The notes below the pieces were generated by a model. The model searched no databases and had not been told where the DNA came from. It saw nothing but the letters and a program-made list of their open reading frames with translations. Both the position numbers and the translations under genes were made by a program. 64,000 nt of DNA, taken from NCBI GenBank assembly GCA_964389465.1, contig CAYMDK010000005.1, forward strand, positions 22,169 to 86,168, written 5' to 3'. The DNA is from an uncultured archaeon. Lineage in GTDB: Archaea; Thermoplasmatota; Poseidoniia; MGIII; CG-Epi1. Below, in pieces: positions 1 to 64,000 of the stretch. Position 1 is the first letter of the stretch; each line of letters starts with the position of its first letter.

Positions 1-537
1 GAGCGCCGCCATGAAGAGCGGCGTCGCCAGTAGGATGAGCCACGCGCCGTCGCGCTCCGTGTGGCGGGCGTAGCCGCCCATCAGTGCGATGAAGAGCAGG
101 CTCGAGAAGTAGCCCGCCGAGCCGTTGAATTGCCCGGGCGGGTACGGGACCGCCAGCGCCATCCGCGCGACGATGAACGCTGCCCACGCTGCCGGCACCA
201 CCCACCAGCGTCGCGCGAGCATGTGCCAGCCGTAAACGGCCACGTAGGCGAACTGGAACAGCGCAATCGGCACGACGTCCGCCACGAAGGCCCAGCGGGT
301 CGCGAAGGTGTGGAACAGGAAGCTGCCGATGCCGATGGCGCCGAGCAGCGCCAGCAGTAGAACGAACTCCCACCGCTGCCGCCCCGTCTGCTCGCAGCGA
401 CGGCGGTAGCACCACCAGCCGGCGACGCAGGCGGCGATGAAGGCGAGGTTGCTGAAGGCGTTGAGCGGCTCGGCCCAGAGGCTCGCGTCGGTCCGCTCGC
501 AGTAGTTGTCGATGGCCTCGAACCAGCCGGTCGCCAT
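1..537 (-). CDS. Ceramidase-family (alkaline-ceramidase-like) polytopic membrane protein; 3' end runs off the window
   Basis: Not in the ORF track because no stop lies in the window. ATG at 537 (minus) gives MATGWFEAIDNYCERTDASLWAEPLNAFSNLAFIAA... This carries the YCE..EP.N..SN..F N-terminal signature of the ceramidase family, followed by several hydrophobic helices. The frame stays open to position 1. Confidence 0.55.
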   Translation of the reverse strand, partial: MATGWFEAIDNYCERTDASLWAEPLNAFSNLAFIAACVAGWWCYRRRCEQTGRQRWEFVLLLALLGAIGIGSFLFHTFATRWAFVADVVPIALFQFAYVAVYGWHMLARRWWVVPAAWAAFIVARMALAVPYPPGQFNGSAGYFSSLLFIALMGGYARHTERDGAWLILLATPLFMAAL

Positions 538-561
538 GTGGGGTCGAAGGGCGGGCGATTA

Positions 562-1860
562 TTATTCTTGACGCGGCCGCCGCCGTCGCAGCAGCACGAT
601 CACGGCGGCCGCCGCCGCGCCGAGTGCCAGCGTCGCCGCCAGCGACGCTTCTGTGTCGTCGGCGGCGGCCACGCCCGTCGGGTCGGGAATCTCGACCAGC
701 CAGATATCGAGGCTGCCGCCGCGGGTGGAGTGGAACGCCAGCACGTTGCCTTGCGGGGACCAGTCGGCGTGCCGGTCGAGCGCGGGGTCCATGGTTATGC
801 GGCGCGGCGTGCCGCCCGCGACGGGGACTAGGTAGAGGTCGCGGTTCCCGTCGCGGTCAGAGTCGTAGATGAGCCACTCCCCGTCGGGTGACCAGCCGGG
901 ATAGCGGTCGTAGTGTGGGTCGTCAGTCACCTGCCGTTTTTCGCTGCCGTCGGCCCGCATGACCCAGATGTCGTTGGTCTCGCCGTCGTCCGCTTCATAC
1001 ACAATCCACTCGCCGTCGAACGACCAGCGCGGGCAGTGCTCGCTGGCGTCGCCCGTCGTCAGCCGCTGCGGGTCGCCTTGCGGAGTCCCGTCGGGGGCGA
1101 CCGCCACCTTCCAGACGTCGAGAGAACCGCCGCGGCTGGAGTGGAATGTTATTTCATCCCCGGCCGGCGACCAGCGCCCCGAGTCGTCGAAGGCAGGGTC
1201 GGAGGTGACCTGCACTGACTCGCTGCTGGAGAGGTTGACCACGTAGATGTCCATTTCGGAGGTGGTTTCGCCCTCCTCGGGAGCGTAGGAGTTGAAGACC
1301 ATCCGCTCCCCGTCAGGCGACCAGCCGGGGTAACCGTGGTAGCTGCGGTCGCTCTCAATGGGCTGCGGCTCGCCGCCCGTCGGGGAAATCGTGTAAAGAT
1401 GGTAGATGTGTTCCTCGAGTCCGCGGTTGGACTTGAAGACCAGACGGTCGCCGGATGGCGACCATTCAGGCTGCAGGTCGGCTGCGCCGTCGAAGGTCAG
1501 CTGCCGCGGGTAGAGCACGGTTACGCGCACGGAGGTGCTCTCCGCCTGCGAACCGTCGTCGTAGACGGCACGCGCGACCAGCGTGAACTCGGCCGGCGCG
1601 GTGGCGTTGGCGACAGTGGTGTCCCACGCTATGCAATCGAGGCAGGTCGCGGTGGTTAGTAGTTCGCCGTTGGCGAACAGCTCGACATACGCCACCTCAC
1701 CCTCCGCCGCGACCGTCACCTCGACGACGCCCTCGACCCAGTCGCCGTCGGCGAGCGAAGTGATGGCGACCAGCGGTTGCCCATACTCGACAGAGCCGGT
1801 GGCAGGGAAGAGCAACAGCGTGGCGACCAGCAGTGCGAGCGATGAGCGGGAGCGGCGCAC
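562..1860 (-). CDS. TolB-like PD40 beta-propeller surface protein (signal peptide, Ig-like N-domain, C-terminal membrane anchor)
   Basis: N-terminus MRRSRSSLALLVATLLLFPATGS resembles a signal peptide. The WSPDGE / WSPSGD / WSPQGN PD40 motifs recur, with F.S.R.G spacing. The C-terminus is hydrophobic (ATLALGAAAAAVIVLL) and followed by RRRRPRQE. Confidence 0.8.
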   Translation of the reverse strand: MRRSRSSLALLVATLLLFPATGSVEYGQPLVAITSLADGDWVEGVVEVTVAAEGEVAYVELFANGELLTTATCLDCIAWDTTVANATAPAEFTLVARAVYDDGSQAESTSVRVTVLYPRQLTFDGAADLQPEWSPSGDRLVFKSNRGLEEHIYHLYTISPTGGEPQPIESDRSYHGYPGWSPDGERMVFNSYAPEEGETTSEMDIYVVNLSSSESVQVTSDPAFDDSGRWSPAGDEITFHSSRGGSLDVWKVAVAPDGTPQGDPQRLTTGDASEHCPRWSFDGEWIVYEADDGETNDIWVMRADGSEKRQVTDDPHYDRYPGWSPDGEWLIYDSDRDGNRDLYLVPVAGGTPRRITMDPALDRHADWSPQGNVLAFHSTRGGSLDIWLVEIPDPTGVAAADDTEASLAATLALGAAAAAVIVLLRRRRPRQE

Positions 1861-1939
1861 GCCGGCGCAGCGATGCGAGCCGTAAATGCGTTCCCCCGCA
1901 CCGGACGTCGCGCTTCAATAGCCCCCGCATTGCGCCAGC

Positions 1940-2641
1940 ATGGACGACCTGCAGCTGCTCTCGCTGACGGTGCTCTTCGCCGGGCTGGTGACGCTGGCGC
2001 TGCCGCTGCTGGCGCGGCTGGTCGAGTTCGCGACCGCGCGGCAGTCGGGCGACTGGCTGCTGCTGGGGCTGCTGCTGCTCTTCGGCGCGGCGCTGGTGGC
2101 GGCGCTCTGGGCGGTCTGGGCCGCCTCGACGCAGAGCTGGCTGCTCTGGCCGGTGGCGGGCTTCACACTCTTCTTCCGGCTCGCGTCGCCCCCCTTCCTG
2201 CTGCGTGCTCTCTCACAACGGCTCGGCCCGCCCGCGGAGGGGGCGGCCAGCACGGCAACGCTCGAGCAGTCGGTGACTGGTCTGGCGGTGGTGCTCGGCA
2301 GCTTCGCACTGCTGGCGCCGTGGCTCGAGCCGGCGCATGGCAACGCGATGGCGGCGGCCGAGACCGGCCTTGCGACCGCCGTGGCGGTCTTCTCGTTCAG
2401 CCAGTTCTACCTGCTGCTCTTCATGGAGCGCATGCGCGAAGGGCAGGCGCACTTCGCGTGGGTCGCGGGGCTGCTGCTGGGAGTGGGGTTCATGGTGCTG
2501 ACGCCGGCCTACCTGCCCGGCTTCGGGACGGCGTTCCGCACCACCTCGGCGCTCGGCTGGTTCGGCGCGGCGGCGCTCTTCCATTTCGGCCGGCAGCCGG
2601 ACCCGCCGCCGCTGTTGCGAAAGCTGCGGTGGAATGGTTAA
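1940..2641 (+). CDS. Hypothetical polytopic membrane protein
   Basis: Six or more hydrophobic segments (LTVLFAGLVTLALPLL, LLLGLLLLFGAALVAALWAVWAA, and others). The competing 1873..2838 frame is Ala/Arg/Gly low-complexity. Confidence 0.55.
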   Translation: MDDLQLLSLTVLFAGLVTLALPLLARLVEFATARQSGDWLLLGLLLLFGAALVAALWAVWAASTQSWLLWPVAGFTLFFRLASPPFLLRALSQRLGPPAEGAASTATLEQSVTGLAVVLGSFALLAPWLEPAHGNAMAAAETGLATAVAVFSFSQFYLLLFMERMREGQAHFAWVAGLLLGVGFMVLTPAYLPGFGTAFRTTSALGWFGAAALFHFGRQPDPPPLLRKLRWNG

Positions 2642-2665
2642 ATCCCCTCTGCGAATGCGCCGCAG

Positions 2666-3130
2666 ATGTCCAGCGAAACGTTACAAACGCTTGGCATAAT
2701 CTTGCTGCTGAACGCGGTCGCGTGGGGCGGCTACGTTGCGTTGCAGGAAGAGCCCGACATCATCTACCGCTACCGCGAAACCCCCGCAGCGAGCGCCAAC
2801 GTCACCGTGTCACTCGACTTCGGCGACGCCGGGGCTAACGCGACGACCTTCGTCAACGCGACGTCGGTCAGCTTCGCCGGCATCGTCGTCACCAACGACA
2901 CTTCGGCCTACGCGGCGACTATCGCGGCCGCGCGCGCCAACGGCTTCGCAGTCGGCGTGACCTGGTATTCGTTCGGGCCGTACGTCCACACTATCGACGG
3001 GGTTGCGGGCGACAGCGGCCGCTACTGGGAGCTCAACCACAACGGCGCGTACTCGATGGTCGGCGCCGGTGATCTGCAATTGCAGGACGGCGACGTCGTG
3101 ATGTGGAAATACGTCGTCGCCGACTGGTAG
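2666..3130 (+). CDS. DUF4430-like (transcobalamin-beta-like) exported protein with N-terminal anchor
   Basis: N-terminal TM or signal anchor LGIILLLNAVAWGGYVAL. The C-terminal pattern YWELNHNGAYSMVGAGDLQLQDGDVVMWKY matches the W.Y.VNG....G.....L.DGD.I.W.Y pattern of DUF4430. Confidence 0.65.
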   Translation: MSSETLQTLGIILLLNAVAWGGYVALQEEPDIIYRYRETPAASANVTVSLDFGDAGANATTFVNATSVSFAGIVVTNDTSAYAATIAAARANGFAVGVTWYSFGPYVHTIDGVAGDSGRYWELNHNGAYSMVGAGDLQLQDGDVVMWKYVVADW

Positions 3131-3131
3131 T

Positions 3132-5057
<1,926 letters not shown>

Positions 5058-5085
5058 GACGCGGCAGCGCCCGCGACTGAAAAAG

Positions 5086-6156
5086 CTACAGCATCCCGGC
5101 TTTCTGGATAATCATCAGCTGCTCGGTCGAGAGTTTTTCGCCGGCGAGGAACTTGCCGAACAGCTCCTCGGCGTTCGCGACGCTCTCGATGGCGCCGGCG
5201 CCGGTCCCGCCCTTGCGCCGCTCGGCGACCACTTTGTCGATGGCCGAGAGCTGCCGCAGCTGCTCAATATAATTTGCGTGCACTTCGTCCGCCTGCTCCT
5301 TGGAGTTGACGAAGGCGCGCTGCGCGGCGTCCGCCTTGCGGCGGGCGATGCGGTTCGCCTTGAGCGCCTCGCGCATCAGCTCGTGCGCATTCTGCGCCTC
5401 GTCGCGGACGCGCTTCATCTCGTGCGTCAGCTCCTTGCGCTTCTTCTCGCCGGCGCGGAACAGGTCGCGCGCCCCGGCGACCTCTTCGTCGCCATCCATT
5501 ATTTTGTCCTGCTCGGTAATCTGCGTTTGCAGCGCACCGATTTTCTCGACTAGCTCGCGCTCTTTCTTGATGCTCATCGAGCTGGTCATCTGCTTGATTT
5601 CCAGCTCCTGGATTTGCCGCCGCAGCTTCGGGACGGGCGGCAAGTGGGTGCCGGAGAAACGGGCGCGCTTCAGCGTCAGGAATTGCTCGCGCAGTTGGTC
5701 AACCTCGTCGAGCACCTCGCGCCGCTCGTCGCGCACCTGGCTCACGTCGAAGTTGAGGCCGTTGCGCAGGGTGCGCTGGAATTGCACCTGTTCCATCTGC
5801 ACCTTTGCCTCGTTGTTCAACTCGTTGCGCTCTGCAGCGTGCGATTGTGACTCGAGGTTCAGCTCATCACGCTTGTGGCGCAGCACTTCGGCCGCTTCGT
5901 AAACTTCCTTGCGGTGCGCCTTGAGCTCCTTCTGCGAGAGCTCGGAGTAGTCAATTGCGGCTTCCTCGGTCTTCCCAGGGCTGGCGCCAGCCTCTTCCAG
6001 CCGCGCCAGCAGCTCGGCCTTGGTGCCGGAGACTGGGAGTTCCCGCTCGCGCAGCTTCTCCTTCAGGTCGGCGACCTTCAGGCCAGCGTGTTCGCTGGGT
6101 GCAGGCGCGTCGCCTGCCGGGGCGTCGGGGGCGGGTTCCTCGGTTTCGGTCTCCAT
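5086..6156 (-). CDS. Archaeal coiled-coil protein (COG1340-like) with an N-terminal SAP domain
   Basis: Residues 25-57, GLKVADLKEKLRERELPVSGTKAELLARLEEAG, fit the SAP consensus. The rest is a long heptad-rich Glu/Lys/Arg/Gln region. It ends LFGKFLAGEKLSTEQLMIIQKAG, as COG1340-type archaeal coiled-coil proteins do. Confidence 0.8.
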   Translation of the reverse strand: METETEEPAPDAPAGDAPAPSEHAGLKVADLKEKLRERELPVSGTKAELLARLEEAGASPGKTEEAAIDYSELSQKELKAHRKEVYEAAEVLRHKRDELNLESQSHAAERNELNNEAKVQMEQVQFQRTLRNGLNFDVSQVRDERREVLDEVDQLREQFLTLKRARFSGTHLPPVPKLRRQIQELEIKQMTSSMSIKKERELVEKIGALQTQITEQDKIMDGDEEVAGARDLFRAGEKKRKELTHEMKRVRDEAQNAHELMREALKANRIARRKADAAQRAFVNSKEQADEVHANYIEQLRQLSAIDKVVAERRKGGTGAGAIESVANAEELFGKFLAGEKLSTEQLMIIQKAGML

Positions 6157-6189
6157 CGCTTCTCCCGGGGCAGGGCCCCGCTGGCGGGC

Positions 6190-6510
6190 CTAACCGAAGA
6201 GGGCACCGAGTCCTTCGACTGCTTCCTCTTCACTGACTTCTTCTTCCTCGGCTTCTGCTTCCTCTGCGGGGGCTTCCTTGCCGCCATCGTTGTCACCAGA
6301 CGCGGCCGGAGCCGCAGCGGCTGCCGGGGCAGCTACTGCGGCGGTTGCCATGGCTTCCTCGATGTCCACGCCTTCCAGCGCGGCCACGAGGGCCTCGGCC
6401 CGTGCCTTGTCGGTCTTCAGGCCTGCGGCCTTGAGGACCTTGGTGACGCTCTTGGCGTCAATCTCGGCGCCCGCCGAGTTGAGCAGCATTGCCGAATAGA
6501 TGTATTCCAT
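6190..6510 (-). CDS. rpl12: Ribosomal stalk protein P1 (aL12 / L12e)
   Basis: [31 protein letters not shown]..., followed by an Ala-rich hinge and an acidic tail ending EGLGALFG. Confidence 0.95.
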
Positions 6511-6523
6511 TTTTTGTTTCCTC

Positions 6524-7540
6524 CTATTCGAATAGTGCTCCTAATCCTGATACGACGTCTTCCTCGGACGCCTCTTCTTCTTCCTCGTCATCGTCTTTCG
6601 ATTCCGACGCGGCTTCCGCCTTGGCGGATGGCGCTGCGGTGGCGGGCGCCGCAGCGCCCTGCATCGCCTTCAGCTCATCGTCGGCACCGCCACCGGCGTG
6701 GCCGGCGACGCCCAGCATCTGCTGATGCGCCTCGATGAGCAGCGCGGCGATGGTCGCCTCCGACGGCCACGCCGCAGCGTGCGCCACGGCGAGTGCGTCG
6801 CGGCGCGCCTTCGAGAGCAGCGGTACCGTCGTGGTGTCGCTGAACCAGCGCGTATGCATCGCGAGGTTGAATGCTCCAGCGGTCGCTGATTGCAGCTGTC
6901 CGCGGAACTGGTTATAGTCAATGTCAAGCACTTCGGGAGGGTAAAAGTTCTCCCCGTCGTATGCGCCGAGCAGCTCCATCCCCATCGTAATCGGGAAGAT
7001 TTCGAGCTTCGCAAGGGCTCCAGCCACCGGCGCCGAAATGGTCTCGCCCTCCGCGACGGCAACGTGCCGCTTGCGAATCACGATTTGCCCCTTCTCGATG
7101 GCGGCCGGGAAGCCCGCCTGCTGGAACTCGCCCACGATGGGACCGGCCGGGAACGGCGTCGGCCCTTTCTCGATGACGATATCTGCGCTGGCGGTCTCGC
7201 CGCCCTTCGCGGGTGCCTGCGTCTGAGCTTCGCTGAGCAGGCGGAAAATAGTGAACGGGCTCCCCTCGCCGGTCAGCAGCGACAGCTGCTCCTTGCGGAA
7301 CGCGTCGGCCAGCTTCTCGAGCCCGGGACGCTTCGCGGCGACCGAATCGATGGCGCGGCGCAGCAGCCGGTTGCGGCTCATGCGCACACGCACGCCGCGC
7401 TCGCGCAGCGACTTGCGCATCTCCATCATCTGCCGCGCGGGGATGCCGCTGACGTCGACCAGCGCGACGACTGGCGCCGCGAGGTATTCCTCGAGCTGCG
7501 CGATTTCGTCGTGTTTCCACTGGGTGGCGACCGCCTGCAT
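6524..7540 (-). CDS. rplP0: Ribosomal protein uL10 (acidic P0)
   Basis: 338 aa with a uL10 N-domain and an acidic C-tail ending [10 protein letters not shown]. It lies between uL1 and P1, the conserved archaeal order. Confidence 0.95.
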
Positions 7541-8160
7541 CAGACCCTCACCGCCCTGCCCATGGTGGTCTTGACCCAGACTGACGCAATATTCTGGTCG
7601 CCGCGGTCGAGGTGCGATTCGACCCGTTTCAGGACCGTCTCGAGGTTCTCAACCAGCAGTTCCTGCTCCATCGCCACGTTGCCAATCGAGACGTGGAAGG
7701 TGGGACGGTCGCGCGACCGCAGCACCACCAGGTTGCGCAGCCCATCGATGACGCGCGCGATGTCGGCGGTCGGCGGCACCGGCCGCGGCATTTTGCCGCG
7801 CGGCCCCAGCACGACGCCCAGCGACTTGCCGATGTCGGCCATCATGCTGATTTCGGCGACGAAGTAGTCAATGCCGTCGACCACCTTGCGCGCGCGGCGC
7901 TTATTGTCGGCGAGGTCGCCCAGCTCCTCGGGGGTAATCATCAGGTCGGCGTGCGCCTTCGCCTTCTCGGCCAGCTCCTTGCGCGCGAAGACGCCGACCT
8001 TCGCCGGACGCCCACGGCCGTGCGGCAGCGCCAGCTCGTCGTTGATGCGCTTCTGCGGGTTCTGCAGGTCGACATCGCGCAGGTTAATCGCTACTTCCAC
8101 TGTCTCGGTGAACTTGCGCTCTTTGCGCGTATCGAGCGCGTCTGCGATAGCCTGCTTCAC
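7540..8160 (-). CDS. rpl1: Ribosomal protein uL1
   Basis: GTG start at 8160. The sequence reads KERKFTETVEVAINLRDVDL...GRGRPAKVGVFA...GPRGKMPRPVP. The TGA/ATG junction with uL10 overlaps by 1 nt at 7540. Confidence 0.95.
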   Translation of the reverse strand: MKQAIADALDTRKERKFTETVEVAINLRDVDLQNPQKRINDELALPHGRGRPAKVGVFARKELAEKAKAHADLMITPEELGDLADNKRRARKVVDGIDYFVAEISMMADIGKSLGVVLGPRGKMPRPVPPTADIARVIDGLRNLVVLRSRDRPTFHVSIGNVAMEQELLVENLETVLKRVESHLDRGDQNIASVWVKTTMGRAVRV

Positions 8161-8248
8161 GTCGCCTGCGATGGTTTCACCCCCGTAGTGTGCGGAGCAG
8201 CGCTCCTCCTACGGACTTTGCGCCGCACCCGGGGACGTATTTAAGGAT
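8161..8248 (-). promoter_or_regulatory. Promoter plus structured 5' leader of the uL1-uL10-P1 operon (candidate L1 autoregulatory site)
   Basis: On the minus strand: TTAAATA box at ~8236-8242. An interrupted hairpin pairs CCGTAG (8183-8188) with CTACGG (8209-8214), enclosing GGAGC (8194-8198) paired with GCTCC (8202-8206). A GGGGGTGA Shine-Dalgarno-like element lies ~17 nt before the GTG. Confidence 0.3.
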
Positions 8249-9730
8249 TCAGCGCGCAGTCTCCAGCCATTCCAGGTCGGACTGGTAGAGCATGCGGATA
8301 TCCTTCAGGCCGAGCCGCAGCATCGCCAGCCGCTCGAGTCCCAGCCCCCACGCCAGCACCGGCGTATCGATGCCGAAGGGCGCGGTGACCTCGGGGCGGA
8401 AGATGCCGGAGCCGCCCAGCTCGAGCCAGCGGTCGCCGAATTTTACTTCGATTTCCATCGACGGCTCGGTGTAGGGGAAATAGGCCGGGCGCACGCGGAC
8501 GTCGGGGAAACCCATGCGGCGGTAGAACTCCTTCAGCACGCCAATCAGCATCCCGAAGCTCGCCTCCTCTTCCATGATGATGCCCTCGACCTGCGTGAAC
8601 TCCGGCAGGTGCGTTGCGTCGACCGCCTCGCGCCGGAAGACGCGCCCGACGGCGAAGACCCGCACCGGCGGGTCGGGGTGCTCCGACAGGTAGCGGATGG
8701 TGCTGACCGTCGTGTGCGTCCGCAGCAGCGCCTGCTGGGCGACCTCGCGCGACCAGTCGTAGCGCCAGCCGGTCGAGCCGGTGTCGCCGCCGGTCTCGTG
8801 GACCGCCTTGACTGCCGCGACCGCCTCCTCGTCATCGAGCAGGAACGACTTCGGGTCGTCTAGATAGAGCGTGTCCTGCAGCTCACGCGCCGGGTGGTCC
8901 TGCGGGATGAAGAGCGCGTCCATGTTCCAGAACGCCGACTCGACGTAGTCGCCCTCAATTTCGGTGAACCCCATCTGGAGGAAGATGCCCCGGATTTCCT
9001 CGGTGAAGCGCGTCAGCGGGTGCAGCGTCGCCTGCGGTGCGCTTTCGGCCTGTGTCTCGAGCGAGTAGCGCTGGAAGCGCCCCTCGCGCCAGCCGCCCGA
9101 CTGGAGCATCTCGGCCGTCACCTCGCCCAGCAGCTCCTCGCCGCTCAGCTCGTCGAGCGCCATGCGCCCCGCCTCGGTGATGCACAGCGTCCGCGCAACC
9201 TGCTGGCTGCGCTCGAGAATCTGTCGCCCCTGTAACAGCTTCAGTCCCTTCGGGTCTAAGCTGTCGACCGGCTGCGCGCCGTCGGCCAGCTCCCGTAGCA
9301 GCGGCTCGTCAGCGCCCTCGGGCGCGTCGTCCCGCGCGGGGGTCAGCATCACGCCGTCGTCGCTCTTCTCGAGCCACGCCCATTGCTTGCGCTTGAGCCA
9401 GCCAATCACGATGCGCGCCTCGTCGGCGGTAAGCGGGCCGTCGGCGAGCTTGCTGGCGGTCGCGGCACCGTGCTCGTTGAGCCACTCAATCGCGCGCCGC
9501 TCGGGCAATCCTTCGGCCGCGTAGCGCAGTCCCTCCTCGTTCAGCCCGACCAGCTCGGTCACCGTCTCCTCGATTTCGGCCATTTCCTTGGTGCGCAGCC
9601 AGGAGGCGGCCGAGACCGCTTCCCGCTCACCGAGGCCGGCAGCCTCGGCCGCCGCCGCTGGCGAGAGCTCGCCCGCGGCGAGCACGCGAAGCACTTTCTG
9701 TTCGTTGGCGGAGAGGTCCACGGTGCGCAA
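8249..9730 (-). CDS. pheS: Phenylalanine--tRNA ligase alpha subunit
   Basis: 493 aa, archaeal-type long N-terminus. Class II core: FLQMGFTE..., HPARELQDTLYL, LLRTHTTVSTIRYL, GLGLERLAMLRLGLKDIR. Confidence 0.95.
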   Translation of the reverse strand: MRTVDLSANEQKVLRVLAAGELSPAAAAEAAGLGEREAVSAASWLRTKEMAEIEETVTELVGLNEEGLRYAAEGLPERRAIEWLNEHGAATASKLADGPLTADEARIVIGWLKRKQWAWLEKSDDGVMLTPARDDAPEGADEPLLRELADGAQPVDSLDPKGLKLLQGRQILERSQQVARTLCITEAGRMALDELSGEELLGEVTAEMLQSGGWREGRFQRYSLETQAESAPQATLHPLTRFTEEIRGIFLQMGFTEIEGDYVESAFWNMDALFIPQDHPARELQDTLYLDDPKSFLLDDEEAVAAVKAVHETGGDTGSTGWRYDWSREVAQQALLRTHTTVSTIRYLSEHPDPPVRVFAVGRVFRREAVDATHLPEFTQVEGIIMEEEASFGMLIGVLKEFYRRMGFPDVRVRPAYFPYTEPSMEIEVKFGDRWLELGGSGIFRPEVTAPFGIDTPVLAWGLGLERLAMLRLGLKDIRMLYQSDLEWLETAR

Positions 9731-9741
9731 TTCCTCCGGTT

Positions 9742-10512
9742 CTAAAGGGTTGCCCAGAGCGGCTCGAGCTGCGCCAGCTGCCGCAGGATTTCGTCGCGCA
9801 CCCCGGGCGGCTGCTTGCCGTCGGTATCAACGATGAGGTCGTAGCCGGCCGGGTCGCGGTAGTCGAAGCCGTAAAGCTCGAGGTAGCGCTGCCGGTCGTC
9901 CTCGTCGCGGCGTGTGTTGTCGCGCAACCGCACCGCCGCGTCAGCTGCGCCTTCCAGCTTCAGCGCCGCGACCGCGTCGGCCAGCGCCGCGAGCGTCTCC
10001 GGCTCGCCCGGCGGGAGCGTGTCGCGCGCCAGCCGACCGGCGTCCTCGCCCAGCTCGCGCTTCAGGAACCGCACCGCCTGCTCGCGGCGCGAGCAGCGGA
10101 AATAGAGCCGCGCCATGTTCTCCTTACCCAAAGAGGACATGAAGCCGCCGAGCCAGCCCGGCTGCCGCCCCTCGATGACCGCCATACTCCCGTCGAGCCC
10201 CGCGCCGCCAATCCACTCGCAGGTGGCGTAGTCAATCTCGACATCTATCCCGCGTTCTGTCAGCAGCCGCCGCGCCTGCTCCGCAACCGAGATGCCGCGC
10301 CGCGCCGCCGCCTCGCGGAAAAGCCCGCCGACCGAGCGGCAGACGCCGCTGAAGTGGCCGGCCAGCATTCGTGCCTGCGTCGACTTGCCGGTTAGCTGGT
10401 CGCCCGCAATCAGGATGACCGGCAGCGGCGTGACGGTCGCCATCAGTCGCTCGACCGCGTCCGGCCCGATGTGGGTCGTGAAGGCGCGCTCGATGCCCTT
10501 GAGCGGGTCCAC
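9742..10512 (-). CDS. P-loop kinase-like protein (cytidylate-kinase-like AAA domain), function uncertain
   Basis: Walker A-like motif VILIAGDQLTGKSTQARMLA, with a cytidylate-kinase-like layout and a C-terminal extension. Confidence 0.65.
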   Translation of the reverse strand: MDPLKGIERAFTTHIGPDAVERLMATVTPLPVILIAGDQLTGKSTQARMLAGHFSGVCRSVGGLFREAAARRGISVAEQARRLLTERGIDVEIDYATCEWIGGAGLDGSMAVIEGRQPGWLGGFMSSLGKENMARLYFRCSRREQAVRFLKRELGEDAGRLARDTLPPGEPETLAALADAVAALKLEGAADAAVRLRDNTRRDEDDRQRYLELYGFDYRDPAGYDLIVDTDGKQPPGVRDEILRQLAQLEPLWATL

Positions 10513-10554
10513 GACGGCGCACCGCAGCGTGGCTCTAATACGATTATTGGCGAG

Positions 10555-10586
10555 CGAGCAGCGGCCCGCGAACAGGCCGCTGCTCG
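10555..10586 (-). repeat. Perfect 12-bp GC-rich inverted repeat (hairpin) just downstream of the low-GC orphan gene
   Basis: CGAGCAGCGGCC (10555-10566), an 8-nt loop, then GGCCGCTGCTCG (10575-10586). It lies between the orphan gene stop (10614) and the next gene start (10512). Confidence 0.5.
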
Positions 10587-10613
10587 GTATGGGCGGGGAA
10601 GTGGACGGCGAAG

Positions 10614-11417
10614 TCAGTAGCGCAGCGGCTCATCGGTTTCGTTGTAGACGAAGACTTTTTCTTTCGGAATCCACCGCGCATAAAATTCTCCGTTCTTTCG
10701 GCATAGTCGTTTTTCCCAGTTATTATAATCCGATTCGGAGATTGATTTCCATTCGGTTAATCCCTGCTTAGTATTCACAGCCCGGTAGCTGCCGTCTTCA
10801 CGTTTCACCGGCTTGAAGCCAGGAATGTAAGGTATCATCTTATTAATCGAAGCTGTTTGAATTAGATATTCTTCATCGCTTTCATCTATCAGATAATACA
10901 CATGGTTACGATGAATTCCTATTCGCTCTTTAATATCATATAGCTTGATTATTTCTGCTCTCTTAACTTCCTTTTTCGCCACCATATCATATGAATTGAT
11001 TTCCAAATGGTATAAATCAAAAATATCCCAGTCAGATGTTTTCAAAGTTACTGATTCCTCATTCTCATCAACCACTTCAAAGAAGTGTTCTCTATACTTG
11101 ACGCGATACCGCTCGTAATAATTTTTAATATACTCAACGTCGTTTGTGGGAACTTTCAACCCATAGCGGCTGAGATAACCACTTTCATCGTATATATTGA
11201 ATCTACCATATTTCTCTGCTTTCTCTTTGAAATGAGTTCGAAGAATAAACAGATTATCTTTATGACGACCAGTGGTTGTAAACAGGTCATCTTTGTATCT
11301 GTAAACACTTGAAATCCCTGCTTGGCCTTCCGGGGAATAAGACATTACAATATCTCCATGCCTCACCTCTCGCTCCCCCTTCTTAACCCTTATCGCCTTT
11401 TTATCCGGCGAAGCCAC
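10614..11417 (-). CDS. Orphan 267-aa protein encoded by a low-GC island; no recognisable domain
   Basis: Long uninterrupted ORF with Lys/Tyr/Ile/Asn/Glu-rich composition (..YRYKDDLFTTTGRHKDNLFILRTHFKEKAEKYGRFNIYDESGYL..). The DNA is visibly AT-rich from ~10620 to ~11420, in contrast to GC-rich flanks. No TM segment or signal peptide. Confidence 0.75.
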   Translation of the reverse strand: MASPDKKAIRVKKGEREVRHGDIVMSYSPEGQAGISSVYRYKDDLFTTTGRHKDNLFILRTHFKEKAEKYGRFNIYDESGYLSRYGLKVPTNDVEYIKNYYERYRVKYREHFFEVVDENEESVTLKTSDWDIFDLYHLEINSYDMVAKKEVKRAEIIKLYDIKERIGIHRNHVYYLIDESDEEYLIQTASINKMIPYIPGFKPVKREDGSYRAVNTKQGLTEWKSISESDYNNWEKRLCRKNGEFYARWIPKEKVFVYNETDEPLRY

Positions 11418-11459
11418 CGCGCGCCGGCTACCGTGCGCATAACGGGATTCTGTCCCGAA

Positions 11460-12494
11460 TCAGCAACTGAATCCCGGCTCCAGATGCCCCGTGACCGGGT
11501 CGCCGAAGTCCATCACGCGGCCGGGGTAGTCCTCCTCGCAGACGAGCGCGATAAGGCTGTTCGGCGCCTCGTCGATGATCTGCCACCCCAGCTCGTCGGC
11601 CAGCTCCTGCGCGAACGTTTGCACCTCGGGCCACTCGAGCATGTTGTGCTGGCTGAGCCGCTTGCGCGCCGGGCCGAGGTGCATGTAGCTCTTCACCTCG
11701 ACCATCGTCCGCGCGCCGGTGCGGCGCGCGAGCGCGGCGTAGCCGGGAACGTCGAAATCGTTCCAGTCGCGGACGACGGTCATCCGCAGCACCTTGCGCG
11801 TCTCCAGCCCGTCGAGCAGGTCGAGCGTGCGGGTGACCCGCTCCCAGTAGTCGGGCAGCAGCGGGACGTCAATCTTCTTCCACGTCTTCGCGTCGGGCGC
11901 GTCCATCGAGACGTAGAGCTGTGTCGGCAATGCGTCCTCGTCGCGGAGCCGCTCAATCATCTCCGGGTGCAGGCCGTTCGTCACGAGGAACGATGAGATA
12001 CTGCGCGCGCGCAGCTCGCGCAGCATCTCCGGCAGTCGTTCGTAGAGTGTCGGCTCGCCGGTCAGCGAAATCGCGAAGTGCCGCACCGTCAGCGATTCCT
12101 CGAACTTCTGTCGGTCAATGTTGGGGTTGCCACCAAAGCCGGAGAGCTTGTGCAGGTGCGCCTCGATTGAGCCCTGCACGATGTCGGCCGGGTCGTCCTT
12201 CGCCTGGGTCATCAAGTCCTGCTTGCCCGAGAACATCTCATTGGCACGCCAGCAGTAGACGCACTTCTGGTCGCACGCGACCGCCGCGGGGGTCATCTGC
12301 GTGCACTGGTGCGAGCGGATGCCGTAGAACTTCTGTTTGTAGCACCCCTCCGAGCCGGTGCGCATTCCCTTCTTGGTCCAGCCGCAGATTTCGATGGCCG
12401 AGTGGTTGCCGACGATTTCGTAAGACGCCTTCTCGAGCGCGCGCTTGTATTCGTCGGTGAAGAGCAGGTTGCCGCTATCCGCTGCAGACTGCAT
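11460..12494 (-). CDS. taw1: tRNA 4-demethylwyosine synthase (Taw1/TYW1, radical SAM)
   Basis: CYKQKFYGIRSHQCTQMTPAAVACDQKCVYCWR carries the auxiliary and radical-SAM Cys clusters. Other matches: AISLTGEPTLY and VTNG. Confidence 0.9.
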   Translation of the reverse strand: MQSAADSGNLLFTDEYKRALEKASYEIVGNHSAIEICGWTKKGMRTGSEGCYKQKFYGIRSHQCTQMTPAAVACDQKCVYCWRANEMFSGKQDLMTQAKDDPADIVQGSIEAHLHKLSGFGGNPNIDRQKFEESLTVRHFAISLTGEPTLYERLPEMLRELRARSISSFLVTNGLHPEMIERLRDEDALPTQLYVSMDAPDAKTWKKIDVPLLPDYWERVTRTLDLLDGLETRKVLRMTVVRDWNDFDVPGYAALARRTGARTMVEVKSYMHLGPARKRLSQHNMLEWPEVQTFAQELADELGWQIIDEAPNSLIALVCEEDYPGRVMDFGDPVTGHLEPGFSC

Positions 12495-13216
12495 CAGATG
12501 TCCGAGACTACGCTGACGTCAAGCTCCCAGCCAACCAGTGAGCAGGTCAGAGTATAGTCGAGTGGTTCGTCCTTAATGGGGCTAGGGTTTGCATCATCTT
12601 CGTAGGTAATCACGCCCGAGACCGGTGGCCCCGCCGCCTCGAACGATGCGATAAACTCCGCGACCGTGTTGGCCGAGCCGGAGACGGTTTTGCCCAGCGC
12701 CGTAACGGGAACGGTGATGGTGACCGAGGCGTCGAAGCCAGTCCCTTGCACAGTTTCCGAGAAGTTGCCGCTGGTGACCTGCAACGAAACGGTCGGCTGC
12801 CCGATGTCGACGCTCGAGGTGGAGTCCTGCCACGACAGCGTTACCACCACCTCGACCAGCCGCAGCTCGCCCGCGAAATCCCACTCGCCTTCACCGGCGT
12901 CGACCCCGAACGGCACGCTGTCGCCCTCGTCCTGCAGCGTCCCGCTCTTGCCGGGGCCGGCGGTGTTGTTGGTCGCCACGTCCGCCTCGAAGCCGGTCGT
13001 GCCGCCGCCGATGCCGGAGACCGCGACCGAGTTGGCCGCCGACTGGAACGAAATCGCGAGGATGATGATGATGATTACGAAACCGATGGCGCCCGAGACC
13101 AGCCGGCCGGTTACGGCGAAGGGGAAGCCGCCCGGCAGCTCCAGCCGGCGCAGCTCGCTGTTGTTGTAGCGCTCGAACTGCTTCAGCTTCTCACCCACGG
13201 TGTCGGACAGCGCCAT
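12494..13216 (-). CDS. Hypothetical membrane-anchored extracytoplasmic protein
   Basis: One TM helix (LVSGAIGFVIIIIILAISF) after a ~35-aa N-terminal segment, followed by a Thr/Ser/Gly/Val-rich beta-type domain. The stop overlaps the taw1 start (TGATG at 12494). Confidence 0.65.
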   Translation of the reverse strand: MALSDTVGEKLKQFERYNNSELRRLELPGGFPFAVTGRLVSGAIGFVIIIIILAISFQSAANSVAVSGIGGGTTGFEADVATNNTAGPGKSGTLQDEGDSVPFGVDAGEGEWDFAGELRLVEVVVTLSWQDSTSSVDIGQPTVSLQVTSGNFSETVQGTGFDASVTITVPVTALGKTVSGSANTVAEFIASFEAAGPPVSGVITYEDDANPSPIKDEPLDYTLTCSLVGWELDVSVVSDI

Positions 13217-13256
13217 TGAGACGGCAGTAGTGGTGCGTTATTAGGTTTAAGCCGCT

Positions 13257-16200
13257 CTACGAGCAGCCGGTCGTCGCGCCGCAACCGGTGCACTTGAAGC
13301 AGTTGCCGTTCGGCACCAGCATGAACTGCCCGCAGTCGGGGCACGGGTCGCCCGAGAAGCCCATGCGGACCGCCTCGGCGACTGTCGCCTGCCGCGGGTC
13401 GCCGGTTGCGCCAGGGGTGAGCGGGCCGGGCTCGAGGCTCGAGTCGGCCGGGTTGCCCATGTCATCGAGCGTCATCTGCACTTCGTGCTGGTCGCCCGAC
13501 GCCTCGCCGTGCGGGGAGCGCTTGGCGGACGCTTCATCCAGCTCGTCCTCCGCTACCGAGCGCAGCGCGTCGGGGCGCAAGTCTTCCTCGGTGATGCCGT
13601 GCGCCAGATCGTAGCGGCCGAGGTAGCTGATGGCCAGTTCGCGGAAGATGTAGTCGACAATCGAGGTCGCCATCTTGATGCGCTCGTTGCCCTGCACCGG
13701 GCCGAGCGGCTCGAAGCGCGAGAAGACGAAGGCGTCGACAAACTCCTCGAGCGGGACGCCGTGCTGCAGTCCCAGGCTGATGGCGACCGCGAAGCAGTTC
13801 ATCAGGCTGCGGAAGGCGGCGCCCTCCTTCGCCATGTCGATGAAGATTTCGCCGAGGCTACCATCTTCGTATTCGCCGGTGTGGAGGTAGATGGTGTGGC
13901 CGCCAATCTTTGACTTCTGGATGTACCCCGAACGGCGTTCGGGAAGCCGCCGCCGCTGCGCGATGTAACGCGTCACGACCTTGCGCGCAATCTGGTGCGC
14001 CTCGGGCGTCGGCAGCGCGTCAGCCATGATTTCGACCGCCTTCTCGGCCGAGACCAGCCCTTCCGCCAGCAGCTCCTCCTCATCCTCGGCCAGTGCGACC
14101 GTCAGGCTGCTGCCTGACATCAGCGGCTGGCTCAGCTTGGAGCCGTCACGGTAGAGCGCGATGGACTTGTTCATCGTACGCCACGATTCCTCGTACGCCT
14201 GACTGATTTCGGCGACAGTCGCCTCGTGCGGCATGTTGATGGTCTTCGAGATGGCGCCCGAGATGAACGGCTGCGCCGCCGCCATGATGCGGATATGCGC
14301 GTGCCACGAAATCGAGCGGGTGCCATAAATCCCGCAGCGGTTGGCGCAGTCGAAGACGGCGAGGTGCGCCTCCTTGAAGTGCGGCGCCCCTTCAACCGTC
14401 AGCCGCCCGAAAGTGTAGTCGTCGGCCGCCTGCACCTCTTCCGGCTCGTAGCCCATGTGCTCGAGGAGGTTGAAGCGCAGGTCATTCAGCTGTTCCTGCG
14501 AAACATCCAGCTTTTCGCGGCAGTACTCTTCGCCAACGTGCAGCGGCGTCACCAGCATCTTCAGCGAAGTCGTGGTGGGAATCGCCTGTTCGAGTTGGTC
14601 GACAATCTCGCCCGAGAGTCCCTTGCGCTTGAGCGATTCACGGTTGACGCCCGGCGCTTCCACCAGCGTGCCGTTCCCGAGCACATAGCGGATTATGTCA
14701 TCACGCTGCGCTTCGTCGTACCCGAGCCGTTCTATCGCGAGTGGCACCGACTGGTTGATAATACGCAGCATCCCGCCGCCTGCCAGCGTCTTGAATTTCA
14801 CCAGTGCAAAGTCGGGCTCGATACCGGTGGTATCGCAATCCATCTGCATACCGATGGTGCCGGTCGGCGCAATCACCGTCACCTGCGCGTTGCGGTATCC
14901 GTGCCGTTCGCCCAGCGCGACTGCTTCGTCCCACGCCTCACGGGCGCTGTTGAGCAGGTATTCCGGGCAATACGCGGGGTCAATCGCGAGCGGCTTCACG
15001 GTCAGCCCCTCGTACTCCTCGGCCGCGGCATTGCACGCCGCACGGCGGTGGTTGCGCATCACCCGCAGCATGCAGTCGCGGTTCTGCTCGTAGCGCGGGA
15101 AGGGCCCCTTGACGCGCGCCATCTCGGCCGAGGTTGCGTAGCACGCCCCCCCGAGGATGGCGGTCAGCGAGCCACAAATTGCGAACGCACGCTCGTCGTC
15201 GTAGGGAATCCCCATACGCATCAGTAGCGAGCCAATATTGGCGTATCCGAGGCCGAGGGTGCGGTAGTCGTAGCTACGCTTCGCAATAGCCTCGGACGGG
15301 AACTGCGCCATCAGCACTGAAATTTCGAGCACGATAGTCCAGAGCCGGATGGCGTGCCGGTAATCCTCCAGCCGCATCATCCCCTCGCGCTCGTCATAGA
15401 ACGCGCCAAGGTTGAGCGACGCGAGGTTGCACGCCGTATCGTCAAGGAACATATACTCCGAGCAGGGATTCGACCCGCGAATCGCCCCGTCGGGCGCGCA
15501 GGTGTGCCACTCGTTAATGGTGGTGTCGAACTGGATGCCGGGGTCGGCACAGGACCAGGCGGCCTGCGATATCTGGTCCCAGAGTTCACGCGCCGGCAGG
15601 TTGCGGCACGCCTCGGGCTCGCGCCCCTCGGCTGCCGCCGCCTCAAGCTCGGTGCGCCAATAGAGTTGCCACTCCCCGTCGGAGAGCGCCGCCTCCATGA
15701 ATGCGTTGGAGGCGCGGACCGAGTTATTGCTGTTCTGCCCCGAGACGGTCTGGTAGGCGTCCCCTTCCCATTCGGTGTCGAACGTGGCGATCTCGAGGTG
15801 GGTCCAGCCCTGCCCGCCCAGTTCGAGTACGCGCGCGACCAGTGTCTCGGGGACATGGTCGCGCAGCGCCGAGCGTACCGCGCGCGCCAGCGCCCGGTTC
15901 AGCTGCTGGTCCAGCTTCTCGCCCTCTTCGGGGTGCGCCTCGATGGCGGCCAGGATTTCGTTAGCGTGGTCCTGCAGCTGTCGCGAACCGGCAACCAGCG
16001 CCGCCACTTTCTCTTCCTCGGAGACTTTCCAGTTGATGAACTGCTCGATGTCGGGATGGTCCATGTCGAGGCAGACCATCTTGGCAGCACGACGTGTCGT
16101 GCCGCCCGATTTGATGGCGCCCGCGGCACGGTCACCAATCTTGAGGAACGACATCAACCCTGACGAGCGGCCGCCACCCGAGAGCGGCTCCTCGCCACTA

Positions 16201-16964
16201 CGGATAGAGGAGAAGTTGGAGCCGGTGCCGGAGCCGAACTTGAAGAGCCGCGCCTCACGCGTCCAGAGGTCCATGATGCCGCCCTCGTTCACCAAGTCGT
16301 CGCTCACCGACTGGATGAAGCAGGCGTGCGGCTGCGGGTGCTCGTAGGCATTGGTCGAGCGCTCCAGCGCGCCGCTTTCGGGGTCAACAAAGTGGTGCCC
16401 CTGCGCTGGTCCCTCAATCCCGTAGGCCCAGTTGAGGCCGGTGTTGAACCACTGCGGTGAGTTGGGCGACGCCATCTGTGCCGCCAGCATGTAGCACAAT
16501 TCGTCGTAAAACGCGCGCGCATCCTTCTCGGACACGAAGTAATCGTGTTTCCAGCCCCACCAGGTCCAGGTCCCCGCCAGGCGACGGAACAGCTCCTTCC
16601 CGTCAGTCTCGCCTTTCAGCCGTTTGCCGACGGGCAGCTTTGCCAGCGCCTTCGCATCCGGTGCGGAGCGGCGCAGCCATTTCGGCACGCCCTTCTCCGC
16701 GACCGCCTTCAGCTTGCGCGGGATGCCTGCCTTGCGGAAGTATTTCTGCGCAAGTACGTTGGCGGCGGTCTGGCTGTAACTGGTGGGAAGATTGACGCCG
16801 CGCATCTCGAATGCGGTCGTGCCGTCAAAGTTGCGAATCAGCGTGTCGCGCTTCTTCCAATCCAGCGCGTCGAATGCGTCGGCACCTGCGTCAGTAAAAC
16901 GCCTTTCAATTCCGAGTCCTTCCGGGTTGGCTGGCATCAGGCCACCCCCCAGGGTGGCCGACAT
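13257..16964 (-). CDS. nrdJ: Ribonucleotide reductase, class II, adenosylcobalamin-dependent (long form with C-terminal Cys4 zinc ribbon)
   Basis: GLGIERRFT...[64 protein letters not shown]. The C-terminus is [30 protein letters not shown]. The start is uncertain: ATG at 16964 ([16 protein letters not shown]) is used here. Alternatives are 16937 and the track's 17006, whose extra residues ([14 protein letters not shown]) lie in AT-rich DNA that looks non-coding. Confidence 0.93.
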
Positions 16965-17202
16965 GTAGCATCGTATTTTGTCTTTACAATCATGGGTTCG
17001 GGGCATTCTGGCTACCTGATATAAGCGTTACAGGGAATGATAATTTTGTACTATTCAACAAAATTCGGATGGTGTTCCACTCTTTTTTGCGGTAAAACAG
17101 GGTGGAACCTGCTAAAAACAGGGTAAAGGTTCCACGATTTATGTAGCTAAATGAGCGTGTATTTTCTCTTCGTCAAAATACGTTATAAGTGGCTTTTACG
17201 GG
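16965..17202 (-). promoter_or_regulatory. AT-rich structured upstream/leader region of nrdJ with three GTGGAAC elements
   Basis: GTTCCAC at 17074-17080, GTGGAACC at 17102-17109, GGTTCCAC at 17128-17135. Direct repeat AAAACAGGGT at 17094-17103 and 17115-17124. Hairpin AATTTTGT (17042-17049) paired with ACAAAATT (17058-17065). TATA-like CTTATATC on the minus strand at ~17019-17026. Confidence 0.35.
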
Positions 17203-18006
17203 TCAGCGTCGGACCCCAGTGGTTTCGCGCCAGTCAATGCCGACCGTGCGGCGCCCCAGTTTGCAAACCGGGGGGAAAATACGCTTGTGGATTGAGCGCT
17301 GCACCAGCGCCTGGACGCGGGCTGCATCACCCTCCGAAATGCCGCATGCAGCCATTTTCGCCGGCGATTCCTGCCGCTCCAGCGCCGCCAGCAGCTGGTC
17401 CAGCTGTGTGTACTCCAGCCCCAGCTCGCCTTCGTCGGTCTGCCCCTCCCACAACTCGGCGGTTGGGACGCGTTCGCGGATGGCCTCGGGCACTTCGAGG
17501 GCGGCAGCGAGCAGTCGCACCTGGCTTTTATACAGGTCGCCGAGAGGCAGCAGGTCGGCGCCCCCGTCGCCCCACTTGGTGTAGTAGCCGGTCAGTAGCT
17601 CCGATTTGTTGGACGTCCCCAGTACCAGCGCCCCGCGTTCGGCTGCCGCGCCGTAGAGCAGTGCCATGCGCAGGCGGGCGCGCAGGTTGCCCTGCTGCTC
17701 GCGCGACTCGAAGAAAGGTGCCGCGTCGCCAAACGCGCTTGCCAGCGGCGCGATATCCACCTCGCGTGTCTCGACCGCCAGCGCGGCGGCGTGCGCCGCC
17801 GCCATTCCGGTCGAAACAGTCTCGCCGTGCGGGAGTAGCAGCCCGTGAACCGCCGCGGGCCCGAGCGCCTCGACCGCGATGGCGAGTGCGGTTGCCGAGT
17901 CAATCCCGCCCGAAAGCCCGAGCACCACCCCGCTGGCTTCGGCGTCGGCGACGCGGTGCTGGATGAAGCCGGCGATGATGGCACGACAGTCCTCCGGGAG
18001 GCGCAT
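17203..18006 (-). CDS. nadE: NAD+ synthetase (NadE, synthetase-only form)
   Basis: PP-loop motif VVLGLSGGIDSA, plus GTSNKSELLTGYYTKWGDGGADLLPLGDLYKSQV. There is no fused CN-hydrolase domain. Confidence 0.9.
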   Translation of the reverse strand: MRLPEDCRAIIAGFIQHRVADAEASGVVLGLSGGIDSATALAIAVEALGPAAVHGLLLPHGETVSTGMAAAHAAALAVETREVDIAPLASAFGDAAPFFESREQQGNLRARLRMALLYGAAAERGALVLGTSNKSELLTGYYTKWGDGGADLLPLGDLYKSQVRLLAAALEVPEAIRERVPTAELWEGQTDEGELGLEYTQLDQLLAALERQESPAKMAACGISEGDAARVQALVQRSIHKRIFPPVCKLGRRTVGIDWRETTGVRR

Positions 18007-18075
18007 CGGACGGCGAGGGGGGGCAGGATATGAGGCCGTGGCCCAGCCCTTTTACCGCGCGGCATTTGCGCGCGC

Positions 18076-18861
18076 ATGCAGCTGGCGGTGGCGCAGGCGC
18101 CCGTGGAACTGGGCGATGTCGAGGCGAATCTCGCATCGGCGCGCAAGCTGCTGGAGCAGGCGCAGTCCGCCTGCGACGGCAAGCTGGAGCTGCTGGTGCT
18201 GCCCGAGCTGTTCCTGACCGGCTACCTGCTGCGCGATGACTACGCGCGCGTCGCCGAAGCGGTGCCGGGCGACGGCCCGGCGCAGGCCGGCCTTGCGGCA
18301 CTGGCGGCCGGGAGCGGCGTGCATATCGCCGCGGGGCTGGTCGAGCGCGGGCACGAGAGCCTCTACAACGTCGCGCTGCTGGTTGGCCCTGACGGCTACG
18401 TCGGCCACTACCGCAAGCGCTACCTCCCGAATTTCGGCCCGTTCGAAGAGAAGCTGCACTTCGGCGCCGGCGACGCGGCGCCGGTCTTCGATACGGCGAT
18501 TGGCCGCATTGGGATGCAGGTCTGCTACGACATCTTCTTCCCGGCGCAGTCGCTGGCACTGGCGCACGCGGGAGCCGAACTTATCCTGAACCTCTCGGCC
18601 AGCCCGACGACGTCGCGGCCGCTGTTCCACCGCATGCTCCCCGCGCGCGCCATCGAGACCACCTGCTTCTGGGCGTTCGCCAACAATGTCGGCGTGCAGG
18701 GCTCGCTGACTTTCGGCGGGGAGTCGTGCATCGTCGACCCGCGCGGGCGCTTCGTCAGCGAAGCGCCCGCGCTCGAGCCGGGAGTCGCCGTCGCCGAAAT
18801 CGACCTCGCCACGCTGCCGTCATTCCGCGAGGCTCGTCCGGTGCTGCGCGACGCTCAGTAA
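18076..18861 (+). CDS. Carbon-nitrogen hydrolase (nitrilase superfamily), candidate glutaminase partner of NadE
   Basis: MQLAVAQAPVELGDVEANL..., LVLPELFLTGY, YRKRYLPNF, and GMQVCYDIFFP (catalytic Cys context). Confidence 0.85.
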   Translation: MQLAVAQAPVELGDVEANLASARKLLEQAQSACDGKLELLVLPELFLTGYLLRDDYARVAEAVPGDGPAQAGLAALAAGSGVHIAAGLVERGHESLYNVALLVGPDGYVGHYRKRYLPNFGPFEEKLHFGAGDAAPVFDTAIGRIGMQVCYDIFFPAQSLALAHAGAELILNLSASPTTSRPLFHRMLPARAIETTCFWAFANNVGVQGSLTFGGESCIVDPRGRFVSEAPALEPGVAVAEIDLATLPSFREARPVLRDAQ

Positions 18862-19352
18862 GCGGCCTGGAATTGCGACAGGTCGGCGTTGCACTGCCCG
18901 CACAGGAACATGGGCGAGATGCAGGCGGAGTGGAACTTGATGTTGCAGTGGTTGCAGGTCGCGACATAGCTGCCGGTACGCAGCTCCATCTCGCAATCGG
19001 CGCAGGCAGCCGACGCGAACTCGACTCCCGACTTCTGTTGCTTGAGCTGTTTGCCAGTGCGCGTTGCGCCCCCTTTGACCAGCCCGGCGGCCTGGACGCG
19101 TTTGTGAGCCTTCTTGACTTCTGGCTTCAGGTGTTGCAGCGCCTCAATCAGCTTCTTCTGCCGCACCGCGACGATTTTCTCGATGCGCCCCACAGCGTCC
19201 GATTCGCGCTGGAGTGGCGGCATCTTGCCCATCTCTTCGGCGATATGGTGCAGGCTGGCGCGCTCCTGTTCGACCCACTTCAGCAGCGCTTTCATCAGGT
19301 TGTAACTCCGGATTGCCTCCTTTTTGGTCAGGTGGAGCGGGTCGCGGGTCAT
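18855..19352 (-). CDS. Coiled-coil protein with a C-terminal C4HC3 (PHD/RING-like cross-brace) zinc finger
   Basis: The C-terminus CADCEMELRTGSYVATCNHCNIKFHSACISPMFLCGQCN has spacing C-x2-C-x12-C-x2-C-x4-H-x2-C-x6-C-x2-C. The N-terminal ~110 aa are helical and Lys/Glu-rich. The competing plus-strand ORF 18726..19463 is Arg/Ala low-complexity. Confidence 0.7.
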   Translation of the reverse strand: MTRDPLHLTKKEAIRSYNLMKALLKWVEQERASLHHIAEEMGKMPPLQRESDAVGRIEKIVAVRQKKLIEALQHLKPEVKKAHKRVQAAGLVKGGATRTGKQLKQQKSGVEFASAACADCEMELRTGSYVATCNHCNIKFHSACISPMFLCGQCNADLSQFQAAY

Positions 19353-19510
19353 GCGACCGTCCCCGGGAGGTCTTCAGGAAGTGAGTTGAGTCCGGACACG
19401 GAGCCACTGCATGCCAACTCCTTCCTAAAAAGCATGCGCCTGCTCGCGCAGTACGACTGGTAAAATCGTTTGACAGTCTGCTTTTAACCGCGGCAGGCTG
19501 GCGCCAGTCG

Positions 19511-20770
19511 ATGCACGACGTCGCCGTAGTGGGGCAGGGACCGGCCGGCGGGATGACGGCACTGCGGCTGGCCGAAGCGGGCCACTCGGTCATTACGTTC
19601 GAGCGCAAGCAGCGGGTCGGCGACCCGATTCACTGCGGCGAAGGCATTGGGCGCATCGCGCTCGAGCACACGAATTACCCGGTCGGCGACTGGGCCATCC
19701 GGAAGGTGAAGGGCAACCGCATCCGCATGCCCAACGGCAAGTCGGTGGGGCTGATGTCGCCCGGCTACTCAATCCACCGTTGGGGGCTCGACCGCACTAT
19801 TTCCGACGATGCCGTGAAGGCGGGCGCCGAGCGGCACGAAGGCGTGCGCGTCACGCAGGTGAGCCGCGAAAACGGGCAGTGGGCCCTCGCCTCGAAGGAC
19901 GGCCCGGTCGCGCAGGCGCGGCAGCTGGTGATTGCCGAAGGGCGGGTCCCGGTGCTGGTGACGCAGGTCGGCCTCAAGGGTAACGACAAGCTGCGGCTGC
20001 TGCCAGGATTGCAATACAAGTTCCGCACCAGTGACGTCGATTTCCCGGATACGGACTATTTCGACTTCTACATCAATCCCCGCTACGCCGACGGCTACGT
20101 CTGGGTCTTCCCGCGCGACGACGTCTTCAACGTCGGCATCGTTGCGACCAACGGAGCCAAGGCGGGCCTCGAGCAGTTCTGCCGCGACGAGATGCAGGTC
20201 GACCCCGACCAGCGCATCCCCAACGACCTGGGCGACCTGCAGAATGGCGGGCTGATTCCGCGCGACGGCCCCATCCCGCAGTTCGCGACGCGCGGCGCCT
20301 ACGTCGTCGGCGACTCGGCCGGGCTCACGAATCCGATAACCAAGGGCGGCGTCCACGTCGGGATGCTCTCGGGGGAATACGCCGCCATCGCCATCCGCAA
20401 CGCGCTCGGCAGCGGCGAGCTGGTGCCGCCTTCGCACGCCATCAACACCCACGAGCTGCGCGGCCTGCACTGGGAACGCGTTGGCCGGGCACTGCACCCC
20501 GGGCTGGAGCCGCACCTGTGGTACGACCGCATCCTGAAGCGGCAGCCGTGGACGCAGCAGCAGTTTGTCGATGAGTCAAAGCTGATTTACGCGCTGGACG
20601 AACGCGTCCTGAACCTGATTGGCGAAATCTACGACGGCCGCAACTACTCCGACCTGCCGTGGCTCAAGATGCTGGGCATCCTTGTTCGCAACCCCGATCT
20701 CGCCCCACTGGCGCGCAAGCTGCTCAAAATCAAGGCCAGCCTGAAGATAACTGAGAAATATGGGTGGTAA
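19511..20770 (+). CDS. Geranylgeranyl reductase family FAD-dependent oxidoreductase (paralog 1)
   Basis: MHDVAVVGQGPAGGMTALRLAEAGHSV (FAD dinucleotide fold), PIHCGEGIG, GYVWVFPR, VVGDSAGLTNPITKGGVHVGMLSG. A TATA-like CTTTTAAC at 19481-19488 lies ~26 nt before the ATG. Confidence 0.85.
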   Translation: MHDVAVVGQGPAGGMTALRLAEAGHSVITFERKQRVGDPIHCGEGIGRIALEHTNYPVGDWAIRKVKGNRIRMPNGKSVGLMSPGYSIHRWGLDRTISDDAVKAGAERHEGVRVTQVSRENGQWALASKDGPVAQARQLVIAEGRVPVLVTQVGLKGNDKLRLLPGLQYKFRTSDVDFPDTDYFDFYINPRYADGYVWVFPRDDVFNVGIVATNGAKAGLEQFCRDEMQVDPDQRIPNDLGDLQNGGLIPRDGPIPQFATRGAYVVGDSAGLTNPITKGGVHVGMLSGEYAAIAIRNALGSGELVPPSHAINTHELRGLHWERVGRALHPGLEPHLWYDRILKRQPWTQQQFVDESKLIYALDERVLNLIGEIYDGRNYSDLPWLKMLGILVRNPDLAPLARKLLKIKASLKITEKYGW

Positions 20771-20856
20771 CATTCCGCGTCTTTACGCATCATTGCGTAG
20801 CTAAAACCGGCTAAACGGGCTGCGGGTTTTTATCCCACCCCGGGCAACTGCCCGCC

Positions 20857-21186
20857 GTGAGCGACTGGATTGACTGCGAAAATTGTGGTGACCAGTTCGA
20901 AATCCGGGTTTTCCAGCGCAGCCATGGCTACTGCTCGCGCTGCCGGAAGCGCATGAAGCCGCTCGACCTGGAACTGCTCTGCGCTGCCGAAGGCGCGGTG
21001 GCGGGGTACGGCGACGGCCGCGTCTCGCGCGGCGACCTGCAGGAAATCATGGCCATCATCCGCGGGACCGGCTGGTTCAATCCGGTCGAGAAGGCGACGC
21101 TCGACCTGATTCACCGCAACTACCGTTTCACGAGCGCCGCCGAGCAGCTCTACCGCACCGAGCTCGGCAACTGGCCGAAGGGCTAA
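20857..21186 (+). CDS. Small zinc-ribbon protein, hypothetical
   Basis: GTG start. N-terminus is CENCG...CSRCRK (Cys4). A TATA-like TTTTTATC at 20827-20834 lies ~26 nt upstream. The antisense ORF 20830..21210 has poor composition. Confidence 0.55.
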   Translation: MSDWIDCENCGDQFEIRVFQRSHGYCSRCRKRMKPLDLELLCAAEGAVAGYGDGRVSRGDLQEIMAIIRGTGWFNPVEKATLDLIHRNYRFTSAAEQLYRTELGNWPKG

Positions 21187-22040
21187 ATCGAAAAGGTCTG
21201 CCCTTCGCACCCAACTTCCCAGCCGCTGCGCGCCAGCTGCGCCGACTCGTCGGAGTCGGGATTGCAGAGCGGGTTGGTGTGGTTCAGGTGTATGAAGACC
21301 ACGCGCGGGTCGCCTTCCCGCCGCGGGCCGAGCCGCTCGAGCGTTTCCGCCACCGGCGGATGCGGCACTTCTGCCTGCCGCGGCAGCTCGTTCGCCGAGC
21401 AGAAGGTACCGTCGAGCAGCACGATGTCGGCGCCCAGCTGCCGGAACCAGTCGCGCGGGCTGGCGGCGCCGACCGCCGGCAGGGTCGCATCCCAGCTATC
21501 GTGGTCAGGCAGGAACAGCAGTTTTCGTTTCCTGCTGACGAACAGCGCGTGCGTGTCGCCCGCTTCGCTGCGGTGCGGCACCGGCAGCGGCGTGACGCTG
21601 AAGCCGTCGCCCGCAACCGGTTCGCCGCTGCGCCACTCGCGCAGCCGCAGATGGCCGCCATCGAGCAGCGCGCGCCAGCCCGGGGTCGCGCGCAGCCGCT
21701 CCGCGACCGCTCGCGAGCAGTGGAGCGGGACGCCGCGCGCGTTCATCACTTCGGGGCCGAACTGCCCCAGCCCGTCGACGTGCCCGAGGTGGGCGTGCGT
21801 CAGCCAGACCGCGGCCGGCGTCCCGCCGCCAGCCAGCGCGAGCTGGCGCGCCAGCTCGCGCGTCGCTTCGAACAGCTGCACTCCAGAAGGGGCGCGCAAG
21901 GCGAGCGAGGCCGGCAGCCGCTCGAACGCGCGGTCGGCGAGCGCGGCGGCGCAATGCGCGCAGCGGCAGCCCGCCTGCGGGACGCCACCATCCTGCGCAG
22001 AGCCGAGCAGTGTCGCGGTCAGCATTGCGACCGCAGCCAT
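21183..22040 (-). CDS. PqqB-like metallo-beta-lactamase-fold protein
   Basis: Re-called start at 22040 (MAAVAMLTATLLGSAQDGGVPQAGCRCAHC), matching the PqqB N-terminus (LGSAAGGG.PQWNC.C..C). WLTHAHLGHVDGL is also present. The track's 384-aa form adds an Arg/Pro/Gly low-complexity extension that overlaps the upstream gene. Confidence 0.8.
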   Translation of the reverse strand: MAAVAMLTATLLGSAQDGGVPQAGCRCAHCAAALADRAFERLPASLALRAPSGVQLFEATRELARQLALAGGGTPAAVWLTHAHLGHVDGLGQFGPEVMNARGVPLHCSRAVAERLRATPGWRALLDGGHLRLREWRSGEPVAGDGFSVTPLPVPHRSEAGDTHALFVSRKRKLLFLPDHDSWDATLPAVGAASPRDWFRQLGADIVLLDGTFCSANELPRQAEVPHPPVAETLERLGPRREGDPRVVFIHLNHTNPLCNPDSDESAQLARSGWEVGCEGQTFSI

Positions 22041-22660
22041 TCCTGCGGGACGGAGCGTCCCGAACCCGCGGCGGTGCGCTCGGGGTGCCACTGGACTCCC
22101 AGCCACGGCAGTTCGCGGTGTCGCAGCGCCTCGACCATCCCGTCCTCCGCGTGCGAAATCACCTCGAGCCCGTCGCCAAGGTCGCGCACGCCTTCGTGGT
22201 GGTGGCTGGTGACCTCGAAGTCGACCCCCGCCAGCGTGACCCGGTGGTGGACGTCGTCGGTGTCGCGCGTCCCGCCGGTGTGCACCGCGGTTTCGAAGCC
22301 GCCATCGCTGATGTCGGGCCACAGCGTCCCGCCGCACGCCACGTTCAGCACTTGCAGCCCGCGGCAGATGCCGAGCACCGGCATCTGCCGCTCATGCGCC
22401 GCCGCCAGTAGTGCCAGTTCCAGCGCGTCGCGTTCCGGCTTCGGGTTGCGCAGCCGCGCCTCGTCCACCTCTCCGCAAAAGGCGCCGCTGCCGGGTGCCA
22501 TGTCGCCGCCGCCCGAGAGCACCAGCAGCGGGTAGCGCTCCAGCTCCTCGACGCTGCGAATGCGCTCGGCAGCAAACCCCGCCTCCTCGAGCCACGCCGC
22601 GTAGTTGGGCCTGTATTTCTCCGCAGTGAGGGTGATTGCGACCGGCCGCAGCTTCGCCAT
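22019..22660 (-). CDS. Class I glutamine amidotransferase, peptidase C26 (gamma-glutamyl hydrolase-like)
   Basis: LLVLSGGGDM, PVLGICRGLQVLNVACGGTL (nucleophile Cys), GVQWHPE (His/Glu). Confidence 0.85.
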   Translation of the reverse strand: MAKLRPVAITLTAEKYRPNYAAWLEEAGFAAERIRSVEELERYPLLVLSGGGDMAPGSGAFCGEVDEARLRNPKPERDALELALLAAAHERQMPVLGICRGLQVLNVACGGTLWPDISDGGFETAVHTGGTRDTDDVHHRVTLAGVDFEVTSHHHEGVRDLGDGLEVISHAEDGMVEALRHRELPWLGVQWHPERTAAGSGRSVPQEWLRSQC

Positions 22661-22696
22661 GGCCGGGCTAGCCGGCCGCCGTTTAAGGCGCTGACG

Positions 22697-22846
22697 CTAC
22701 GTGGCCTCGCCGCTGCCGTCGCCAGCGGCGCAGGCGGGGCAGACGACCGGTTCCTGTTCCTGCGGCGCCCAGAGTTCGGCTGCGCATTGCGAGCATTTGG
22801 CCAGCTTGACCAGCTCGCCCTTGATAATTGCCTTGAAGTCTGCCAT
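22697..22846 (-). CDS. Very small zinc-ribbon protein (49 aa), hypothetical
   Basis: Re-called to the ATG at 22846: MADFKAIIKGELVKLAKCSQCAAELWAPQEQEPVVCPACAAG. It has CxxC...CxxC. The 81-aa track form overlaps the divergent gene. Confidence 0.4.
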   Translation of the reverse strand: MADFKAIIKGELVKLAKCSQCAAELWAPQEQEPVVCPACAAGDGSGEAT

Positions 22847-22899
22847 TGGTGCCAGTAGAACGAGGTGGGATATAGTGGCTGCGCTCGTCAGGTTCAGAC

Positions 22900-23214
22900 A
22901 TGGAATGCCAGCTCTGTGCGCTGCCGGCGGGTGACTCTGCATGGCGCATCACGGACTGCCCCGGCTGCGGGCTGCCGCTGTTGCTCTGGGGCGCGCACGA
23001 TACCGAGCCGTCACGGGCGCAGCGGCGCGAGATGCGCGCCGCGCTGCGTCAGCACGGCAACGTGCGCTACGGCCGCGGCAATTTCCTGATTGACCGCTTC
23101 CCGTCCGAGTTTCCCGACCACTTCCACTGGCACTGTCGCCCCAACCTGAACCCGCAGCTGGTCGAGGAGCGGGCGCTGGCTCACGGGCAGCAACTGGCGC
23201 GCGATGGCTCATAA
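22900..23214 (+). CDS. Small Cys-rich protein with a histidine-triad-like HFHWHC motif (HIT-like, tentative)
   Basis: MECQLCAL...CPGCG at the N-terminus. A C-terminal DHFHWHCRP resembles the HIT motif H-phi-H-phi-H-phi-phi. Its 3' end overlaps the tmk start by 11 nt. Confidence 0.55.
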   Translation: MECQLCALPAGDSAWRITDCPGCGLPLLLWGAHDTEPSRAQRREMRAALRQHGNVRYGRGNFLIDRFPSEFPDHFHWHCRPNLNPQLVEERALAHGQQLARDGS

Positions 23215-23818
23215 GCAGCCGCGCGCTTACCGCAGCGTGCTCATAGATCTGGAGGGAATCGATGGCTGCGGCAAGTCGACGCAGGCGCGGTTATTGGCAG
23301 AGCGGCTGCGCGAGGCGGGCCACACCGTGGTCGTGCTGAAGGAGCCCACCGACGGCCCGTACGGCAGTCGGCTGAAGGAGGTGCTGCGCGGCGAGCGCGT
23401 CGCGGACGCCGAGGAAATCCTGACGCTCTTCGCCGCCGATCGGCGCGAGCACGTCGCCGACCGCATCGCGCCGGCGCTCGAGCGGGGCGAAATCGTGCTG
23501 ATGGACCGCTACTACTACTCGGGGCTCGCCTACCAGTGCGCCGCCGGGATTCCCGCCGAGCGCATCCGCGCGCTCAATGCCTTCGCGCCCGCGCCGGTAC
23601 TCGTGCTGGTCTTTGACTTGCCCGTGGAACAGGCGCTGGAGCGAGTCAATTCGCATTCGGTCGCCGACACTTTCGAGCGCGCCGACCATCTCGAGCGCGT
23701 CCGCGCCGCCTACCTCGCGCTGCGTGCCGACCCGCTGGTGCGCATCCTCGACGCGACGCGGCCGCCCGGGGCAGTGGCGGCCGATGTCTGGGCGCTGGTG
23801 CAGGGGGTGCGGGCGTGA
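23204..23818 (+). CDS. tmk: Thymidylate kinase
   Basis: LIDLEGIDGCGKSTQARLLAERL (P-loop), MDRYYYSGLAYQ. Confidence 0.9.
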   Translation: MAHKQPRAYRSVLIDLEGIDGCGKSTQARLLAERLREAGHTVVVLKEPTDGPYGSRLKEVLRGERVADAEEILTLFAADRREHVADRIAPALERGEIVLMDRYYYSGLAYQCAAGIPAERIRALNAFAPAPVLVLVFDLPVEQALERVNSHSVADTFERADHLERVRAAYLALRADPLVRILDATRPPGAVAADVWALVQGVRA

Positions 23819-24282
23819 CCGACTGGCTGCTGCTGCTCAAGCTCTCCCTCGGCGGGGTGCTGCTGTTCGACCTGCTGCTGATACAGCGCAAGCCGGCTGC
23901 CGACGCGATTGTCCAGCGGCTTGACTGGCAGGCGGAGCTGGCGCGCAAGGGCGCCTACGGCTGGCTGATGCCGACCGCGGCGCTGCTGGTGCTGCTGCTC
24001 GACCGGGCGCAGGGCAACGACCCGCGCCCCGCGCTGGCGCTGCTGGCGCTCGTCGTCGCCTACCTCGCGCTGCCGCGTTCGCTGGCGCTCGAGCGCGAGC
24101 ACCTGCTGCTCGACGGCTGGCGCATCCCGCTCGCACGCGTGCTCTCTGCCAGGCCCACGGAAGACGGCATCGCAGTCTCGCTTGAGCGCTTCGGCTGGCT
24201 CACCGAGCAGCGCCTCCCGGCCGGAGCGGTCGCTGATGCGCTGCAGGAACAGCTGGCGCAACGGCCCGGGCGGGAGCCGTAG
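23815..24282 (+). CDS. Hypothetical membrane protein
   Basis: GTG start within a GTGA overlap of the tmk stop. Three hydrophobic helices (LLLLKLSLGGVLLFDLLLI, and others). Confidence 0.55.
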   Translation: MTDWLLLLKLSLGGVLLFDLLLIQRKPAADAIVQRLDWQAELARKGAYGWLMPTAALLVLLLDRAQGNDPRPALALLALVVAYLALPRSLALEREHLLLDGWRIPLARVLSARPTEDGIAVSLERFGWLTEQRLPAGAVADALQEQLAQRPGREP

Positions 24283-24284
24283 TG

Positions 24285-24713
24285 CTACAGGACACTGGTC
24301 AGGATCTGTAATATATCTGTCAACAGGCTCAACCCTGGAGCCTCTGCCACGTCTTTGGCTGCGCCCCTGTCGCCCGTTTTTTGCAATGCTTCAAGCTCAT
24401 CCTGGTCGAACCAGATGCCTTTGCAGCCGCCGCAGATGTCGAGTTGCACTTCCAGTTCAGGGACGGTGGTGAGGTGCATCTGACCGGTGCAGTGGGGGCA
24501 CGCAATGTCGTGTTTGCCGGGTTCCGGCTCGCGCAATAGCTGGCTGGCGAGTTCCTCGACCGCTGCGCTATCGGGCGCGAGCCGGGCCAGTTCCCCCCGG
24601 TCCAGGAAAAGCCCTCCGCAATCCTTGCAGTCGTCCATGGTTATCGCGAACGTATCGCCGGTGACGCTGCGCGGTTCAAGGCCGCTGTTGCAGCGGGGAC
24701 AGATGCGCGCCAT
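24285..24713 (-). CDS. Protein with two TFIIB-type zinc-ribbon modules (zf-TFIIB family)
   Basis: Two copies of CP.C.....D.C..CGG.W/F.D..EL: ICPRCNS..CKDCGGLFLDRGELARL and ACPHCTG..CGGCKGIWFDQDELEAL. Confidence 0.75.
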   Translation of the reverse strand: MARICPRCNSGLEPRSVTGDTFAITMDDCKDCGGLFLDRGELARLAPDSAAVEELASQLLREPEPGKHDIACPHCTGQMHLTTVPELEVQLDICGGCKGIWFDQDELEALQKTGDRGAAKDVAEAPGLSLLTDILQILTSVL

Positions 24714-24761
24714 GCTTCGCGAGCTCCGGCCGCCGGTTTAAGCCGTTGGCGCTCCCCGGCG

Positions 24762-25379
24762 CTACGGCTCCGCCATGAATGCAACGAATTCCTCGAGCGA
24801 CCGCGGCGCGAGCACGTAGTTCTCGCGCCGCTCGTCGCCCATAGTCGAACTGGGACGCGGGCCGTAATCGTGACCGGGCCAGACGACCGCGGAATCCGGG
24901 ACTTCGGCAAGCACATCGAAGAGCGAGCGGTGCATCGCGCACGGGTCGCTGCCGGGCAGGTCGGTGCGGCCGCACTCACCGACGAAAAGCGTGTCGCCGG
25001 TGAAGATATGTCCTTCGGCTTGCAGGCAGATTGCATCGCGCGCGTGGCCCGGCGTGTGCAGTACGCCGACCGCGATTTCGCCGACGCGCAGCGTGTCGCC
25101 ATGTTTTAAATATCGGTCGACCTGAATTTTTATCTTACGGTGCGCCGCCACTTTCGCGCCGGTCAGCTCCACCGCACGGTCGTTGCCGTTGATGTGGTCG
25201 TGGTGGCCGTGGGTGTTGAGCACCCACTCGACGCGGTAGCCCAGCGCCTCCGCGCGGGCGACCAGTTTCTGCGGCTCGAAGCAGGGGTCAATTAGCGCCG
25301 CGGCGCGCGTTTCTTCGCAGCCGAGCAGGTAGGCGAAGTTGGCCATCGGCCCGACTGCGAACTGTTCTACGATGGCCAC
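24762..25379 (-). CDS. MBL-fold metallo-hydrolase (glyoxalase II-like)
   Basis: LNTHGHHDHINGN (HxHxDH motif), HTPGHA, and a GDTLFVGECGRTDLPG region. Confidence 0.85.
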   Translation of the reverse strand: MAIVEQFAVGPMANFAYLLGCEETRAAALIDPCFEPQKLVARAEALGYRVEWVLNTHGHHDHINGNDRAVELTGAKVAAHRKIKIQVDRYLKHGDTLRVGEIAVGVLHTPGHARDAICLQAEGHIFTGDTLFVGECGRTDLPGSDPCAMHRSLFDVLAEVPDSAVVWPGHDYGPRPSSTMGDERRENYVLAPRSLEEFVAFMAEP

Positions 25380-26620
25380 TGGAACACCCCCAGCGCGCGC
25401 TGGAAAATGCGGTAGAGCGCCGCCACCGTCGTCAGCGTGCCACCGCCGTTGAGCCGCTCGCGCGCCAGCGGGTCCAGCTCGCGCAGCGCGGCGACCGCCT
25501 GCGGGGTGCCAAGGTCGTCGTCGAGCGCGACCTCGAGCTGCGCCAGCAGTCGCGCCGTGGCGGGGTCGAAGCGCGCCAGCTGCACGTCGCCGTGCGGGTT
25601 TTCGTCCCTGTTACCGCCTGCCGTCAGCACCTCGGCGGCGGTCCAGCCCAGCTCTTCACCTTCGGCGCAGGCACCCTTCAGCGCCGCTTCGCTGAAGGGG
25701 GTGAAGTCGCGGTAGTGGTATTGCAGCAGGTAGAATCGCAGCGCCGCGGGCGGGCATTCCTCGAAGACGGCCGCCAGCGAAAGCCGCTCACCGCGCGATT
25801 TCGAGAGCTTGCCGTCGGCATCCTCCATCAGCCCGTTGTGCATCCACACGCGGCAGTATTCGCCCAGCCCCAGCGCATCGGCCAGCAGCAGCTCGCTTTC
25901 GTGGTGCGGATACGCTAGGTCAGCCCCACCGAAGTGGATGTCGAGCGGCAGTCCGGGGTCGCGCGACGCCATCAGCGTGCACTCCAGGTGCCACCCCGGC
26001 CGCCCCTCCGGCGCGCCATTCGGGGCCCAGCTGCGGCCGCCCGGCAGCGGCGGCCCCCAGAGCATGAAGTCGAACGGTCCCCTCTTCGGTCCGGGGTCGA
26101 CCGCGTCGGCCGGCTCGCAGAGCGCCGCGCCGATTTCGCTCCCGAGCAGCGCGCCGTGCTGCTCCGGCGCGACCGAGAGCCAGATGCCGCCCTCGCTTTC
26201 GTAGGCACGGCCGTCGGCGAGCAGCTGCGCCGCGAGCGCGCCGATTTTAGGGGCGACGCCGGAAGCGCGCGGCAGCGCGTGCGGCCGCAGGTTGCCGAGC
26301 GCGTCCATCTGTAGCAGGAACTCCGCCTCGTAACGCGCGGTCAGCTCCGCCTCGGGCAGGCCGTCGCGCGCCGCCGCCTGCGCGGTCTCGTCGGCGACGT
26401 CGGTAAAATTCTGCGCGTGGCGCACTGCATAGCCGCGGTATTCGAGCCAGCGCCGTAGCAGGTCGACCGCGACGTAGCTCTTGGCGTGTCCGAGATGCGC
26501 CGGCGCGTAGACGGTCGGCCCGCAGGCGTAGAGCCGCACCGGGTCGCCGGCCGGCGCAAAGCGCGTTTTGCGCCGCGTGGCGCTGTCGTAGAGCTTGATT
26601 TCGCCCCGCTTGCGGTTCAC
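25367..26620 (-). CDS. cysS: Cysteine--tRNA ligase
   Basis: Re-called to the GTG at 26620 (VNRKRGEIKLYDSATRRK...YACGPTVYAPAHLGHAKSY, the HIGH-type motif), which sits in a GTGA overlap with the upstream stop. A KLSKSRG (KMSKS-type) motif is present. The track's 494-aa form adds Arg/Gly-rich low-complexity sequence. Confidence 0.85.
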   Translation of the reverse strand: MNRKRGEIKLYDSATRRKTRFAPAGDPVRLYACGPTVYAPAHLGHAKSYVAVDLLRRWLEYRGYAVRHAQNFTDVADETAQAAARDGLPEAELTARYEAEFLLQMDALGNLRPHALPRASGVAPKIGALAAQLLADGRAYESEGGIWLSVAPEQHGALLGSEIGAALCEPADAVDPGPKRGPFDFMLWGPPLPGGRSWAPNGAPEGRPGWHLECTLMASRDPGLPLDIHFGGADLAYPHHESELLLADALGLGEYCRVWMHNGLMEDADGKLSKSRGERLSLAAVFEECPPAALRFYLLQYHYRDFTPFSEAALKGACAEGEELGWTAAEVLTAGGNRDENPHGDVQLARFDPATARLLAQLEVALDDDLGTPQAVAALRELDPLARERLNGGGTLTTVAALYRIFQRALGVFQWPS

Positions 26621-27465
26621 CCTTTGTCGCCTCCGGCACGGGCGCAGATGTTGCCCTCGTCGCTCCAGTCGCCGCCGCGCACCATCGCCAGTGTGTAGTC
26701 GACCGCTTCCCAGCCCTGCGCTTCGAGCAGGCTGGTGACGCGGAAGTTGGGCGACGGGACGATGATTTCGACGCTTGCCGTGCGGGGGAGCGCCGCGACC
26801 GCCGCCTCGAGCAGCCCCCGCCAGCCGCGGCAGCCGGGCTCGACCACCCACGGCCCGAGTTCGTAGAGCGGCGGCTCGCCCTTCGCCAGGATGTAGCCGC
26901 CGTCGAGCGCCAGCGCTGCTTCGGGCACCGCGTCGGCAAGCGCTCCGAGCAGCGCGGAACGGTCACCGCTGAACTGCGCCGCGTCGAGCGCCAGCACTTC
27001 GTCCCAGCGGTCGCGCGCCGGCGCGACCACTGCATCGCCAGCGTCGAACGGCGCCAGCGTGTGCATCTCGGGCGAGAGCCGGAAACGGGTCGACATCCCC
27101 TCCGCCTCGAAACCGAGCGCGCGGTAGAAGCCGGCGGTCGGCATCAGCGCGTGCACCCGCACCGCGCGGCACCCCGCCAGCCGTTCCAGCGCCGCCTCGA
27201 GCAGTGCGACCCCCACGCCGCAGCCGCGCCGCTCGGGCGCGACGACGACGTTGCCGACGCCGCCAAGCGCGCCGTAGTCGTGCGCGGTGCAGACGCCGGC
27301 GGCCGCGCCGCCAACCTCGGCGACCAGCGCGACCTCGAGCGCGTGCAGCCGCTCCCAGTCGCGGGCGGAGTTGGCCCAGCCCTCGCCGTCGGTCAGCGCC
27401 CGCGCCAGCTCCAGGTCGCCGGCGGCCAGCGGGCGGACTGTGACCGGCGCAGCCGCGTCAGCCAT
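26617..27465 (-). CDS. GNAT family N-acetyltransferase (two-lobed)
   Basis: VRPLAAGDLELARAL..., VAPERRGCGVGVALLEAAL (acetyl-CoA-binding R/Q-x-x-G-x-G/A). Start is ATG 27465 (MADAAAPV); the alternative is 27486. Confidence 0.8.
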   Translation of the reverse strand: MADAAAPVTVRPLAAGDLELARALTDGEGWANSARDWERLHALEVALVAEVGGAAAGVCTAHDYGALGGVGNVVVAPERRGCGVGVALLEAALERLAGCRAVRVHALMPTAGFYRALGFEAEGMSTRFRLSPEMHTLAPFDAGDAVVAPARDRWDEVLALDAAQFSGDRSALLGALADAVPEAALALDGGYILAKGEPPLYELGPWVVEPGCRGWRGLLEAAVAALPRTASVEIIVPSPNFRVTSLLEAQGWEAVDYTLAMVRGGDWSDEGNICARAGGDKG

Positions 27466-27676
27466 CGGGCGCCCCCGCACGGCCATCGTCGACCGCGCCT
27501 TCCTCCATTCCCTCGTCGCACTCCTGCTGGCCGAAGGTCAGGAAGCGCTGCTCTTCGCGCCGCAACTTGAGCCGGCAACTGCCGTAACCGTAGTCCTCGC
27601 CGCCATACCAGTGGGGGCAGTCCTTGCACCGCAACACGGCCGCCGAACGGCCGTCGCCCAAAAAGGCGCGCTCCAA
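27458..27676 (-). CDS. Possible small Cys-rich protein (weak call)
   Basis: Only TTG or GTG starts are available. Contains CKDCPHW...GSC...EC and an acidic tail. It overlaps the GNAT start. Confidence 0.3.
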   Translation of the reverse strand: MERAFLGDGRSAAVLRCKDCPHWYGGEDYGYGSCRLKLRREEQRFLTFGQQECDEGMEEGAVDDGRAGAPDG

Positions 27677-27712
27677 GGTTACTATTATAGCCGGCCGGCA
27701 GGTGGCGCCGCC

Positions 27713-30016
27713 ATGCGACAGGGGACAGCAGCGCTGCTGGCAGTTATGGTGCTACTCACCAGCTTCAGCACCGGCTCGCTAGCGCCGCCGTCGACGGCGC
27801 AGCCACCCGCCACCCTGATGGCGGCCGAAGGCGAGAACGACACGCTGAACCGCACCAACACTTTCCCCTTCGATGTGCTGTTCGACGACTACCACGAATA
27901 TTACGAAGTCGTCTCCGAATTGCAGCGGTTCGCCAATGACTTTCCCGAAATTGTTGAATTCTACACGCTGACCGACCTGATTCCGGCCGGGCAGACCTGG
28001 CAGGGGAGCAAAATTTACGGTATCAAGATATCAGATAACGTCGCCAACGAGCCGGCGTTTTACGATGACCCCGACGAGGAGACGCTCTTCATCGTCGGAA
28101 ATCACCACGCCCGCGAGTGGATGACCGTCGTGACCCCGATGTATTTCGCTTACTACCTGACCCATTTCTACGGCGCCCCGCCGACAGACAACGACGGCGA
28201 CGGACTTGTGAACGAGGACCCGATTGACGGCGTCGATAACGATGGCGATGGCGAGCAGGGCGGCCGCGTCGATGCGCAAGGACGGGCGCTCTTTGACGGC
28301 ATCGACAATGACGGCGACGGGATTATCGACGAAGGCATTGACGAAGACCCCATCGAGGCGCGCGTAACCCAGTTGGTCAACAACCGGGAAATCTGGATTG
28401 TCCCCATCCTGAACCCGGACGGCTACAAGTACGACCGGGAAGACCCGGACCGTTTCTGGCGTAAGAATATGCGAGACAACGATGACAACGACCGCTACGG
28501 CGACTCGTGCGATGGCGTTGACCTGAACCGCAACTACCCCCTCGAGTGGAGCCACAACACGCAGGGACAGGCACTGATTGGCGACGACCTGGAGGTCGAA
28601 GTCACGGTTGATGACGACAACCCCTGTTCGGGAGTCTATCACGGCCCGCGCGACTTCAACGACGACGATGGCGACTGCGAGTTTCTGGGCAACCCCTGCA
28701 TTGTTGGTGACCAGAACACCGGCGACTTCGCCAAGGTTGACGAGGACCCGCCCGACGCCATGCACACCGACGACGACGAGGACGGGATGGTTGACGAGGA
28801 CAAGGAGGGCGGATTCAGCGAGCCGGAGACGCAGGTCATCGAGTACCTGCTCTGGAGACTGGATATCTACGAGGATTATCCGCAGGACCAGTATCTCGCA
28901 GATTATCAGGATGGAATTACCAGGGCGAACTGGCCCGACATGTTCATCACGAACGCCGAGGGCGAGTATATCCGGAACTACCGGGCCGAAGCCCACGATA
29001 TGAAGCACAATATCATGAATTCGATTTCTTACCACGCCTGTTCGGAGCTTTACATCTGGCCGTGGGGCTTCAAGGACCAGGACCCACCGCACGAACTCTA
29101 CATGGAAAACCAGGTCAAGGGGCTGATGAACCTGACCGGTTACGGCAACTGGAAGGACCAGGGTGGCTACAAGGTCTCGGGAGACTTCACCGACCACCTC
29201 TACGGCATGCAGGGCTCATTCTCCTACACCGTCGAGCTGAACAGCTGCGGAAGTCAGGGAGGCCTGCAGGGCGGTTTCCACGCCGACCCGCTGCTCATCC
29301 GCCCCACCGTGCGGATGCACCTGCTGACCAACATGTACCTGCTGGACGAATCCCCCGAAGCGCGGATTGGGCAGATGTTCCCCGACTACGGCGACATCAA
29401 CGGCCCCGGCATCCATTCGCCGGAGCAGACCCTGATGCCGTCGTTGACCCTTCTCTCCTCGAAGGGGGAGAGCATTGGTTTCCAGTCTGATACCGAAGTT
29501 GACTTCGGCGACTACTACTCGGATGACAATCTGTCGGTGAGGATTAAGGTAGCGAACGCCCAGTTCATGCTGAAGGATTCGCTGGTCCTGCGGTACCGGA
29601 CGGCCGAAATGGTGGCCGGTGCCTGGAACGAATTGCCCATGTCCTGCATCGTTGACTGTGACCCGCGGGATTACTCGGATTTCAGCCCTGACCTCACGAT
29701 TCCGCAGCGTGAATCCGTCTTCCGGGCCTACATCCCCGCCACCGAATCCTCCACACACATCCAGTTCTACGCTGTGGCGCAGGACTCTCGCCTCGCTAAC
29801 GAGTTCGGGGGCGGTTTCGTCTACACCGGTTACGGGGCTGCCGCGCCTGTCGAGATTTTCGTCGACGACATCGTCGGCTTCGGCAATCCCGTGCTAGACG
29901 TCATCGCGGTCGGCTTCATGATGCTCATTATCTACAGCGTCATCTGGGGCGGGCTCTACCGCATGGTGGGCCTCGCCATCGCTGCGGAGCGGCGCAAGGC
30001 GGAGGAAGGCGGTTGA
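27713..30016 (+). CDS. Secreted, membrane-anchored M14 zinc carboxypeptidase with acidic calcium-binding-type (DxDxDG) inserts
   Basis: Re-called start at ATG 27713 (MRQGTAALLAVMVLLTSFSTGSLA, a signal peptide), with the TATA-like ACTATTATAG 27681-27690 upstream. M14 motifs: GNHHAREW, WIVPILNPDGY, GVDLNRNY. Insert: DNDGDGLVNEDPIDGVDNDGDGEQGG..DGIDNDGDGIIDEGIDEDP. C-terminal TM helix VIAVGFMMLIIYSVIWGGLY. Confidence 0.85.
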   Translation: MRQGTAALLAVMVLLTSFSTGSLAPPSTAQPPATLMAAEGENDTLNRTNTFPFDVLFDDYHEYYEVVSELQRFANDFPEIVEFYTLTDLIPAGQTWQGSKIYGIKISDNVANEPAFYDDPDEETLFIVGNHHAREWMTVVTPMYFAYYLTHFYGAPPTDNDGDGLVNEDPIDGVDNDGDGEQGGRVDAQGRALFDGIDNDGDGIIDEGIDEDPIEARVTQLVNNREIWIVPILNPDGYKYDREDPDRFWRKNMRDNDDNDRYGDSCDGVDLNRNYPLEWSHNTQGQALIGDDLEVEVTVDDDNPCSGVYHGPRDFNDDDGDCEFLGNPCIVGDQNTGDFAKVDEDPPDAMHTDDDEDGMVDEDKEGGFSEPETQVIEYLLWRLDIYEDYPQDQYLADYQDGITRANWPDMFITNAEGEYIRNYRAEAHDMKHNIMNSISYHACSELYIWPWGFKDQDPPHELYMENQVKGLMNLTGYGNWKDQGGYKVSGDFTDHLYGMQGSFSYTVELNSCGSQGGLQGGFHADPLLIRPTVRMHLLTNMYLLDESPEARIGQMFPDYGDINGPGIHSPEQTLMPSLTLLSSKGESIGFQSDTEVDFGDYYSDDNLSVRIKVANAQFMLKDSLVLRYRTAEMVAGAWNELPMSCIVDCDPRDYSDFSPDLTIPQRESVFRAYIPATESSTHIQFYAVAQDSRLANEFGGGFVYTGYGAAAPVEIFVDDIVGFGNPVLDVIAVGFMMLIIYSVIWGGLYRMVGLAIAAERRKAEEGG

Positions 30017-31536
30017 CGGAGCCAGACGCCGGGGGCGACGAGCTCTTCTCCTCGCGTTTGGGGCTCATCCTGACCACCATCGGCGCCGCGGTCGGTACTG
30101 GCAACATCTGGCGCTTCCCGCGCGAGGCGGCTGCCAACGGCGGAGGGGCGTTCATGATTGGCTGGCTGCTGTTCCTCTTTGCGTGGTCAATCCCGCTGCT
30201 GATGGCCGAGTTCGCCATCGGCAAGAAGACGCGGCTCGGCACTATCGGCTCGATGCGCGACATGGCGGGGCGCAACTGGACCTGGATGGGGATGTGGATG
30301 GTATGGGTCGGCGTCGCGGTCGGATTCTACTATGCAGTGGTGATGGGCTGGACCATCCGCTACTTCTGGGTCGCGCTCTCTGGGGAGATTAACCTCGCCA
30401 CCGACACCGAGGCGACGACGCTGCTGTGGGAGAACTTCATCCACGATTCGCCGCTGGAAGTGGTCATGTTCCAGCTCATCGCCGTCACCGTCTCGGGCTT
30501 CATCGTCTACCGCGGTATCAGCGGCATCGAGCGCGCCAACACCATCCTGATTCCCTGTCTGGTCGGCTTCCTCATTGTCGCGATGATTTACCCCTTCATC
30601 CTCAACCCGTCGGGCGCGGCGACCGGCCTCCGCTTCCTCTTCATCCCGCAGTGGGAATACCTCTTCCGGGGCGAAACCTGGATTCGGGCGCTGACGCAGT
30701 CGGCGTGGTCCACCTCGGCCGGTTTCGGGATGGCGATTACCTATGCCGTGGCGATGAAGAAGAAGGAGGATATCGCGCTCAACGCGTTCCTCACCGGCCT
30801 CGGCAATAACTCCGTCTCGCTGATTGCCGGCGTCGCGGTGCTCGGCACCATCTTCGCCATGTCCGAGACGACGGCTGACGGCCTCGCCGCGGTCGAGGCT
30901 GGCTCCTCGGGGCTGACCTTCGTCCACCTGACGGCCCTCTTCGCTTCGATGCCGGGCGGGCGGGTGATGGGCGCCATCTTCTTCCTGGCGATGTCATTCG
31001 CCGCGCTGACGTCGATGATTGCGACCATCGAGATTGCGGCGCGCAACTTCGTCGACATGGGCTGGGAGCGCAATGAGGCGGTGAAATACATCTGTGTCGC
31101 CGTCGCGCTCTGCGGGCTGCCGTCGGCCTACAGCCTCGAGTTCCTCGACAACCAGGACTTCGTCTGGGGCACCGGGCTGATTGTTTCGGGGCTGATGGTG
31201 GCGGTGGTGGTGATGCGGTTCGGCACCAGCGAGTTCCGCGAGACTTTCATCAACACCGAATACAGCGACCTCTACATCGGCAAGTGGTGGGAATACATCA
31301 TCCGCTACGCGTTCCCGATTGAATTTGCGGTCGTCTTCGGTTTCTTCATCTACGAGAAGCTGCAGGACGCGTCGCACTCGCCGATTGCCGGCATGGACCT
31401 GGGGCTCTTCACCATCCTTACGATGGTGGTGCAATGGCTGATTATCATTGCCCTCTTCGCCTTCGCCTTCAACGACCGTATCGCAGATCAAATCAAGGCC
31501 GGCCCACTCACTGTAGCCGAAGCCGAAGAAGTTTAG
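30013..31536 (+). CDS. Sodium-dependent transporter, SNF (neurotransmitter:sodium symporter / SLC6) family
   Basis: TTG start in a TTGA overlap with the peptidase stop. LGLILTTIGAAVGTGNIWRFP is the NSS signature, followed by ~12 TM helices. Confidence 0.9.
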   Translation: MTEPDAGGDELFSSRLGLILTTIGAAVGTGNIWRFPREAAANGGGAFMIGWLLFLFAWSIPLLMAEFAIGKKTRLGTIGSMRDMAGRNWTWMGMWMVWVGVAVGFYYAVVMGWTIRYFWVALSGEINLATDTEATTLLWENFIHDSPLEVVMFQLIAVTVSGFIVYRGISGIERANTILIPCLVGFLIVAMIYPFILNPSGAATGLRFLFIPQWEYLFRGETWIRALTQSAWSTSAGFGMAITYAVAMKKKEDIALNAFLTGLGNNSVSLIAGVAVLGTIFAMSETTADGLAAVEAGSSGLTFVHLTALFASMPGGRVMGAIFFLAMSFAALTSMIATIEIAARNFVDMGWERNEAVKYICVAVALCGLPSAYSLEFLDNQDFVWGTGLIVSGLMVAVVVMRFGTSEFRETFINTEYSDLYIGKWWEYIIRYAFPIEFAVVFGFFIYEKLQDASHSPIAGMDLGLFTILTMVVQWLIIIALFAFAFNDRIADQIKAGPLTVAEAEEV

Positions 31537-33641
31537 GCCATTACGACTGGCGCGCCGCAGCCTCCGCAGAAATGCTGCCCCGGAATTAGCGCACCACTGC
31601 ACTGCCGGCAGCTGGTAGGCGCCTCCGGTTTTTCGGGCGTTGCGCTGCCGCAGCCACCGCAGAATTTCTGGTTGAGTGAGAGCGGTGAATTGCACTCGAG
31701 GCAGTGGTAGCCCAGCTCGCGCTCGCCCCGTTCGCGCAGCCGGATGCCGCACTTGCCACAGATGCGGAAGTCTGACGGCATGCGCGTACCGCAGTTGCCG
31801 CAGTTGACGTGGAAGCGGCGGGTGACGACGGTGCGCTCTGTCTCCGGGACCACGGTCGCGCCGACTGAGGAGGCGAAGAGCTCGCGCGGCTCGAACTGGA
31901 CCGTGTCGCCCACTTCGACAATATCCTGTTTCTGGTGGTGGTAATTGTCGCCCTCGAAGCTGTGGTAGACTACGTCCACCGTCAGCGGAACCAGCCCCTT
32001 CGCCTTCGGGTAGACCTCGATTTCCATCATGCGCTTCTCGCCCGGCTCCATGCTGTGCAGCAACGTATGGCCGCGTATCGCAAAGCTGTCGCCGAAGTCA
32101 AGCGTAATCTGCCGCGCGACCGCGCCGCCGATGTTTTCCAGCTCGAGCGGCAGCCCACTCCAGTCGTCAGGAGCCAGTGGGCCTTCCAGTCGCCCCCGCA
32201 GGACGATGTCCGGCCGTGAACCGACCGCTTGCCGTTGCGAGAGCTGGACCGCCTCCTCCGCCTTTTGCCGCGCTTCCTTGTAGCGCTGCTTGTGCAACAG
32301 CTTCTCCGCCTCCGCCAGCAACGTCTCTGAAGCGGCTACCGAGACACCCTTGTGGGAAACCGACTGGATGGTTGATTCAGCGCGTGTCAGGGCTGCCTTT
32401 GCCTCGTCGCTCTCCTTCTCGGCGCGCGCCGCCATCTCCTCGGCGCGCGCGGAATAATCAATACATTTGGGGTAGTCGCCGCGTGCGTACGCCTTTTCGG
32501 CATCCGCCAGCAGCTTGTCGGCCTGTCCGGTCGCGACCCCGAAATTCTGCGCCGAATGGATGACGCCGCGTGCCGATTCGAGCACCGCGGACGCCTTCTG
32601 GATGGCGCCGTAGTCAAGCGAGGAGACCTTGATTTGGTCCATCGCTTTTACCGCCGCGGTTCGCACAAGGTCATCGCCGTCGGTGAGTGCGTGCGCCAGC
32701 GACGGCACCGCCTCCTTGACCATTCCGATGTTGTTGCGCCCTATGATTCCCAGCAGCAGCGCCGCCTGTTCACGAATCTCCCAGCGCTGGTGACCAAGGT
32801 CATGCGCAAGGTGGCGCACCGCCGGGGAGAACTGCTTCGGGTCGCGCTCCGCCAGCGGCTGCGCGGTAAGGATGGCGTGCAGCCTCAGCTCCGGGTCAAC
32901 CTTGCGCGCGGTCAGCGGCCGCAGCAGCAGCCGCGGTATCGCCGCGACGCCAGCCGCACCAGCCGAAATCAGCATCTGTCCCGCCTGTTCCTGGATGGCG
33001 GAATCGCGGTGGCCGAGCAGCTTCACCAGCTGTGGCGCTGCGCGAGCGAGCGCCGTCGGCTGCCGCTCGGCCACAGGCCCCAGCAGCGTCAGCGCATTCC
33101 GGACGGTCGCCGGCTTCCTCGAGCCGAGCTGCTTTGCCAGCTGCGCCGCCACCGCCGTTGGAGCGCGCCGCCCCAGGTCGGCAATCAGCTGTAGCAGCGG
33201 TGCCTGGACTCCCGGCAAGGGGTCGTCCAGCCGCCCGACCAGCTTGGTCAGCTGCGGCAGCACCGCCTTGGGTTCCTGGCGGGCGACTTTGCCGAGCAGC
33301 CCCAGCGCAGCGATGCGGTTGTCCATGCGGGTGTCCTGCACCAGGCCCGCCAGCGGTCCGACAGCCTTCGTGAAGCTCTTGGGGTGAAGGTCGAACAGAT
33401 GCAGCAGCAGCAGCACCACTTGGTGGCGCACCGCCGAGTTGTCGTCGGAAAGCAGTTTCGTGACTTGCGACAGGAACTTGGGAACCAGTCGCGGCACGAA
33501 GTGGTCGTGCAGCTGGCGCACGAGGGTAATACGCCGGTCGGGCGAGGCTCCGGTAATGGACTTCAGCCGTCGCTCAATCCGGGTCGCTTCATGAGCAGCC
33601 CGGATATCTTCGCCAACGCCCAAGGGAATTCCTCCCGACAC
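31533..33641 (-). CDS. Cytoplasmic HEAT-repeat / coiled-coil / beta-sandwich / triple zinc-ribbon protein
   Basis: The N-terminal ~330 aa are HEAT-like repeats (D.N..VR..A...L). A central coiled coil follows (AEKAYARGDY...AEKLLHKQRYKEARQKAEEA). Next comes a CARDB-like segment (LPLELENIGGAVARQITLDF..). The C-terminus reads CGNCG..CGKCG..CLEC..CGGCG..CRQC..CGGCG. It lies 32 nt downstream of dnaK on the same strand. Confidence 0.8.
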   Translation of the reverse strand: MSGGIPLGVGEDIRAAHEATRIERRLKSITGASPDRRITLVRQLHDHFVPRLVPKFLSQVTKLLSDDNSAVRHQVVLLLLHLFDLHPKSFTKAVGPLAGLVQDTRMDNRIAALGLLGKVARQEPKAVLPQLTKLVGRLDDPLPGVQAPLLQLIADLGRRAPTAVAAQLAKQLGSRKPATVRNALTLLGPVAERQPTALARAAPQLVKLLGHRDSAIQEQAGQMLISAGAAGVAAIPRLLLRPLTARKVDPELRLHAILTAQPLAERDPKQFSPAVRHLAHDLGHQRWEIREQAALLLGIIGRNNIGMVKEAVPSLAHALTDGDDLVRTAAVKAMDQIKVSSLDYGAIQKASAVLESARGVIHSAQNFGVATGQADKLLADAEKAYARGDYPKCIDYSARAEEMAARAEKESDEAKAALTRAESTIQSVSHKGVSVAASETLLAEAEKLLHKQRYKEARQKAEEAVQLSQRQAVGSRPDIVLRGRLEGPLAPDDWSGLPLELENIGGAVARQITLDFGDSFAIRGHTLLHSMEPGEKRMMEIEVYPKAKGLVPLTVDVVYHSFEGDNYHHQKQDIVEVGDTVQFEPRELFASSVGATVVPETERTVVTRRFHVNCGNCGTRMPSDFRICGKCGIRLRERGERELGYHCLECNSPLSLNQKFCGGCGSATPEKPEAPTSCRQCSGALIPGQHFCGGCGAPVVMA

Positions 33642-33673
33642 AGGACGCGCTGCAGGATATAGCGTTTGCCCAG

Positions 33674-35527
33674 CTACTTCTCGTCGACTTCTTCGTAGTC
33701 GACATCAACCACGTTATCGTCGGCGGGCGCGTCGCCCTCGCCGGCGGGAGCCTGCTGCGCAGCCTCCTCGGCGGCCTGCTGGTACATCTGCTGGCCGACC
33801 ACCTGCGAGGCAGTCATGTACGCCTCGCTCGCCGCCTTCAGCGCGTCAAGGTCGTCACCCCGGATGGCCTCTTCGAGCGGTTCCTTGGCCGCCTCGATAC
33901 CCTTGCGAGTCTCCTCGTCAATCTTGTCGCCCAGTTCCTTGAGCGACTTCTCGGTGGCGTAAATCAGTGATTCGCCCTGGTTGCGCGTCTCGACCAGTTC
34001 GCGCAGCTCCCGGTCCTCCTCGGCGTGCGTCTCCGCTTCCGCGACGCGCGCCTCGATTTCCTCGTCGGTCAGGTTCGACTTGGCCTTGATTTCGATTTTC
34101 TGCTCGTTCCCCGTCCCGAGGTCCCGGGCGCTGACGTTGAGGATACCGTTGCGGTCGATGTCGAACTTGACCTCGACCTGCGGTACGCCGCGTGGGGCGG
34201 GGGGGATGCCGGTGAGCATGAACTTGCCGAGCGTCGTGTTGGTCGCCGCCATGGTGCGCTCGCCCTGCAGGATGTGGATTTCGACGCTGGGCTGGTTGTC
34301 GGCCGCGGTCGAAAAAGTATTCTGTTTGCCGGTGGGAATGGTGGTGTTGCGCTCGATGAGCGGCGTCATCACGCCTCCCTCGGTCTCGATTCCCAGCGTC
34401 AGCGGCGTCACGTCAAGCAGCAGCACGTCCTTGACGTCGCCGGCAATTACGCCGCCCTGCAGCGCGGCGCCCATCGCGACGCACTGCATCGGGTCGATGC
34501 CGCTCTCGGCCTTGCGGCCGATGATTTTTTCGAAGCGTTCGCGGACAATCGGCATGCGCGTCGGCCCGCCCACAAGCAGCACGCGGTCGACGTCGCCCGG
34601 CTTGAGCTTGGCGTCCTTGAACGCCTGCTTGATGGGCTTGTCACACTTGGCGAGCACCGGCTCGACCAGTTCCTGCAATCTGGCGCGAGTCATGTCGACC
34701 TCGAGATGCTTGGGGCCGGCCGAATCGGCCCAGATGTAGGGGAGGTTGATGGTCGCCTTGACCGTGCTGGAAAGCTCGATTTTCGCCTTCTCGCCCGCGT
34801 CGCGCAGCCGCTGGAACGCGGCGGGGTCCTGCCGCAGGTCGACGCCGTTGTCGGCCTTGAAGTTCTCGGCCAGCCAGTCGATAATCGCGTCGTCCATGTC
34901 GGTCCCGCCGAGGTGGGTGTCGCCCGACGTGGAGAGGACTTCGAAGACGCCTTCGGCCATCTCCATGATGGTGACGTCGAAGGTGCCGCCGCCCAGATCC
35001 AGCACGGCGACCTTGTGCTCGCCCTCCCGGTCCTGGTCGAGGCCGTAAGCGAGCGCGGCCGCGGTCGGCTCGTTGATGATGCGCTCGACCTCCAGCCCGG
35101 CGATGCGGCCGGCATCCTTGGTCGCCTGCCGCTGGTTGTCGTTGAAGTAGGCTGGGACCGTAATCACGGCCTTGCTGATTTCCTGCCCCAGATGCGCCTC
35201 GGCGTCAGCCTTGATTTTCTGCAGTATCATCGCCGAGATTTCCTCGGGCGAGTATTCCTTCTTGCCAATCTTGACGCGCTCGTCAGTCCCCATCTTGCGC
35301 TTGATGCGCATGATGGTGCGCTCGGGGTTCAGGACTGCCTGTCGCTTGGCCAGGTCGCCCACCAGCCGCTCGCCGTCCCTCGTGAAGGCGACGACCGACG
35401 GGAACATCTTGCCGCCAAAAGTCGAGCCTTCGGCGGAGGGGATGATGGTCGGGCGGCCGCCCTCAAGGTGCGCCGCTTCCGAATTCGTGGTTCCGAGGTC
35501 TATGCCGATTATGATTTCCTTGGCCAT
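33674..35527 (-). CDS. dnaK: Chaperone DnaK (Hsp70)
   Basis: [31 protein letters not shown]. The acidic C-terminus is [11 protein letters not shown]. Confidence 0.97.
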
Positions 35528-35529
35528 TT

Positions 35530-36066
35530 TTACTCCGTAGTTTCAATTTCAGTTGCCGGTTGCGGCGTGCGGCTGACAATGACTCGTGCGGGTCGCAGCA
35601 GCTCGCCCTCAATGAGGTAGCCCGGCTGGATTACCTCGACAATCGTCTCTTCCTCCAGGTCTTCGCGCTCGACCGCGCTCAGCGCCTCGTGCAGCCGGTG
35701 GTCGAACTGCCCGGCGGGGTTAATCGCCTCAAGGCCCAGCGCCTCCATCGCCGCCTGCAGCTGTTTCTGGATTCCCGCCAGGCCAGCGACCGCCGCCTTG
35801 ACGTCGGGATATTCAGCGTCAGCCGCCTGCGTGGCAGTCTCCAGCGCCTCGAGGAACTGCGTCGCAACGGCACCGCGCGCCCGCAGCGCGTCGCGCGAGC
35901 GGTCGCGCTCGACCCGCTTGCGGAAGTTGTCGAAATCGGCGGCGACGCGGTGCAGCTGCTCCTGCAGCTCGGCCAGCTCCGCCTGCGCCGCGGCGAGGGG
36001 GTCCGTGACCTCCACTTCCGCCTCTTCTGCGGGCTCTTTTGCTGTTTTATTCGTCTTGCGCGTCAT
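35530..36066 (-). CDS. grpE: Nucleotide exchange factor GrpE
   Basis: [18 protein letters not shown]..., [10 protein letters not shown], and [18 protein letters not shown]. Confidence 0.92.
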
Positions 36067-36071
36067 CGGTA

Positions 36072-36125
36072 GTCAACCTCAGGTTGTCAACCTGTCATTG
36101 CGCCATTTTAGGTAGGTATATAAAA
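36072..36125 (-). promoter_or_regulatory. grpE-dnaK promoter: TATA box plus palindrome/direct-repeat candidate operator
   Basis: Minus-strand TTTTATATA (plus coordinates 36117-36125). 8-bp direct repeat GTCAACCT at 36072-36079 and 36086-36093. Palindrome CAACCTCAGGTTG at 36074-36086, lying between the TATA box and the grpE ATG (36066). Confidence 0.35.
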
Positions 36126-36527
36126 TTACTTGAGTCCGAACCTGCGCCCCGCCTCGAGTGCGCGCTTCCAGTAGCTGCTCGGAAGCTGGTAGCGGCTCAT
36201 CTGCTGCAGCTCGGTCCACTCGCGCTGGAAATTTGCCTTGGAGCTGACGGCGATGAGTTCCTCGAAGCGGTTCATGTACCAGCGCACCAGCCAGAGCTGG
36301 TAGCTGCTAACAGTGAATATTATGAGGCCGAAGACCAGTGTCCAGATGTCATATTCGCCCAGCGCTTCGAGGATGGCGGTCGGCGCCCACTTCGCGTCGT
36401 AATACCAAGTCCCGACGGAGCCCACCAGCACCATCGCGCCGGAAAGAATGGTGCCGACTGTCGCCAGCGCCAGCATGTTCTCGCGCCGCCAGTCGGCAAA
36501 ATCCTTGCGCCGTTGCTCGAAGTCCAT
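36126..36527 (-). CDS. Hypothetical 2-TM membrane protein
   Basis: Re-called to ATG 36527 (MDFEQRRKDFADWRRENMLALATVGTILSGAMVLVG...). The track's 219-aa form is extended into the antisense of the aminotransferase gene. Confidence 0.6.
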   Translation of the reverse strand: MDFEQRRKDFADWRRENMLALATVGTILSGAMVLVGSVGTWYYDAKWAPTAILEALGEYDIWTLVFGLIIFTVSSYQLWLVRWYMNRFEELIAVSSKANFQREWTELQQMSRYQLPSSYWKRALEAGRRFGLK

Positions 36528-36600
36528 CGCCGCGGCACCCGCCCCGCCTTCAAAAAAGTGGCGTCCGAATGCTCTTAACAGCGGCGGGGTTCGCCGCGCC

Positions 36601-37800
36601 ATGTCGCGCGTCGCGAGCCGCATGGGGCGATTGGGCACCGAAACCGCCATGGCCATCTCGGTCGAAGCGAGTGCGCACGCGGCCGCCGGCAACCGCGTTT
36701 TCCCGTTCCACCTCGGCGACCTGAACCTGCCAACCCCTGCGCCGGTGCGCGACGCGACCAGCGCCGCGCTCGAGGCGGGGCACACCGGCTACTGCCCCGC
36801 GGCCGGGATTCCCGCGCTGCGCGAGGCACTGGCGGCCGACGTCGGCGGGGCGCGCGGGCTCGACTACGGCGGCGCCAACGTCTCGGTCCAGCCGGGCGGC
36901 AAGCCCACCATCGGCAAGTACATCGCCGCGGTGATGGAGCGCGGCGAGACGGTGCTCTACCCCAACCCCGGCTATCCCATCTATGAATCGCAAATCGAGT
37001 TCTACGGCGGCGTCGCGCATCCCTACGGCTACGTCGATACGCCCGACGGACTGCGGCTCGACTTCGACGCCATCGAGACCGGCATCGCCGGCGGCGCGCG
37101 CCACCTGTTCTACAACAACTACAATAATCCGACCGGCGCCTCTTCACCACCGGCGGAGATGGAGGCGCTGGCGCAGCTCGCCATCGAACATGACCTGCTA
37201 GTGGTGAGCGATGACGCGTATTTCGACATGCTCTTCGACGGCGAGCCGCGCTCGATTGCGAGCCTGCCGGGGATGCGCGAGCGGACGCTGATTCTCTACA
37301 CGTTTTCGAAGAAGTTCGCGATGACCGGCTGGCGGCTCGGCGGCGCTATCGGACCTCGCTGGCTGGTCGACGAAATCTCACGGCTCAACGTCAACGTCGA
37401 GTCCTGCACGGCGCACTTCGTCCAGCACGCGGGAGTCGCCGCGCTGGCGCTGTCGCGGGATGCGACAGCGCCCCTCGTCGAGCGTCTGCGCGCGCGGCGC
37501 GACCGGCTGGCGGAGCTGCTCAACGACATCGACGGCGTCGCTGCCCATGTGCCTGCGGCGGGCTTCTACCTCTTCCCGCGCGTCACCGGGCTGATGCAGC
37601 GCACCGGCTTCGACGACGTCGAAACGTTCCGCAAGGCGGTGCTCGCGGAAACGGGGGTCAGCTTCTGCGGCCGGCACCATTTCGGGCGGCTGCTGCCGGG
37701 CGAGCGCGAGCACTACCTGCGCTTCGCCTTTTCGGGAATATCGCTCGCCGACCTAGAGGAAGGCGCTGCGCGGCTCGCGGAATGGGCCGACAGCCGCTAG
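36601..37800 (+). CDS. Class I/II pyridoxal-phosphate aminotransferase (aspartate aminotransferase-like)
   Basis: Re-called to ATG 36601 (MSRVASRMGRLGTETAMAISVEA...FHLGDLNLPTP). Also YNNYNNPTGA and FSKKFAMTGWRLGGAIGP (PLP Lys context). Confidence 0.85.
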   Translation: MSRVASRMGRLGTETAMAISVEASAHAAAGNRVFPFHLGDLNLPTPAPVRDATSAALEAGHTGYCPAAGIPALREALAADVGGARGLDYGGANVSVQPGGKPTIGKYIAAVMERGETVLYPNPGYPIYESQIEFYGGVAHPYGYVDTPDGLRLDFDAIETGIAGGARHLFYNNYNNPTGASSPPAEMEALAQLAIEHDLLVVSDDAYFDMLFDGEPRSIASLPGMRERTLILYTFSKKFAMTGWRLGGAIGPRWLVDEISRLNVNVESCTAHFVQHAGVAALALSRDATAPLVERLRARRDRLAELLNDIDGVAAHVPAAGFYLFPRVTGLMQRTGFDDVETFRKAVLAETGVSFCGRHHFGRLLPGEREHYLRFAFSGISLADLEEGAARLAEWADSR

Positions 37801-38003
37801 GCGATGGTGATGGCGACCTTCTTGATGAGGACCTCGTTGCCGTTCTTGACAAAGGTCACGTACGTTTCGCCAGCAACCAGGTTCAGTTCTTCCTCGACCC
37901 AGCGCGGGAGGTAGATGCGCCGGTTCATGTCATACTTCTTGACGTCGGTAACGGCTGGTGCCATGTCCTGCCATCCCTCATGGCCTAAAAGGGTTATGTG
38001 CAT
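37797..38003 (-). CDS. AbrB/SpoVT-family DNA-binding protein
   Basis: [36 protein letters not shown] is a typical archaeal SpoVT-AbrB swapped-hairpin domain. An alternative ATG lies at 37964. Confidence 0.75.
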
Positions 38004-38062
38004 TTAGGGGGATTGACGGGCGAGTGAGGATTGCCTTTATCTCATCCCCGCAGTCGCCCGTT

Positions 38063-39040
38063 ATGCCCTCCGCAACCACGGTCGCCGTCACCGGCGCCGC
38101 CGGCCAGATTGGCTACAGCCTGCTGCCGCGGATTGCCGCCGGCGAGATGTTCGGCCCCGACCGGAAAATCCGCTTGCAACTGCTCGAAATTCCGCCGGCG
38201 CTGGACGCACTGCGCGGCGTCGTGATGGAGTTGCAGGACTGTGCCTTTCCTCTGCTGGAGGAGGTGGTCGCCACGACCGACCCCGACGTGGCATTCGGTG
38301 GCGCAAGCTGGTGCCTGCTGGTCGGTAGCAAGCCGCGTGGCCCCGGAATGGAGCGCGCTGACCTGCTGCTCGAAAACGGCCACATCTTCGTCGGGCAGGG
38401 TGCGAGCATCGACGCCCGCGCGGCCGCCGACTGCCGTGTCGTCGTCGTCGGCAATCCCTGCAACACCAACTGCATGATTGCCGCCGCACAGGGCTCGCGG
38501 CTCGGGCCGGAGCGCTACAGCGCGATGATGCGGCTCGACCAGAACCGCGCCACGGCGCTGCTGGCGCAGAAGGCGGGCGTCGCCGTCGAAGAAGTGGGCG
38601 ACGTCATCGTTTATGGCAACCACAGCCCCAGCATGTATCCCGACGCAGCCAACGCACGCATCGCGGGGCAGCCGGCGCCCGCCGTGATTGGCGACGGCGA
38701 CTGGCTGCGCGGCGAGTTCCTCGAGACCGTCGGCCAGCGCGGCGCCGCGATTATCGCCGCGCGCGGCCTCTCGAGCGCCGCCTCGGCCGCCAACGCGCTG
38801 GTGGACCATGTCCGCGCGCTCAACACACCGGGCAAGACGCTCCACGGCCTGGCGGTCTGCTCCCGCGGCGAATACGGGATGCCGCGCGGCGTCTGGGCGG
38901 GGCTGCCGGTGCGCACCAGCACCCCCGGGGTCTTCACGGTCGTGGAAGGTATTGAGCACGATTCTTTTGCCCGCAACGCGCTCGAGAAGACGGGTGCCGA
39001 ACTGGCGCACGAGCGCGAACTCGTGGCAGATTTCCTTTAA
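38063..39040 (+). CDS. mdh: Malate dehydrogenase (NAD-dependent, MDH type 2)
   Basis: Re-called to ATG 38063 ([31 protein letters not shown]). [15 protein letters not shown] is present. A TATA-like TTTATC at 38036-38041 lies ~25 nt upstream. Confidence 0.92.
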
Positions 39041-40605
39041 ATATCGGTCTTCGGGGACGCAGACTCGAGCCCGGCGTGGTCGCCATACTGCGTGAAGTTA
39101 GCGTTGAAGAGCTGTGCCAGCTCCCTCGCCTTGGTATCGTAGGCGTCGCCGTCCGCCCATGTTGCGCGCGGGTCGAGCAGTCCTGAATCGACGTCAGGGA
39201 CCGCCTGCGGTACCAGCACCCGGAAGACCGGGTGCGGGGCAAACTCGGTGATGCCGAGTTTACCACCCAGAATGGCGGCCAGCATGCGTCGCGTGTCGGC
39301 CAGCGCCATGCGCTGCCCGCTGCCGTAAGGCCCGCCGGTCCAACCGGTATTGACTAGCCACGCCTGTGCAGAGTGCCGCTCGAGCTTCTCTCCGAGCAGC
39401 TTTGCATAGGTGGCGGGGTGCTGAGGCATGAAGGGCGCGCCGAAGCAGGTCGAGAAGGTGGCGGTCGGTTCGGTGACGCCGCGCTCGGTCCCGGCGACCT
39501 TGGCGGTATAGCCGCTCAGGAAGTGGTACATCGCCATTTCGGGCGTCAGCTTCGCGACCGGTGGCAGGACGCCGAACGCGTCGCACGTCAGGAAGATGAC
39601 GTTGCGCGGATGGCTGCCGCGACCCGACGGCTCGGAATTGGCGATGTGGTCGAGCGGGTAGGAGACACGCGTGTTCTCGGTAATCGAGTCGTCAGCGTAG
39701 TCGACGCTGCCGTCGTCGCGCACGACGACGTTCTCGAGCAGCGCCCCGGGCCGGATGGCGTCGTAGATTTCCGGCTCGCGAGCGCGCTCGAGCCCGATAG
39801 TCTTGGCGTAGCAGCCGCCTTCGAAGTTGAAGATGCCGTTGTCGGACCAGCCGTGCTCGTCGTCACCGATGAGTCGCCGTGCGGGGTCGGTCGAGAGCGT
39901 CGTTTTCCCGGTGCCGCTCAGCCCGAAGAAGAGCGCCGTATCGCCGTCGCCGCCGACATTGGCCGAGCAGTGCATCGGCATCACGCCTTCGAGCGGCAGC
40001 AGGTAGTTGAGCACGGTGAAGATCCCTTTCTTGATTTCGCCGCCGTATTCGGTGCCGCCAATCACGATGAGCCGCTGCTCAAGGTTGACGGCGATGAAAA
40101 TTTCCGAGTTCAGCCCCAGCTCCTGCCAGTCCTCGGCACGGGCGGAAATGGCGTTGAGCACCGTGAACTGCGGCGCGAAATCGTGCAGCTCCTCGCGCGA
40201 CGGGCGGATGAACATGTTGTGGGAGAAGTGCGCCTGCCACGCGCGCAGCGTCACGACGCGCAGCGGCAGCCGGTAGCGCTCGTCGGCGCCAGCGTAGCCG
40301 TCGAAGACAAAGAGCTCCTTGCCCGCCATAGCCTCGCGGACGAGCGCATGCAGCCGCTCGAACGCCTCCGGCGCGAGCGGCTGGTTGACCGCGCCCCAGT
40401 CAATGTGCGCTTCTGACGGCGGCTGCCGCACGAAGAAGCGGTCCTGCGGAGAGCGGCCGGTGTAGATGCCGGTGCTGACCGCGACGGTGCCGGACCCGGT
40501 CGCGACGCCTTCGCCACGGTGCAGCTCCATATCGCGGTAATCCTGCTGCGAAAGGTTGCGGTGCACCAGCTTCGGCGAGAGCCCCAGCTCGCCCGCGAAA
40601 TCCAT
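39037..40605 (-). CDS. pckA: Phosphoenolpyruvate carboxykinase (ATP)
   Basis: [26 protein letters not shown] (kinase-1a), [23 protein letters not shown]. Confidence 0.95.
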
Positions 40606-40627
40606 GTCGGCGGCACCAGAGCGTGCA

Positions 40628-40634
40628 TTAAATA
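40628..40634 (+). promoter_or_regulatory. TATA-like box (TTAAATA) upstream of tRNA-Val
   Basis: Its centre lies ~37 nt before the mature tRNA 5' end. This is consistent with a TSS ~10 nt upstream of the tRNA. Confidence 0.3.
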
Positions 40635-40667
40635 GTTGGGCGTCCCGTCGGGCGGGCGCTTATCTGC

Positions 40668-40743
40668 GGGCCGGTGGTCTAGGGGTTATGACGTCGCCCT
40701 TACAAGGCGAAGATCGGCGGTTCAAATCCGCCCCGGCCCACCA
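40668..40743 (+). tRNA. tRNA-Val (anticodon UAC), genomically encoded CCA
   Basis: Hand-folded. Acceptor stem GGGCCGG/CCGGCCC. Anticodon stem TCGCC/GGCGA with loop CTTACAA. T arm GGCGG-TTCAAAT-CCGCC. Discriminator A at 40740, CCA at 40741-40743. Confidence 0.9.
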
Positions 40744-41482
40744 ATCCCCACGCCGCCGCAAGGCGCTGGGGCAGCACTTCCTGGTCGACGAGAAACTGGC
40801 CGACCGCATCGTCGTGGCGGCCGAGATTGAGCCGGGCGAGCGCATCCTCGAAATCGGCCCCGGCCGCGGCGTCCTGACCGAGCGGCTGGCGCCGCTCGGC
40901 AAGCTGGTCGCGATCGAGAAGGACCGCTGGCTGGCGGCGGTGCTGCGGCAGCGCTTCGGCGACACGCTAACGCTGGTGGAAGGCGACGCACTGGAAGTCG
41001 AGCTGCCGCCGTCGGACGTCGTTGTCGCTAACCTGCCCTACGCTATCTCGTCGCCGCTGCTGTTCCGCCTCTTCGACGTGGAGTGGGGGCGGGCGGTGCT
41101 GATGTTCCAGGAAGAGTTCGCCCGACGGCTCGCCGCGCCGCCCGGGAGCAAGGCATACGGTCGCCTGTCGGTGATGGCGCAGCACCACGTCGCCTGCCGC
41201 AAGCTCTTCCGTGTCTCGCGCACCGCGTTCCTGCCGCAGCCGCGGGTCCATTCGCTGGTGGTGCGGCTCGAGCGGCGCGCGCCGGACTACGAAGTCCGCG
41301 ATTTCGCCACCTTCGAGCGCGTCGTCGCGACGCTCTTCCAGCACCGGCGCAAGACCGTCCGCAACGCGCTGCGGCTCGAGTTCCCCGATGCGACGGTCGA
41401 GCAGCTGCCGCACCTGCAGGAGCGCGGCGAAGTCCTCACGCCAGCAGAGATGGCGGGGCTGGCGGACTTGCTATCGGGCTGA
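40688..41482 (+). CDS. ksgA: 16S rRNA (adenine-N6,N6)-dimethyltransferase KsgA/Dim1 (start codon problematic)
   Basis: RKALGQHFLVDEKLADRIV, ILEIGPGRGVLTERL (SAM motif), VVANLPYAISSPLLF. The only canonical in-frame start upstream of the conserved N-terminus is ATG 40688, inside tRNA-Val. The track's 40556 start overlaps pckA. Confidence 0.8.
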   Translation: MTSPLQGEDRRFKSAPAHQSPRRRKALGQHFLVDEKLADRIVVAAEIEPGERILEIGPGRGVLTERLAPLGKLVAIEKDRWLAAVLRQRFGDTLTLVEGDALEVELPPSDVVVANLPYAISSPLLFRLFDVEWGRAVLMFQEEFARRLAAPPGSKAYGRLSVMAQHHVACRKLFRVSRTAFLPQPRVHSLVVRLERRAPDYEVRDFATFERVVATLFQHRRKTVRNALRLEFPDATVEQLPHLQERGEVLTPAEMAGLADLLSG

Positions 41483-41483
41483 T

Positions 41484-41834
41484 TCAGAAAAACTTCTTCA
41501 TCATCAACAGGTCGCGGAAGCTCGCCTTCACCTTCAGCTCGCCCTTGGTGTAAGCCTTGATGGGCGAGAGCTCGCGTTTGAGCAGCGCCAGCAGGGTTTC
41601 GCTGCTCGCCTTGATGACCACGTCGGCGTCGGTCGAATCGCCTTCGGCGAACTGCGGCAGCCTGCCGTCCTCGAGCCGCGCGACGAGTGTCGGGCCGTCG
41701 ATGATGACGATGGCGATGGTGCGGTCGTTGCCCTCGACCAGCTTCGCGAAGCCTTCTTCCTCAACGATGCGCACGTTGAACGTGGCCACCTTGGCTTGCA
41801 GCTTCTCCAGCAGTTTACTCATCGTCGGTTCCAA
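41484..41834 (-). CDS. SCP2 sterol-carrier-like domain protein
   Basis: DADVVIKASSETLLALLKRELSPIKAYTKGELKVKASFRDLLMMKKFF is a typical SCP2 C-terminal pattern. An alternative ATG lies at 41822. Confidence 0.75.
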   Translation of the reverse strand: MEPTMSKLLEKLQAKVATFNVRIVEEEGFAKLVEGNDRTIAIVIIDGPTLVARLEDGRLPQFAEGDSTDADVVIKASSETLLALLKRELSPIKAYTKGELKVKASFRDLLMMKKFF

Positions 41835-42501
41835 AGTCGTCGAGCGTCACCCGCGGTTCCTGCTGCTCGAGCCGCTCCAGCGTCTTCCAGCTGCGGCGGG
41901 TGCCGGGGGGCCACTCGTTGCGCTCACGCCGGTATTCCTTCAAAAAAGTGATGGTCCGCTCGTCGGACGGGTAACCGCTGCCGCATTCGCCCAGCTCCGC
42001 GCGCAGCCGGGTCATCGCCGCCTCGCGCGCTTCCTTCGCCAGGATTGACGCGGCGGCGGCGGCCGGGATTTTCTGGTCTGCCTTCGTAATTGCGATGACC
42101 TGGCACTCCAGCCCCGGCGGCAGCCGGCCGCTGATGCGGGCGCCCACTTTCTCGCCGTCCAGTTCGGGGGAATCGACGAACGCCACCGTCGGCGCCAGCT
42201 GCGCAATCAGCCGCGCGAAGGCCCTCTCCTCAAGTCGGTTGAGCCCCCCTTCGGCAACGAAGCGGTCAATGGTCTCCGGCTCAATCAGCTCTACCGCGCA
42301 TTCGCAGCTCTGCCGGATAGCGGCGGCGAGCTCGGCTCGCCGCCGCGGCGAGAGCTCTTTGGAGTCGCGGACGCCCAGCTTGCGCAGCGCCGCCTCGTCG
42401 TCGGTCGCGACAATCGCGACTGCCATCGGCCCCAGCACCGGCCCGCGCCCCGCCTCGTCGAGCCCGGCGACCAGCCCCGGCGCTGTATTTTCGTCGTTCA
42501 T
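41815..42501 (-). CDS. rnhB: Ribonuclease HII
   Basis: VAGLDEAGRGPVLGPMAVA (DEAGRG catalytic motif), VDSPE, KADQKIPAAAAASILAK. Confidence 0.92.
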   Translation of the reverse strand: MNDENTAPGLVAGLDEAGRGPVLGPMAVAIVATDDEAALRKLGVRDSKELSPRRRAELAAAIRQSCECAVELIEPETIDRFVAEGGLNRLEERAFARLIAQLAPTVAFVDSPELDGEKVGARISGRLPPGLECQVIAITKADQKIPAAAAASILAKEAREAAMTRLRAELGECGSGYPSDERTITFLKEYRRERNEWPPGTRRSWKTLERLEQQEPRVTLDDFGTDDE

Positions 42502-43709
42502 GCCTCAACCTCCAGCGTCGCAAAGCCGCGCGCCATGAAGTAACCGCCCTGCGACGCGGGCAGCTCGGCGACCTCCCCCGGCTTCAGGCTGGCGACATCG
42601 CCCATCGCGACCGGGTGCTTCGCCGCCGACCGCACTTTTACGGGCGCGTCACCCAGCGCGGTCGCCTGCCGGTAGGGGTCGAAGTTGCGCAGCTCCTCCA
42701 GCGTCACGCTGCGCGCCAGCAAACCCGTGCCGCCGTGGAGCGTCCCCGGCAGCCGGATGAGCCGGTGCAGGTCGCCCGTGACCGGTTCGTCAGCGTGCAC
42801 CGCGCATTCACGCAGCGCCGTGTCGCGCAGCGCGTTCTGCGCGCGGCGCGGCAGCGCGTCAAAGATTTCCTGCGGCGTGCCGTCGAGCTGCGCCTGTTTT
42901 GCCAGCTTGGGCCCGACGCCCGGGAGCGTCCGCAGCCGCGCCAGCCGCTCCTCCGCCGGCAGCGCCTGCACCTCGGCCAGCCACGCAGTCGCGAAGCGCG
43001 CGACGCGTCCCTGCCAGCCCGGCGCATCGGTCGCGGGCAGCCGCATGTCGGACCGGAATTTCTTCCGGAATCCGTCGTCGACAACGTGGCCCGCGTCGAC
43101 CAGCAGCCGCCCGGCATCGGCGCCGAGGCCGGTCAGGTAGTCGGCCAGCTCGCGCCGCGCCCCCGACGGCAGCTCGAGCACCGCCGGCGCACGCACGTGT
43201 ACGTGGTAGCCGCGGCCGCCGCTGAAGACCAGTTGCAGGTCCTCCAGCGCCAGCCCAAGGTCGCCGAGCAGGAAATCCTCGGCGAGCCGCACCGCCTGTC
43301 CGCGGGTGATTTCCATCAGCGCGCCGAACGAGATTTTGCCCTGTTTGAGCAATTCCATTTCCGGCAAGTGGTCGGCGTCAAGGTCGAAAATCAGGTCGGC
43401 CGCCTGCCACTGCTTCTCGACCATCTTGCCGGCCGACGGGTGCGCGTAATACGCGACCGAATGGTAGACGTGCGCGGGTGCCTCGCGCGCCAGCCGCGCC
43501 TGTAGCTCGCCTTCGCTGCGGAACGCCAGGTGGCGCTGCATCAGCTTGCCGCCCCAGCCGAGCATCCCCCACTCGCGCGCGGTGAACCGCGGTGGCAGTT
43601 CTGGCTCAGCCGTGGCGTAGAATTCGCGGAAGCGCGCCTGGAGCCATTCCTGAGTGTAGCGCAGCGGCAGGGTTGCCTTGTGCTTCGCAATGTCCTCCTT
43701 CAGGCTCAC
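42498..43709 (-). CDS. priS: DNA primase small (catalytic) subunit PriS
   Basis: Re-called to the GTG at 43709 (VSLKEDIAKHK...), in a GTGA overlap with the upstream stop; an alternative ATG lies at 43739. Motifs: AREWGML, HVYHSVAYY, DLIFDLDADHL (catalytic DxD), FSGGRGYHVHV, RLPGTLHGGTG. The track's 586-aa form adds Arg/Ala low-complexity sequence. Confidence 0.85.
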   Translation of the reverse strand: MSLKEDIAKHKATLPLRYTQEWLQARFREFYATAEPELPPRFTAREWGMLGWGGKLMQRHLAFRSEGELQARLAREAPAHVYHSVAYYAHPSAGKMVEKQWQAADLIFDLDADHLPEMELLKQGKISFGALMEITRGQAVRLAEDFLLGDLGLALEDLQLVFSGGRGYHVHVRAPAVLELPSGARRELADYLTGLGADAGRLLVDAGHVVDDGFRKKFRSDMRLPATDAPGWQGRVARFATAWLAEVQALPAEERLARLRTLPGVGPKLAKQAQLDGTPQEIFDALPRRAQNALRDTALRECAVHADEPVTGDLHRLIRLPGTLHGGTGLLARSVTLEELRNFDPYRQATALGDAPVKVRSAAKHPVAMGDVASLKPGEVAELPASQGGYFMARGFATLEVEA

Positions 43710-44113
43710 GCTGCGTCCTCTGCCAGCGCAGCCTCCCATTTCTTCCGCGCGCCGCGCACGGTCAGCAGCCCGACGCGCAGCCGCTGGCCGAGCGTGAACT
43801 CCCACGGCCGCCGCGGCAGCCCTTCGGCGAAGGCGGCGAGCAGCTTGCGCTGCGGCTCCACGTCGCCGCGCGCCTCGAGCCAGGTGACGCTGCCGCTGCT
43901 GCCGGGCGTCTCGGCCCAGAACTCCAGCAGCAGGTCGCCGTGCGGGATTTCGTAGCGGAAGAGATGCGCGGCGCGCTGGAACGGGATGACCACCGCCACT
44001 TGCGTGAAAGCGCGGGTGTCGTCGCTGCGGGTGTATTCCCAGCCGAGCCGCTCGAGCGTTGCGCGCAGCGCGGTGGCTGCCGAGCGCGGCTCGAAGCAGA
44101 CCGGCAGCTTCAC
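43706..44113 (-). CDS. Hypothetical 135-aa protein sandwiched between pheT and priS
   Basis: The GTG start at 44113 overlaps the pheT stop (GTGA), and its own stop overlaps the priS GTG (GTGA). The sequence VKLPVCFEPRSAATALRATLERLGWEYTRSDD...LLEFWAETPG has normal globular composition. I recognise no family. Confidence 0.55.
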   Translation of the reverse strand: MKLPVCFEPRSAATALRATLERLGWEYTRSDDTRAFTQVAVVIPFQRAAHLFRYEIPHGDLLLEFWAETPGSSGSVTWLEARGDVEPQRKLLAAFAEGLPRRPWEFTLGQRLRVGLLTVRGARKKWEAALAEDAA

Positions 44114-45726
44114 CACAGCACTTCGCCGCCGATGGCGGGATACCCCAGCTCGCAGCCCTCGAGCACCCGCGGGTGGATTTCGCCGAAGAGCAGCGCGTCG
44201 CCCAGCGACGCGCAACGGCCGGCGATGAACATCCCGTCCTCGACCGGCTGCGCATCACCCTCGATGCCGAGCCGCTGCGCGACCGCCTGTGCTGTCGCGC
44301 GCGCCTGCGAAAACGGGGCGCGGCTGTTCAGCTCGACCCAGCCCAGCGCCAGCCGGTTGGCGTGGTCACGCACGACCCAGCCGACCTCGAAGATGCGTTG
44401 CGGCAGTTCGTGCTGCCGGTTGGTGCGCAGCAGCTCGAGCAAGCCGGGCAGCAGCGCCGGTCGCAGCAGGTGGTATTCCTCGCCGACCGGGTTCGCAACG
44501 TGCGCCTCGCCCGCCGGCCCGCGCGTCGGCAGCTCGTGCTGCGCGCGCGCTGAGCTCAACGTGAGCGAAACCACTTCCTGGAATCCAAGCCCGAGCAACG
44601 CCTCGCGGCATTCGCGCTCGCGCTGGCGCGACGCGGTCTCGCGGCCGAAAGTGGCGAGCCGCGGCAGATGCTCGGGAATTTCGTCGTATTCGAGCCCGAT
44701 GGCCAGTTCTTCCAGCAGGTCGATGGGGTGCAGCAGGTCCGCCCGCCAGGCGGGTACCTGCACGACCCACTCGCCGTCGCGCAGCTCCCCCTCGAGCCCG
44801 CAGCGGCGGAACGCGCGGCGCACCTGCTCCTCGCCGGGGTCCCAGCCGAGCAGCCGCGTCAGGTAATCGTGGTTGGCGCGGTGCTCGCGCGGCGCCATGT
44901 CGGGGACAATGTATTTCTCGCTGGGGTAGCGGATTTCGAGTGCCTCGGCGCTCCCGCCGCGCTCGATGAGCGCGGCGGTGACGATGTTCAGGCAGGTTTC
45001 GACCGCCTGTCGGTCCAGTCCCTGCACGTCAATCAGCACGTCAGTTGTCTCCTCTGAGAGCGCGGTCAGCTGACCGTTGATAATTGGCGGCATCGAAAGC
45101 ACCTGCTCCTGCGAATCGACAATTAGCGGGTAGCGCTCCTCGCCCTCCAGGATGTGTGCATACTCTATGCCTTTCGGATGCTCCTGCAGGATTTCCTCGG
45201 GTGTCATAGGCTCGTCGCAGCCGAGCGGGATGAAGGCGGGCTCGTGCGGCGAGCAGCCGTAGAAACGGAAAGGCGGCTTGAGCGGCGCCATATCATGGAT
45301 GCCGATGGACGCCTTGCGGCGGCGCCGGCCGGTCGTGACGTGCAGCTTCTCCTGCAATTCCATCAGCGACCGCAGCGCCACGTCGTCGAGCGTCACGCCA
45401 CGCACGATGCCGCCCAGGAACCAGGGGCGGATGTCGGTGATGCTCGGCTCGACTGATAGCCACGTTTTCGGCTTCGCGACGCCGCAGCGCGCCAGCCCCG
45501 GCGTCTGCCCCGTGAAGGCGCGCAGCGCCCGCGCGAGCCCTTCGGTCGAGAGCAGGTCGGGTCGGTCGGGAAAGAACTCGATGGTCGCCTCGCGGTCATC
45601 CATCTCGTCAAGGTCGGCGCCCAGCAGCGGGATGGTCTCGCGCAGTTCGGCGGGCGAGAGCGGCTGCGGCAGCAGCCGGTTCAGGTCCTCTAGGTCGATG
45701 GTGATAACCGGCATCGGGGAAACCAC
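44110..45726 (-). CDS. pheT: Phenylalanine--tRNA ligase beta subunit (archaeal type)
   Basis: MPVITIDLEDLNRLL..., B3/4- and B5-type regions, and FEVGWV..., GEIHPRVLE. 538 aa; an alternative start lies at 45714. Confidence 0.92.
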   Translation of the reverse strand: MVSPMPVITIDLEDLNRLLPQPLSPAELRETIPLLGADLDEMDDREATIEFFPDRPDLLSTEGLARALRAFTGQTPGLARCGVAKPKTWLSVEPSITDIRPWFLGGIVRGVTLDDVALRSLMELQEKLHVTTGRRRRKASIGIHDMAPLKPPFRFYGCSPHEPAFIPLGCDEPMTPEEILQEHPKGIEYAHILEGEERYPLIVDSQEQVLSMPPIINGQLTALSEETTDVLIDVQGLDRQAVETCLNIVTAALIERGGSAEALEIRYPSEKYIVPDMAPREHRANHDYLTRLLGWDPGEEQVRRAFRRCGLEGELRDGEWVVQVPAWRADLLHPIDLLEELAIGLEYDEIPEHLPRLATFGRETASRQRERECREALLGLGFQEVVSLTLSSARAQHELPTRGPAGEAHVANPVGEEYHLLRPALLPGLLELLRTNRQHELPQRIFEVGWVVRDHANRLALGWVELNSRAPFSQARATAQAVAQRLGIEGDAQPVEDGMFIAGRCASLGDALLFGEIHPRVLEGCELGYPAIGGEVLW

Positions 45727-45745
45727 TCCAGCGGGGCTTTTAGCG

Positions 45746-45850
45746 CTACTTGTTGCGACGGCGTTCGCGCTTACGGCGGCGCATCTTCTTCTTGCGCCAC
45801 TTCCAGCGCTGCTGGCCCTTCTTTTTCCAGACGCGGGAGCTCCGTTTCAT
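45746..45850 (-). CDS. rpl41e: Ribosomal protein L41e-like (34 aa, extremely basic)
   Basis: Not in the ORF track because it is too short. The minus strand reads ATG AAA CGG AGC TCC CGC GTC TGG..., giving MKRSSRVWKKKGQQRWKWRKKKMRRRKRERRRNK*. This matches the archaeal L41e pattern (..RRWKKKG.MRWKW.KKR.RRLKRERR..). Confidence 0.7.
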   Translation of the reverse strand: MKRSSRVWKKKGQQRWKWRKKKMRRRKRERRRNK

Positions 45851-45887
45851 GCCTGAGGGTGGGCGCACCCAGCCGCCCTATTAAAAG

Positions 45888-46325
45888 TCAGACCTTCGCC
45901 AGCCAGCCGGGCCGCGGCTCGCAGAGCGTACCGTCGGCGAGCAGCGCCGCCAGCATCTCGCGCGCCCGCGCTTCGGGGATGCGCACCCCGCGCGCCCGCG
46001 CCAGCAATGCCCCTTCTTCGATTTCGCCGTCGGGCAGCGCGCCGAGCAGTCGCGTCCGCATGTCGCCTTGCGGGGCCGCTTCCGCCGGCGCTGCGTCCTC
46101 CGCCCGCAGCGCCGGCGCCGCGAGTTCGTTCCTGACGCGCGTGATGGCGCCCGCCAGTTCCGGCTGCGAATTGCACCGCTCCCAGATGCGCACTTTCGTC
46201 AGCACCATGCGGTAGCCGCACCGCTGGCAGCCGGCGCTGCGGTGCGCCAGTTCGACCGACCGCACGGAACGGCATTTGGGACAGGCGACGACGCCAAACA
46301 CGGCTCGGGAACGCGCCGGCCGCAT
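45888..46325 (-). CDS. Zinc-ribbon protein (DUF1922-like N-terminus) with C-terminal helical domain
   Basis: ACPKCRSVRSVELAHRSAGCQRCGYRMVLTKVRIW follows the pattern CP.C...V......C..CG....L...RI. The two competing ORFs here are Arg/Ala/Gly-rich. Confidence 0.6.
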   Translation of the reverse strand: MRPARSRAVFGVVACPKCRSVRSVELAHRSAGCQRCGYRMVLTKVRIWERCNSQPELAGAITRVRNELAAPALRAEDAAPAEAAPQGDMRTRLLGALPDGEIEEGALLARARGVRIPEARAREMLAALLADGTLCEPRPGWLAKV

Positions 46326-46357
46326 AATGTTTTCACCCGCCTCGCCTCCGCGTCGGC

Positions 46358-47023
46358 ATGGAACTGGCAGCGCTGGCGCAGATTGGCGTGGTGTGCGTGC
46401 TGGGGGCGATGTCGCCCGGCCCGAGCCTCGCGGTGGTACTGCGCAACACCGTCGCCGGCGGGCGGCTGCGCGGCGTCATGACCGGCCTCGGCCACGGCCT
46501 TGGCTTCTTCCTCTATGCGCTGCTCGTCGTCTCGGGGCTCGCAGCGGCGATGGCGGCCGGCGACGCCGCCGTCCGCGCGTTGCAATGGGGTGGCGCGGCG
46601 GTGCTGGTCTGGCTCGGCTGGCAGTTCCTGCACTCCGACGGAGTGGTGGCCGACGAGCACGACAGCGGCGGCCGCGAAGGGTTCGTGGCGGGCTTCCTCG
46701 TCGCGTTCCTCAACCCGAAGATACTGGCGTTCTTCGTCGCGGTCTTCTCGCAGTTCATCGAGCCCGGACTCCCGCCGGGCGACCGGCTGGCGGTCGCGCT
46801 GCTCGCCGGCATCATCGACGCCAGCTGGTATATGCTCGTCGCGACCGCGATTGCCGGCACGCCGCTGCTCGACGTGTTGCGGCGCCACGCCCGGGGCATC
46901 GACCGGGCGGTCGGCAGCGTGCTATTGCTGCTCGCAGGCGCGCTGCTGCTGCGCCTGCTCCCCTTGGTCGCAGGCTTCGCAAGCGCAGCCTTTCTGGTGC
47001 CTGGCGCCACCAGCGGCTGCTGA
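46358..47023 (+). CDS. LysE/RhtB family amino-acid exporter
   Basis: VLGAMSPGPSLAVVLRNTVAGGRLRG, FLNPKILAFFVAVFSQF, and six TM helices. Confidence 0.85.
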   Translation: MELAALAQIGVVCVLGAMSPGPSLAVVLRNTVAGGRLRGVMTGLGHGLGFFLYALLVVSGLAAAMAAGDAAVRALQWGGAAVLVWLGWQFLHSDGVVADEHDSGGREGFVAGFLVAFLNPKILAFFVAVFSQFIEPGLPPGDRLAVALLAGIIDASWYMLVATAIAGTPLLDVLRRHARGIDRAVGSVLLLLAGALLLRLLPLVAGFASAAFLVPGATSGC

Positions 47024-47073
47024 GCCTCGCCTGACGGCAAAGGGTTTTGCACCCGCGCGCGGTCGGCGGCCGG

Positions 47074-48414
47074 ATGGCGTATCCCGAGTTCCCCGACCAC
47101 TCGCGCTTCACCCCCGTCGCGAGCGTGCTCGCTGGCGCCGCCGAAGGCGAAGTCACGGTGCGTGGCTGGGTCTACCGCACCCGCTCGTCGGGCAAGCTGG
47201 CGTTCGTCGTCGTGCGCGATGCGACCGGCATCCTGCAATGCACCGTCTCGCAGGCGAAGGTCGCCGCGGGCGACTTCGACGCGGCGTGCAGCGCACTGCG
47301 CGAGTCGTCGGTCGTCGTCACCGGCACACCCGCTGCCGACGACCGCGCACCGGGCGGCTGGGAGCTGCGCGTCAGCGGCTTCGAAGTATTGCACCACGCC
47401 GAGACGTTCCCGATTACGCAGGACCTTGGCGACGAGCACCTGCTTGACAACCGCCACTTGTGGCTGCGCAGCCGGCCGATGGTCGACGCGCTCAAGGTGC
47501 GCGCGACCGCCTTTGGCGCCTTTCGAGGCTTCTGGGACTCGCAGGGCTATACGGAAGTGCAGTCGCCCTCGTTCGTCTCGGGCGCGTGCGAAGGCGGCTC
47601 GTCCCTCTTTGACACATACTACCCCAACGAGTCGGCCGAAGGCGGCAAATCGTTCTACGCGCACCTGTCGCAGTCGTGGCAGCTCTATGCCGAGGCGACC
47701 ATGTTCGGCCTCGAGCGCATCTACACGCTGGCGCCGTCGTTTCGCGCCGAGAAGTCGCGCACCCGCCGCCACCTGACCGAGTTCTGGCACGGCGAGGTCG
47801 AGGCGGCATGGGTCCACAACGAGCAGATGATGGCGCAGGAAGAGGCGATGCTCGCCGCCATCATTACAGCGGTGCTGGCGCGCAACCGCCCCGAGCTGGA
47901 GCGGCTCGGCCGCGACCCCGCCGCGCTGGAGGCGGTGCAGCCACCTTTCGAGCGACTGAAGTATGCCGAAGTGCTCAAGCTGCTGAACGGCATGGGGTTC
48001 GACCTGGCATGGGGCGATGACTTCGGTTACCGCGAGGAGAAGGCGCTGACGCAGGAGCGGACGCAACCGCTCTACATCACCCACTTTCCCCGAGAAAAGG
48101 GCTTCTACCACCGCCCCGACCCGGCTGACCCCAAGGCGCTGGTCTGCCACGACCTGCTCGCGCCGGAGGGGTACGGCGAAATCATTGGCGGCGGCGAGCG
48201 CGTCTGGTCGCCCGAGGAGCTGGCGGAGCGCATCGCCGAGGAAGGCATGGAGCCGGAGTCCTACGGCTGGTACCTTGACCTGAGGAAATTTGGCAGCGTC
48301 CCCCACTCGGGCTTCGGGCTGGGGCTCGACCGGCTGGTGGCGTGGCTCTGCGGCGCCGACCACATTCGTGACGTCATCGCGTTCCCGCGCACCATGCGGC
48401 GCACGACCCCGTAG
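47074..48414 (+). CDS. asnS: Class IIb aminoacyl-tRNA synthetase, AsnRS-like (Asn versus Asp not fully resolved)
   Basis: Re-called to ATG 47074 (MAYPEF...). OB-fold region VTVRGWVYRTRSSGKLAFVVVRD. LSQSWQLYAE, FRAEKSRTRRHLTEFW (AsnRS-like EFW), GFGLGLDRLVAWLCGADHIRDVIAFPRT. Confidence 0.85.
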   Translation: MAYPEFPDHSRFTPVASVLAGAAEGEVTVRGWVYRTRSSGKLAFVVVRDATGILQCTVSQAKVAAGDFDAACSALRESSVVVTGTPAADDRAPGGWELRVSGFEVLHHAETFPITQDLGDEHLLDNRHLWLRSRPMVDALKVRATAFGAFRGFWDSQGYTEVQSPSFVSGACEGGSSLFDTYYPNESAEGGKSFYAHLSQSWQLYAEATMFGLERIYTLAPSFRAEKSRTRRHLTEFWHGEVEAAWVHNEQMMAQEEAMLAAIITAVLARNRPELERLGRDPAALEAVQPPFERLKYAEVLKLLNGMGFDLAWGDDFGYREEKALTQERTQPLYITHFPREKGFYHRPDPADPKALVCHDLLAPEGYGEIIGGGERVWSPEELAERIAEEGMEPESYGWYLDLRKFGSVPHSGFGLGLDRLVAWLCGADHIRDVIAFPRTMRRTTP

Positions 48415-48421
48415 GCGGCCT

Positions 48422-49216
48422 TCAGCCGCCGCGCTTGAGCAGCGTGCGGGCGACGTTGCCCTGTTTGTCAACGTAGTAGAGCCAGCCCCGCTCGCGCGTG
48501 ACGCCCGCGTCGGCGACCTTCTCGGCTCCGCCGCCCGGTACCGTGCCGCGCGCCATGCGGGTGCGCCAGATGTCGCCATCCTTGCCGAGGTAGTAGAGGA
48601 AGCCCGACTCCTTCGCGAGGTCGGTCTCCGCAACCACGCCCGCGTCGCCCTCGGGTTTCGGTGCTGGAGGCTTGTACTTCTGCCGCAGCTTGCGCGGTCG
48701 CCCCGGCTTCCAGCTCTCGACCGCCGCCTTGCCGTCCGCACCGTGTCGCATCAGCGACGCTGCCGCACGGTCGCGCACCTGCGGATGGCGGTCCCGGAGC
48801 GCCTCGGTCAGCGCCGCCGTCGCGTCGCCGCCGGGGAATCGCGCCAGCCCTTTCGCCGCCTGCCAGCGGACGTAGTGATCGGAGCTGGTGAGCCCCTTCA
48901 CGAGGTACGGCACGCCCGCTTCCGAGCCGACGCGGCCGATGGCGTCCATCGCGGCGCGCTGGACGAAGAAGTCGTCCGAGTTGAGCCCGCCGTTGATTAT
49001 CGGCTCGAGCGCTTGCTCGCTCATCCGGCTGAAGAGCTCAAGCGCTGACTGCCGCACGAAGTGGTTTTCGTCATCGAGATGGTCGACCAGTGCTGTCGCA
49101 ACCTGCTTTTCGCTGTGCGGAATTTTTGCTTCGAGCTGCGTTATCGCGCTGCGCCGCCCAACGTCGTCATCGCGACCAAGGTGCGAAATCAGTTCCTCAA
49201 TATCGTTACGGGCCAT
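48422..49216 (-). CDS. HEAT (PBS-lyase-type) repeat protein with a duplicated C-terminal G[FW]LYY..K.G motif
   Basis: HEAT-type repeats (DENHFVRQSALELF, DDFFVQRAAMDAIG, SDHYVRWQAAKGLA, RHPQVRDRAAASL). These are followed by ESGFLYYLGKDGDIWRTRMARG and ERGWLYYVDKQGNVARTLLKRG. Confidence 0.8.
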   Translation of the reverse strand: MARNDIEELISHLGRDDDVGRRSAITQLEAKIPHSEKQVATALVDHLDDENHFVRQSALELFSRMSEQALEPIINGGLNSDDFFVQRAAMDAIGRVGSEAGVPYLVKGLTSSDHYVRWQAAKGLARFPGGDATAALTEALRDRHPQVRDRAAASLMRHGADGKAAVESWKPGRPRKLRQKYKPPAPKPEGDAGVVAETDLAKESGFLYYLGKDGDIWRTRMARGTVPGGGAEKVADAGVTRERGWLYYVDKQGNVARTLLKRGG

Positions 49217-49275
49217 ATGTTCACCTGCCCCGACCCACTCTCCTCAGCATATTAAAACCTCGTGCATCCCGCCCT

Positions 49276-49962
49276 GTGCAACTCATCGCCCACCGCGGTC
49301 GCTCGGCAGCCGGCCACCCCGACAACACCCTCGCGGCGTTCGGGGCGGCACTCGACGAGGGCGCTGACATGGTCGAGTGCGACGTCCACCGCCTTGGAGA
49401 CGGCACTCTGGCTTGCTTCCACGATGACGCTATCGCCGACCGGCCACTGGCGCGGCTGTCGCACGGCGAGCTGGAAACGCTTGCCGGCTTCGCGGTGCCG
49501 CAACTGGCGGAAGTGGCGCAGCTCTGCCGCGACCGCGCGGCGGGGCTCGACCTCGAGCTGAAGGCAGGGGGCTGCGCGGTCGACGCGCTCGCCGCGGTGG
49601 ATGGCCTTGCGGGGTTGTGGGTCAAGTCGTTCTATGACGACGTCGTGCGCGAAGTGCGCGCGGCGCAGCCCGACGCACACGTCGGGCTGCTGCTGGGCGT
49701 CCCGCGCGGCGGGCTGCGCGTCCGCTTCGGCGAGCTGTTCCCCGCACGGCGGCTGCGAGCCTGTGGCGCGCGTTACGTCGCGCCCAACTGGCGGTTGCTG
49801 CGGCTCGGATTCCTGCGCCGGATGCGGAGCGCTGGATTCCCAGTGCTGGTCTGGACTGTCAACGATTCCCGGCAGGCGCAGGCGCTGGCGGCCGCCGGGG
49901 TTGCGGCCATCGCCACCGACCACCCGGCGGAGCTGCGCGGCGTGCTCGAACCGCGCGCTTAA
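49276..49962 (+). CDS. Glycerophosphodiester phosphodiesterase family protein
   Basis: Re-called to GTG 49276 (VQLIAHRGRSAAGHPDNTLAAFGAALDEGADMVECDVH), the GDPD signature. VWTVND is present near the C-terminus. A TATA-like ATATTAAAA at 49249-49257 lies ~23 nt upstream. Confidence 0.8.
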   Translation: MQLIAHRGRSAAGHPDNTLAAFGAALDEGADMVECDVHRLGDGTLACFHDDAIADRPLARLSHGELETLAGFAVPQLAEVAQLCRDRAAGLDLELKAGGCAVDALAAVDGLAGLWVKSFYDDVVREVRAAQPDAHVGLLLGVPRGGLRVRFGELFPARRLRACGARYVAPNWRLLRLGFLRRMRSAGFPVLVWTVNDSRQAQALAAAGVAAIATDHPAELRGVLEPRA

Positions 49963-49974
49963 AGCGGCCGGCAG

Positions 49975-51252
49975 GTGCGCGCGGGCGTGGACCTTGAAGC
50001 GATTGCGGAACTTGCACAACGCGAGCGGCTCTGCCTCGGCTGCACCGGCCGGCTGGCTGCCCGGCGGGGCCACGGGCTGGCCAATCGCGAGCGCGGACAG
50101 GCACTGCTCGCGACGCGGGCGATGCTGGCGGAGGCCGTCGACGAAGCGGGCGCGGCGCCGTTCTTCCACGGCGGCGCGCCCGCCCCCGCCCCGGACGAGT
50201 GCGGCCTCTGCGCAGGCTTGTGCGGCGAGGTGGAGTCGCTGGCGCAGCTGGTGCTCGACGCCGTTGAAGGCGTCGAACTGGCGACATTCCAGGTCGGCAC
50301 GCTGGTTGACGCCGAAATCCTGTCGCGCGAGAAGGAGTTGCAGGCCGAGCTCGGCAATCACGGCGAGCCGCTCAAGTCGCAGCTGAATCGCGAAATCGGC
50401 TCGCGTGTCGCCGACGCGAGCGGCATCGAGCCGCAGCGCGACAGCCCGGACGCGGTCATCGTGGTCGACACGCGTTACGACACCGTCGACCTGCAAATCC
50501 GTTCGCTCTTCATCGAGGGCCGCTACACAAAAGCGGACCGCACCATCCCGCAGACGCGCTGGCCCTGCCGCCACTGCCGCGGCAGGGGGTGCGAGCGGTG
50601 CGACGGCAGTGGCCAGATGTATCCCGATTCGGTCCAGTCGCTGGTCGCCGGACCGCTGCTCGAGGCGTCCGGCGCCCTCGAAGATAAATTTCACGGCATG
50701 GGGCGCGAGGATATCGACGCCGCGATGCTCGGCGCGGGGCGGCCGTTTGTGCTCGAGCTGCGGCAGCCGCGGGTGCGCAGCCTTGACCTGCCAGCGCTCG
50801 AAAAGGCAATCAACGCCGCCGCCGACGGCCGCATCACCGCCAACGGACTGGCGTGGGTGCCGCGGTCACGCGTCGCGGAACTCAAGGAGACGGTCTGCGA
50901 CAAGACCTACCGCGTCGACATCCGCTGCGACCCGCCGGTTGAAATCGAAAGGCTTAAGAAAGGCGCGCAGCGGTTGGCCGGCGAGGTCGTCGAACAGCGC
51001 ACTCCCACCCGGGTGTCCCATCGACGAGCGGACCTGGTCCGGCCACGCCGTGTCGAGAGCATGAAACTGCTTTCCACCGACGGTGCGACTGCCGAACTGG
51101 AAATCCGTGCGCAGCATGGGACCTACATCCGGGAACTGGTGAGTGGCGATGGCGGGCGCACGTCGCCCAGCCTCGCCGAGCTGGTCGGCGCCGAATGCCG
51201 GGTGGAAGTGCTGGACGTCCTGCACTTGCATCTGGAGGAGCCAGAAACATGA
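49975..51252 (+). CDS. pus10: tRNA pseudouridine(54/55) synthase Pus10
   Basis: N-terminal zinc-binding region CLGCTGR...CGLCAGLC. A THUMP-like middle, then RYTKADRTIPQTRWPCRHCRGRGCERCDGSGQ, GREDIDA, and GTYIRELVSGDGGRTSPS. GTG start. Confidence 0.85.
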   Translation: MRAGVDLEAIAELAQRERLCLGCTGRLAARRGHGLANRERGQALLATRAMLAEAVDEAGAAPFFHGGAPAPAPDECGLCAGLCGEVESLAQLVLDAVEGVELATFQVGTLVDAEILSREKELQAELGNHGEPLKSQLNREIGSRVADASGIEPQRDSPDAVIVVDTRYDTVDLQIRSLFIEGRYTKADRTIPQTRWPCRHCRGRGCERCDGSGQMYPDSVQSLVAGPLLEASGALEDKFHGMGREDIDAAMLGAGRPFVLELRQPRVRSLDLPALEKAINAAADGRITANGLAWVPRSRVAELKETVCDKTYRVDIRCDPPVEIERLKKGAQRLAGEVVEQRTPTRVSHRRADLVRPRRVESMKLLSTDGATAELEIRAQHGTYIRELVSGDGGRTSPSLAELVGAECRVEVLDVLHLHLEEPET

Positions 51253-51539
51253 AACGGTCGCAGGGACTTCGCAGCGGATCACGCAAAAAGCTCACCCGGG
51301 CCAAGCGCGAGCGCGGGCTCTCGCCGATTACCCGCATACTCGAGCAGTATGGCGTAGGCGAATCGGTCAATATCGTGATTGACCCCTCAATCCAGCGCGG
51401 GCAGCCGCACCACCGTTTCCACGGACTGACCGGCACCGTTACCGGAATGCAGGGCAAGGCGTGCGTCGTGAGCGCCAACGAGGGCGACGCCGTGAAGCAA
51501 CTAATTATACGGCCAGAGCACTTGAGGCGGGCGAAGTAA
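51249..51539 (+). CDS. rpl21e: Ribosomal protein L21e
   Basis: Re-called to ATG 51249, in an ATGA overlap with the pus10 stop. Sequence: MKRSQGLRSGSRKKLTRAKRERGLSPITRILEQY..VIDPSIQRGQPHHRFHGLTGTV..IIRPEHLR. Confidence 0.93.
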   Translation: MKRSQGLRSGSRKKLTRAKRERGLSPITRILEQYGVGESVNIVIDPSIQRGQPHHRFHGLTGTVTGMQGKACVVSANEGDAVKQLIIRPEHLRRAK

Positions 51540-51541
51540 CC

Positions 51542-52090
51542 ATGGACGAACCACAGCCTGTGCCGCTGGGCGTAGTGAAAGAATTGCTCGAAGCAGAGCT
51601 TGGTGTTCGCGAGAACCGCCTGCGCTGCGTAGATTGCGGCCACTTCCAGCCGGTGCCGGACGAAGAGCTGGAACCGCAGCCGGCGCCTGAGCCGGAACCT
51701 GCACCAGAGCCCGAAGCCGAAGCGACGGAGGGCGACGACGACAAGGAAGGCGAGGAAGCTGAGGCGGCGCCCGAAATCCCGACAGGCCCCGCTTGCGAGG
51801 AGTGCGGTTCTTACCGCATGAACCTGATTGAGCAAATCCAGTATGAACACAAGCTGGCGCTGGACCATGTGCGACACCTGACCCGTATTACCCGCTCCGA
51901 GGCAGAGGCGGTGGTGGCGGCGCTCGACGGACTCGAGCATGTCGATGCGTATTACGCCGCCAAGATTGCGGACATCCTGCCAGCCCACCCCGACGACGTC
52001 CGCGCCATCTTTGCGCGCGAGCGGTTTTCGGTCGGGAACGATGAAATCGAAGCTATAATTGCGGCGGTTCAGGAGAACACGGAGGCGTAG
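51542..52090 (+). CDS. rpoF: RNA polymerase subunit Rpo4 (RpoF) with a ~67-aa zinc-ribbon/acidic Pro-Glu insertion
   Basis: The C-terminal half, YEHKLALDHV...AAKIADILPAHPDDVRAIFARERF...DEIEAIIAAV, aligns by eye with archaeal RpoF. The conserved gene order L21e-RpoF-DUF655 is kept. The insert carries CVDC...CEEC. Confidence 0.8.
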   Translation: MDEPQPVPLGVVKELLEAELGVRENRLRCVDCGHFQPVPDEELEPQPAPEPEPAPEPEAEATEGDDDKEGEEAEAAPEIPTGPACEECGSYRMNLIEQIQYEHKLALDHVRHLTRITRSEAEAVVAALDGLEHVDAYYAAKIADILPAHPDDVRAIFARERFSVGNDEIEAIIAAVQENTEA

Positions 52091-52092
52091 CG

Positions 52093-52632
52093 ATGGAGGA
52101 GTATGCCTGCGTCCTGGATATCTTGCCGGAAGGCCGCCCTGATGACCGACGGCAGTTCCGTCGCGAGGCCATCGTCTACGGCCTCGGCATTGACGAGTTC
52201 AAGATATTCGAGATGGCGCCGATACCGGGAGCTGTAATCAACATCGGCGACCGCGTATTCATCGGCAAGGAGACGGACGAGCGCAAGCAGATTGAGCGGG
52301 TCCGTGCCCGCGTCAGCTACGCCGAGCTGACGCACACCGCGCAGTCGGAGCTCGGCTTCCTGCTTGAGGAGCTGGTCAGCGAGCATGAAGAGAAGTTCAT
52401 CCAGTTCTACAACCACGCCGGCCCGATTTCGCGCCGCTACCACTCGCTCGAGTTGCTGCCCGGGCTTGGCAAGAAGACCATGGAAGGCATCATCGCGCAC
52501 CGCCCCTACGCCAGCTTCGCCGAGGTCGAGGAGAAGGTACCCAACATGCGGCACCCCGAGAAGTATATTGCGGCGCGTATCGAGCACGAAATTCGCGAGC
52601 CCGAGCAGAAATACCGGCTCTTCGTGCGTTAA
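52093..52632 (+). CDS. DUF655 (COG1491) predicted RNA/nucleotide-binding protein
   Basis: MEEYACVLDILPEGRP...VYGLGIDEFKIFEM..., HSLELLPGLGKKTMEGII (helix-hairpin-helix). Confidence 0.85.
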   Translation: MEEYACVLDILPEGRPDDRRQFRREAIVYGLGIDEFKIFEMAPIPGAVINIGDRVFIGKETDERKQIERVRARVSYAELTHTAQSELGFLLEELVSEHEEKFIQFYNHAGPISRRYHSLELLPGLGKKTMEGIIAHRPYASFAEVEEKVPNMRHPEKYIAARIEHEIREPEQKYRLFVR

Positions 52633-53570
52633 AGTGTCCAGCCGTATTCGATAGCGCCAGCGACAACCAGCCGCACGTCGGCGTTGCCGCTCAGCGAAAC
52701 CTGTAGGGTCCAGTTGCCGCTGGCGCCAGTCACGACTCCCAGTCCCCGGTGGCTGTTGCCCGGCGCGTACACCCTGGTCAGCTGCGCCCCATCGTGGTCG
52801 CGCAGCACCAGCTCGCCGCTGCCCGACCGGATATCCTCCTCGAGCCAGTAAACGATGTAGTTCCACGGCCCGTAGCGCACATGCCCGTCGTTGGCGAAGG
52901 CGGTGTCGTAAAACTCGAAGTCCGGCCCGGAGAACTCGCCCTCGTAGAGGTCGCCGCCACGGCAGAACCACACCTCACCCGCGAAGCCGGAGCTTGTTTC
53001 GACTAGTGTCATGCGCAGGAGCTCGCTGCCATCGGCGTCGGTCCGCACGAAGCTGGTGAGCCAGCCGCTGCCGCGGTCGTAAACGTAATCCAGCCGGTCG
53101 CCTGACGGGGATTCAGCCACGATGGTCGCCCGTCCGTCGGCGACCGCCGTGATGCTGGTGTCAAAGCGGTCGACGCCGAACAGGGAAAAATTCCAGGCGG
53201 CGCCCGCCGTGAGCGGGAATTGCAGCAGCAGTTGTGGCTCGTTCTTTTCGTAGAGTGCCATGTCCGCCACCCGGACGCGGCCGAGCGCCGGGTTGTGGTT
53301 CAGCACTGCGTGCCGCTGCGCGTCGACCAGCCGGCTCGAGCCAAGATGGTAGTCGGTCTCGTCAACGTCGCCGACGACCATCGTCGTCACCACTTCCGCC
53401 TCAGGAATCACGACCGCGTAGGTCCACGTCTGCCCCACTTCCCATGCCGGAGCGGTGATGGCGGCAGCGCCATCGCCGTCGTCCCCGCCAGGCGACGTGC
53501 CGAGGCAACCGGCCGCCAGCAGGAGCAGCACCACGGTCGCGGAAGCGAGCCTCATCGCGGACCCGAGCAC
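52629..53570 (-). CDS. Hypothetical secreted lipoprotein-like protein
   Basis: Signal plus lipobox-like MRLASATVVLLLLAAGCLG, then an all-beta-type Thr/Val/Gly/Asp-rich sequence. Confidence 0.7.
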   Translation of the reverse strand: MLGSAMRLASATVVLLLLAAGCLGTSPGGDDGDGAAAITAPAWEVGQTWTYAVVIPEAEVVTTMVVGDVDETDYHLGSSRLVDAQRHAVLNHNPALGRVRVADMALYEKNEPQLLLQFPLTAGAAWNFSLFGVDRFDTSITAVADGRATIVAESPSGDRLDYVYDRGSGWLTSFVRTDADGSELLRMTLVETSSGFAGEVWFCRGGDLYEGEFSGPDFEFYDTAFANDGHVRYGPWNYIVYWLEEDIRSGSGELVLRDHDGAQLTRVYAPGNSHRGLGVVTGASGNWTLQVSLSGNADVRLVVAGAIEYGWTL

Positions 53571-53579
53571 CGGGTGATA

Positions 53580-54686
53580 TTAGGACTCATCGCTGCCCGG
53601 CAGCCCGAGGCAACGACGCGCTTCAGCGACGAGGTATGTCGACCCCACCACCAGCGTGGGTCGCTCGCCCGCCAGTTCGAGCGCCTCCTCCACCGAGTCG
53701 CACGCCCGGCAGGCGCGCCCCAGTTTCCCGGCCGCTGCGACGACCGCGGTCGCGCTCCGCGCGCGGGGCGAATCGGGCGCGCACGCTAGCAGCTCCGCGC
53801 CGGGCGGCAGCAGCCTCAGCATCTCGTCGAGCGGCTTGTCGCGCAGGCAGCCGAACACCACTACCTCCGGCTCCGGGATGCGTGACAGCAGCCACGAGAG
53901 CGCGTGCGGGTTGTGTGCGCAGTCAAGCATAACGTTCCCGGCCCGTTCACGCCGACCCGGCGGCCGAGTCTTGCCCACCTCGGTCGCGATACCGAGCCGC
54001 TCGAGCGCCAGCGTCGTCCACTCTCGCGCCGAACCGCCGCTGGTGAGGCTGGCGCAGGGCGAGATGAACTGCCGGTATTCCGGTGGCCAGCCTGTGATAA
54101 CATGCGTGCTGGACCGCACGATGCCGGCCTTGGTGCGCGCAATCGCCTCGAGGTCGGGGCCGAGCCAGTCGGTATGCTCGAGCGCCAGCGTCGTCAGCAC
54201 CGCCACCTCGGCGTCGACAATGTTCATCGCGTCCAGCTCACCGCCAAGCCCGATTTCGAGGATGACGATGTCAGCCTCGCGCCGGGCGAACCATGCCAGC
54301 GTCATCGCAGTCAGCACCTCGAAGTAACTGGGATGCTCCGCCATCTCGCGGCATGCCCACTGCACCTCGGTGGCGAGCGCCGTGAACGCCGCCTCGCCGA
54401 CGGGTACTTGGTTGAGCCGCAGCCGCTCGCGCACGCTATGCAGGTGCGGCGAAGTCGCGCAGCCAACGCGGAGGCCGGCGCGACAGAGGGTATCCTCGAG
54501 CAGCCAGCAAGTGCTGCCCTTGCCGTTGGTGCCGCCCACGATGACTACGCGCAGTTGCGCCTGTGGGTCTCCGAGCGCAGCCATCAGCGTCCGGATGCGT
54601 GCCAGCCCCGGTTTCACCTCAGACTCACCAAGTTTATCGAGCCAGGTGAGTGCAGATTGATAATCCCATTTTTCTCGACGATTCAT
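53580..54686 (-). CDS. folC: Folylpolyglutamate synthase / dihydrofolate synthase (Mur ligase family)
   Basis: VIVGGTNGKGSTC (P-loop), plus ILEIGLGGELDAMN and a HNPHA region. Re-called to ATG 54686 (MNRREKWDYQSALTWL); the track uses GTG 54713. Confidence 0.85.
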   Translation of the reverse strand: MNRREKWDYQSALTWLDKLGESEVKPGLARIRTLMAALGDPQAQLRVVIVGGTNGKGSTCWLLEDTLCRAGLRVGCATSPHLHSVRERLRLNQVPVGEAAFTALATEVQWACREMAEHPSYFEVLTAMTLAWFARREADIVILEIGLGGELDAMNIVDAEVAVLTTLALEHTDWLGPDLEAIARTKAGIVRSSTHVITGWPPEYRQFISPCASLTSGGSAREWTTLALERLGIATEVGKTRPPGRRERAGNVMLDCAHNPHALSWLLSRIPEPEVVVFGCLRDKPLDEMLRLLPPGAELLACAPDSPRARSATAVVAAAGKLGRACRACDSVEEALELAGERPTLVVGSTYLVAEARRCLGLPGSDES

Positions 54687-54694
54687 ATTTAAAT

Positions 54695-54985
54695 CTACTC
54701 GATGGATTCCCACTCGACCGTATCAGGCAGTACAATGCCCTGGTCACGCAGGATTTCGCGAAACGCCTCGGGGCGCAGCGAGGCAATCTCGGCGCCCTTG
54801 GTCAGCGTCGCCTGGCCGCTGCGGTAGAGTTCGACCGCCGCGGCGGCCCGGAAATGCTGTTTTTCTTCGAGGAAGAAGCGCAGTGCTTCCTTGACTACGT
54901 CGGAGCGGCTGCTGAAATGACCTGAAGCGACAAGGGCGCCAATCTGTGCAACCAGCAGTGTGGGGAGCGAAAAGGAGCTGCTCAT
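54695..54985 (-). CDS. Ribbon-helix-helix (ParD/CopG-like) plus UPF0175-like fusion protein
   Basis: The N-terminus LPTLLVAQIGALVASGHFSSRSDVVKEALRFFLEE follows the ParD-type RHH pattern. The C-terminus AVELYRSGQATLTKGAEIASLRPEAFREILRDQGI follows the UPF0175 pattern. Confidence 0.7.
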   Translation of the reverse strand: MSSSFSLPTLLVAQIGALVASGHFSSRSDVVKEALRFFLEEKQHFRAAAAVELYRSGQATLTKGAEIASLRPEAFREILRDQGIVLPDTVEWESIE

Positions 54986-55068
54986 AAAATAATAATTAGC
55001 AACTATTATTTATAATTAATTAGCAACCTTTATATGGGGTGTGTTTGTCGAATAGCTCGGTGCGTAAT
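54986..55068. promoter_or_regulatory. AT-rich divergent promoter region with 10-bp direct repeat AATTAGCAAC
   Basis: AATTAGCAAC at 54994-55003 and 55018-55027 (24-bp period). TTTATAT at 55029-55035. GGTG at 55059-62, 7 nt before ATG 55069. Confidence 0.35.
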
Positions 55069-58000
55069 ATGCACAATACCAACCTGAACACGCCAGTAAA
55101 GCTCGCGCTGCTGTTTGCAGTGGGGCTCGCCATGCTCGCATTCATGCCATCGGCAGAAGCGGCAGAGTCATTCACCGTAGATGTTTCACCATCTACCCAG
55201 AACGGTGAACCCGAGGAGACGCTGACCTACACAATCACTGTCGAGAACACGGGTGACAATGATGACTCCTATAACCTGACTATCACTAGCACCAACCGCT
55301 CGGGCTGGAAGGAATACATCCTGCCCACTTCGCTGGATGTCAAGGACGGGCAGTCGGAAACTGCCACACTCTATGTCGAGATTGGTGACCGCGATGACGC
55401 GCCCGCGGGCGTGACTGAGTTCATCACCTTCAAGGTCGAGTCGGTTGACCTCAGTTCCGGTGCCAAGAGCAAGTCAGTGACTGCCAAGGTAACACAGGTC
55501 TATGGTAACAGCCTGTCAGTTAACGGCACTACCACGCAGAAGACCGACCCGGATGAAACCGTGACGTTCGCCATCAAGGTAACCAACGACGATGGCAACG
55601 GTGAGGACACAATCACGTTCAGCCAGACCAGTTCGGGAACCGATGACTGGTCTTTCGTCTTTCCCGGGAGCATAACTCTCGACAAGGATGAATCCACTGA
55701 AATCTCATTCTCGGCGACCCCCGATATCAACGCCCTCGCCGGGCTGAAGAGCATCAGCCTCTTCGCCACTTCCGAGGATGGCGATACCAAAACCTCGGTA
55801 ACGATAACCGTGCGCGTGAACAAGCTGCCTGACCTGAACGTGGTCAAGGTTGGCACGAGCGCTCAGGATGTTGAAGCGGGCAAGCGGGTCTATTACTCGT
55901 TCTCAGTGACCAACAAGGGGAACGCAGTTGATTCATACGACCTTTCTATCGAGAACGGCAGCTGGTACGACAAGGGCTGGGAAGCTTCGCTTGACAGCGA
56001 GGAAATCAGCAGTCTCGACGTTGATGAGACCATCAACCTGACCGACGTACTGGTCATCAAGGCGCCCGCGAACGCCGCAGCCGATGAGGAAGTGACCATC
56101 AAGGTCAAGGTCTCATCGCAGGAAAACTCTTCGGTCTACAAGACCTACACTTCGCGCACCACGGTCCTGCAGGACTTCGAGCCGAAGCTGAAGGTGATTG
56201 GTGGAGACACCCAGTCTGCCGAGCCCGACGTGGAGGTCTCCTACACGATTAACATCACTAACGAAGGTAATGGCGAGGATGATATCACCCTCACGCTCCA
56301 CGGCGGCAACGCCACCTGGGGAACTCTCGCGGAATCTTCCTTCACCCTCGCCGCTGGCGAGAGTGACGAGACCACGCTGCGCGTCACCGCTCCTGACGGG
56401 ACACTGGCGCAGAACGGCTACACGATTACTGTCCGCGCCACTTCCGAGGATACTAGCACTCGCGCCAACCGCAACGTCTTCCTGAACGTCCAGCAGGTGT
56501 TCGAGGTTTCTGTCTCGGTTTCGGGCGATTCGACCAAGAATGGCGACCCCGGCGATTCGCTCTCGTACGTGATTACGGTCAAGAACAAGGGCAACGGCGA
56601 GGATACGGTCAACCTGGCCCTTGAGGGCACCGAGGCCGACTGGGGCTCGATTGTTGAGGACGTTGACCTCGACGCAGGGCAGTCCACTACTGTCAACCTG
56701 ACGGTCAGCATCGATGAGGAAGCTAACTTCGGCGACTATACCATTACCGTTAACGGCTCCTCGGATGAGGCTACCACCGACACCTACGACACCACTTCGG
56801 TGACTGTCACGGTCAACAAGGAATACCAGGTTGACCTGCTGATTAACGAAGCCCAGAAGAACGGCGATGCCGGCAGCTCCGTAGTTTACGATATCATAGT
56901 CAAGAACAAGGGTACAGGTGAAGACACCATCCGCCTCTCGGTGCCCACCCTGCCCTCCCTCTGGACCGCCAACTTCAACGAGACCGAAGTTGACATCGAG
57001 GCTGGCGAGGATGCGCTGGTGAACCTTACAGTTGCAATTAAGGAAAAGGAGGACAACCGGGCCTTTTATGTCAACATCACCGCCATTTCCATTGGCGCCA
57101 AGGATGAGGACAAGGACGTCAACGCCACCGCCTCGACGATTACCACGGTCAACCAGTACTACGAGTTCCGCATGACCTCTGCGCTGACCTACACCAGGGC
57201 AGACCCGGAGGACACCTTCACCGTCGACATCCTGATTGACAACAAGGGTACTGGTGATGACACGGTTAACCTCGAAGTTACCGGCCCCGAGAACGCGACC
57301 GGCTGGGTTACCGACATTACGCCTTCGGTCGAGGTCCCCGAAGGAGAGAACCGCACCGTGACCCTCACCGTTACTGTCTCGGAAGACGCGGTCAAGGATT
57401 CCTACTACATCACTGTCACTGGCGCTTCCTCTGATCAGGCGTCCGAGACGCACGCCGTCACCATTCAGGCCGATGTCAGCCAGCGCTACGAGGTACAGAT
57501 GCTGCCCCGTACGGAGACCAAGGCGGCCGAAGCCAACGACATGCTGGAATTCTCGATTACCGTCAAGAACAAGGGTACCGGCGAGGACACCTTCGACCTC
57601 GAGCTGGGCGGTGAGGTCGGCGTCAGCTGGGGCTCGCTCTCCAACGTCAGCCTCACGATTGCCGCAGGCGATTCTGCGGACGTTGTCCTGACAGTCGAAG
57701 TACCGGCCGACGCTCAGCCCAAGTCCGAGGGTGCATACGAAATCCTTGTTAACGCCACTTCGGTCGACAATGCGACTGCGGTCGACTCGGTTGTACGTTA
57801 TATAGACGTCGAGAAGAAGAATCTGGACGTCGAGGTAACTGCCGAGTCCTCAACCGCGCAGGCCGAACCGGGCGATGATGCCTTTTTCGACGTCAATGTC
57901 AAGAATGTCGGGAATGACGTTGACATTGTCACGCTGACTTTCCCGACTGACAGCCGCCAGTGGGCTACTTTTGTTACCAGCGGGACTGATACGCATACGG

Positions 58001-61000
58001 TAAACCTGACGGTGAACCAGCAGAAGACGGTCCGCATCAAGGTCTCCCTGCCGGAATACGCCAACGCGACCGGACAGGACAAGAGCGCGCTGGAGGCCAG
58101 CAGCTACCAGGTCACAATCAAGGCGACTACCGGCGACGGCAGTCGCTGGGAAACGGCGTCTCTCAGCACCAGTATCCAGCAGATATACGGTGCCGAAATC
58201 ACGGCGCAGGGCGCCAGCAGCGTCATAACCTTCCCTTCGACCGAGTCGAGCGCCAGTGACCGCGAAGAGAAATTCACCTTCAAGCTCAAGAACCTGGGCA
58301 ATAAGCAGGACACAATCGATGTCGAGGTGAGTGGCTCCGGCTCTACTTTCCCTGATGAGTGGACGGCTTCAATACACACTAGTTCAACCTGCTCCGGTAC
58401 GTTCAGCGGCTCTGTAAGTGCTGGCTCTTCCAAGACTTTCTACCTCTGTATTACGCCCGACCAGGATTCGGAGCCGGGCAACTATACTGTATTTGTCGAA
58501 GCCACTGCGCGAAACGGTGCCGAGGAACCGGTCACCGACAGCGTAATGGTCGAAGTGCGTGACCCGACCCGCAGCCTGACGCTCGCCTCGGACGAGCCGG
58601 GAATTATTCTGGCACCCGAACAGGGCAACGACGAGAAGAACACTGCACGTTTCAAGATCGTGATTACCAATACCGGCAGCCATGACGACAAGTTCATCGC
58701 CGAGCTGGATGAGGTACTTGGCAGCGGCTGGACCACCGACTTCTACACCAAGAACACCGGCTCGACCGGCGACAAGTGGTCCACCAGCGGCGAAGATATT
58801 GAGGATGGCCAGACCGACGACCTCTGGTTCATCGTCGAGGTTGACCCCGATGAAGTGGATGAGGGCAACTACACCATGTCGCTCACGATCAAGAATGCCG
58901 GCGAGGACATATCGCAGTCGATCAGCCTGACGCTGCAAATCAATGCTCCGCAGCGTGGCCTGACGGCGAGCGTGATTGATGAGTCCAAGGAAATCTCGCC
59001 GGAATACAAGGCGTCCGCCAGCTCCACCAAGAACATGGTCAAATTCAAGGTGAAGCTGGAGAACAGCGGCACCCACCCCGACAAGTTCATCCCCGAAGTC
59101 GAGTCAACGCTTGATGACGAGTGGGAAGTGAGTTTCTATCAGGACAGCTCCAAGACGTCGCCCTGGTCAACTTCCTCGGGCGTTGAAATCGAGGCCAACG
59201 AGCTTGACGACCTGTGGGTCTTTGTCGAAGTTGATGATGAGGCTGACGAGGGCAACTACACTATCACCATCTCGGTCCGCAATGAGGAGGACGACCCCTC
59301 CGCCCGGCAGGAATTCACGCTGAACATTCATGTCCAGCGCTCCGACATCACCCTCTCCGCCAGCGATATCCAGCTAGAAGCGGATGGCGTGCTCGGTAAT
59401 GCCTCGGCCGTCAAGGACGGTGATACCGTGACCGTGCTGGTTGACGTTACCAATGAGGGTAACGCCGACGCGGACGACGTGCAGGTGGAAATCTTCTACT
59501 ACCCCAAGAAGGCGCCCGAAGACCAGAATGATATCGATGACCTCATCAACAAGGGCTTCGAGCTGGACGACGACAAGAACACCTACATCTATTCGCTCTT
59601 CAAGAAGCGCACCAACCTGAAGGCTGGTGCGACCAAGTCGCTTGCCTCCGATGACTGGCTTATCGAGGCTGGCGAGTGGTATGTCGAAGTTCGCGTTGAT
59701 TATGATGAGGATGACTCCGACAATGGTGAAATCCTTGAGAACAACGAGAACAACAACGACGCACGCTACGGCGAGCTGCTGCGCATCAAGCCCGACCTCA
59801 CCATCAGCGACCTGCGTGTCGACGCGCGTTTCGTGGGCCTCACGGCCAGGACACCCAATATCGATGACCAGGTTACCTTCACGGCGACCGTGACCAACAA
59901 GGGAGCGGCCGATGTTGACAATGCGCGGCTCTACATCACTGCCGACAGCAGCGACGAGAGCGGCGTCATCCTCAAGGACCGCGGCATCAAGGACCACGTC
60001 GAATTCAGCATTGATGCTGGCGCGACTGAGACCATCCGTTTCCGCTGGAAGGCGGTGAGCGGTGAGTGGACCACCTTCCGTGCTGACGTCAACCCGAGCT
60101 GTGACGACTTCGCCATCAACATCTTCGACTGCGAGCAGCAGGGTGACGGCGACGGTGGCGACACCGACCACATGTATGACGAGTTGAACCGCTACAGCGA
60201 CAACACCTTCCCTGCTGGCGGCGACGCGTTCCAGCAGGAGGGCGTCGAGGTCAAGTTCGACATCCTGCCTGACTTCAGCATCAAGGAGGTCAAGATGGAC
60301 CCGCGCGTACCCGAAGTAGGGGACGACGTTGAAATCACGGTCGTTATCGAGAATACCGGTAACGCCGACTGGAAGATTGGCAGCCAGCTACTCTCGCTCG
60401 TCTTCGATGATGGTGTCGGTAACACCATCACCACGCAGGTGAGCAGCGACATCAACGAGGGTGACGAGATCGAAGTCAAGTTCACCTGGAAGTTCCCCGA
60501 CGAGGACAAGGACTCACTGCTCCTCACCTACGAACTGGATGTCGGCAGCGGCAGCTGGGAGATAGACCAGACTGACAATTCCAATGACGAATACGAAGAG
60601 AGCGTCACGGTAATCCAGCCCGCAGTCGTGGGCGAGATTGCTGCCCTGGATGTCTTCAGCCGTGAACTGGTGCGTGGCACTGGCTTCAAGGTCTACCACT
60701 TCGTGGCGCTGATGTTCGTCGCCGTGCTCGCGATTGCGGTGCCGGTGGTTATCTCGCGTCGCATGCGCCGGGGAGCTGCTGCGGTCGAGGAAGATGATGC
60801 AGCGCCCGAGGCAGTCGCCGAGGCGCCGCTCGCCAAGATCGGGCTCGCAATCCAGTCGGCGGTCGACGGCAAGACGGCCAACGTCAAGGTCCCCTCCGAC
60901 ATGCCGATCGAGCGGCTCATCCAGAACTGCGTCGAGAAATTCCCGCTGCCGCACGCCAACTTTGCGGCACATGTGAACGGTGAGGCGGTCGATTCAGGCC

Positions 61001-61065
61001 TCTCGCTAGTTGACGCGGGGCTGGTCGACGGCTCTGAAATCCAGCTGGTTTCGCTCGAAGAGTGA
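55069..61065 (+). CDS. Giant (~2000 aa) cell-surface protein: signal peptide, ~12 NEW3/COG1470-like beta-sandwich repeats, 3 CARDB-like modules, TM anchor, cytoplasmic ubiquitin-like tail
   Basis: ATG 55069 (MHNTNLNTPVKLALLFAVGLAMLAFMPSAEA); the track uses GTG 55039. The repeat core recurs as TYTITVENTGDNDDSYNL, SYVITVKNKGNGEDTVNL and EFSITVKNKGTGEDTFDL. TM helix at 60691-60753. See findings for the tail. Confidence 0.9.
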   Translation: MHNTNLNTPVKLALLFAVGLAMLAFMPSAEAAESFTVDVSPSTQNGEPEETLTYTITVENTGDNDDSYNLTITSTNRSGWKEYILPTSLDVKDGQSETATLYVEIGDRDDAPAGVTEFITFKVESVDLSSGAKSKSVTAKVTQVYGNSLSVNGTTTQKTDPDETVTFAIKVTNDDGNGEDTITFSQTSSGTDDWSFVFPGSITLDKDESTEISFSATPDINALAGLKSISLFATSEDGDTKTSVTITVRVNKLPDLNVVKVGTSAQDVEAGKRVYYSFSVTNKGNAVDSYDLSIENGSWYDKGWEASLDSEEISSLDVDETINLTDVLVIKAPANAAADEEVTIKVKVSSQENSSVYKTYTSRTTVLQDFEPKLKVIGGDTQSAEPDVEVSYTINITNEGNGEDDITLTLHGGNATWGTLAESSFTLAAGESDETTLRVTAPDGTLAQNGYTITVRATSEDTSTRANRNVFLNVQQVFEVSVSVSGDSTKNGDPGDSLSYVITVKNKGNGEDTVNLALEGTEADWGSIVEDVDLDAGQSTTVNLTVSIDEEANFGDYTITVNGSSDEATTDTYDTTSVTVTVNKEYQVDLLINEAQKNGDAGSSVVYDIIVKNKGTGEDTIRLSVPTLPSLWTANFNETEVDIEAGEDALVNLTVAIKEKEDNRAFYVNITAISIGAKDEDKDVNATASTITTVNQYYEFRMTSALTYTRADPEDTFTVDILIDNKGTGDDTVNLEVTGPENATGWVTDITPSVEVPEGENRTVTLTVTVSEDAVKDSYYITVTGASSDQASETHAVTIQADVSQRYEVQMLPRTETKAAEANDMLEFSITVKNKGTGEDTFDLELGGEVGVSWGSLSNVSLTIAAGDSADVVLTVEVPADAQPKSEGAYEILVNATSVDNATAVDSVVRYIDVEKKNLDVEVTAESSTAQAEPGDDAFFDVNVKNVGNDVDIVTLTFPTDSRQWATFVTSGTDTHTVNLTVNQQKTVRIKVSLPEYANATGQDKSALEASSYQVTIKATTGDGSRWETASLSTSIQQIYGAEITAQGASSVITFPSTESSASDREEKFTFKLKNLGNKQDTIDVEVSGSGSTFPDEWTASIHTSSTCSGTFSGSVSAGSSKTFYLCITPDQDSEPGNYTVFVEATARNGAEEPVTDSVMVEVRDPTRSLTLASDEPGIILAPEQGNDEKNTARFKIVITNTGSHDDKFIAELDEVLGSGWTTDFYTKNTGSTGDKWSTSGEDIEDGQTDDLWFIVEVDPDEVDEGNYTMSLTIKNAGEDISQSISLTLQINAPQRGLTASVIDESKEISPEYKASASSTKNMVKFKVKLENSGTHPDKFIPEVESTLDDEWEVSFYQDSSKTSPWSTSSGVEIEANELDDLWVFVEVDDEADEGNYTITISVRNEEDDPSARQEFTLNIHVQRSDITLSASDIQLEADGVLGNASAVKDGDTVTVLVDVTNEGNADADDVQVEIFYYPKKAPEDQNDIDDLINKGFELDDDKNTYIYSLFKKRTNLKAGATKSLASDDWLIEAGEWYVEVRVDYDEDDSDNGEILENNENNNDARYGELLRIKPDLTISDLRVDARFVGLTARTPNIDDQVTFTATVTNKGAADVDNARLYITADSSDESGVILKDRGIKDHVEFSIDAGATETIRFRWKAVSGEWTTFRADVNPSCDDFAINIFDCEQQGDGDGGDTDHMYDELNRYSDNTFPAGGDAFQQEGVEVKFDILPDFSIKEVKMDPRVPEVGDDVEITVVIENTGNADWKIGSQLLSLVFDDGVGNTITTQVSSDINEGDEIEVKFTWKFPDEDKDSLLLTYELDVGSGSWEIDQTDNSNDEYEESVTVIQPAVVGEIAALDVFSRELVRGTGFKVYHFVALMFVAVLAIAVPVVISRRMRRGAAAVEEDDAAPEAVAEAPLAKIGLAIQSAVDGKTANVKVPSDMPIERLIQNCVEKFPLPHANFAAHVNGEAVDSGLSLVDAGLVDGSEIQLVSLEE

Positions 61066-62240
61066 TTGACGCACTGGTTGTCGGCGCCGGCCCCTCCGGC
61101 AGCCGCGCCGCGTGGAAGCTGGCCGAGGCGGGCTATAGCGTCGCGGTCGCCGAGGAGGATTCGCGCGTTGGCGACCCGTGCCAGTGCGCCGGGCTCGTAA
61201 CGCCGCGCACCCTCGACTACCTCGGCTACCGCCTGCCAGTGCTGCAGGAGATGCGCGGAGCGCGAGTCTGGGGGCCGCACGACAGTTACCTCGAGTTCGA
61301 AGCGTCCGAGACCAAGGCGTTGGTGATTGACCGCCCCGGGCTGGACCGCTCGATTGCGGAGCGCGCCGAAAAAGCGGGCGCCGAAATCTGGACCTCGACG
61401 CGTTACACGCGCGGCTGGCGCGAGAACGGCGGGATGGTCGCCGAACTGCAGGGGCCGGATGGCCCGCGGCAGGTGCGGGCGCGGCTGCTGATTGGCGCCG
61501 ACGGCCCCGCCTCGCGGGTGGCGCGCGATGCCGGGCTGCACAACCGGCGCGAAGTGATGGCCGCCTTTGGGGGCGACATCAGCGGCTACGCGGCGCGCGA
61601 CGGCTACGTCGACCTCTTTGTCGGCTCCGAGCTGGCGCCGCGCTTCTTCGGCTGGGCTATCCCGACCGGCGGCGACACCGGTCGCCTCGGCGTTGCGACG
61701 ACGCTGCCGCACCGGCCGCGCAAGTTCTTCCGCGACTATTTCCGCCGGGGCGCGCCGTCGCGCCTGCTCGACGGCGCCAAGCTGACCGCGCGTGTCAGCG
61801 GGCTGATTCCCTTCGGGCTGCGTGAGCCCGCCTTCGCCGACCGCGTGCTGCTCACTGGCGACGCGGCGGGCCTCGCGAAGCCGACTTCGGGCGGCGGCAT
61901 CTACACCGGCCTCGTGAGCGCTGATGCGGCGGCCGAGACCGCCATCGCGGCGTTCGAAGCGGACGACCTCTCGGCGGGTCGTCTGGCGGTTTACCAGCAA
62001 ATGCTGCGCGACCGCATCGCTGGCGAGTTGCAATTGGGGGCACGGCTGCGGCGCGCGTTCCTGGCGCTGGACGACGAGCAGCTGGCCGAGATTATCGGGA
62101 TGCTGGGCGACCCGGCGGTGCTGGCCGCAATCCAGCGCGCGGGCGACCTCGACTACGCCTCACGGGCGGCGTTCGCGGTGCTTAAGGCGCAGCCGAAGCT
62201 GGTTAAGTTTGCCCCGCTGCTGCTGAAGCCATTTGTTTAG
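61062..62240 (+). CDS. Geranylgeranyl reductase family FAD-dependent oxidoreductase (paralog 2)
   Basis: GTG start in a GTGA overlap with the giant gene's stop. IDALVVGAGPSGSRAAWKLAEAGYSV, LIGADGPASRVAR, LLTGDAAGLAKPTSGGGIYTGLVS. Confidence 0.85.
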   Translation: MIDALVVGAGPSGSRAAWKLAEAGYSVAVAEEDSRVGDPCQCAGLVTPRTLDYLGYRLPVLQEMRGARVWGPHDSYLEFEASETKALVIDRPGLDRSIAERAEKAGAEIWTSTRYTRGWRENGGMVAELQGPDGPRQVRARLLIGADGPASRVARDAGLHNRREVMAAFGGDISGYAARDGYVDLFVGSELAPRFFGWAIPTGGDTGRLGVATTLPHRPRKFFRDYFRRGAPSRLLDGAKLTARVSGLIPFGLREPAFADRVLLTGDAAGLAKPTSGGGIYTGLVSADAAAETAIAAFEADDLSAGRLAVYQQMLRDRIAGELQLGARLRRAFLALDDEQLAEIIGMLGDPAVLAAIQRAGDLDYASRAAFAVLKAQPKLVKFAPLLLKPFV

Positions 62241-63056
62241 TCCGGGGTAGGTACCCTCTTCCTCAAGGTAGAAAACTACTGCCAGTCCGGCAAACATCAC
62301 TGTCAGCCCAATCATGACGTAGAGTGGCCACTTGGGAATCGGCTCCTTGACGCCGAAGCTCGAGTCGGGAATCACCCCGTCCACCTCCAGCGCGGTAAGG
62401 TTGATGTTGCCGGGCGCCCCGTCGGGGACGTCGGTCGTCGCTGCCTCCCATTCGGCCATCGACCAGTGGCCGCGCGAGAGCATGCTGCGCGTGGTGCCGT
62501 TGTGGTCGAACTCGAGCGTGAACTGCACGAAATACGTGCCTTCCGCCGTGCCGGTTTCGCAGCGGCTGCCGAGCAGCGTGCAGCGCAGCCACGACCGCTC
62601 TTCCGTGGAATGGATGTCGGTCGCGAAGCGGACGCTCTCGCCCGGCGCCAGCGTTCCCGGGCTGAAGGTCGCGCGCTGCGGCGCGGGCGCCGCAGCGCAC
62701 TCGCGTTCTCCGTCGGGGAGCCGCGTCCAGCAGCCCTCCTCGACGCGCGGCCGCGCGTCGGCCGCGACGGAGTCGATGGTTTCCGAGCCGTCGATGTCGG
62801 CGCGCATGTAGATTTCCATGCTGACGACGACGTTCTCGAGCGGCTCCGCGTAGCGGTTCGTCACCTCGAGCGTGAACGGGCCACTGCCTCCCGGCGCCAG
62901 CTGCGGGGTCGTGAAGTTGTGGAAGTCAGGGATATTGCCGGGGTGGCTGACGTAGGGGTCCCAGTCGGCCCCGCCCGGCTGCGCTACGAACAGCGCCAGC
63001 GCCAGCAGCGCCACGGCCGGCCTGAGCACGCTCCGCGGTGCCGTTTCCCCACGCAT
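62160..63056 (-). CDS. Hypothetical secreted protein with C-terminal TM anchor
   Basis: Signal-like LRPAVALLALALFVAQPGGA, a beta-rich ectodomain, a TM helix WPLYVMIGLTVMFAGLAVVFY, and a basic tail. Its last 81 nt overlap the 3' end of the convergent reductase gene. Confidence 0.65.
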   Translation of the reverse strand: MRGETAPRSVLRPAVALLALALFVAQPGGADWDPYVSHPGNIPDFHNFTTPQLAPGGSGPFTLEVTNRYAEPLENVVVSMEIYMRADIDGSETIDSVAADARPRVEEGCWTRLPDGERECAAAPAPQRATFSPGTLAPGESVRFATDIHSTEERSWLRCTLLGSRCETGTAEGTYFVQFTLEFDHNGTTRSMLSRGHWSMAEWEAATTDVPDGAPGNINLTALEVDGVIPDSSFGVKEPIPKWPLYVMIGLTVMFAGLAVVFYLEEEGTYPGLNKWLQQQRGKLNQLRLRLKHRERRP

Positions 63057-63126
63057 CGTCGCCCCACGGGGCCGGGGTTTTAACTCTCTGTCGAGAGACT
63101 TATATCCTGCCGCCGCTCGCGCCGCG

Positions 63127-64000
63127 ATGCAATTACGGGTGGGAGTGCTGCAGGTCGTCGCGCTGGCTGTCTTGCTGGGCGGCGCACTGTTGCTGGCGGA
63201 GGGCGCCAGCGCGCAGCCGGACTACCGGAACCTGACCGTTGCCGTGAACGAGACGCTGGTGTTCGCCGACGGGGATTTCGAGGTTGAGGGCGACATCGAG
63301 GTGTTCGGCGAGCTGGTGCTCGATAACTGCACCCTCGGCATGAAGATGGCATCCACCTCGGGCGAGGGGGAGATTCGCATCCAGCCGGGCGGTTCGCTAG
63401 CGGTCAGTGACTGTTCCATGAACGCGATAGGGAACCTGAGCTTCTACCAGGCGGTGCTCGACCAGATGGTGGCGCAGGACCCGGCCAACCAGTCCGGCTG
63501 GGAAGAGTACTACACCGCTGCCGCCAACGCCTCGGCGCAGTTCCGCGTCGTCCTCGACGCCGGCGAACTGACGCTGAACAACGTCACGGTTTCACAGGGT
63601 CGCTTCTGGATGGTGGGGGGCAACGCCACCATGTTTGGCGTTTCCAGCAGTGGCGTCAGCCCGATTTATGACATCGGCCTCTTCATCGAGGATACTACGT
63701 TCCTCGGCGTCGGCATCACGCTGGCCGACTACGCGGTTGGCGTGCGCGCCATCGGCGTCTCGCCAACGCTACTCAACACCAGCTATGTCAACTGCACTGT
63801 CGACCGCACGCAGGAGTGGTGGCTCACCGTCACCGTCCACGACACCGCAGGCGCGCTGCTCGAGGGCGTCCACGTGGCGCAGCGCGACGCGGAAGGGCAG
63901 ACGATTGACATCGGTGACCCGCAAGACGATGGCAGCAGTGTCCTCTGGGCGCGGGAATACGAAGTGGTCGCCGGCGTGCGGCAGGATACGGTTTCCACCA
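63127..64000 (+). CDS. Secreted protein with probable right-handed beta-helix repeats and many N-x-S/T sequons; 3' end runs off the window
   Basis: Not in the ORF track because no stop lies in the window. ATG 63127 gives MQLRVGVLQVVALAVLLGGALLLAEGASAQ (a signal peptide). The sequence continues ...NLTVAVNETLVF..NCTLG..NVTVSQGRFWMVGGNATMFGVS... A TATA-like TTATAT at 63100-63105 lies ~25 nt upstream. Confidence 0.65.
   Translation, partial: MQLRVGVLQVVALAVLLGGALLLAEGASAQPDYRNLTVAVNETLVFADGDFEVEGDIEVFGELVLDNCTLGMKMASTSGEGEIRIQPGGSLAVSDCSMNAIGNLSFYQAVLDQMVAQDPANQSGWEEYYTAAANASAQFRVVLDAGELTLNNVTVSQGRFWMVGGNATMFGVSSSGVSPIYDIGLFIEDTTFLGVGITLADYAVGVRAIGVSPTLLNTSYVNCTVDRTQEWWLTVTVHDTAGALLEGVHVAQRDAEGQTIDIGDPQDDGSSVLWAREYEVVAGVRQDTVST

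Follow-up and report, generated by a model that had tools for sequence, protein, structure and literature searches.

A single AT-rich gene is lodged between housekeeping genes in an otherwise GC-rich genome of an uncultured Marine Group III archaeon, and this raises the questions of how recently and from what source it was gained, by what route it entered the chromosome, and what kind of protein it encodes. We addressed these questions on a stretch of 64,000 nucleotides from contig CAYMDK010000005.1 (assembly GCA_964389465.1), referred to here as the window, for which a sequence-only reading had proposed a recent horizontal acquisition, possibly from a virus or plasmid, of an orphan gene with a conceivable role in defense, toxicity or anti-defense.

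The insert and its flanking genes

Domain matches confirmed the neighboring genes as taw1, a kinase-like gene and pheS, and the intact minus-strand ORF at 10614-11417 (267 aa from a GTG) was likewise confirmed. The features of the locus are as follows:

9742..10512, minus strand: P-loop NMP-kinase-like gene, the downstream host flank
10513..10552, minus strand: ancestral spacer between taw1 and the kinase gene, still in place and presumed to hold the kinase promoter; it matches the spacer of the empty site
about 10553..11459, minus strand: inserted segment of ~905 bp, missing from all relatives (junction alignment with 11 relatives, and 30 named relatives)
10555..10586, minus strand: perfect GC-rich hairpin, 27 nt 3' of the stop codon, inside the insert and just before the retained kinase spacer
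10614..11345, minus strand: ORF of 243 aa plus stop, with three predicted SH3-like modules; likelier start ATG 11345
11346..11417, minus strand: possible 24-codon N-terminal extension from GTG 11417, with no counterpart in homologues and an intermediate GC3 of 0.54
11443..11476, minus strand: predicted second small hairpin across the boundary of the insert and taw1; its 11-nt arms pair at 10/11 positions, and its loop contains the taw1 stop codon
11460..12494, minus strand: taw1, tRNA wybutosine radical-SAM enzyme (Radical_SAM and Wyosine_form domains), the upstream host flank

The insertion limits initially placed at 10555-11459 proved essentially right when the junctions were aligned with relatives. 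The insert begins directly 3' of the taw1 stop codon, upstream of the kept kinase spacer, shares the orientation of both neighbors, and carries one gene and zero mobility functions. Its left flank (10513-10552) resembles the ancestral spacer (p<0.001), whereas the right flank does not. With respect to the start codon, ATG 11345 (243 aa) appears likelier than GTG 11417 (267 aa), given that homologues and gene callers favor the ATG; alignments with homologues start about 12 residues downstream of it, and the sequence GGAG sits 8-11 nt on its 5' side. The segment 11346..11417 is more likely a 5' leader or promoter region than coding sequence, with a ATAAAAAG box ~50 nt upstream of the ATG.

The compositional contrast that had drawn attention to the locus is pronounced, with a GC content of 0.337-0.407 in 300-bp windows across 10650-11400 compared to 0.63-0.73 on either side. 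Quantification confirmed the deviation: the GC content of the ORF is 4.6 sd under the genome-wide mean of 700-bp windows, and its tetranucleotide distance ranks 17th among 3110 windows genome-wide. The GC3 of the ORF is 0.39 versus 0.81-0.90 in the neighboring genes, a value equally low in only 8 of the 1447 long ORFs of the genome. The notion that such an island is unique in this genome did not hold, as about six equally deep islands are present on other contigs. The compositional junctions lie at or within the ORF, in that the leader, the last 14 codons and the downstream hairpin are all GC-rich.

An empty site in relatives

The comparison with related genomes bears on recency. In all 30 named Marine Group III relatives, which represent three genera and include 6 members of the same genus, taw1 and the kinase gene are directly adjacent across a gap of 37-43 bp, which delimits the insertion; the site is also empty in each of the 11 relatives in the junction alignment. 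No orthologue occupies this position in these relatives. The gene is missing from 60 relatives searched and from 400 other genomes of the class, so that it is present in 1 of 401, and no portion of the insert was found at the DNA level in 40 relatives. Furthermore, a contig from an independent ENA assembly bears the same insert at 99.87% identity; across 12.7 kb the two sequences differ at 16 SNPs, which fall on either side of the insert and, in one case, within the ORF. Because the same insert is present on this nearly identical contig of another assembly, it is not an assembly artefact.

It is extremely improbable that the gene is an ancient resident lost from all relatives, or that the locus is an assembly or binning chimera. 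The former would call for many independent precise deletions, each leaving the alignable 37-43 bp spacer seen in 30/30 relatives from three genera, and the latter is contradicted by the recovery of the same junctions in two independent assemblies with SNPs on either side, and by the position of both junctions inside long contigs. The proposal of a recent horizontal acquisition is thus strongly supported by the empty site in 30/30 relatives, a GC3 of 0.39 against ~0.85 in host genes, and the absence of the gene from 400 genomes. The insert is a recently gained, strain-specific flexible-genome islet of a GC-rich, deep-water Marine Group III (Poseidoniia) archaeon.

Hairpins and the search for signatures of mobility

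The perfect 12-bp inverted repeat (10555-10566/10575-10586) described previously is real and folds as a 13-bp stem with a 4-nt loop (z-score of the region -3.3). It was not seen downstream of other family members, its sequence was not found elsewhere in the genome, and searches of the same genome and 40 relatives yielded no source for the GC-rich insert ends that include it.

The reported absence of an integrase, transposase, tRNA or flanking direct repeats was borne out by searches of the locus and of tRNAs in positions 1-25000 of the window, which yielded none. There is no Rfam match at the locus, no significant direct or terminal inverted repeat at the insert, and no integrase or recombinase, given that the sole ORF of the insert lacks Pfam or NCBIfam matches and its neighbors are housekeeping genes. 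An 11-nt near-repeat that brackets the ORF is within chance expectation (p~0.16, left versus right flank alignment), and the insert is single-copy in the genome. Several known types of element were rejected on these grounds: an IS element, MITE or transposon for the lack of TIRs, the insignificance of the 11-nt near-repeat and the single copy; an integrative element (provirus, ICE or integrated plasmid) for the lack of an integrase, attL/attR and a tRNA; a duplicated att-like spacer or long target duplication by comparison of the empty-site spacer with the right flank (p~0.1); and an integron-like cassette for a hairpin that is neither shared by the 3' flanks of the family nor repeated in the genome, and for the absence of an integrase.

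A rare archaeal family with three tandem modules

The protein is not an absolute orphan, as first suggested, and belongs to a small, widely scattered family with 23 cluster representatives among 1.84 billion. The family architecture comprises three tandem modules of ~60 aa followed by a near-invariant C-terminal tail, VFVYNETDEPLRY (consensus W-[VI]-P-K-x-x-V-F-V-Y-N-E-T-D-E-P-L-R-Y). In the window protein, the modules are:

11115..11318, minus strand: Module A, residues 10-77 (hhalign A versus B E=3.8e-12; module HMM match E=5.5e-4)
10932..11114, minus strand: Module B, residues 78-138, of the three the one predicted to be closest to a canonical SH3-like barrel (folded alone, pLDDT 88; SH3-like matches at TM 0.42-0.56)
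10617..10931, minus strand: Module C, residues 139-243, with a ~45-residue insertion and the conserved tail (hhalign A-C 7e-5, B-C 3e-5; secondary structure)

The number of modules differs among family members, and no stand-alone single-module proteins were found. The window protein is a soluble, cytoplasmic protein of 243 aa; in agreement with the earlier prediction, it has no TM segment (maximum Kyte-Doolittle 19-residue value 0.33), and it is highly charged with a balanced charge and a pI of 5-6.5. It has no match in Pfam, NCBIfam, PHROGs or PADLOC, and the 24 family members, scanned singly, likewise have none in these libraries apart from a weak SH3_9 match in the Pfam scan (E=0.12) on 1 of the 24. 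Searches of PDB by sequence, with a single sequence and two profiles, yielded no match. Three members (P0002, P0004 and P0020) carry precomputed 'faint' matches to Pfam PF27768 (UCP033725), on which a literature search found nothing published; the window protein carries no such precomputed match. Neither DNA motifs for the C-terminal tail (0 matches) nor peptide patterns (0 confirmed matches) retrieved the family from IMG/VR, GTDB species genomes or JGI metagenomes. The family is a previously undescribed, very rare, archaeal one.

Structure prediction produced a confident model without a significant fold match. The AF2 model of the 243-aa protein (pLDDT 87, pTM 0.80) comprises three tandem SH3-like small beta-barrel modules, for which the fold matches are statistically insignificant. 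For an isolated module, all top PDB matches are SH3-like barrels (TM 0.42-0.56, rmsd 2-4 A, with E >= 0.57), and for the whole chain, the best among the weak Foldseek matches are the tandem-barrel proteins Spt5 KOW, which ranks first, 53BP1 Tudor and PilZ (E >= 0.01); the whole model retrieved no match at E<0.001 from PDB and BFVD. Matches to PCNA and OspA were discarded as spurious extended-sheet alignments (probability 0.02-0.08). The predicted modules resemble those of Spt5 KOW, 53BP1 Tudor, the retroviral integrase C-terminal domain and the myosin N-terminal SH3-like domain in their size of ~60 aa, tandem arrangement and TM scores of 0.42-0.56. They differ from these SH3-like barrel proteins in the lack of sequence similarity and of any Pfam SH3, KOW or Tudor match, in a helix between strands 3 and 4, in an invariant C-terminal tail specific to the family, and in being acidic to neutral rather than basic.

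As for function, the likeliest reading, of low certainty, is a non-enzymatic binding or adaptor protein of the flexible genome in which the barrels would bind a macromolecular ligand, namely a protein, peptide or nucleic acid. The tail is structured in the model and corresponds to the linker found between modules, followed by what would be the first strand of a fourth module; possibly, it packs back and closes the three-module body. Just as well, the conserved acidic and aromatic residues of the tail might make up a catalytic or metal site. A K-Y-K-G-E-like motif, which we took to be an Sso7d-like lead, had suggested a basic nucleic-acid binder; neither the pI of 5-6.5 nor any search supports this.

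Mosaic composition and an apparent second allele

The C-terminal tail stands apart from the rest of the gene also at the DNA level, and two stretches at the locus coincide with the ends of another contig:

10614..10658, minus strand: tail-coding segment, KVFVYNETDEPLRY plus stop, GC-rich with host-like codons
11206..11260, minus strand: putative branch point to an alternative allele, where 55 nt match the 5' end of contig L023 exactly
10601..10655, minus strand: putative rejoining point of that allele, where another 55 nt match the 3' end of L023 exactly

The GC3 of the tail-coding segment is 0.79 versus 0.37 in the body of the gene (P=0.002), and the tail DNA is almost identical across three divergent family genes of one metagenome. 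Judging from the contig overlaps, a second allele, which is a different family member, is apparently present at the same site in the same metagenome. The locus may keep swapping alleles within the population; the 3' crossover would fall in the conserved stretch that encodes the tail, whose codon usage resembles that of the host.

Homologue contexts and the probable donor pool

The family members are solitary low-GC genes at differing loci, and most adjoin chromosomal housekeeping genes. Their insertion sites differ, with no recurring homing site; across 10 contexts, no partner gene or neighbor recurs and no neighbor bears a toxin domain. The genes are native in composition in hosts of ~0.43 GC (L066 and L060) and foreign in the GC-rich window, L062 and L024; most of the family-level relatives of the host have a GC content of 0.34-0.45. 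A single-gene insertion between conserved genes is also evident at an unrelated locus (L062 compared with own-genome C4). Two different AT-rich ORFs in L062 are framed by a repeat of ~190 bp, part of which is the 3' end of the gene upstream; an alignment of the window leader with this repeat was unconvincing. P0004, a distant homologue, is the sole member near integrases: two tyrosine integrases are found ~5 kb away from it, amid small unknown ORFs.

Origin and possible roles of the islet

We consider it probable that, taken as a whole, the islet was imported by recombination from a lower-GC archaeal pool, that its alleles are exchanged, and that its product is a soluble three-module protein. 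The donor would belong to the lower-GC marine archaeal gene pool, and entry would have occurred by recombination without a dedicated integrase or transposase. The suggestion that the gene instead came as cargo of an archaeal virus, a provirus remnant or a plasmid, with the carrier later lost or reduced to a single gene, accounts for the foreign composition, fits the two tyrosine integrases near P0004 and would place the gene among the patchily distributed orphans typical of viral gene pools. It is unsupported because viral, phage and plasmid collections contain no match: neither DNA-motif nor peptide scans detected a relative in IMG/VR, tblastn against 50,697 phage records and 72,556 plasmids found none, and 0 of 24 members match a PHROG. 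Considering also the lack of a BFVD fold match, a locus devoid of an integrase, att repeat or tRNA, and the chromosomal housekeeping surroundings of most homologues, we regard such an origin as unlikely. Still less probable, and in our opinion very unlikely, is a self-mobile one-gene element, either homing-endonuclease-like or an integron-like cassette with the downstream hairpin as its recombination site. Precise single-gene insertions at no fewer than two unrelated loci (the window, and L062 versus C4), the perfect hairpin at the insert end, and the ~190-bp repeated frames of L062 around two different ORFs would all be compatible with self-mobility, but the protein has no nuclease or recombinase motif (the Pfam scan of the protein and its family detected no LAGLIDADG, GIY-YIG, HNH or PD-(D/E)xK nuclease domain), the hairpin is neither kept downstream of other members nor recurrent in the genome, target duplications and TIRs are missing (the 11-nt near-repeat being at p~0.16), and the variable insertion sites reveal no homing site.

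A role in biological conflicts had also been considered in the sequence-only reading. A stand-alone protein for defense, anti-defense, toxicity or immunity, working by itself on an invader or host target, is a real, if minority, possibility. Its solitary position in conserved neighborhoods and sporadic presence (1/401 genomes), fast divergence (three paralogues at 35-42% identity in one sample), tandem paralogues in L059, variable module number and apparent allele replacement all point in this direction. Against it stand the lack of a PADLOC match, of a conserved partner over 10 contexts and of toxin domains nearby, and a sequence free of toxin, nuclease or NTPase motifs; the large neighbor proteins are adhesin-like. 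A polymorphic toxin or immunity system was rejected, as the large secreted proteins beside two homologues end in PKD/Ig domains and contain no toxin domain. An accessory gene exposed to selection of a conflict or niche type would be expected to show just such a patchy distribution, rapid divergence, varying number of modules and turnover of alleles. A more elaborate scenario, to which we assign a low probability, is that GC-rich MGIII archaea maintain recombinase-less gene slots. Each would be a GC-rich frame adapted to the host, made up of a leader or promoter together with the last ~14 codons and a hairpin on the 3' side, into which AT-rich gene bodies from the wider low-GC archaeal pool would be swapped time and again by homologous recombination, with the C-terminal peptide as the 3' handle in this family; the protein would have a new, closed three-barrel architecture with its C-terminal strand as a clasp, and would be a rapidly diversifying recognition module in virus-host or cell-cell conflicts.

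Relation to known genomic islets and implications

The islet resembles the flexible (replacement or additive) genomic islets of marine prokaryotes in its presence or absence at a fixed core-gene site, deviant composition, lack of mobility genes and apparent alternative alleles, and other such islets occur in the same genome. It differs from them in consisting of one gene (0.9 kb), in not lying beside a tRNA, and in having compositional junctions at or inside the ORF rather than in intergenic DNA. Insertion with long target duplication is known for restriction-modification genes in bacteria. The present locus is similar in that a single foreign gene sits between core genes without a recombinase, and the relative L062 has its ~190-bp framing repeat; the right flank in the window, however, is not a duplicate (p~0.1).

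By itself, the islet settles no long-standing question. It is a clean case of very recent import of a single gene, with exact boundaries and an empty-site series, in an uncultured deep-water archaeon, and it adds to the evidence that AT-rich genes imported from relatives of lower GC content are scattered through this GC-rich Marine Group III lineage. It also defines a new rare archaeal family for which a confident model predicts three SH3-like modules, joined to an invariant tail. Should both the second allele and the mosaic composition be borne out, this site would offer a convenient natural example of accessory-gene exchange in archaea without integrases.

Composition and setting of the locus

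At about 10650-11400, the GC content in 300-bp windows drops from 0.63-0.73 to 0.34-0.41, and the dip has the same extent as one intact minus-strand ORF, so that GC profile and ORF call both bear out the sequence-only reading of a strikingly AT-rich single-gene patch. The features of the locus are:

10614-11417, minus strand: the ORF, intact, 267 aa from a GTG start
11345, minus strand: ATG start of a shorter form of the ORF, 243 aa, favoured by homologues and gene callers
10555-10586: perfect 12-bp inverted repeat, confirmed

Relative to the 1.26-Mb genome (GC 0.649; the window is C5:22169-86168), the ORF lies 4.6 sd below the mean GC content (700-bp windows) and ranks 17th among 3110 windows genome-wide in tetranucleotide distance. 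Its GC3 is 0.39 vs. 0.81-0.90 in seven neighbouring genes, a value matched or undercut by only 8 of the 1447 long ORFs of the genome. The AT-richness is limited to the coding body: GC-rich DNA makes up 10553-10613, where the hairpin lies, and 11346-11459 at the other end of the insert. The patch is not unique in the genome: other contigs contain some six low-GC islands of the same depth. Five further islands (C16:201-2101, C17:9501-12501, C19:14401-18101, C4:66501-68401, and C8:201-5201), with minimum GC of 0.34-0.37, encode mostly membrane or large unknown proteins. The entire genome contains about 36 patches with GC < 0.50, and a mild dip (0.49-0.51) at 54900-55400 of the window covers intergenic DNA and the beginning of an ORF of 2008 aa (55039-61065, plus strand).

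The neighbours were correctly named from the sequence: taw1 (Radical_SAM and Wyosine_form domains), a P-loop NMP-kinase-like gene and pheS, all on the strand of the ORF. The GC-rich repeat downstream of the ORF folds into a 13-bp stem with a 4-nt loop (z-score of the region -3.3). At 11443-11476, there is a small hairpin with 11-nt arms (10/11 paired) and a 12-nt loop that contains the taw1 stop codon; its arms consist partly of insert DNA and partly of the last taw1 codons, and thus taw1 gains a new 3' stem-loop through the insert. Directly upstream of taw1, with a one-base overlap with the taw1 start, a gene at 12494-13216 (minus strand), retained in the MIZU contig, encodes a 240-aa protein that matches nothing in Pfam and has a single hydrophobic segment, at the N-terminus.

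A recent, strain-specific insertion

The gap between the taw1 stop and the kinase start is 37-43 bp in 11/11 relatives examined first and in all 30 named relatives, where the two genes are directly adjacent, vs. 947 bp in the window. The ancestral spacer is still recognisable in the first ~40 bp from the kinase start (10513-10552, p<0.001), and the second junction lies at most a few bases from the taw1 stop codon; the insert is therefore mapped to about 10553-11459, nearly exactly the limits proposed earlier (10555-11459). A candidate copy of the ancestral spacer in the right flank was rejected (p~0.1). The ORF gene was not found in 60 relatives, nor in a sample of 400 more genomes from across the class, and no piece of the insert DNA was found in 40 relatives. 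The empty sites, the foreign GC3 and this absence bear out the proposal of a recent horizontal acquisition.

The insert is also present, at the identical position, in an independent ENA assembly, MIZU16-1 scaffold_1045, which over 12.7 kb is 99.87% identical to the window, with 16 SNPs that lie across both flanks apart from a non-synonymous one within the ORF; this rules out a chimera. By this comparison, the insert arrived once the lineage had parted from the nearest sampled species (taw1 95% identical), and earlier than the strain-level split. With empty sites in the relatives and the same junctions in two assemblies, an ancient resident gene or an artefact is effectively excluded; the insert is a genuine, strain-specific, compositionally foreign single-gene insertion with defined boundaries.

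The encoded protein family

The shorter start is preceded by GGAG 8-11 nt upstream of the ATG, and nothing in the relatives corresponds to the 24-codon extension from GTG. The description of the product as an orphan stands in that it matches nothing in Pfam, NCBIfam, PHROGs, PADLOC or PDB sequences, and fails in that the protein belongs to a family: phmmer, run exhaustively against 1.84 billion cluster representatives, returned only 23 proteins at E<0.001, all unnamed and all from metagenomes or MAGs. The sole label in this family, which appears undescribed, is a faint precomputed match to the uncharacterised Pfam PF27768 in three relatives.

The family alignment displays a recurring pattern, Y-R-V-K-Y-K-D-H-F-F ... 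V-x-L ... K-W-V-P-K-x-E-V, and a near-invariant C-terminus, VFVYNETDEPLRY. When slices of the alignment are compared profile against profile, three modules prove homologous (A vs B, E=3.8e-12; A vs C, E=7e-5; B vs C, E=3e-5); the 394-aa P0006 has an extra module pair by module HMM, and hence module number varies across the family. These features establish the family as real, with three modules and a conserved tail as its architecture. When the ends of the three modules are aligned, the tail lines up with the linker between modules and with strand one of an absent fourth module; it would pack back onto the protein body.

AlphaFold2 with the family alignment yields a compact, confident model (pLDDT 87, pTM 0.80) with the topology beta1-beta2-beta3-helix-beta4-beta5 in each module and an ordered tail (pLDDT 84-88). 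Whole-chain Foldseek against PDB and BFVD gave nothing significant; the best weak matches are tandem small-barrel proteins (Spt5 KOW repeats, PilZ pairs, 53BP1 tandem Tudor). Module B alone (pLDDT 88) retrieves only SH3-like barrels, namely myosin N-terminal domain, retroviral integrase C-terminal domain, Spt5 KOW1, Hfq, and KapB (TM 0.42-0.56, E >= 0.57). The modules likely belong to the class of SH3-like small beta-barrels, a fold-level assignment from non-significant matches that claims no membership of a named family. The family proteins are soluble and charged (~34%), with ~15% aromatic residues and pI mostly 5-6.5; none has a TM segment, as noted from the sequence for the ORF product. 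The protein may have a non-enzymatic binding or adaptor role.

Probable allelic variation and a second insertion site

The metagenome that contains the near-identical strain also yields L023 (ENA MIZU16-1 scaffold_131254, 1-1298). Its first 55 nt are identical to window 11260-11206, inside module A, after which it diverges into the complete five-module paralogue P0006; its last 55 nt are identical to window 10655-10601 (tail and 13 nt of downstream flank). Such exact k-sized overlaps at both ends are as expected from an assembly-graph bubble and would point to a second haplotype at this locus, in which a shortened leftover of the window-type gene precedes another member of the family. L023 is probably an alternative allele of the same locus in the same population. 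Furthermore, the last 14 codons of the ORF have GC3 of 0.79 vs. 0.37 in the body (P=0.002), and three genes of this metagenome, whose proteins are otherwise only 35-42% identical, have nearly the same GC-rich tail DNA. Family members from other samples encode the same tail peptide with AT-rich synonymous codons. All three observations are consistent with recombination within the tail.

A second, independent insertion site is found in a related GC-rich archaeon:

L062:1800-3540 (NCBI GCA_964629215.1, CAZVQF010000076.1): two unrelated AT-rich ORFs, one of 167 aa and the family member P0007

The genes on either side of this pair are direct neighbours in the genome of the window (C4:43389-44327). 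Both ORFs are preceded by a ~190-bp GC-rich direct repeat (83-84% identical) that takes in the 3' end of the 57-aa gene lying upstream, and both are followed by a 23-nt repeat. The arrangement looks like a duplicated slot with different cassettes and hints at reusable slots.

Origin and possible role

As the sequence-only reading stated, the ORF lacks a nearby integrase, transposase, tRNA or flanking direct repeats, and no Rfam family was found around it. The left and right flanks have in common only an 8-11-nt near-repeat, CGGCGAAG[T/C]CA (10606-10616 and 11406-11416), whose two copies lie exactly 800 bp apart on either side of the ORF and which is chance-level for GC-rich flanks (p~0.16). 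The insert has no terminal inverted repeats, and its ends and hairpin have no second copy in the whole genome. Near one family member, P0004, there are two tyrosine integrases ~5 kb away (L001:185-1624 and L002:2399-4880; 312 and 479 aa), adjoining a 1076-aa LVIVD/PKD surface protein on a marine archaeal contig of GC ~0.48; that region may be an integrated element. For the insert itself, a self-mobile cassette or homing gene is improbable. A viral or plasmid origin, suggested earlier, finds no support: family relatives are absent from IMG/VR, 50,697 phage records, 72,556 plasmids and GTDB species representatives. A conflict-related role (defence, anti-defence or immunity) would be compatible with the family's distribution and turnover; however, PADLOC has no match for the product and no conserved partner gene occurs across ten recovered genomic contexts, and we regard such a role as rather unlikely. 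Nothing in the insert bears a known signature of mobility, of viruses or plasmids, or of defence.

The neighbours of family members include transketolase/Trm112, an AIRS-domain gene, S8 and C25 peptidases and large PKD/LVIVD adhesin-like proteins. Two tandem paralogues (232 and 205 aa; L059:3664-4984), both with GC3 0.25 in a host of GC ~0.45, lie between Trm112 and a Tsr3-like gene. In all contexts recovered, GC of the family gene is below that of its flanks, a difference that is slight where the host has GC ~0.43 (L066, L060) and becomes extreme where the host is GC-rich (the window, L062, L024). Within the window's GTDB family of Marine Group III, locus GC (L026-L055) is 0.58-0.66 in the window's genus and 0.34-0.45 in most of the family (other genera), which makes a lower-GC marine archaeal pool a plausible donor. 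Gene order is conserved across this large GC shift between close lineages. We infer acquisition by recombination out of such a pool, with allele exchange continuing. The insert is a feature of a known kind, a flexible-genome islet in a marine archaeon; its cargo is an apparently undescribed protein family.

Follow-up and report, generated by a model that had tools for sequence, protein, structure and literature searches.

A giant surface protein of Poseidoniia with a predicted cytoplasmic, EsaB/YukD-like ubiquitin-fold tail

Archaeal surface proteins that are held by a C-terminal transmembrane helix usually have a short basic tail behind it, or the helix is replaced by a lipid anchor (PGF-CTERM). 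The locus described here, from an uncultured Poseidoniia archaeon, raises the question of why a giant envelope protein should instead carry a folded, ubiquitin-like domain (Ubl) on the inner side of its anchor, and what such a domain might do there. We analyzed a stretch of 64,000 nucleotides (hereafter, the window), in which the following features are relevant.

54695..54985, minus strand: ribbon-helix-helix / ParD-like (UPF0175) gene, 96 aa (context only)
55069..61065, plus strand: gene for the giant type I envelope protein, 1998 aa (full-length orthologues, 1775–2000 aa)
55069..55161, plus strand: Sec-type signal peptide (MHNTNLNTPVKLALLFAVGLAMLAFMPSAEA), hydrophobic at aa 6–32, then AEA
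55156..60612, plus strand: ectodomain of 15 tandem Ig-like beta-sandwich modules (FixG_C / NPCBM_assoc / CARDB / DUF11; NCBIfam choice-of-anchor T)
60691..60753, plus strand: single C-terminal transmembrane helix (VYHFVALMFVAVLAIAVPVVI), aa 1875–1895, peak hydropathy 2.85
60754..60774, plus strand: basic cluster SRRMRRG directly after the helix, predicted cytoplasmic side
60775..60837, plus strand: acidic, Ala/Pro-rich flexible linker between the basic cluster and the tail
60838..61062, plus strand: ubiquitin-like beta-grasp domain, 75 aa, ending in LVSLEE without a terminal Gly
61062..62240, plus strand: geranylgeranyl-reductase-family FAD enzyme (context only)

The open reading frame extends from a GTG at 55039 to 61065, and its likely start is the ATG at 55069, which gives a protein of 1998 aa and is identical to the gene call in a public assembly. 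The ectodomain comprises ~1840 aa with a net charge of −213, and its central part (~56960–58160) is hypervariable across orthologues. Tiling with a hidden Markov model built from repeat units of the same protein, which makes its E-values circular and leaves the tiling alone informative, resolved 12 short modules with a period of ~105–130 aa and three longer, CARDB-like ones, in agreement with the ~12 repeats and three CARDB-like modules of the original prediction. The choice-of-anchor T family (NF041740) matched with 246.1 bits over 10 stretches, compared with a curated cut-off of 70; this match covers the repeated Ig-like modules and not the tail. N-glycosylation sequons, tried as a sign of an extracellular ectodomain, were not significantly enriched in the protein (25 observed vs 20.4 +/- 3.9 in shuffles). 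From the transmembrane helix through SRRMRRG and the acidic linker to the 75-aa tail, the letters match the earlier reading exactly. No second copy of the tail was found across the window.

A Kyte-Doolittle scan of the whole protein detected two hydrophobic segments only, corresponding to the signal peptide (aa 6–32) and the C-terminal helix (aa 1871–1899). The Lys and Arg counts in the 15-aa flanks of this helix (3 vs 4) differ too little to orient it; the case for the topology is built on the signal peptide, the single transmembrane helix, and the RRMRR that follows immediately. Together, these features give good support to the predicted cytoplasmic location of the tail, as had been proposed. 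The basic cluster takes the form RRRS, RRRG, or RRRSKK in the other of the two clades represented among the orthologues, and the linker of clade B is rich in Ser, Asp, and Glu; the distance from the end of the helix to the first strand of the tail is ~28–36 aa across orthologues. By sequence, the protein is predicted to have the organization of type I archaeal surface proteins, namely a signal peptide, extracellular repeat modules, one C-terminal transmembrane helix, and a basic cytoplasmic flank.

The fold of the tail was approached by structure prediction and profile comparison. An AlphaFold2 (AF2) model based on a 16-sequence alignment was confident (pLDDT 86.7, pTM 0.70) and showed the element order beta-beta-alpha-beta-beta; the alignment included distant Ubls, so that the model shares part of its basis with the profile evidence. 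The model based on five close orthologues only had a pLDDT of 52, too low for a fold search, with the same order of elements. Foldseek against the PDB returned 660 matches at E<=1e-3 for the confident model, with ubiquitin, SUMO, NEDD8, ISG15, and Caldiarchaeum ubiquitin at the top (TMq 0.75–0.86, rmsd ~2 A), so that the fold superposes on ubiquitin. Ubiquitin, ubiquilin, Dsk2, Ubl4A, and midnolin had the closest Ubl domains in profile searches of the PDB, and all 18 weak matches of a Poseidoniia-only profile to the PDB were ubiquitin-like or contained a ubiquitin-fold region. The B. subtilis YukD and EccD chains in the PDB were not reached by this profile at E<=10.

Direct comparison with ubiquitin gave a Smith-Waterman alignment that is ungapped over 61 columns, with 15 identities and a score of 44; shuffled sequences scored 22.9 +/- 4.1 (z = 5.2), and 1 of 2000 reached 44. 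The hand alignment of the original prediction was roughly right in this respect, having counted ~18 identities with one or two single-residue gaps. BLASTP reported nothing for the same pair, indicating that the pairwise signal alone is weak, and the case for the fold of the tail rests on profiles and structure rather than on pairwise alignment. On that basis, assignment of the tail to the ubiquitin-type beta-grasp superfamily is well supported: AF2 and Foldseek agree, the profile matches are to ubiquitin-like families, and neither approach pointed to any other fold or family.

Within this superfamily, the matches of the window tail to individual families were all below threshold (TUG-UBL1, 2e-4; YukD, 3e-4; Rad60-SLD, 8e-3), with YukD and TUG-UBL1 sharing the best Pfam score. 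YukD (PF08817) scored 21.9 bits, short of the Pfam gathering threshold of 27, and the EccD model (TIGR03920) aligned with the tail at positions 5–79, its Ubl part only (E 3.6e-4, 19.5 bits; full-length cut-off 94.95). The single non-Ubl match (HpnD, E 0.035) lies on the linker region and was taken as noise. Precomputed Pfam annotation assigned PF11470 or PF11976 to orthologues and not PF08817, and a C-terminal orthologue fragment is named 'EsaB/YukD family protein' by the NCBI automatic annotation. An orthologue-only profile searched against 1.84 billion proteins retrieved bacterial Ubls positive for PF08817 (E 1.7e-10 to 2e-4), and three relatives found by hmmsearch of the whole library (P0013, P0019, and P0020) pass the YukD threshold. 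Alignment of the Poseidoniia tails with 27 stand-alone PF08817-positive proteins by hhalign covered 74 columns (96.8%, E 2.9e-10). These comparisons support, at the profile-profile level, homology of the tail to the EsaB/YukD family, and bacterial Ubls of this type are its closest sequence relatives.

Every orthologue whose sequence extends to the C-terminus retains the tail, free of indels, in two Poseidoniia clades and many independent assemblies, and always at the extreme C-terminus. This in-frame recurrence excludes an assembly or frameshift artefact, which absence of the tail from orthologues would have indicated. Across the two clades, 27 of 79 tail columns are invariant, including the motifs VPS(N/D)MP, QNC, LPH.NFA, NG..VD, and GL.D. 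Identity in divergent orthologues is 66–80% for the tail, 51–62% for the ectodomain, and 36–68% for the linker. The conservation of surface motifs fits a specific partner; some of the contrast with the exposed ectodomain could also stem from selection there being relaxed or diversifying. All 11 aligned orthologues end in LVSLEE or LVPLE without a terminal Gly, in line with the earlier view that the tail lacks the GG of a SAMP-type modifier. The scan of genome contigs used patterns from one clade and located five Poseidoniia loci (L001–L005), so that this distribution is a lower bound; two further matches (L006 and L007) were chance matches. Short tail-bearing 'proteins' of 470–740 aa were rejected as small paralogues, given that they start in mid-domain, have no signal peptide, and occur at loci that break the giant gene into several ORFs.

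Genomic context was read from the window, from the five GTDB genomes (L001–L005), by order of large ORFs only, and from three further contigs (L008–L010), by called genes; the housekeeping synteny was the same. Directly downstream in both clades is the FAD enzyme, whose GTG start overlaps the TGA of the giant gene (GTGA). The ParD-like gene, possibly a regulator, is divergent from the giant gene and likewise conserved in both clades. The cytoplasmic partner envisaged by the original prediction did not emerge from the neighborhood, as housekeeping genes and unassigned envelope genes made up all of the ~53 window ORFs and the syntenic loci of 20 kb. An FtsK/EssC/EccC ATPase, WXG100, and every other type VII secretion system (T7SS) gene were missing from the ~53 window ORFs and from the seven syntenic loci, and neither an E1 (ThiF) nor a JAB domain occurred among the window ORFs.

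Comparison with known systems provides a model for the tail. YukD and the Ubl of EccD act as structural connectors that bind non-covalently on the cytoplasmic side of membrane complexes, and the EccD Ubl docks onto EccC; the T7SS to which they belong has been described only in Bacillota and Actinomycetota. EsaB/YukD (PF08817; type VIIb) resembles the tail as a ubiquitin-type beta-grasp of ~75–80 aa that lacks a C-terminal di-glycine and is cytoplasmic at the membrane, but it is a free bacterial protein, whereas the tail forms the C-terminal end of an archaeal giant that crosses the membrane once and has no T7SS gene context. EccD (type VIIa, TIGR03920) shares with the tail a cytoplasm-exposed Ubl tethered covalently to a membrane protein; this Ubl is N-terminal, followed by 11–12 transmembrane helices and no large ectodomain, whereas that of the giant protein is C-terminal, after ~1840 extracellular residues and one transmembrane helix, and no EccC was found in the window or syntenic loci. 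The parallel drawn originally with both proteins holds, given the literature on the two systems and the ending of the tail. The nearest detectable sequence relatives are PF08817-positive bacterial Ubls outside T7SS, which have in common with the tail an LP motif after the helix. They include stand-alone proteins of ~86 aa ending in TAG and fusions of the types 2xUbl-TPR, CHAT-Ubl-Hint-Ubl, and TM-2xUbl; P0020 is membrane-anchored, as is the Poseidoniia protein. The stand-alone forms all terminate in an invariant Gly and have the look of proteins that are conjugated or processed, unlike the Poseidoniia tail, which has no such Gly, and none of these bacterial Ubls is joined to a surface protein with Ig repeats. 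Archaeal S-layer and other surface (glyco)proteins with a C-terminal transmembrane helix, including choice-of-anchor T proteins, resemble the giant in the signal peptide, the Ig-like/CARDB tandems, the acidity, and the single-helix anchor. In the literature searched, mostly outside subscription journals, we found no description of a folded cytoplasmic domain after such an anchor. The architecture appears to be new, as originally supposed, although the domain itself is known and had already been flagged by the NCBI pipeline.

Based on these likenesses, we lean slightly towards a reading in which the tail, a non-conjugatable Ubl of the YukD/EsaB kind, binds non-covalently from its flexible tether to a cytoplasmic or membrane partner, a function that we infer from the analysis as a whole. 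The roles first suggested for it (secretion, anchoring, turnover, or signalling) are likewise hypothetical. By sequence, the signal peptide exports the protein and the one C-terminal helix holds it in the membrane, leaving the Ubl to hang in the cytoplasm on a flexible, acidic tether of ~28–36 residues. There, like YukD or the N-terminal Ubl of EccD in type VII secretion, it would be a lasting, non-covalent docking element on the inner face of the membrane, and binding of its partner would couple the giant acidic 15-module envelope protein to the cell interior for assembly, positioning, or retention.

A simpler role would be mechanical, with the beta-grasp serving as a knob that keeps the single transmembrane helix from being pulled out and that has no specific partner. 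Ubiquitin folds are mechanically stable, and giant RTX adhesins of bacteria have plug-type retention modules; moreover, one helix carries an ectodomain of ~1840 aa, the domain is at the very C-terminus throughout the orthologues, and no partner gene was seen nearby. A passive knob, however, would need neither 27 invariant columns, among them the non-core motifs PSNMP, QN, and LPH.N, nor a flexible tether of ~28–36 residues holding it off the membrane, and we regard this role as rather unlikely. An AAA+ unfoldase (Cdc48/VAT or PAN-proteasome) might alternatively recognize the Ubl and pull out the membrane stub or misassembled copies, much as eukaryotic Ubl domains deliver proteins to the proteasome. 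The appearance of ubiquitin, ubiquilin, Dsk2, Ubl4A, and midnolin among the closest PDB matches and a flexible linker, disordered in appearance, on which an unfoldase could take hold are in its favor, but neither an AAA+ nor a proteasome gene turned up in the window or the syntenic loci. We know of no archaeal unfoldase established to recognize non-conjugated Ubl domains, and such a handle for extraction appears improbable.

Membership in a type VII-like secretion system, as a genuine YukD, EsaB, or EccD, is what the best HMM matches (which include YukD and the EccD N-terminus) and the NCBI label on the orthologue fragment would favor. The ATPase and WXG100 genes required by such a system are not found at the locus, though, the giant protein has its own Sec signal peptide, the phylogenetic range of T7SS lies elsewhere, and the nearest PF08817 relatives occur in non-T7SS architectures (CHAT, TPR, and Hint); this membership is very improbable, and we do not consider the tail protein part of a T7SS. 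Hardest to credit is a fused modifier of the SAMP, ThiS, MoaD, or ubiquitin type that is conjugated or released, or else an artefact of assembly or frameshift. Distant stand-alone relatives do end in an invariant Gly and one relative has a Ubl directly before a Hint domain, but the Poseidoniia tails stop two or three residues before that Gly, ending in LE or LEE, and the window contains no E1 or JAB gene. Since the Ubl is C-terminal, cleavage upstream of it creates no reactive C-terminus; the in-frame fusion, seen in many independent assemblies of both clades, excludes an artefact.

Non-covalent docking of a YukD/EsaB-like Ubl is thus the reading that we carry forward. A further and quite unlikely form of inside-outside coupling is that a cytoplasmic machine reads the Ubl built into the giant envelope protein, either a Cdc48/VAT-proteasome that extracts it as a 'pre-ubiquitinated' substrate in an ERAD-like manner, or a scaffold of cytoskeletal or division type that sets the pattern of the surface. 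If this were true, the tail would represent an archaeal precursor, non-covalent in nature, of the tagging of membrane proteins with ubiquitin.

Poseidoniia (marine group II) belong to the most abundant archaea of the surface ocean; to our knowledge, they have never been cultured, and their envelope is known from genomes only. The giant gene is conserved and syntenic in the Poseidoniia metagenome-assembled genomes recovered here, and its best-conserved part is the predicted folded cytoplasmic Ubl, which may mean that the inside of the cell grips or reads the largest protein on its surface. Should a partner exist, it would open a first way into envelope assembly in Poseidoniia, and the role of YukD-type Ubls as non-covalent connectors of membrane complexes would reach beyond bacterial type VII secretion into archaea. 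As a small domain that folds on its own, the tail makes this idea approachable without cultivating the organism.

The last 75 residues of the giant surface protein safely belong to the ubiquitin-like (Ubl) superfamily, and the protein that carries them was laid out as follows.

Layout of the giant gene and its product (all on the plus strand)
GTG 55039 to TGA 61063-61065: open reading frame of the giant gene (reading frame)
N-terminus: Sec-type signal peptide MHNTNLNTPVKLALLFAVGLAMLAFMPSAEA (sequence, hydropathy)
Between signal peptide and transmembrane (TM) helix: ectodomain of about 1840 residues, very acidic, net charge -213 (sequence)
C-terminal part: TM helix VYHFVALMFVAVLAIAVPVVI, then SRRMRRG (sequence, hydropathy)
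After SRRMRRG: Ala/Pro/Glu/Asp linker, then the 75-residue tail (sequence)

The likely start is the ATG at 55069, giving 1998 residues; an identical protein with the same gene call is present in a public metagenome assembly. Apart from the signal peptide and the TM helix, a hydropathy scan detected no hydrophobic segment. Pfam placed FixG_C, NPCBM_assoc, CARDB, and DUF11 Ig-like domains across the ectodomain, and the NCBIfam model 'choice-of-anchor T' scored 246 bits (cut-off 70). Tiling with a repeat-unit HMM divided residues 30-1848 into 15 modules, 12 with a period of about 105-130 residues and three longer and CARDB-like; this HMM was built from the giant protein itself, so that its E-values are circular and the tiling alone is informative. 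Judged by these signatures, the ectodomain is that of an ordinary Ig-repeat 'choice-of-anchor' surface protein. The original prediction of a signal peptide, about 12 repeats with three CARDB-like modules, a TM helix, SRRMRRG, an acidic linker, and a tail was borne out in every particular by sequence, hydropathy, and tiling. The G+C content of the gene (55069-61062) was 0.576 (GC3 0.75), and that of its neighbors was higher (0.67-0.71; GC3 about 0.83-0.87); a composition rich in D, E, N, T, S, and K may account for part of this difference.

The single tail sequence matched three Pfam families, TUG-UBL1 (E 2e-4, 21.7 bits), YukD (3e-4, 21.9 bits), and Rad60-SLD (8e-3), every one below its gathering score. 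In NCBIfam, the tail aligned with positions 5-79 of EccD, its N-terminal Ubl (E 3.6e-4), and phmmer against the PDB returned ubiquitin designs, Ubl4A, and polyubiquitin exclusively. BLASTP gave no match between the tail and ubiquitin, and an ungapped Smith-Waterman alignment scored z = 5.2, a score reached by one of 2000 shuffles. The similarity to ubiquitin proposed from a hand alignment thus held against shuffles, whereas the roughly 18 identities counted there came to 15 in 61 columns. A profile of five close orthologous tails, searched against 1.84 billion representative proteins, yielded 20 matches at E <= 1e-3; the top-scoring ones were C-termini of orthologues, and a second tier (E 1.7e-10 to 2e-4) comprised largely bacterial proteins with Ubl domains, of which P0013, P0019, and P0020 passed the Pfam YukD threshold and P0022 fell slightly under it. 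By hhalign, an 11-sequence Poseidoniia-only tail profile matched 27 stand-alone proteins positive for PF08817 (YukD) with a probability of 96.8% (E 2.9e-10, 74 of 79 columns), and all 18 of its weak PDB matches were ubiquitin-like or contained a ubiquitin-fold region.

Structural prediction by AF2 agreed with these profiles. The model from five orthologues was poor (pLDDT 52), with the beta-beta-alpha-beta-beta order already visible; that from a 16-sequence alignment reached pLDDT 86.7 and pTM 0.70, and is partly dependent on the profile evidence because this alignment took in distant Ubls. Foldseek returned 660 PDB matches to the tail model at E <= 1e-3, the best 50 of which were all ubiquitin, SUMO, NEDD8, ISG15, Dsk2, Ubl4A, or Caldiarchaeum ubiquitin (TMq 0.75-0.86, rmsd about 2 Å). 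No profile, PDB, or model comparison that we ran indicated another fold, and the proposed beta-grasp assignment is supported by both the hhalign and the AF2/Foldseek results.

The tail occurred on full-length orthologues of 1775-2000 residues and on many C-terminal fragments, as well as in five species-representative MAGs labelled Poseidoniia, Thalassarchaeaceae, or 'Methanobacteriota archaeon'. Two clades were distinguished by the tail ending (...HVNG...EIQLVSLEE and ...VMLNG...DLVPLE). All matches spanning the C-terminus contained the TM helix, a basic cluster, an acidic or Ser-rich linker, and the tail, and an assembly or frameshift artefact was excluded as its source. Across orthologues, the tail was better conserved than the other regions of the protein.

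Regional identity between orthologues and the window protein
Orthologues at loci L003-L005 (species-representative MAGs): tail 79-80%, ectodomain 60-62%, linker 61-68%
Clade-B orthologue P0007: tail 66%, ectodomain 51%, linker 36%

The tail alignment contained no indels and 27 invariant columns of 79, including the non-core motifs VPS(N/D)MP before the helix, QN within it, LPH.NFA after it, and the C-terminal L.E. The ectodomain center (residues about 630-1030; 56960-58160) showed 14-41% identity between orthologues and indels of 44-64 residues, and the N-terminal and membrane-proximal modules 39-79% identity. Such a hypervariable center is the pattern expected of a surface region under diversifying pressure, e.g., from viruses or grazers. 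Tail-bearing 'proteins' of 470-740 residues were rejected as separate proteins, as they start mid-domain and the giant gene is split in their contigs; at loci L009 (6212-11545) and L010 (6076-11620), the orthologous gene was annotated as a run of four to six ORFs. We attribute this splitting in some public assemblies to frameshifts or assembly errors; the tail therefore lands on these short 'proteins', and databases obscure the complete architecture.

The basic flank behind the TM helix contained four Arg in a stretch of five residues in the window protein and read RRRS, RRRG, or RRRSKK in the second clade. Because the signal peptide directs the N-terminal part out of the cell and a single further helix is directly followed by this Arg cluster, the tail must, by standard membrane-protein topology rules, be cytoplasmic, in agreement with the placement originally made by the positive-inside rule. 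The linker, which is flexible, tethers the tail to the inner end of this lone TM anchor. Ig-like modules are of kinds that occur on extracellular proteins. Two further indicators of topology gave weak support: the 15-residue flanks of the helix held 3 versus 4 Lys/Arg, and sequons were not enriched (25 observed versus 20.4 +/- 3.9 in shuffles).

The gene order around the giant gene was conserved in both clades: Pus10, (L21e), RpoF, and DUF655, then a minus-strand lipobox protein, FolC, and a small RHH protein, followed by the giant gene, a geranylgeranyl-reductase-family gene, and a minus-strand type I membrane protein.

Neighbors of the giant gene
52629-53570, minus strand: lipobox-type secreted protein, without family match
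54695-54985, minus strand: ribbon-helix-helix (RHH)/ParD-antitoxin-like (UPF0175) gene, 96 residues, divergent, upstream of the giant gene
61062-62240, plus strand: geranylgeranyl-reductase-family gene, its GTG overlapping the TGA of the giant gene (GTGA, 61062-61065)
62160-63056, minus strand: type I membrane protein with signal peptide, C-terminal TM helix, and strongly basic tail, without family match

The reductase gene lay directly downstream in both clades, and the GTGA overlap suggests that the envelope protein may be co-transcribed with a lipid-saturating enzyme; a second gene of this kind was located at 19511-20770. The RHH protein, whose position was likewise kept in both clades and for which no toxin partner was seen, is a candidate regulator. 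The conserved neighbors at 62160-63056 and 52629-53570 form a small cluster of envelope proteins with the giant gene. The approximately 53 predicted ORFs of the window were assigned by Pfam to housekeeping functions (class II ribonucleotide reductase, DnaK/GrpE, tRNA synthetases, PEPCK, ribosomal proteins, primase, and others), and the tail occurred once in the window. The ribonucleotide reductase (13257-17006, minus strand) was unusually long, with 1249 residues and a C-terminal TSCPD domain, and contained no intein or Hint domain at E <= 1e-5. HEAT-repeat proteins were encoded at 31533-33641 and 48422-49216 (both minus strand), one of them HEAT/adaptin-like with a C-terminal double zinc ribbon; HEAT-repeat genes also border the syntenic block in clade-B loci.

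The closest sequence relatives of the tail were PF08817-positive bacterial Ubls, arranged as 2xUbl-TPR, CHAT-Ubl-Hint-Ubl, TM-2xUbl, or stand-alone domains. The stand-alone proteins (P0024-P0112, annotated 'YukD', about 86 residues) nearly all carried ...TAG, its invariant Gly lying at or near the C-terminus, and the first Ubl of P0019 (CHAT-Ubl-PT-HINT-Ubl) ended in ...RAG right before the Hint Cys. These termini make the relatives look like Ubls that are processed or can be conjugated, grouped under a type VII secretion (T7SS) family name. The Poseidoniia tail lacks the terminal Gly, and Pfam found neither ThiF-type E1 nor JAB domain among the window ORFs; that it is a conjugated modifier, or an artefact, is scarcely credible. 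YukD itself is not conjugated; it is required for T7SSb assembly and associates non-covalently with the channel ATPase YukB, and the EccD Ubl docks onto EccC. The tail may resemble both in mode of action, yet it does not qualify as a member of either family: its score falls under the Pfam YukD threshold, no T7SS genes lie beside the giant gene, its position is C-terminal where the EccD Ubl is N-terminal, the giant protein has one TM helix versus eleven or twelve, and its host is an archaeon. A 2006 survey of prokaryotic Ubls listed YukD in Bacillota and Actinomycetota only. With FtsK/EssC/EccC and WXG100 also absent from the window ORFs, a genuine T7SS-like role is very improbable.

We lean modestly towards the tail being a docking module of the YukD/EccD-Ubl kind for a different partner, which would link the envelope protein with the cell interior. 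A passive mechanical stopper is unlikely, since invariant motifs outside the core favor a specific interface over simple bulk, and we give little credence to the idea that an AAA+ unfoldase or the proteasome uses the tail as a handle. In the ungapped alignment, LPH.N would fall on the I36-Q40 loop of ubiquitin and the C-terminal residues near L71/L73; this region of ubiquitin is an interaction patch.

In the literature searched, we encountered no archaeal surface protein described as having a cytoplasmic ubiquitin-like tail. The full-length protein is unnamed in public records, and one C-terminal fragment is already labelled 'EsaB/YukD family protein' by the NCBI pipeline; this is a known domain in what appears to be a new architecture. 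It represents a clean, conserved, and testable peculiarity of an abundant archaeal group without cultured members, involving a domain class already recognized as a connector of membrane complexes.
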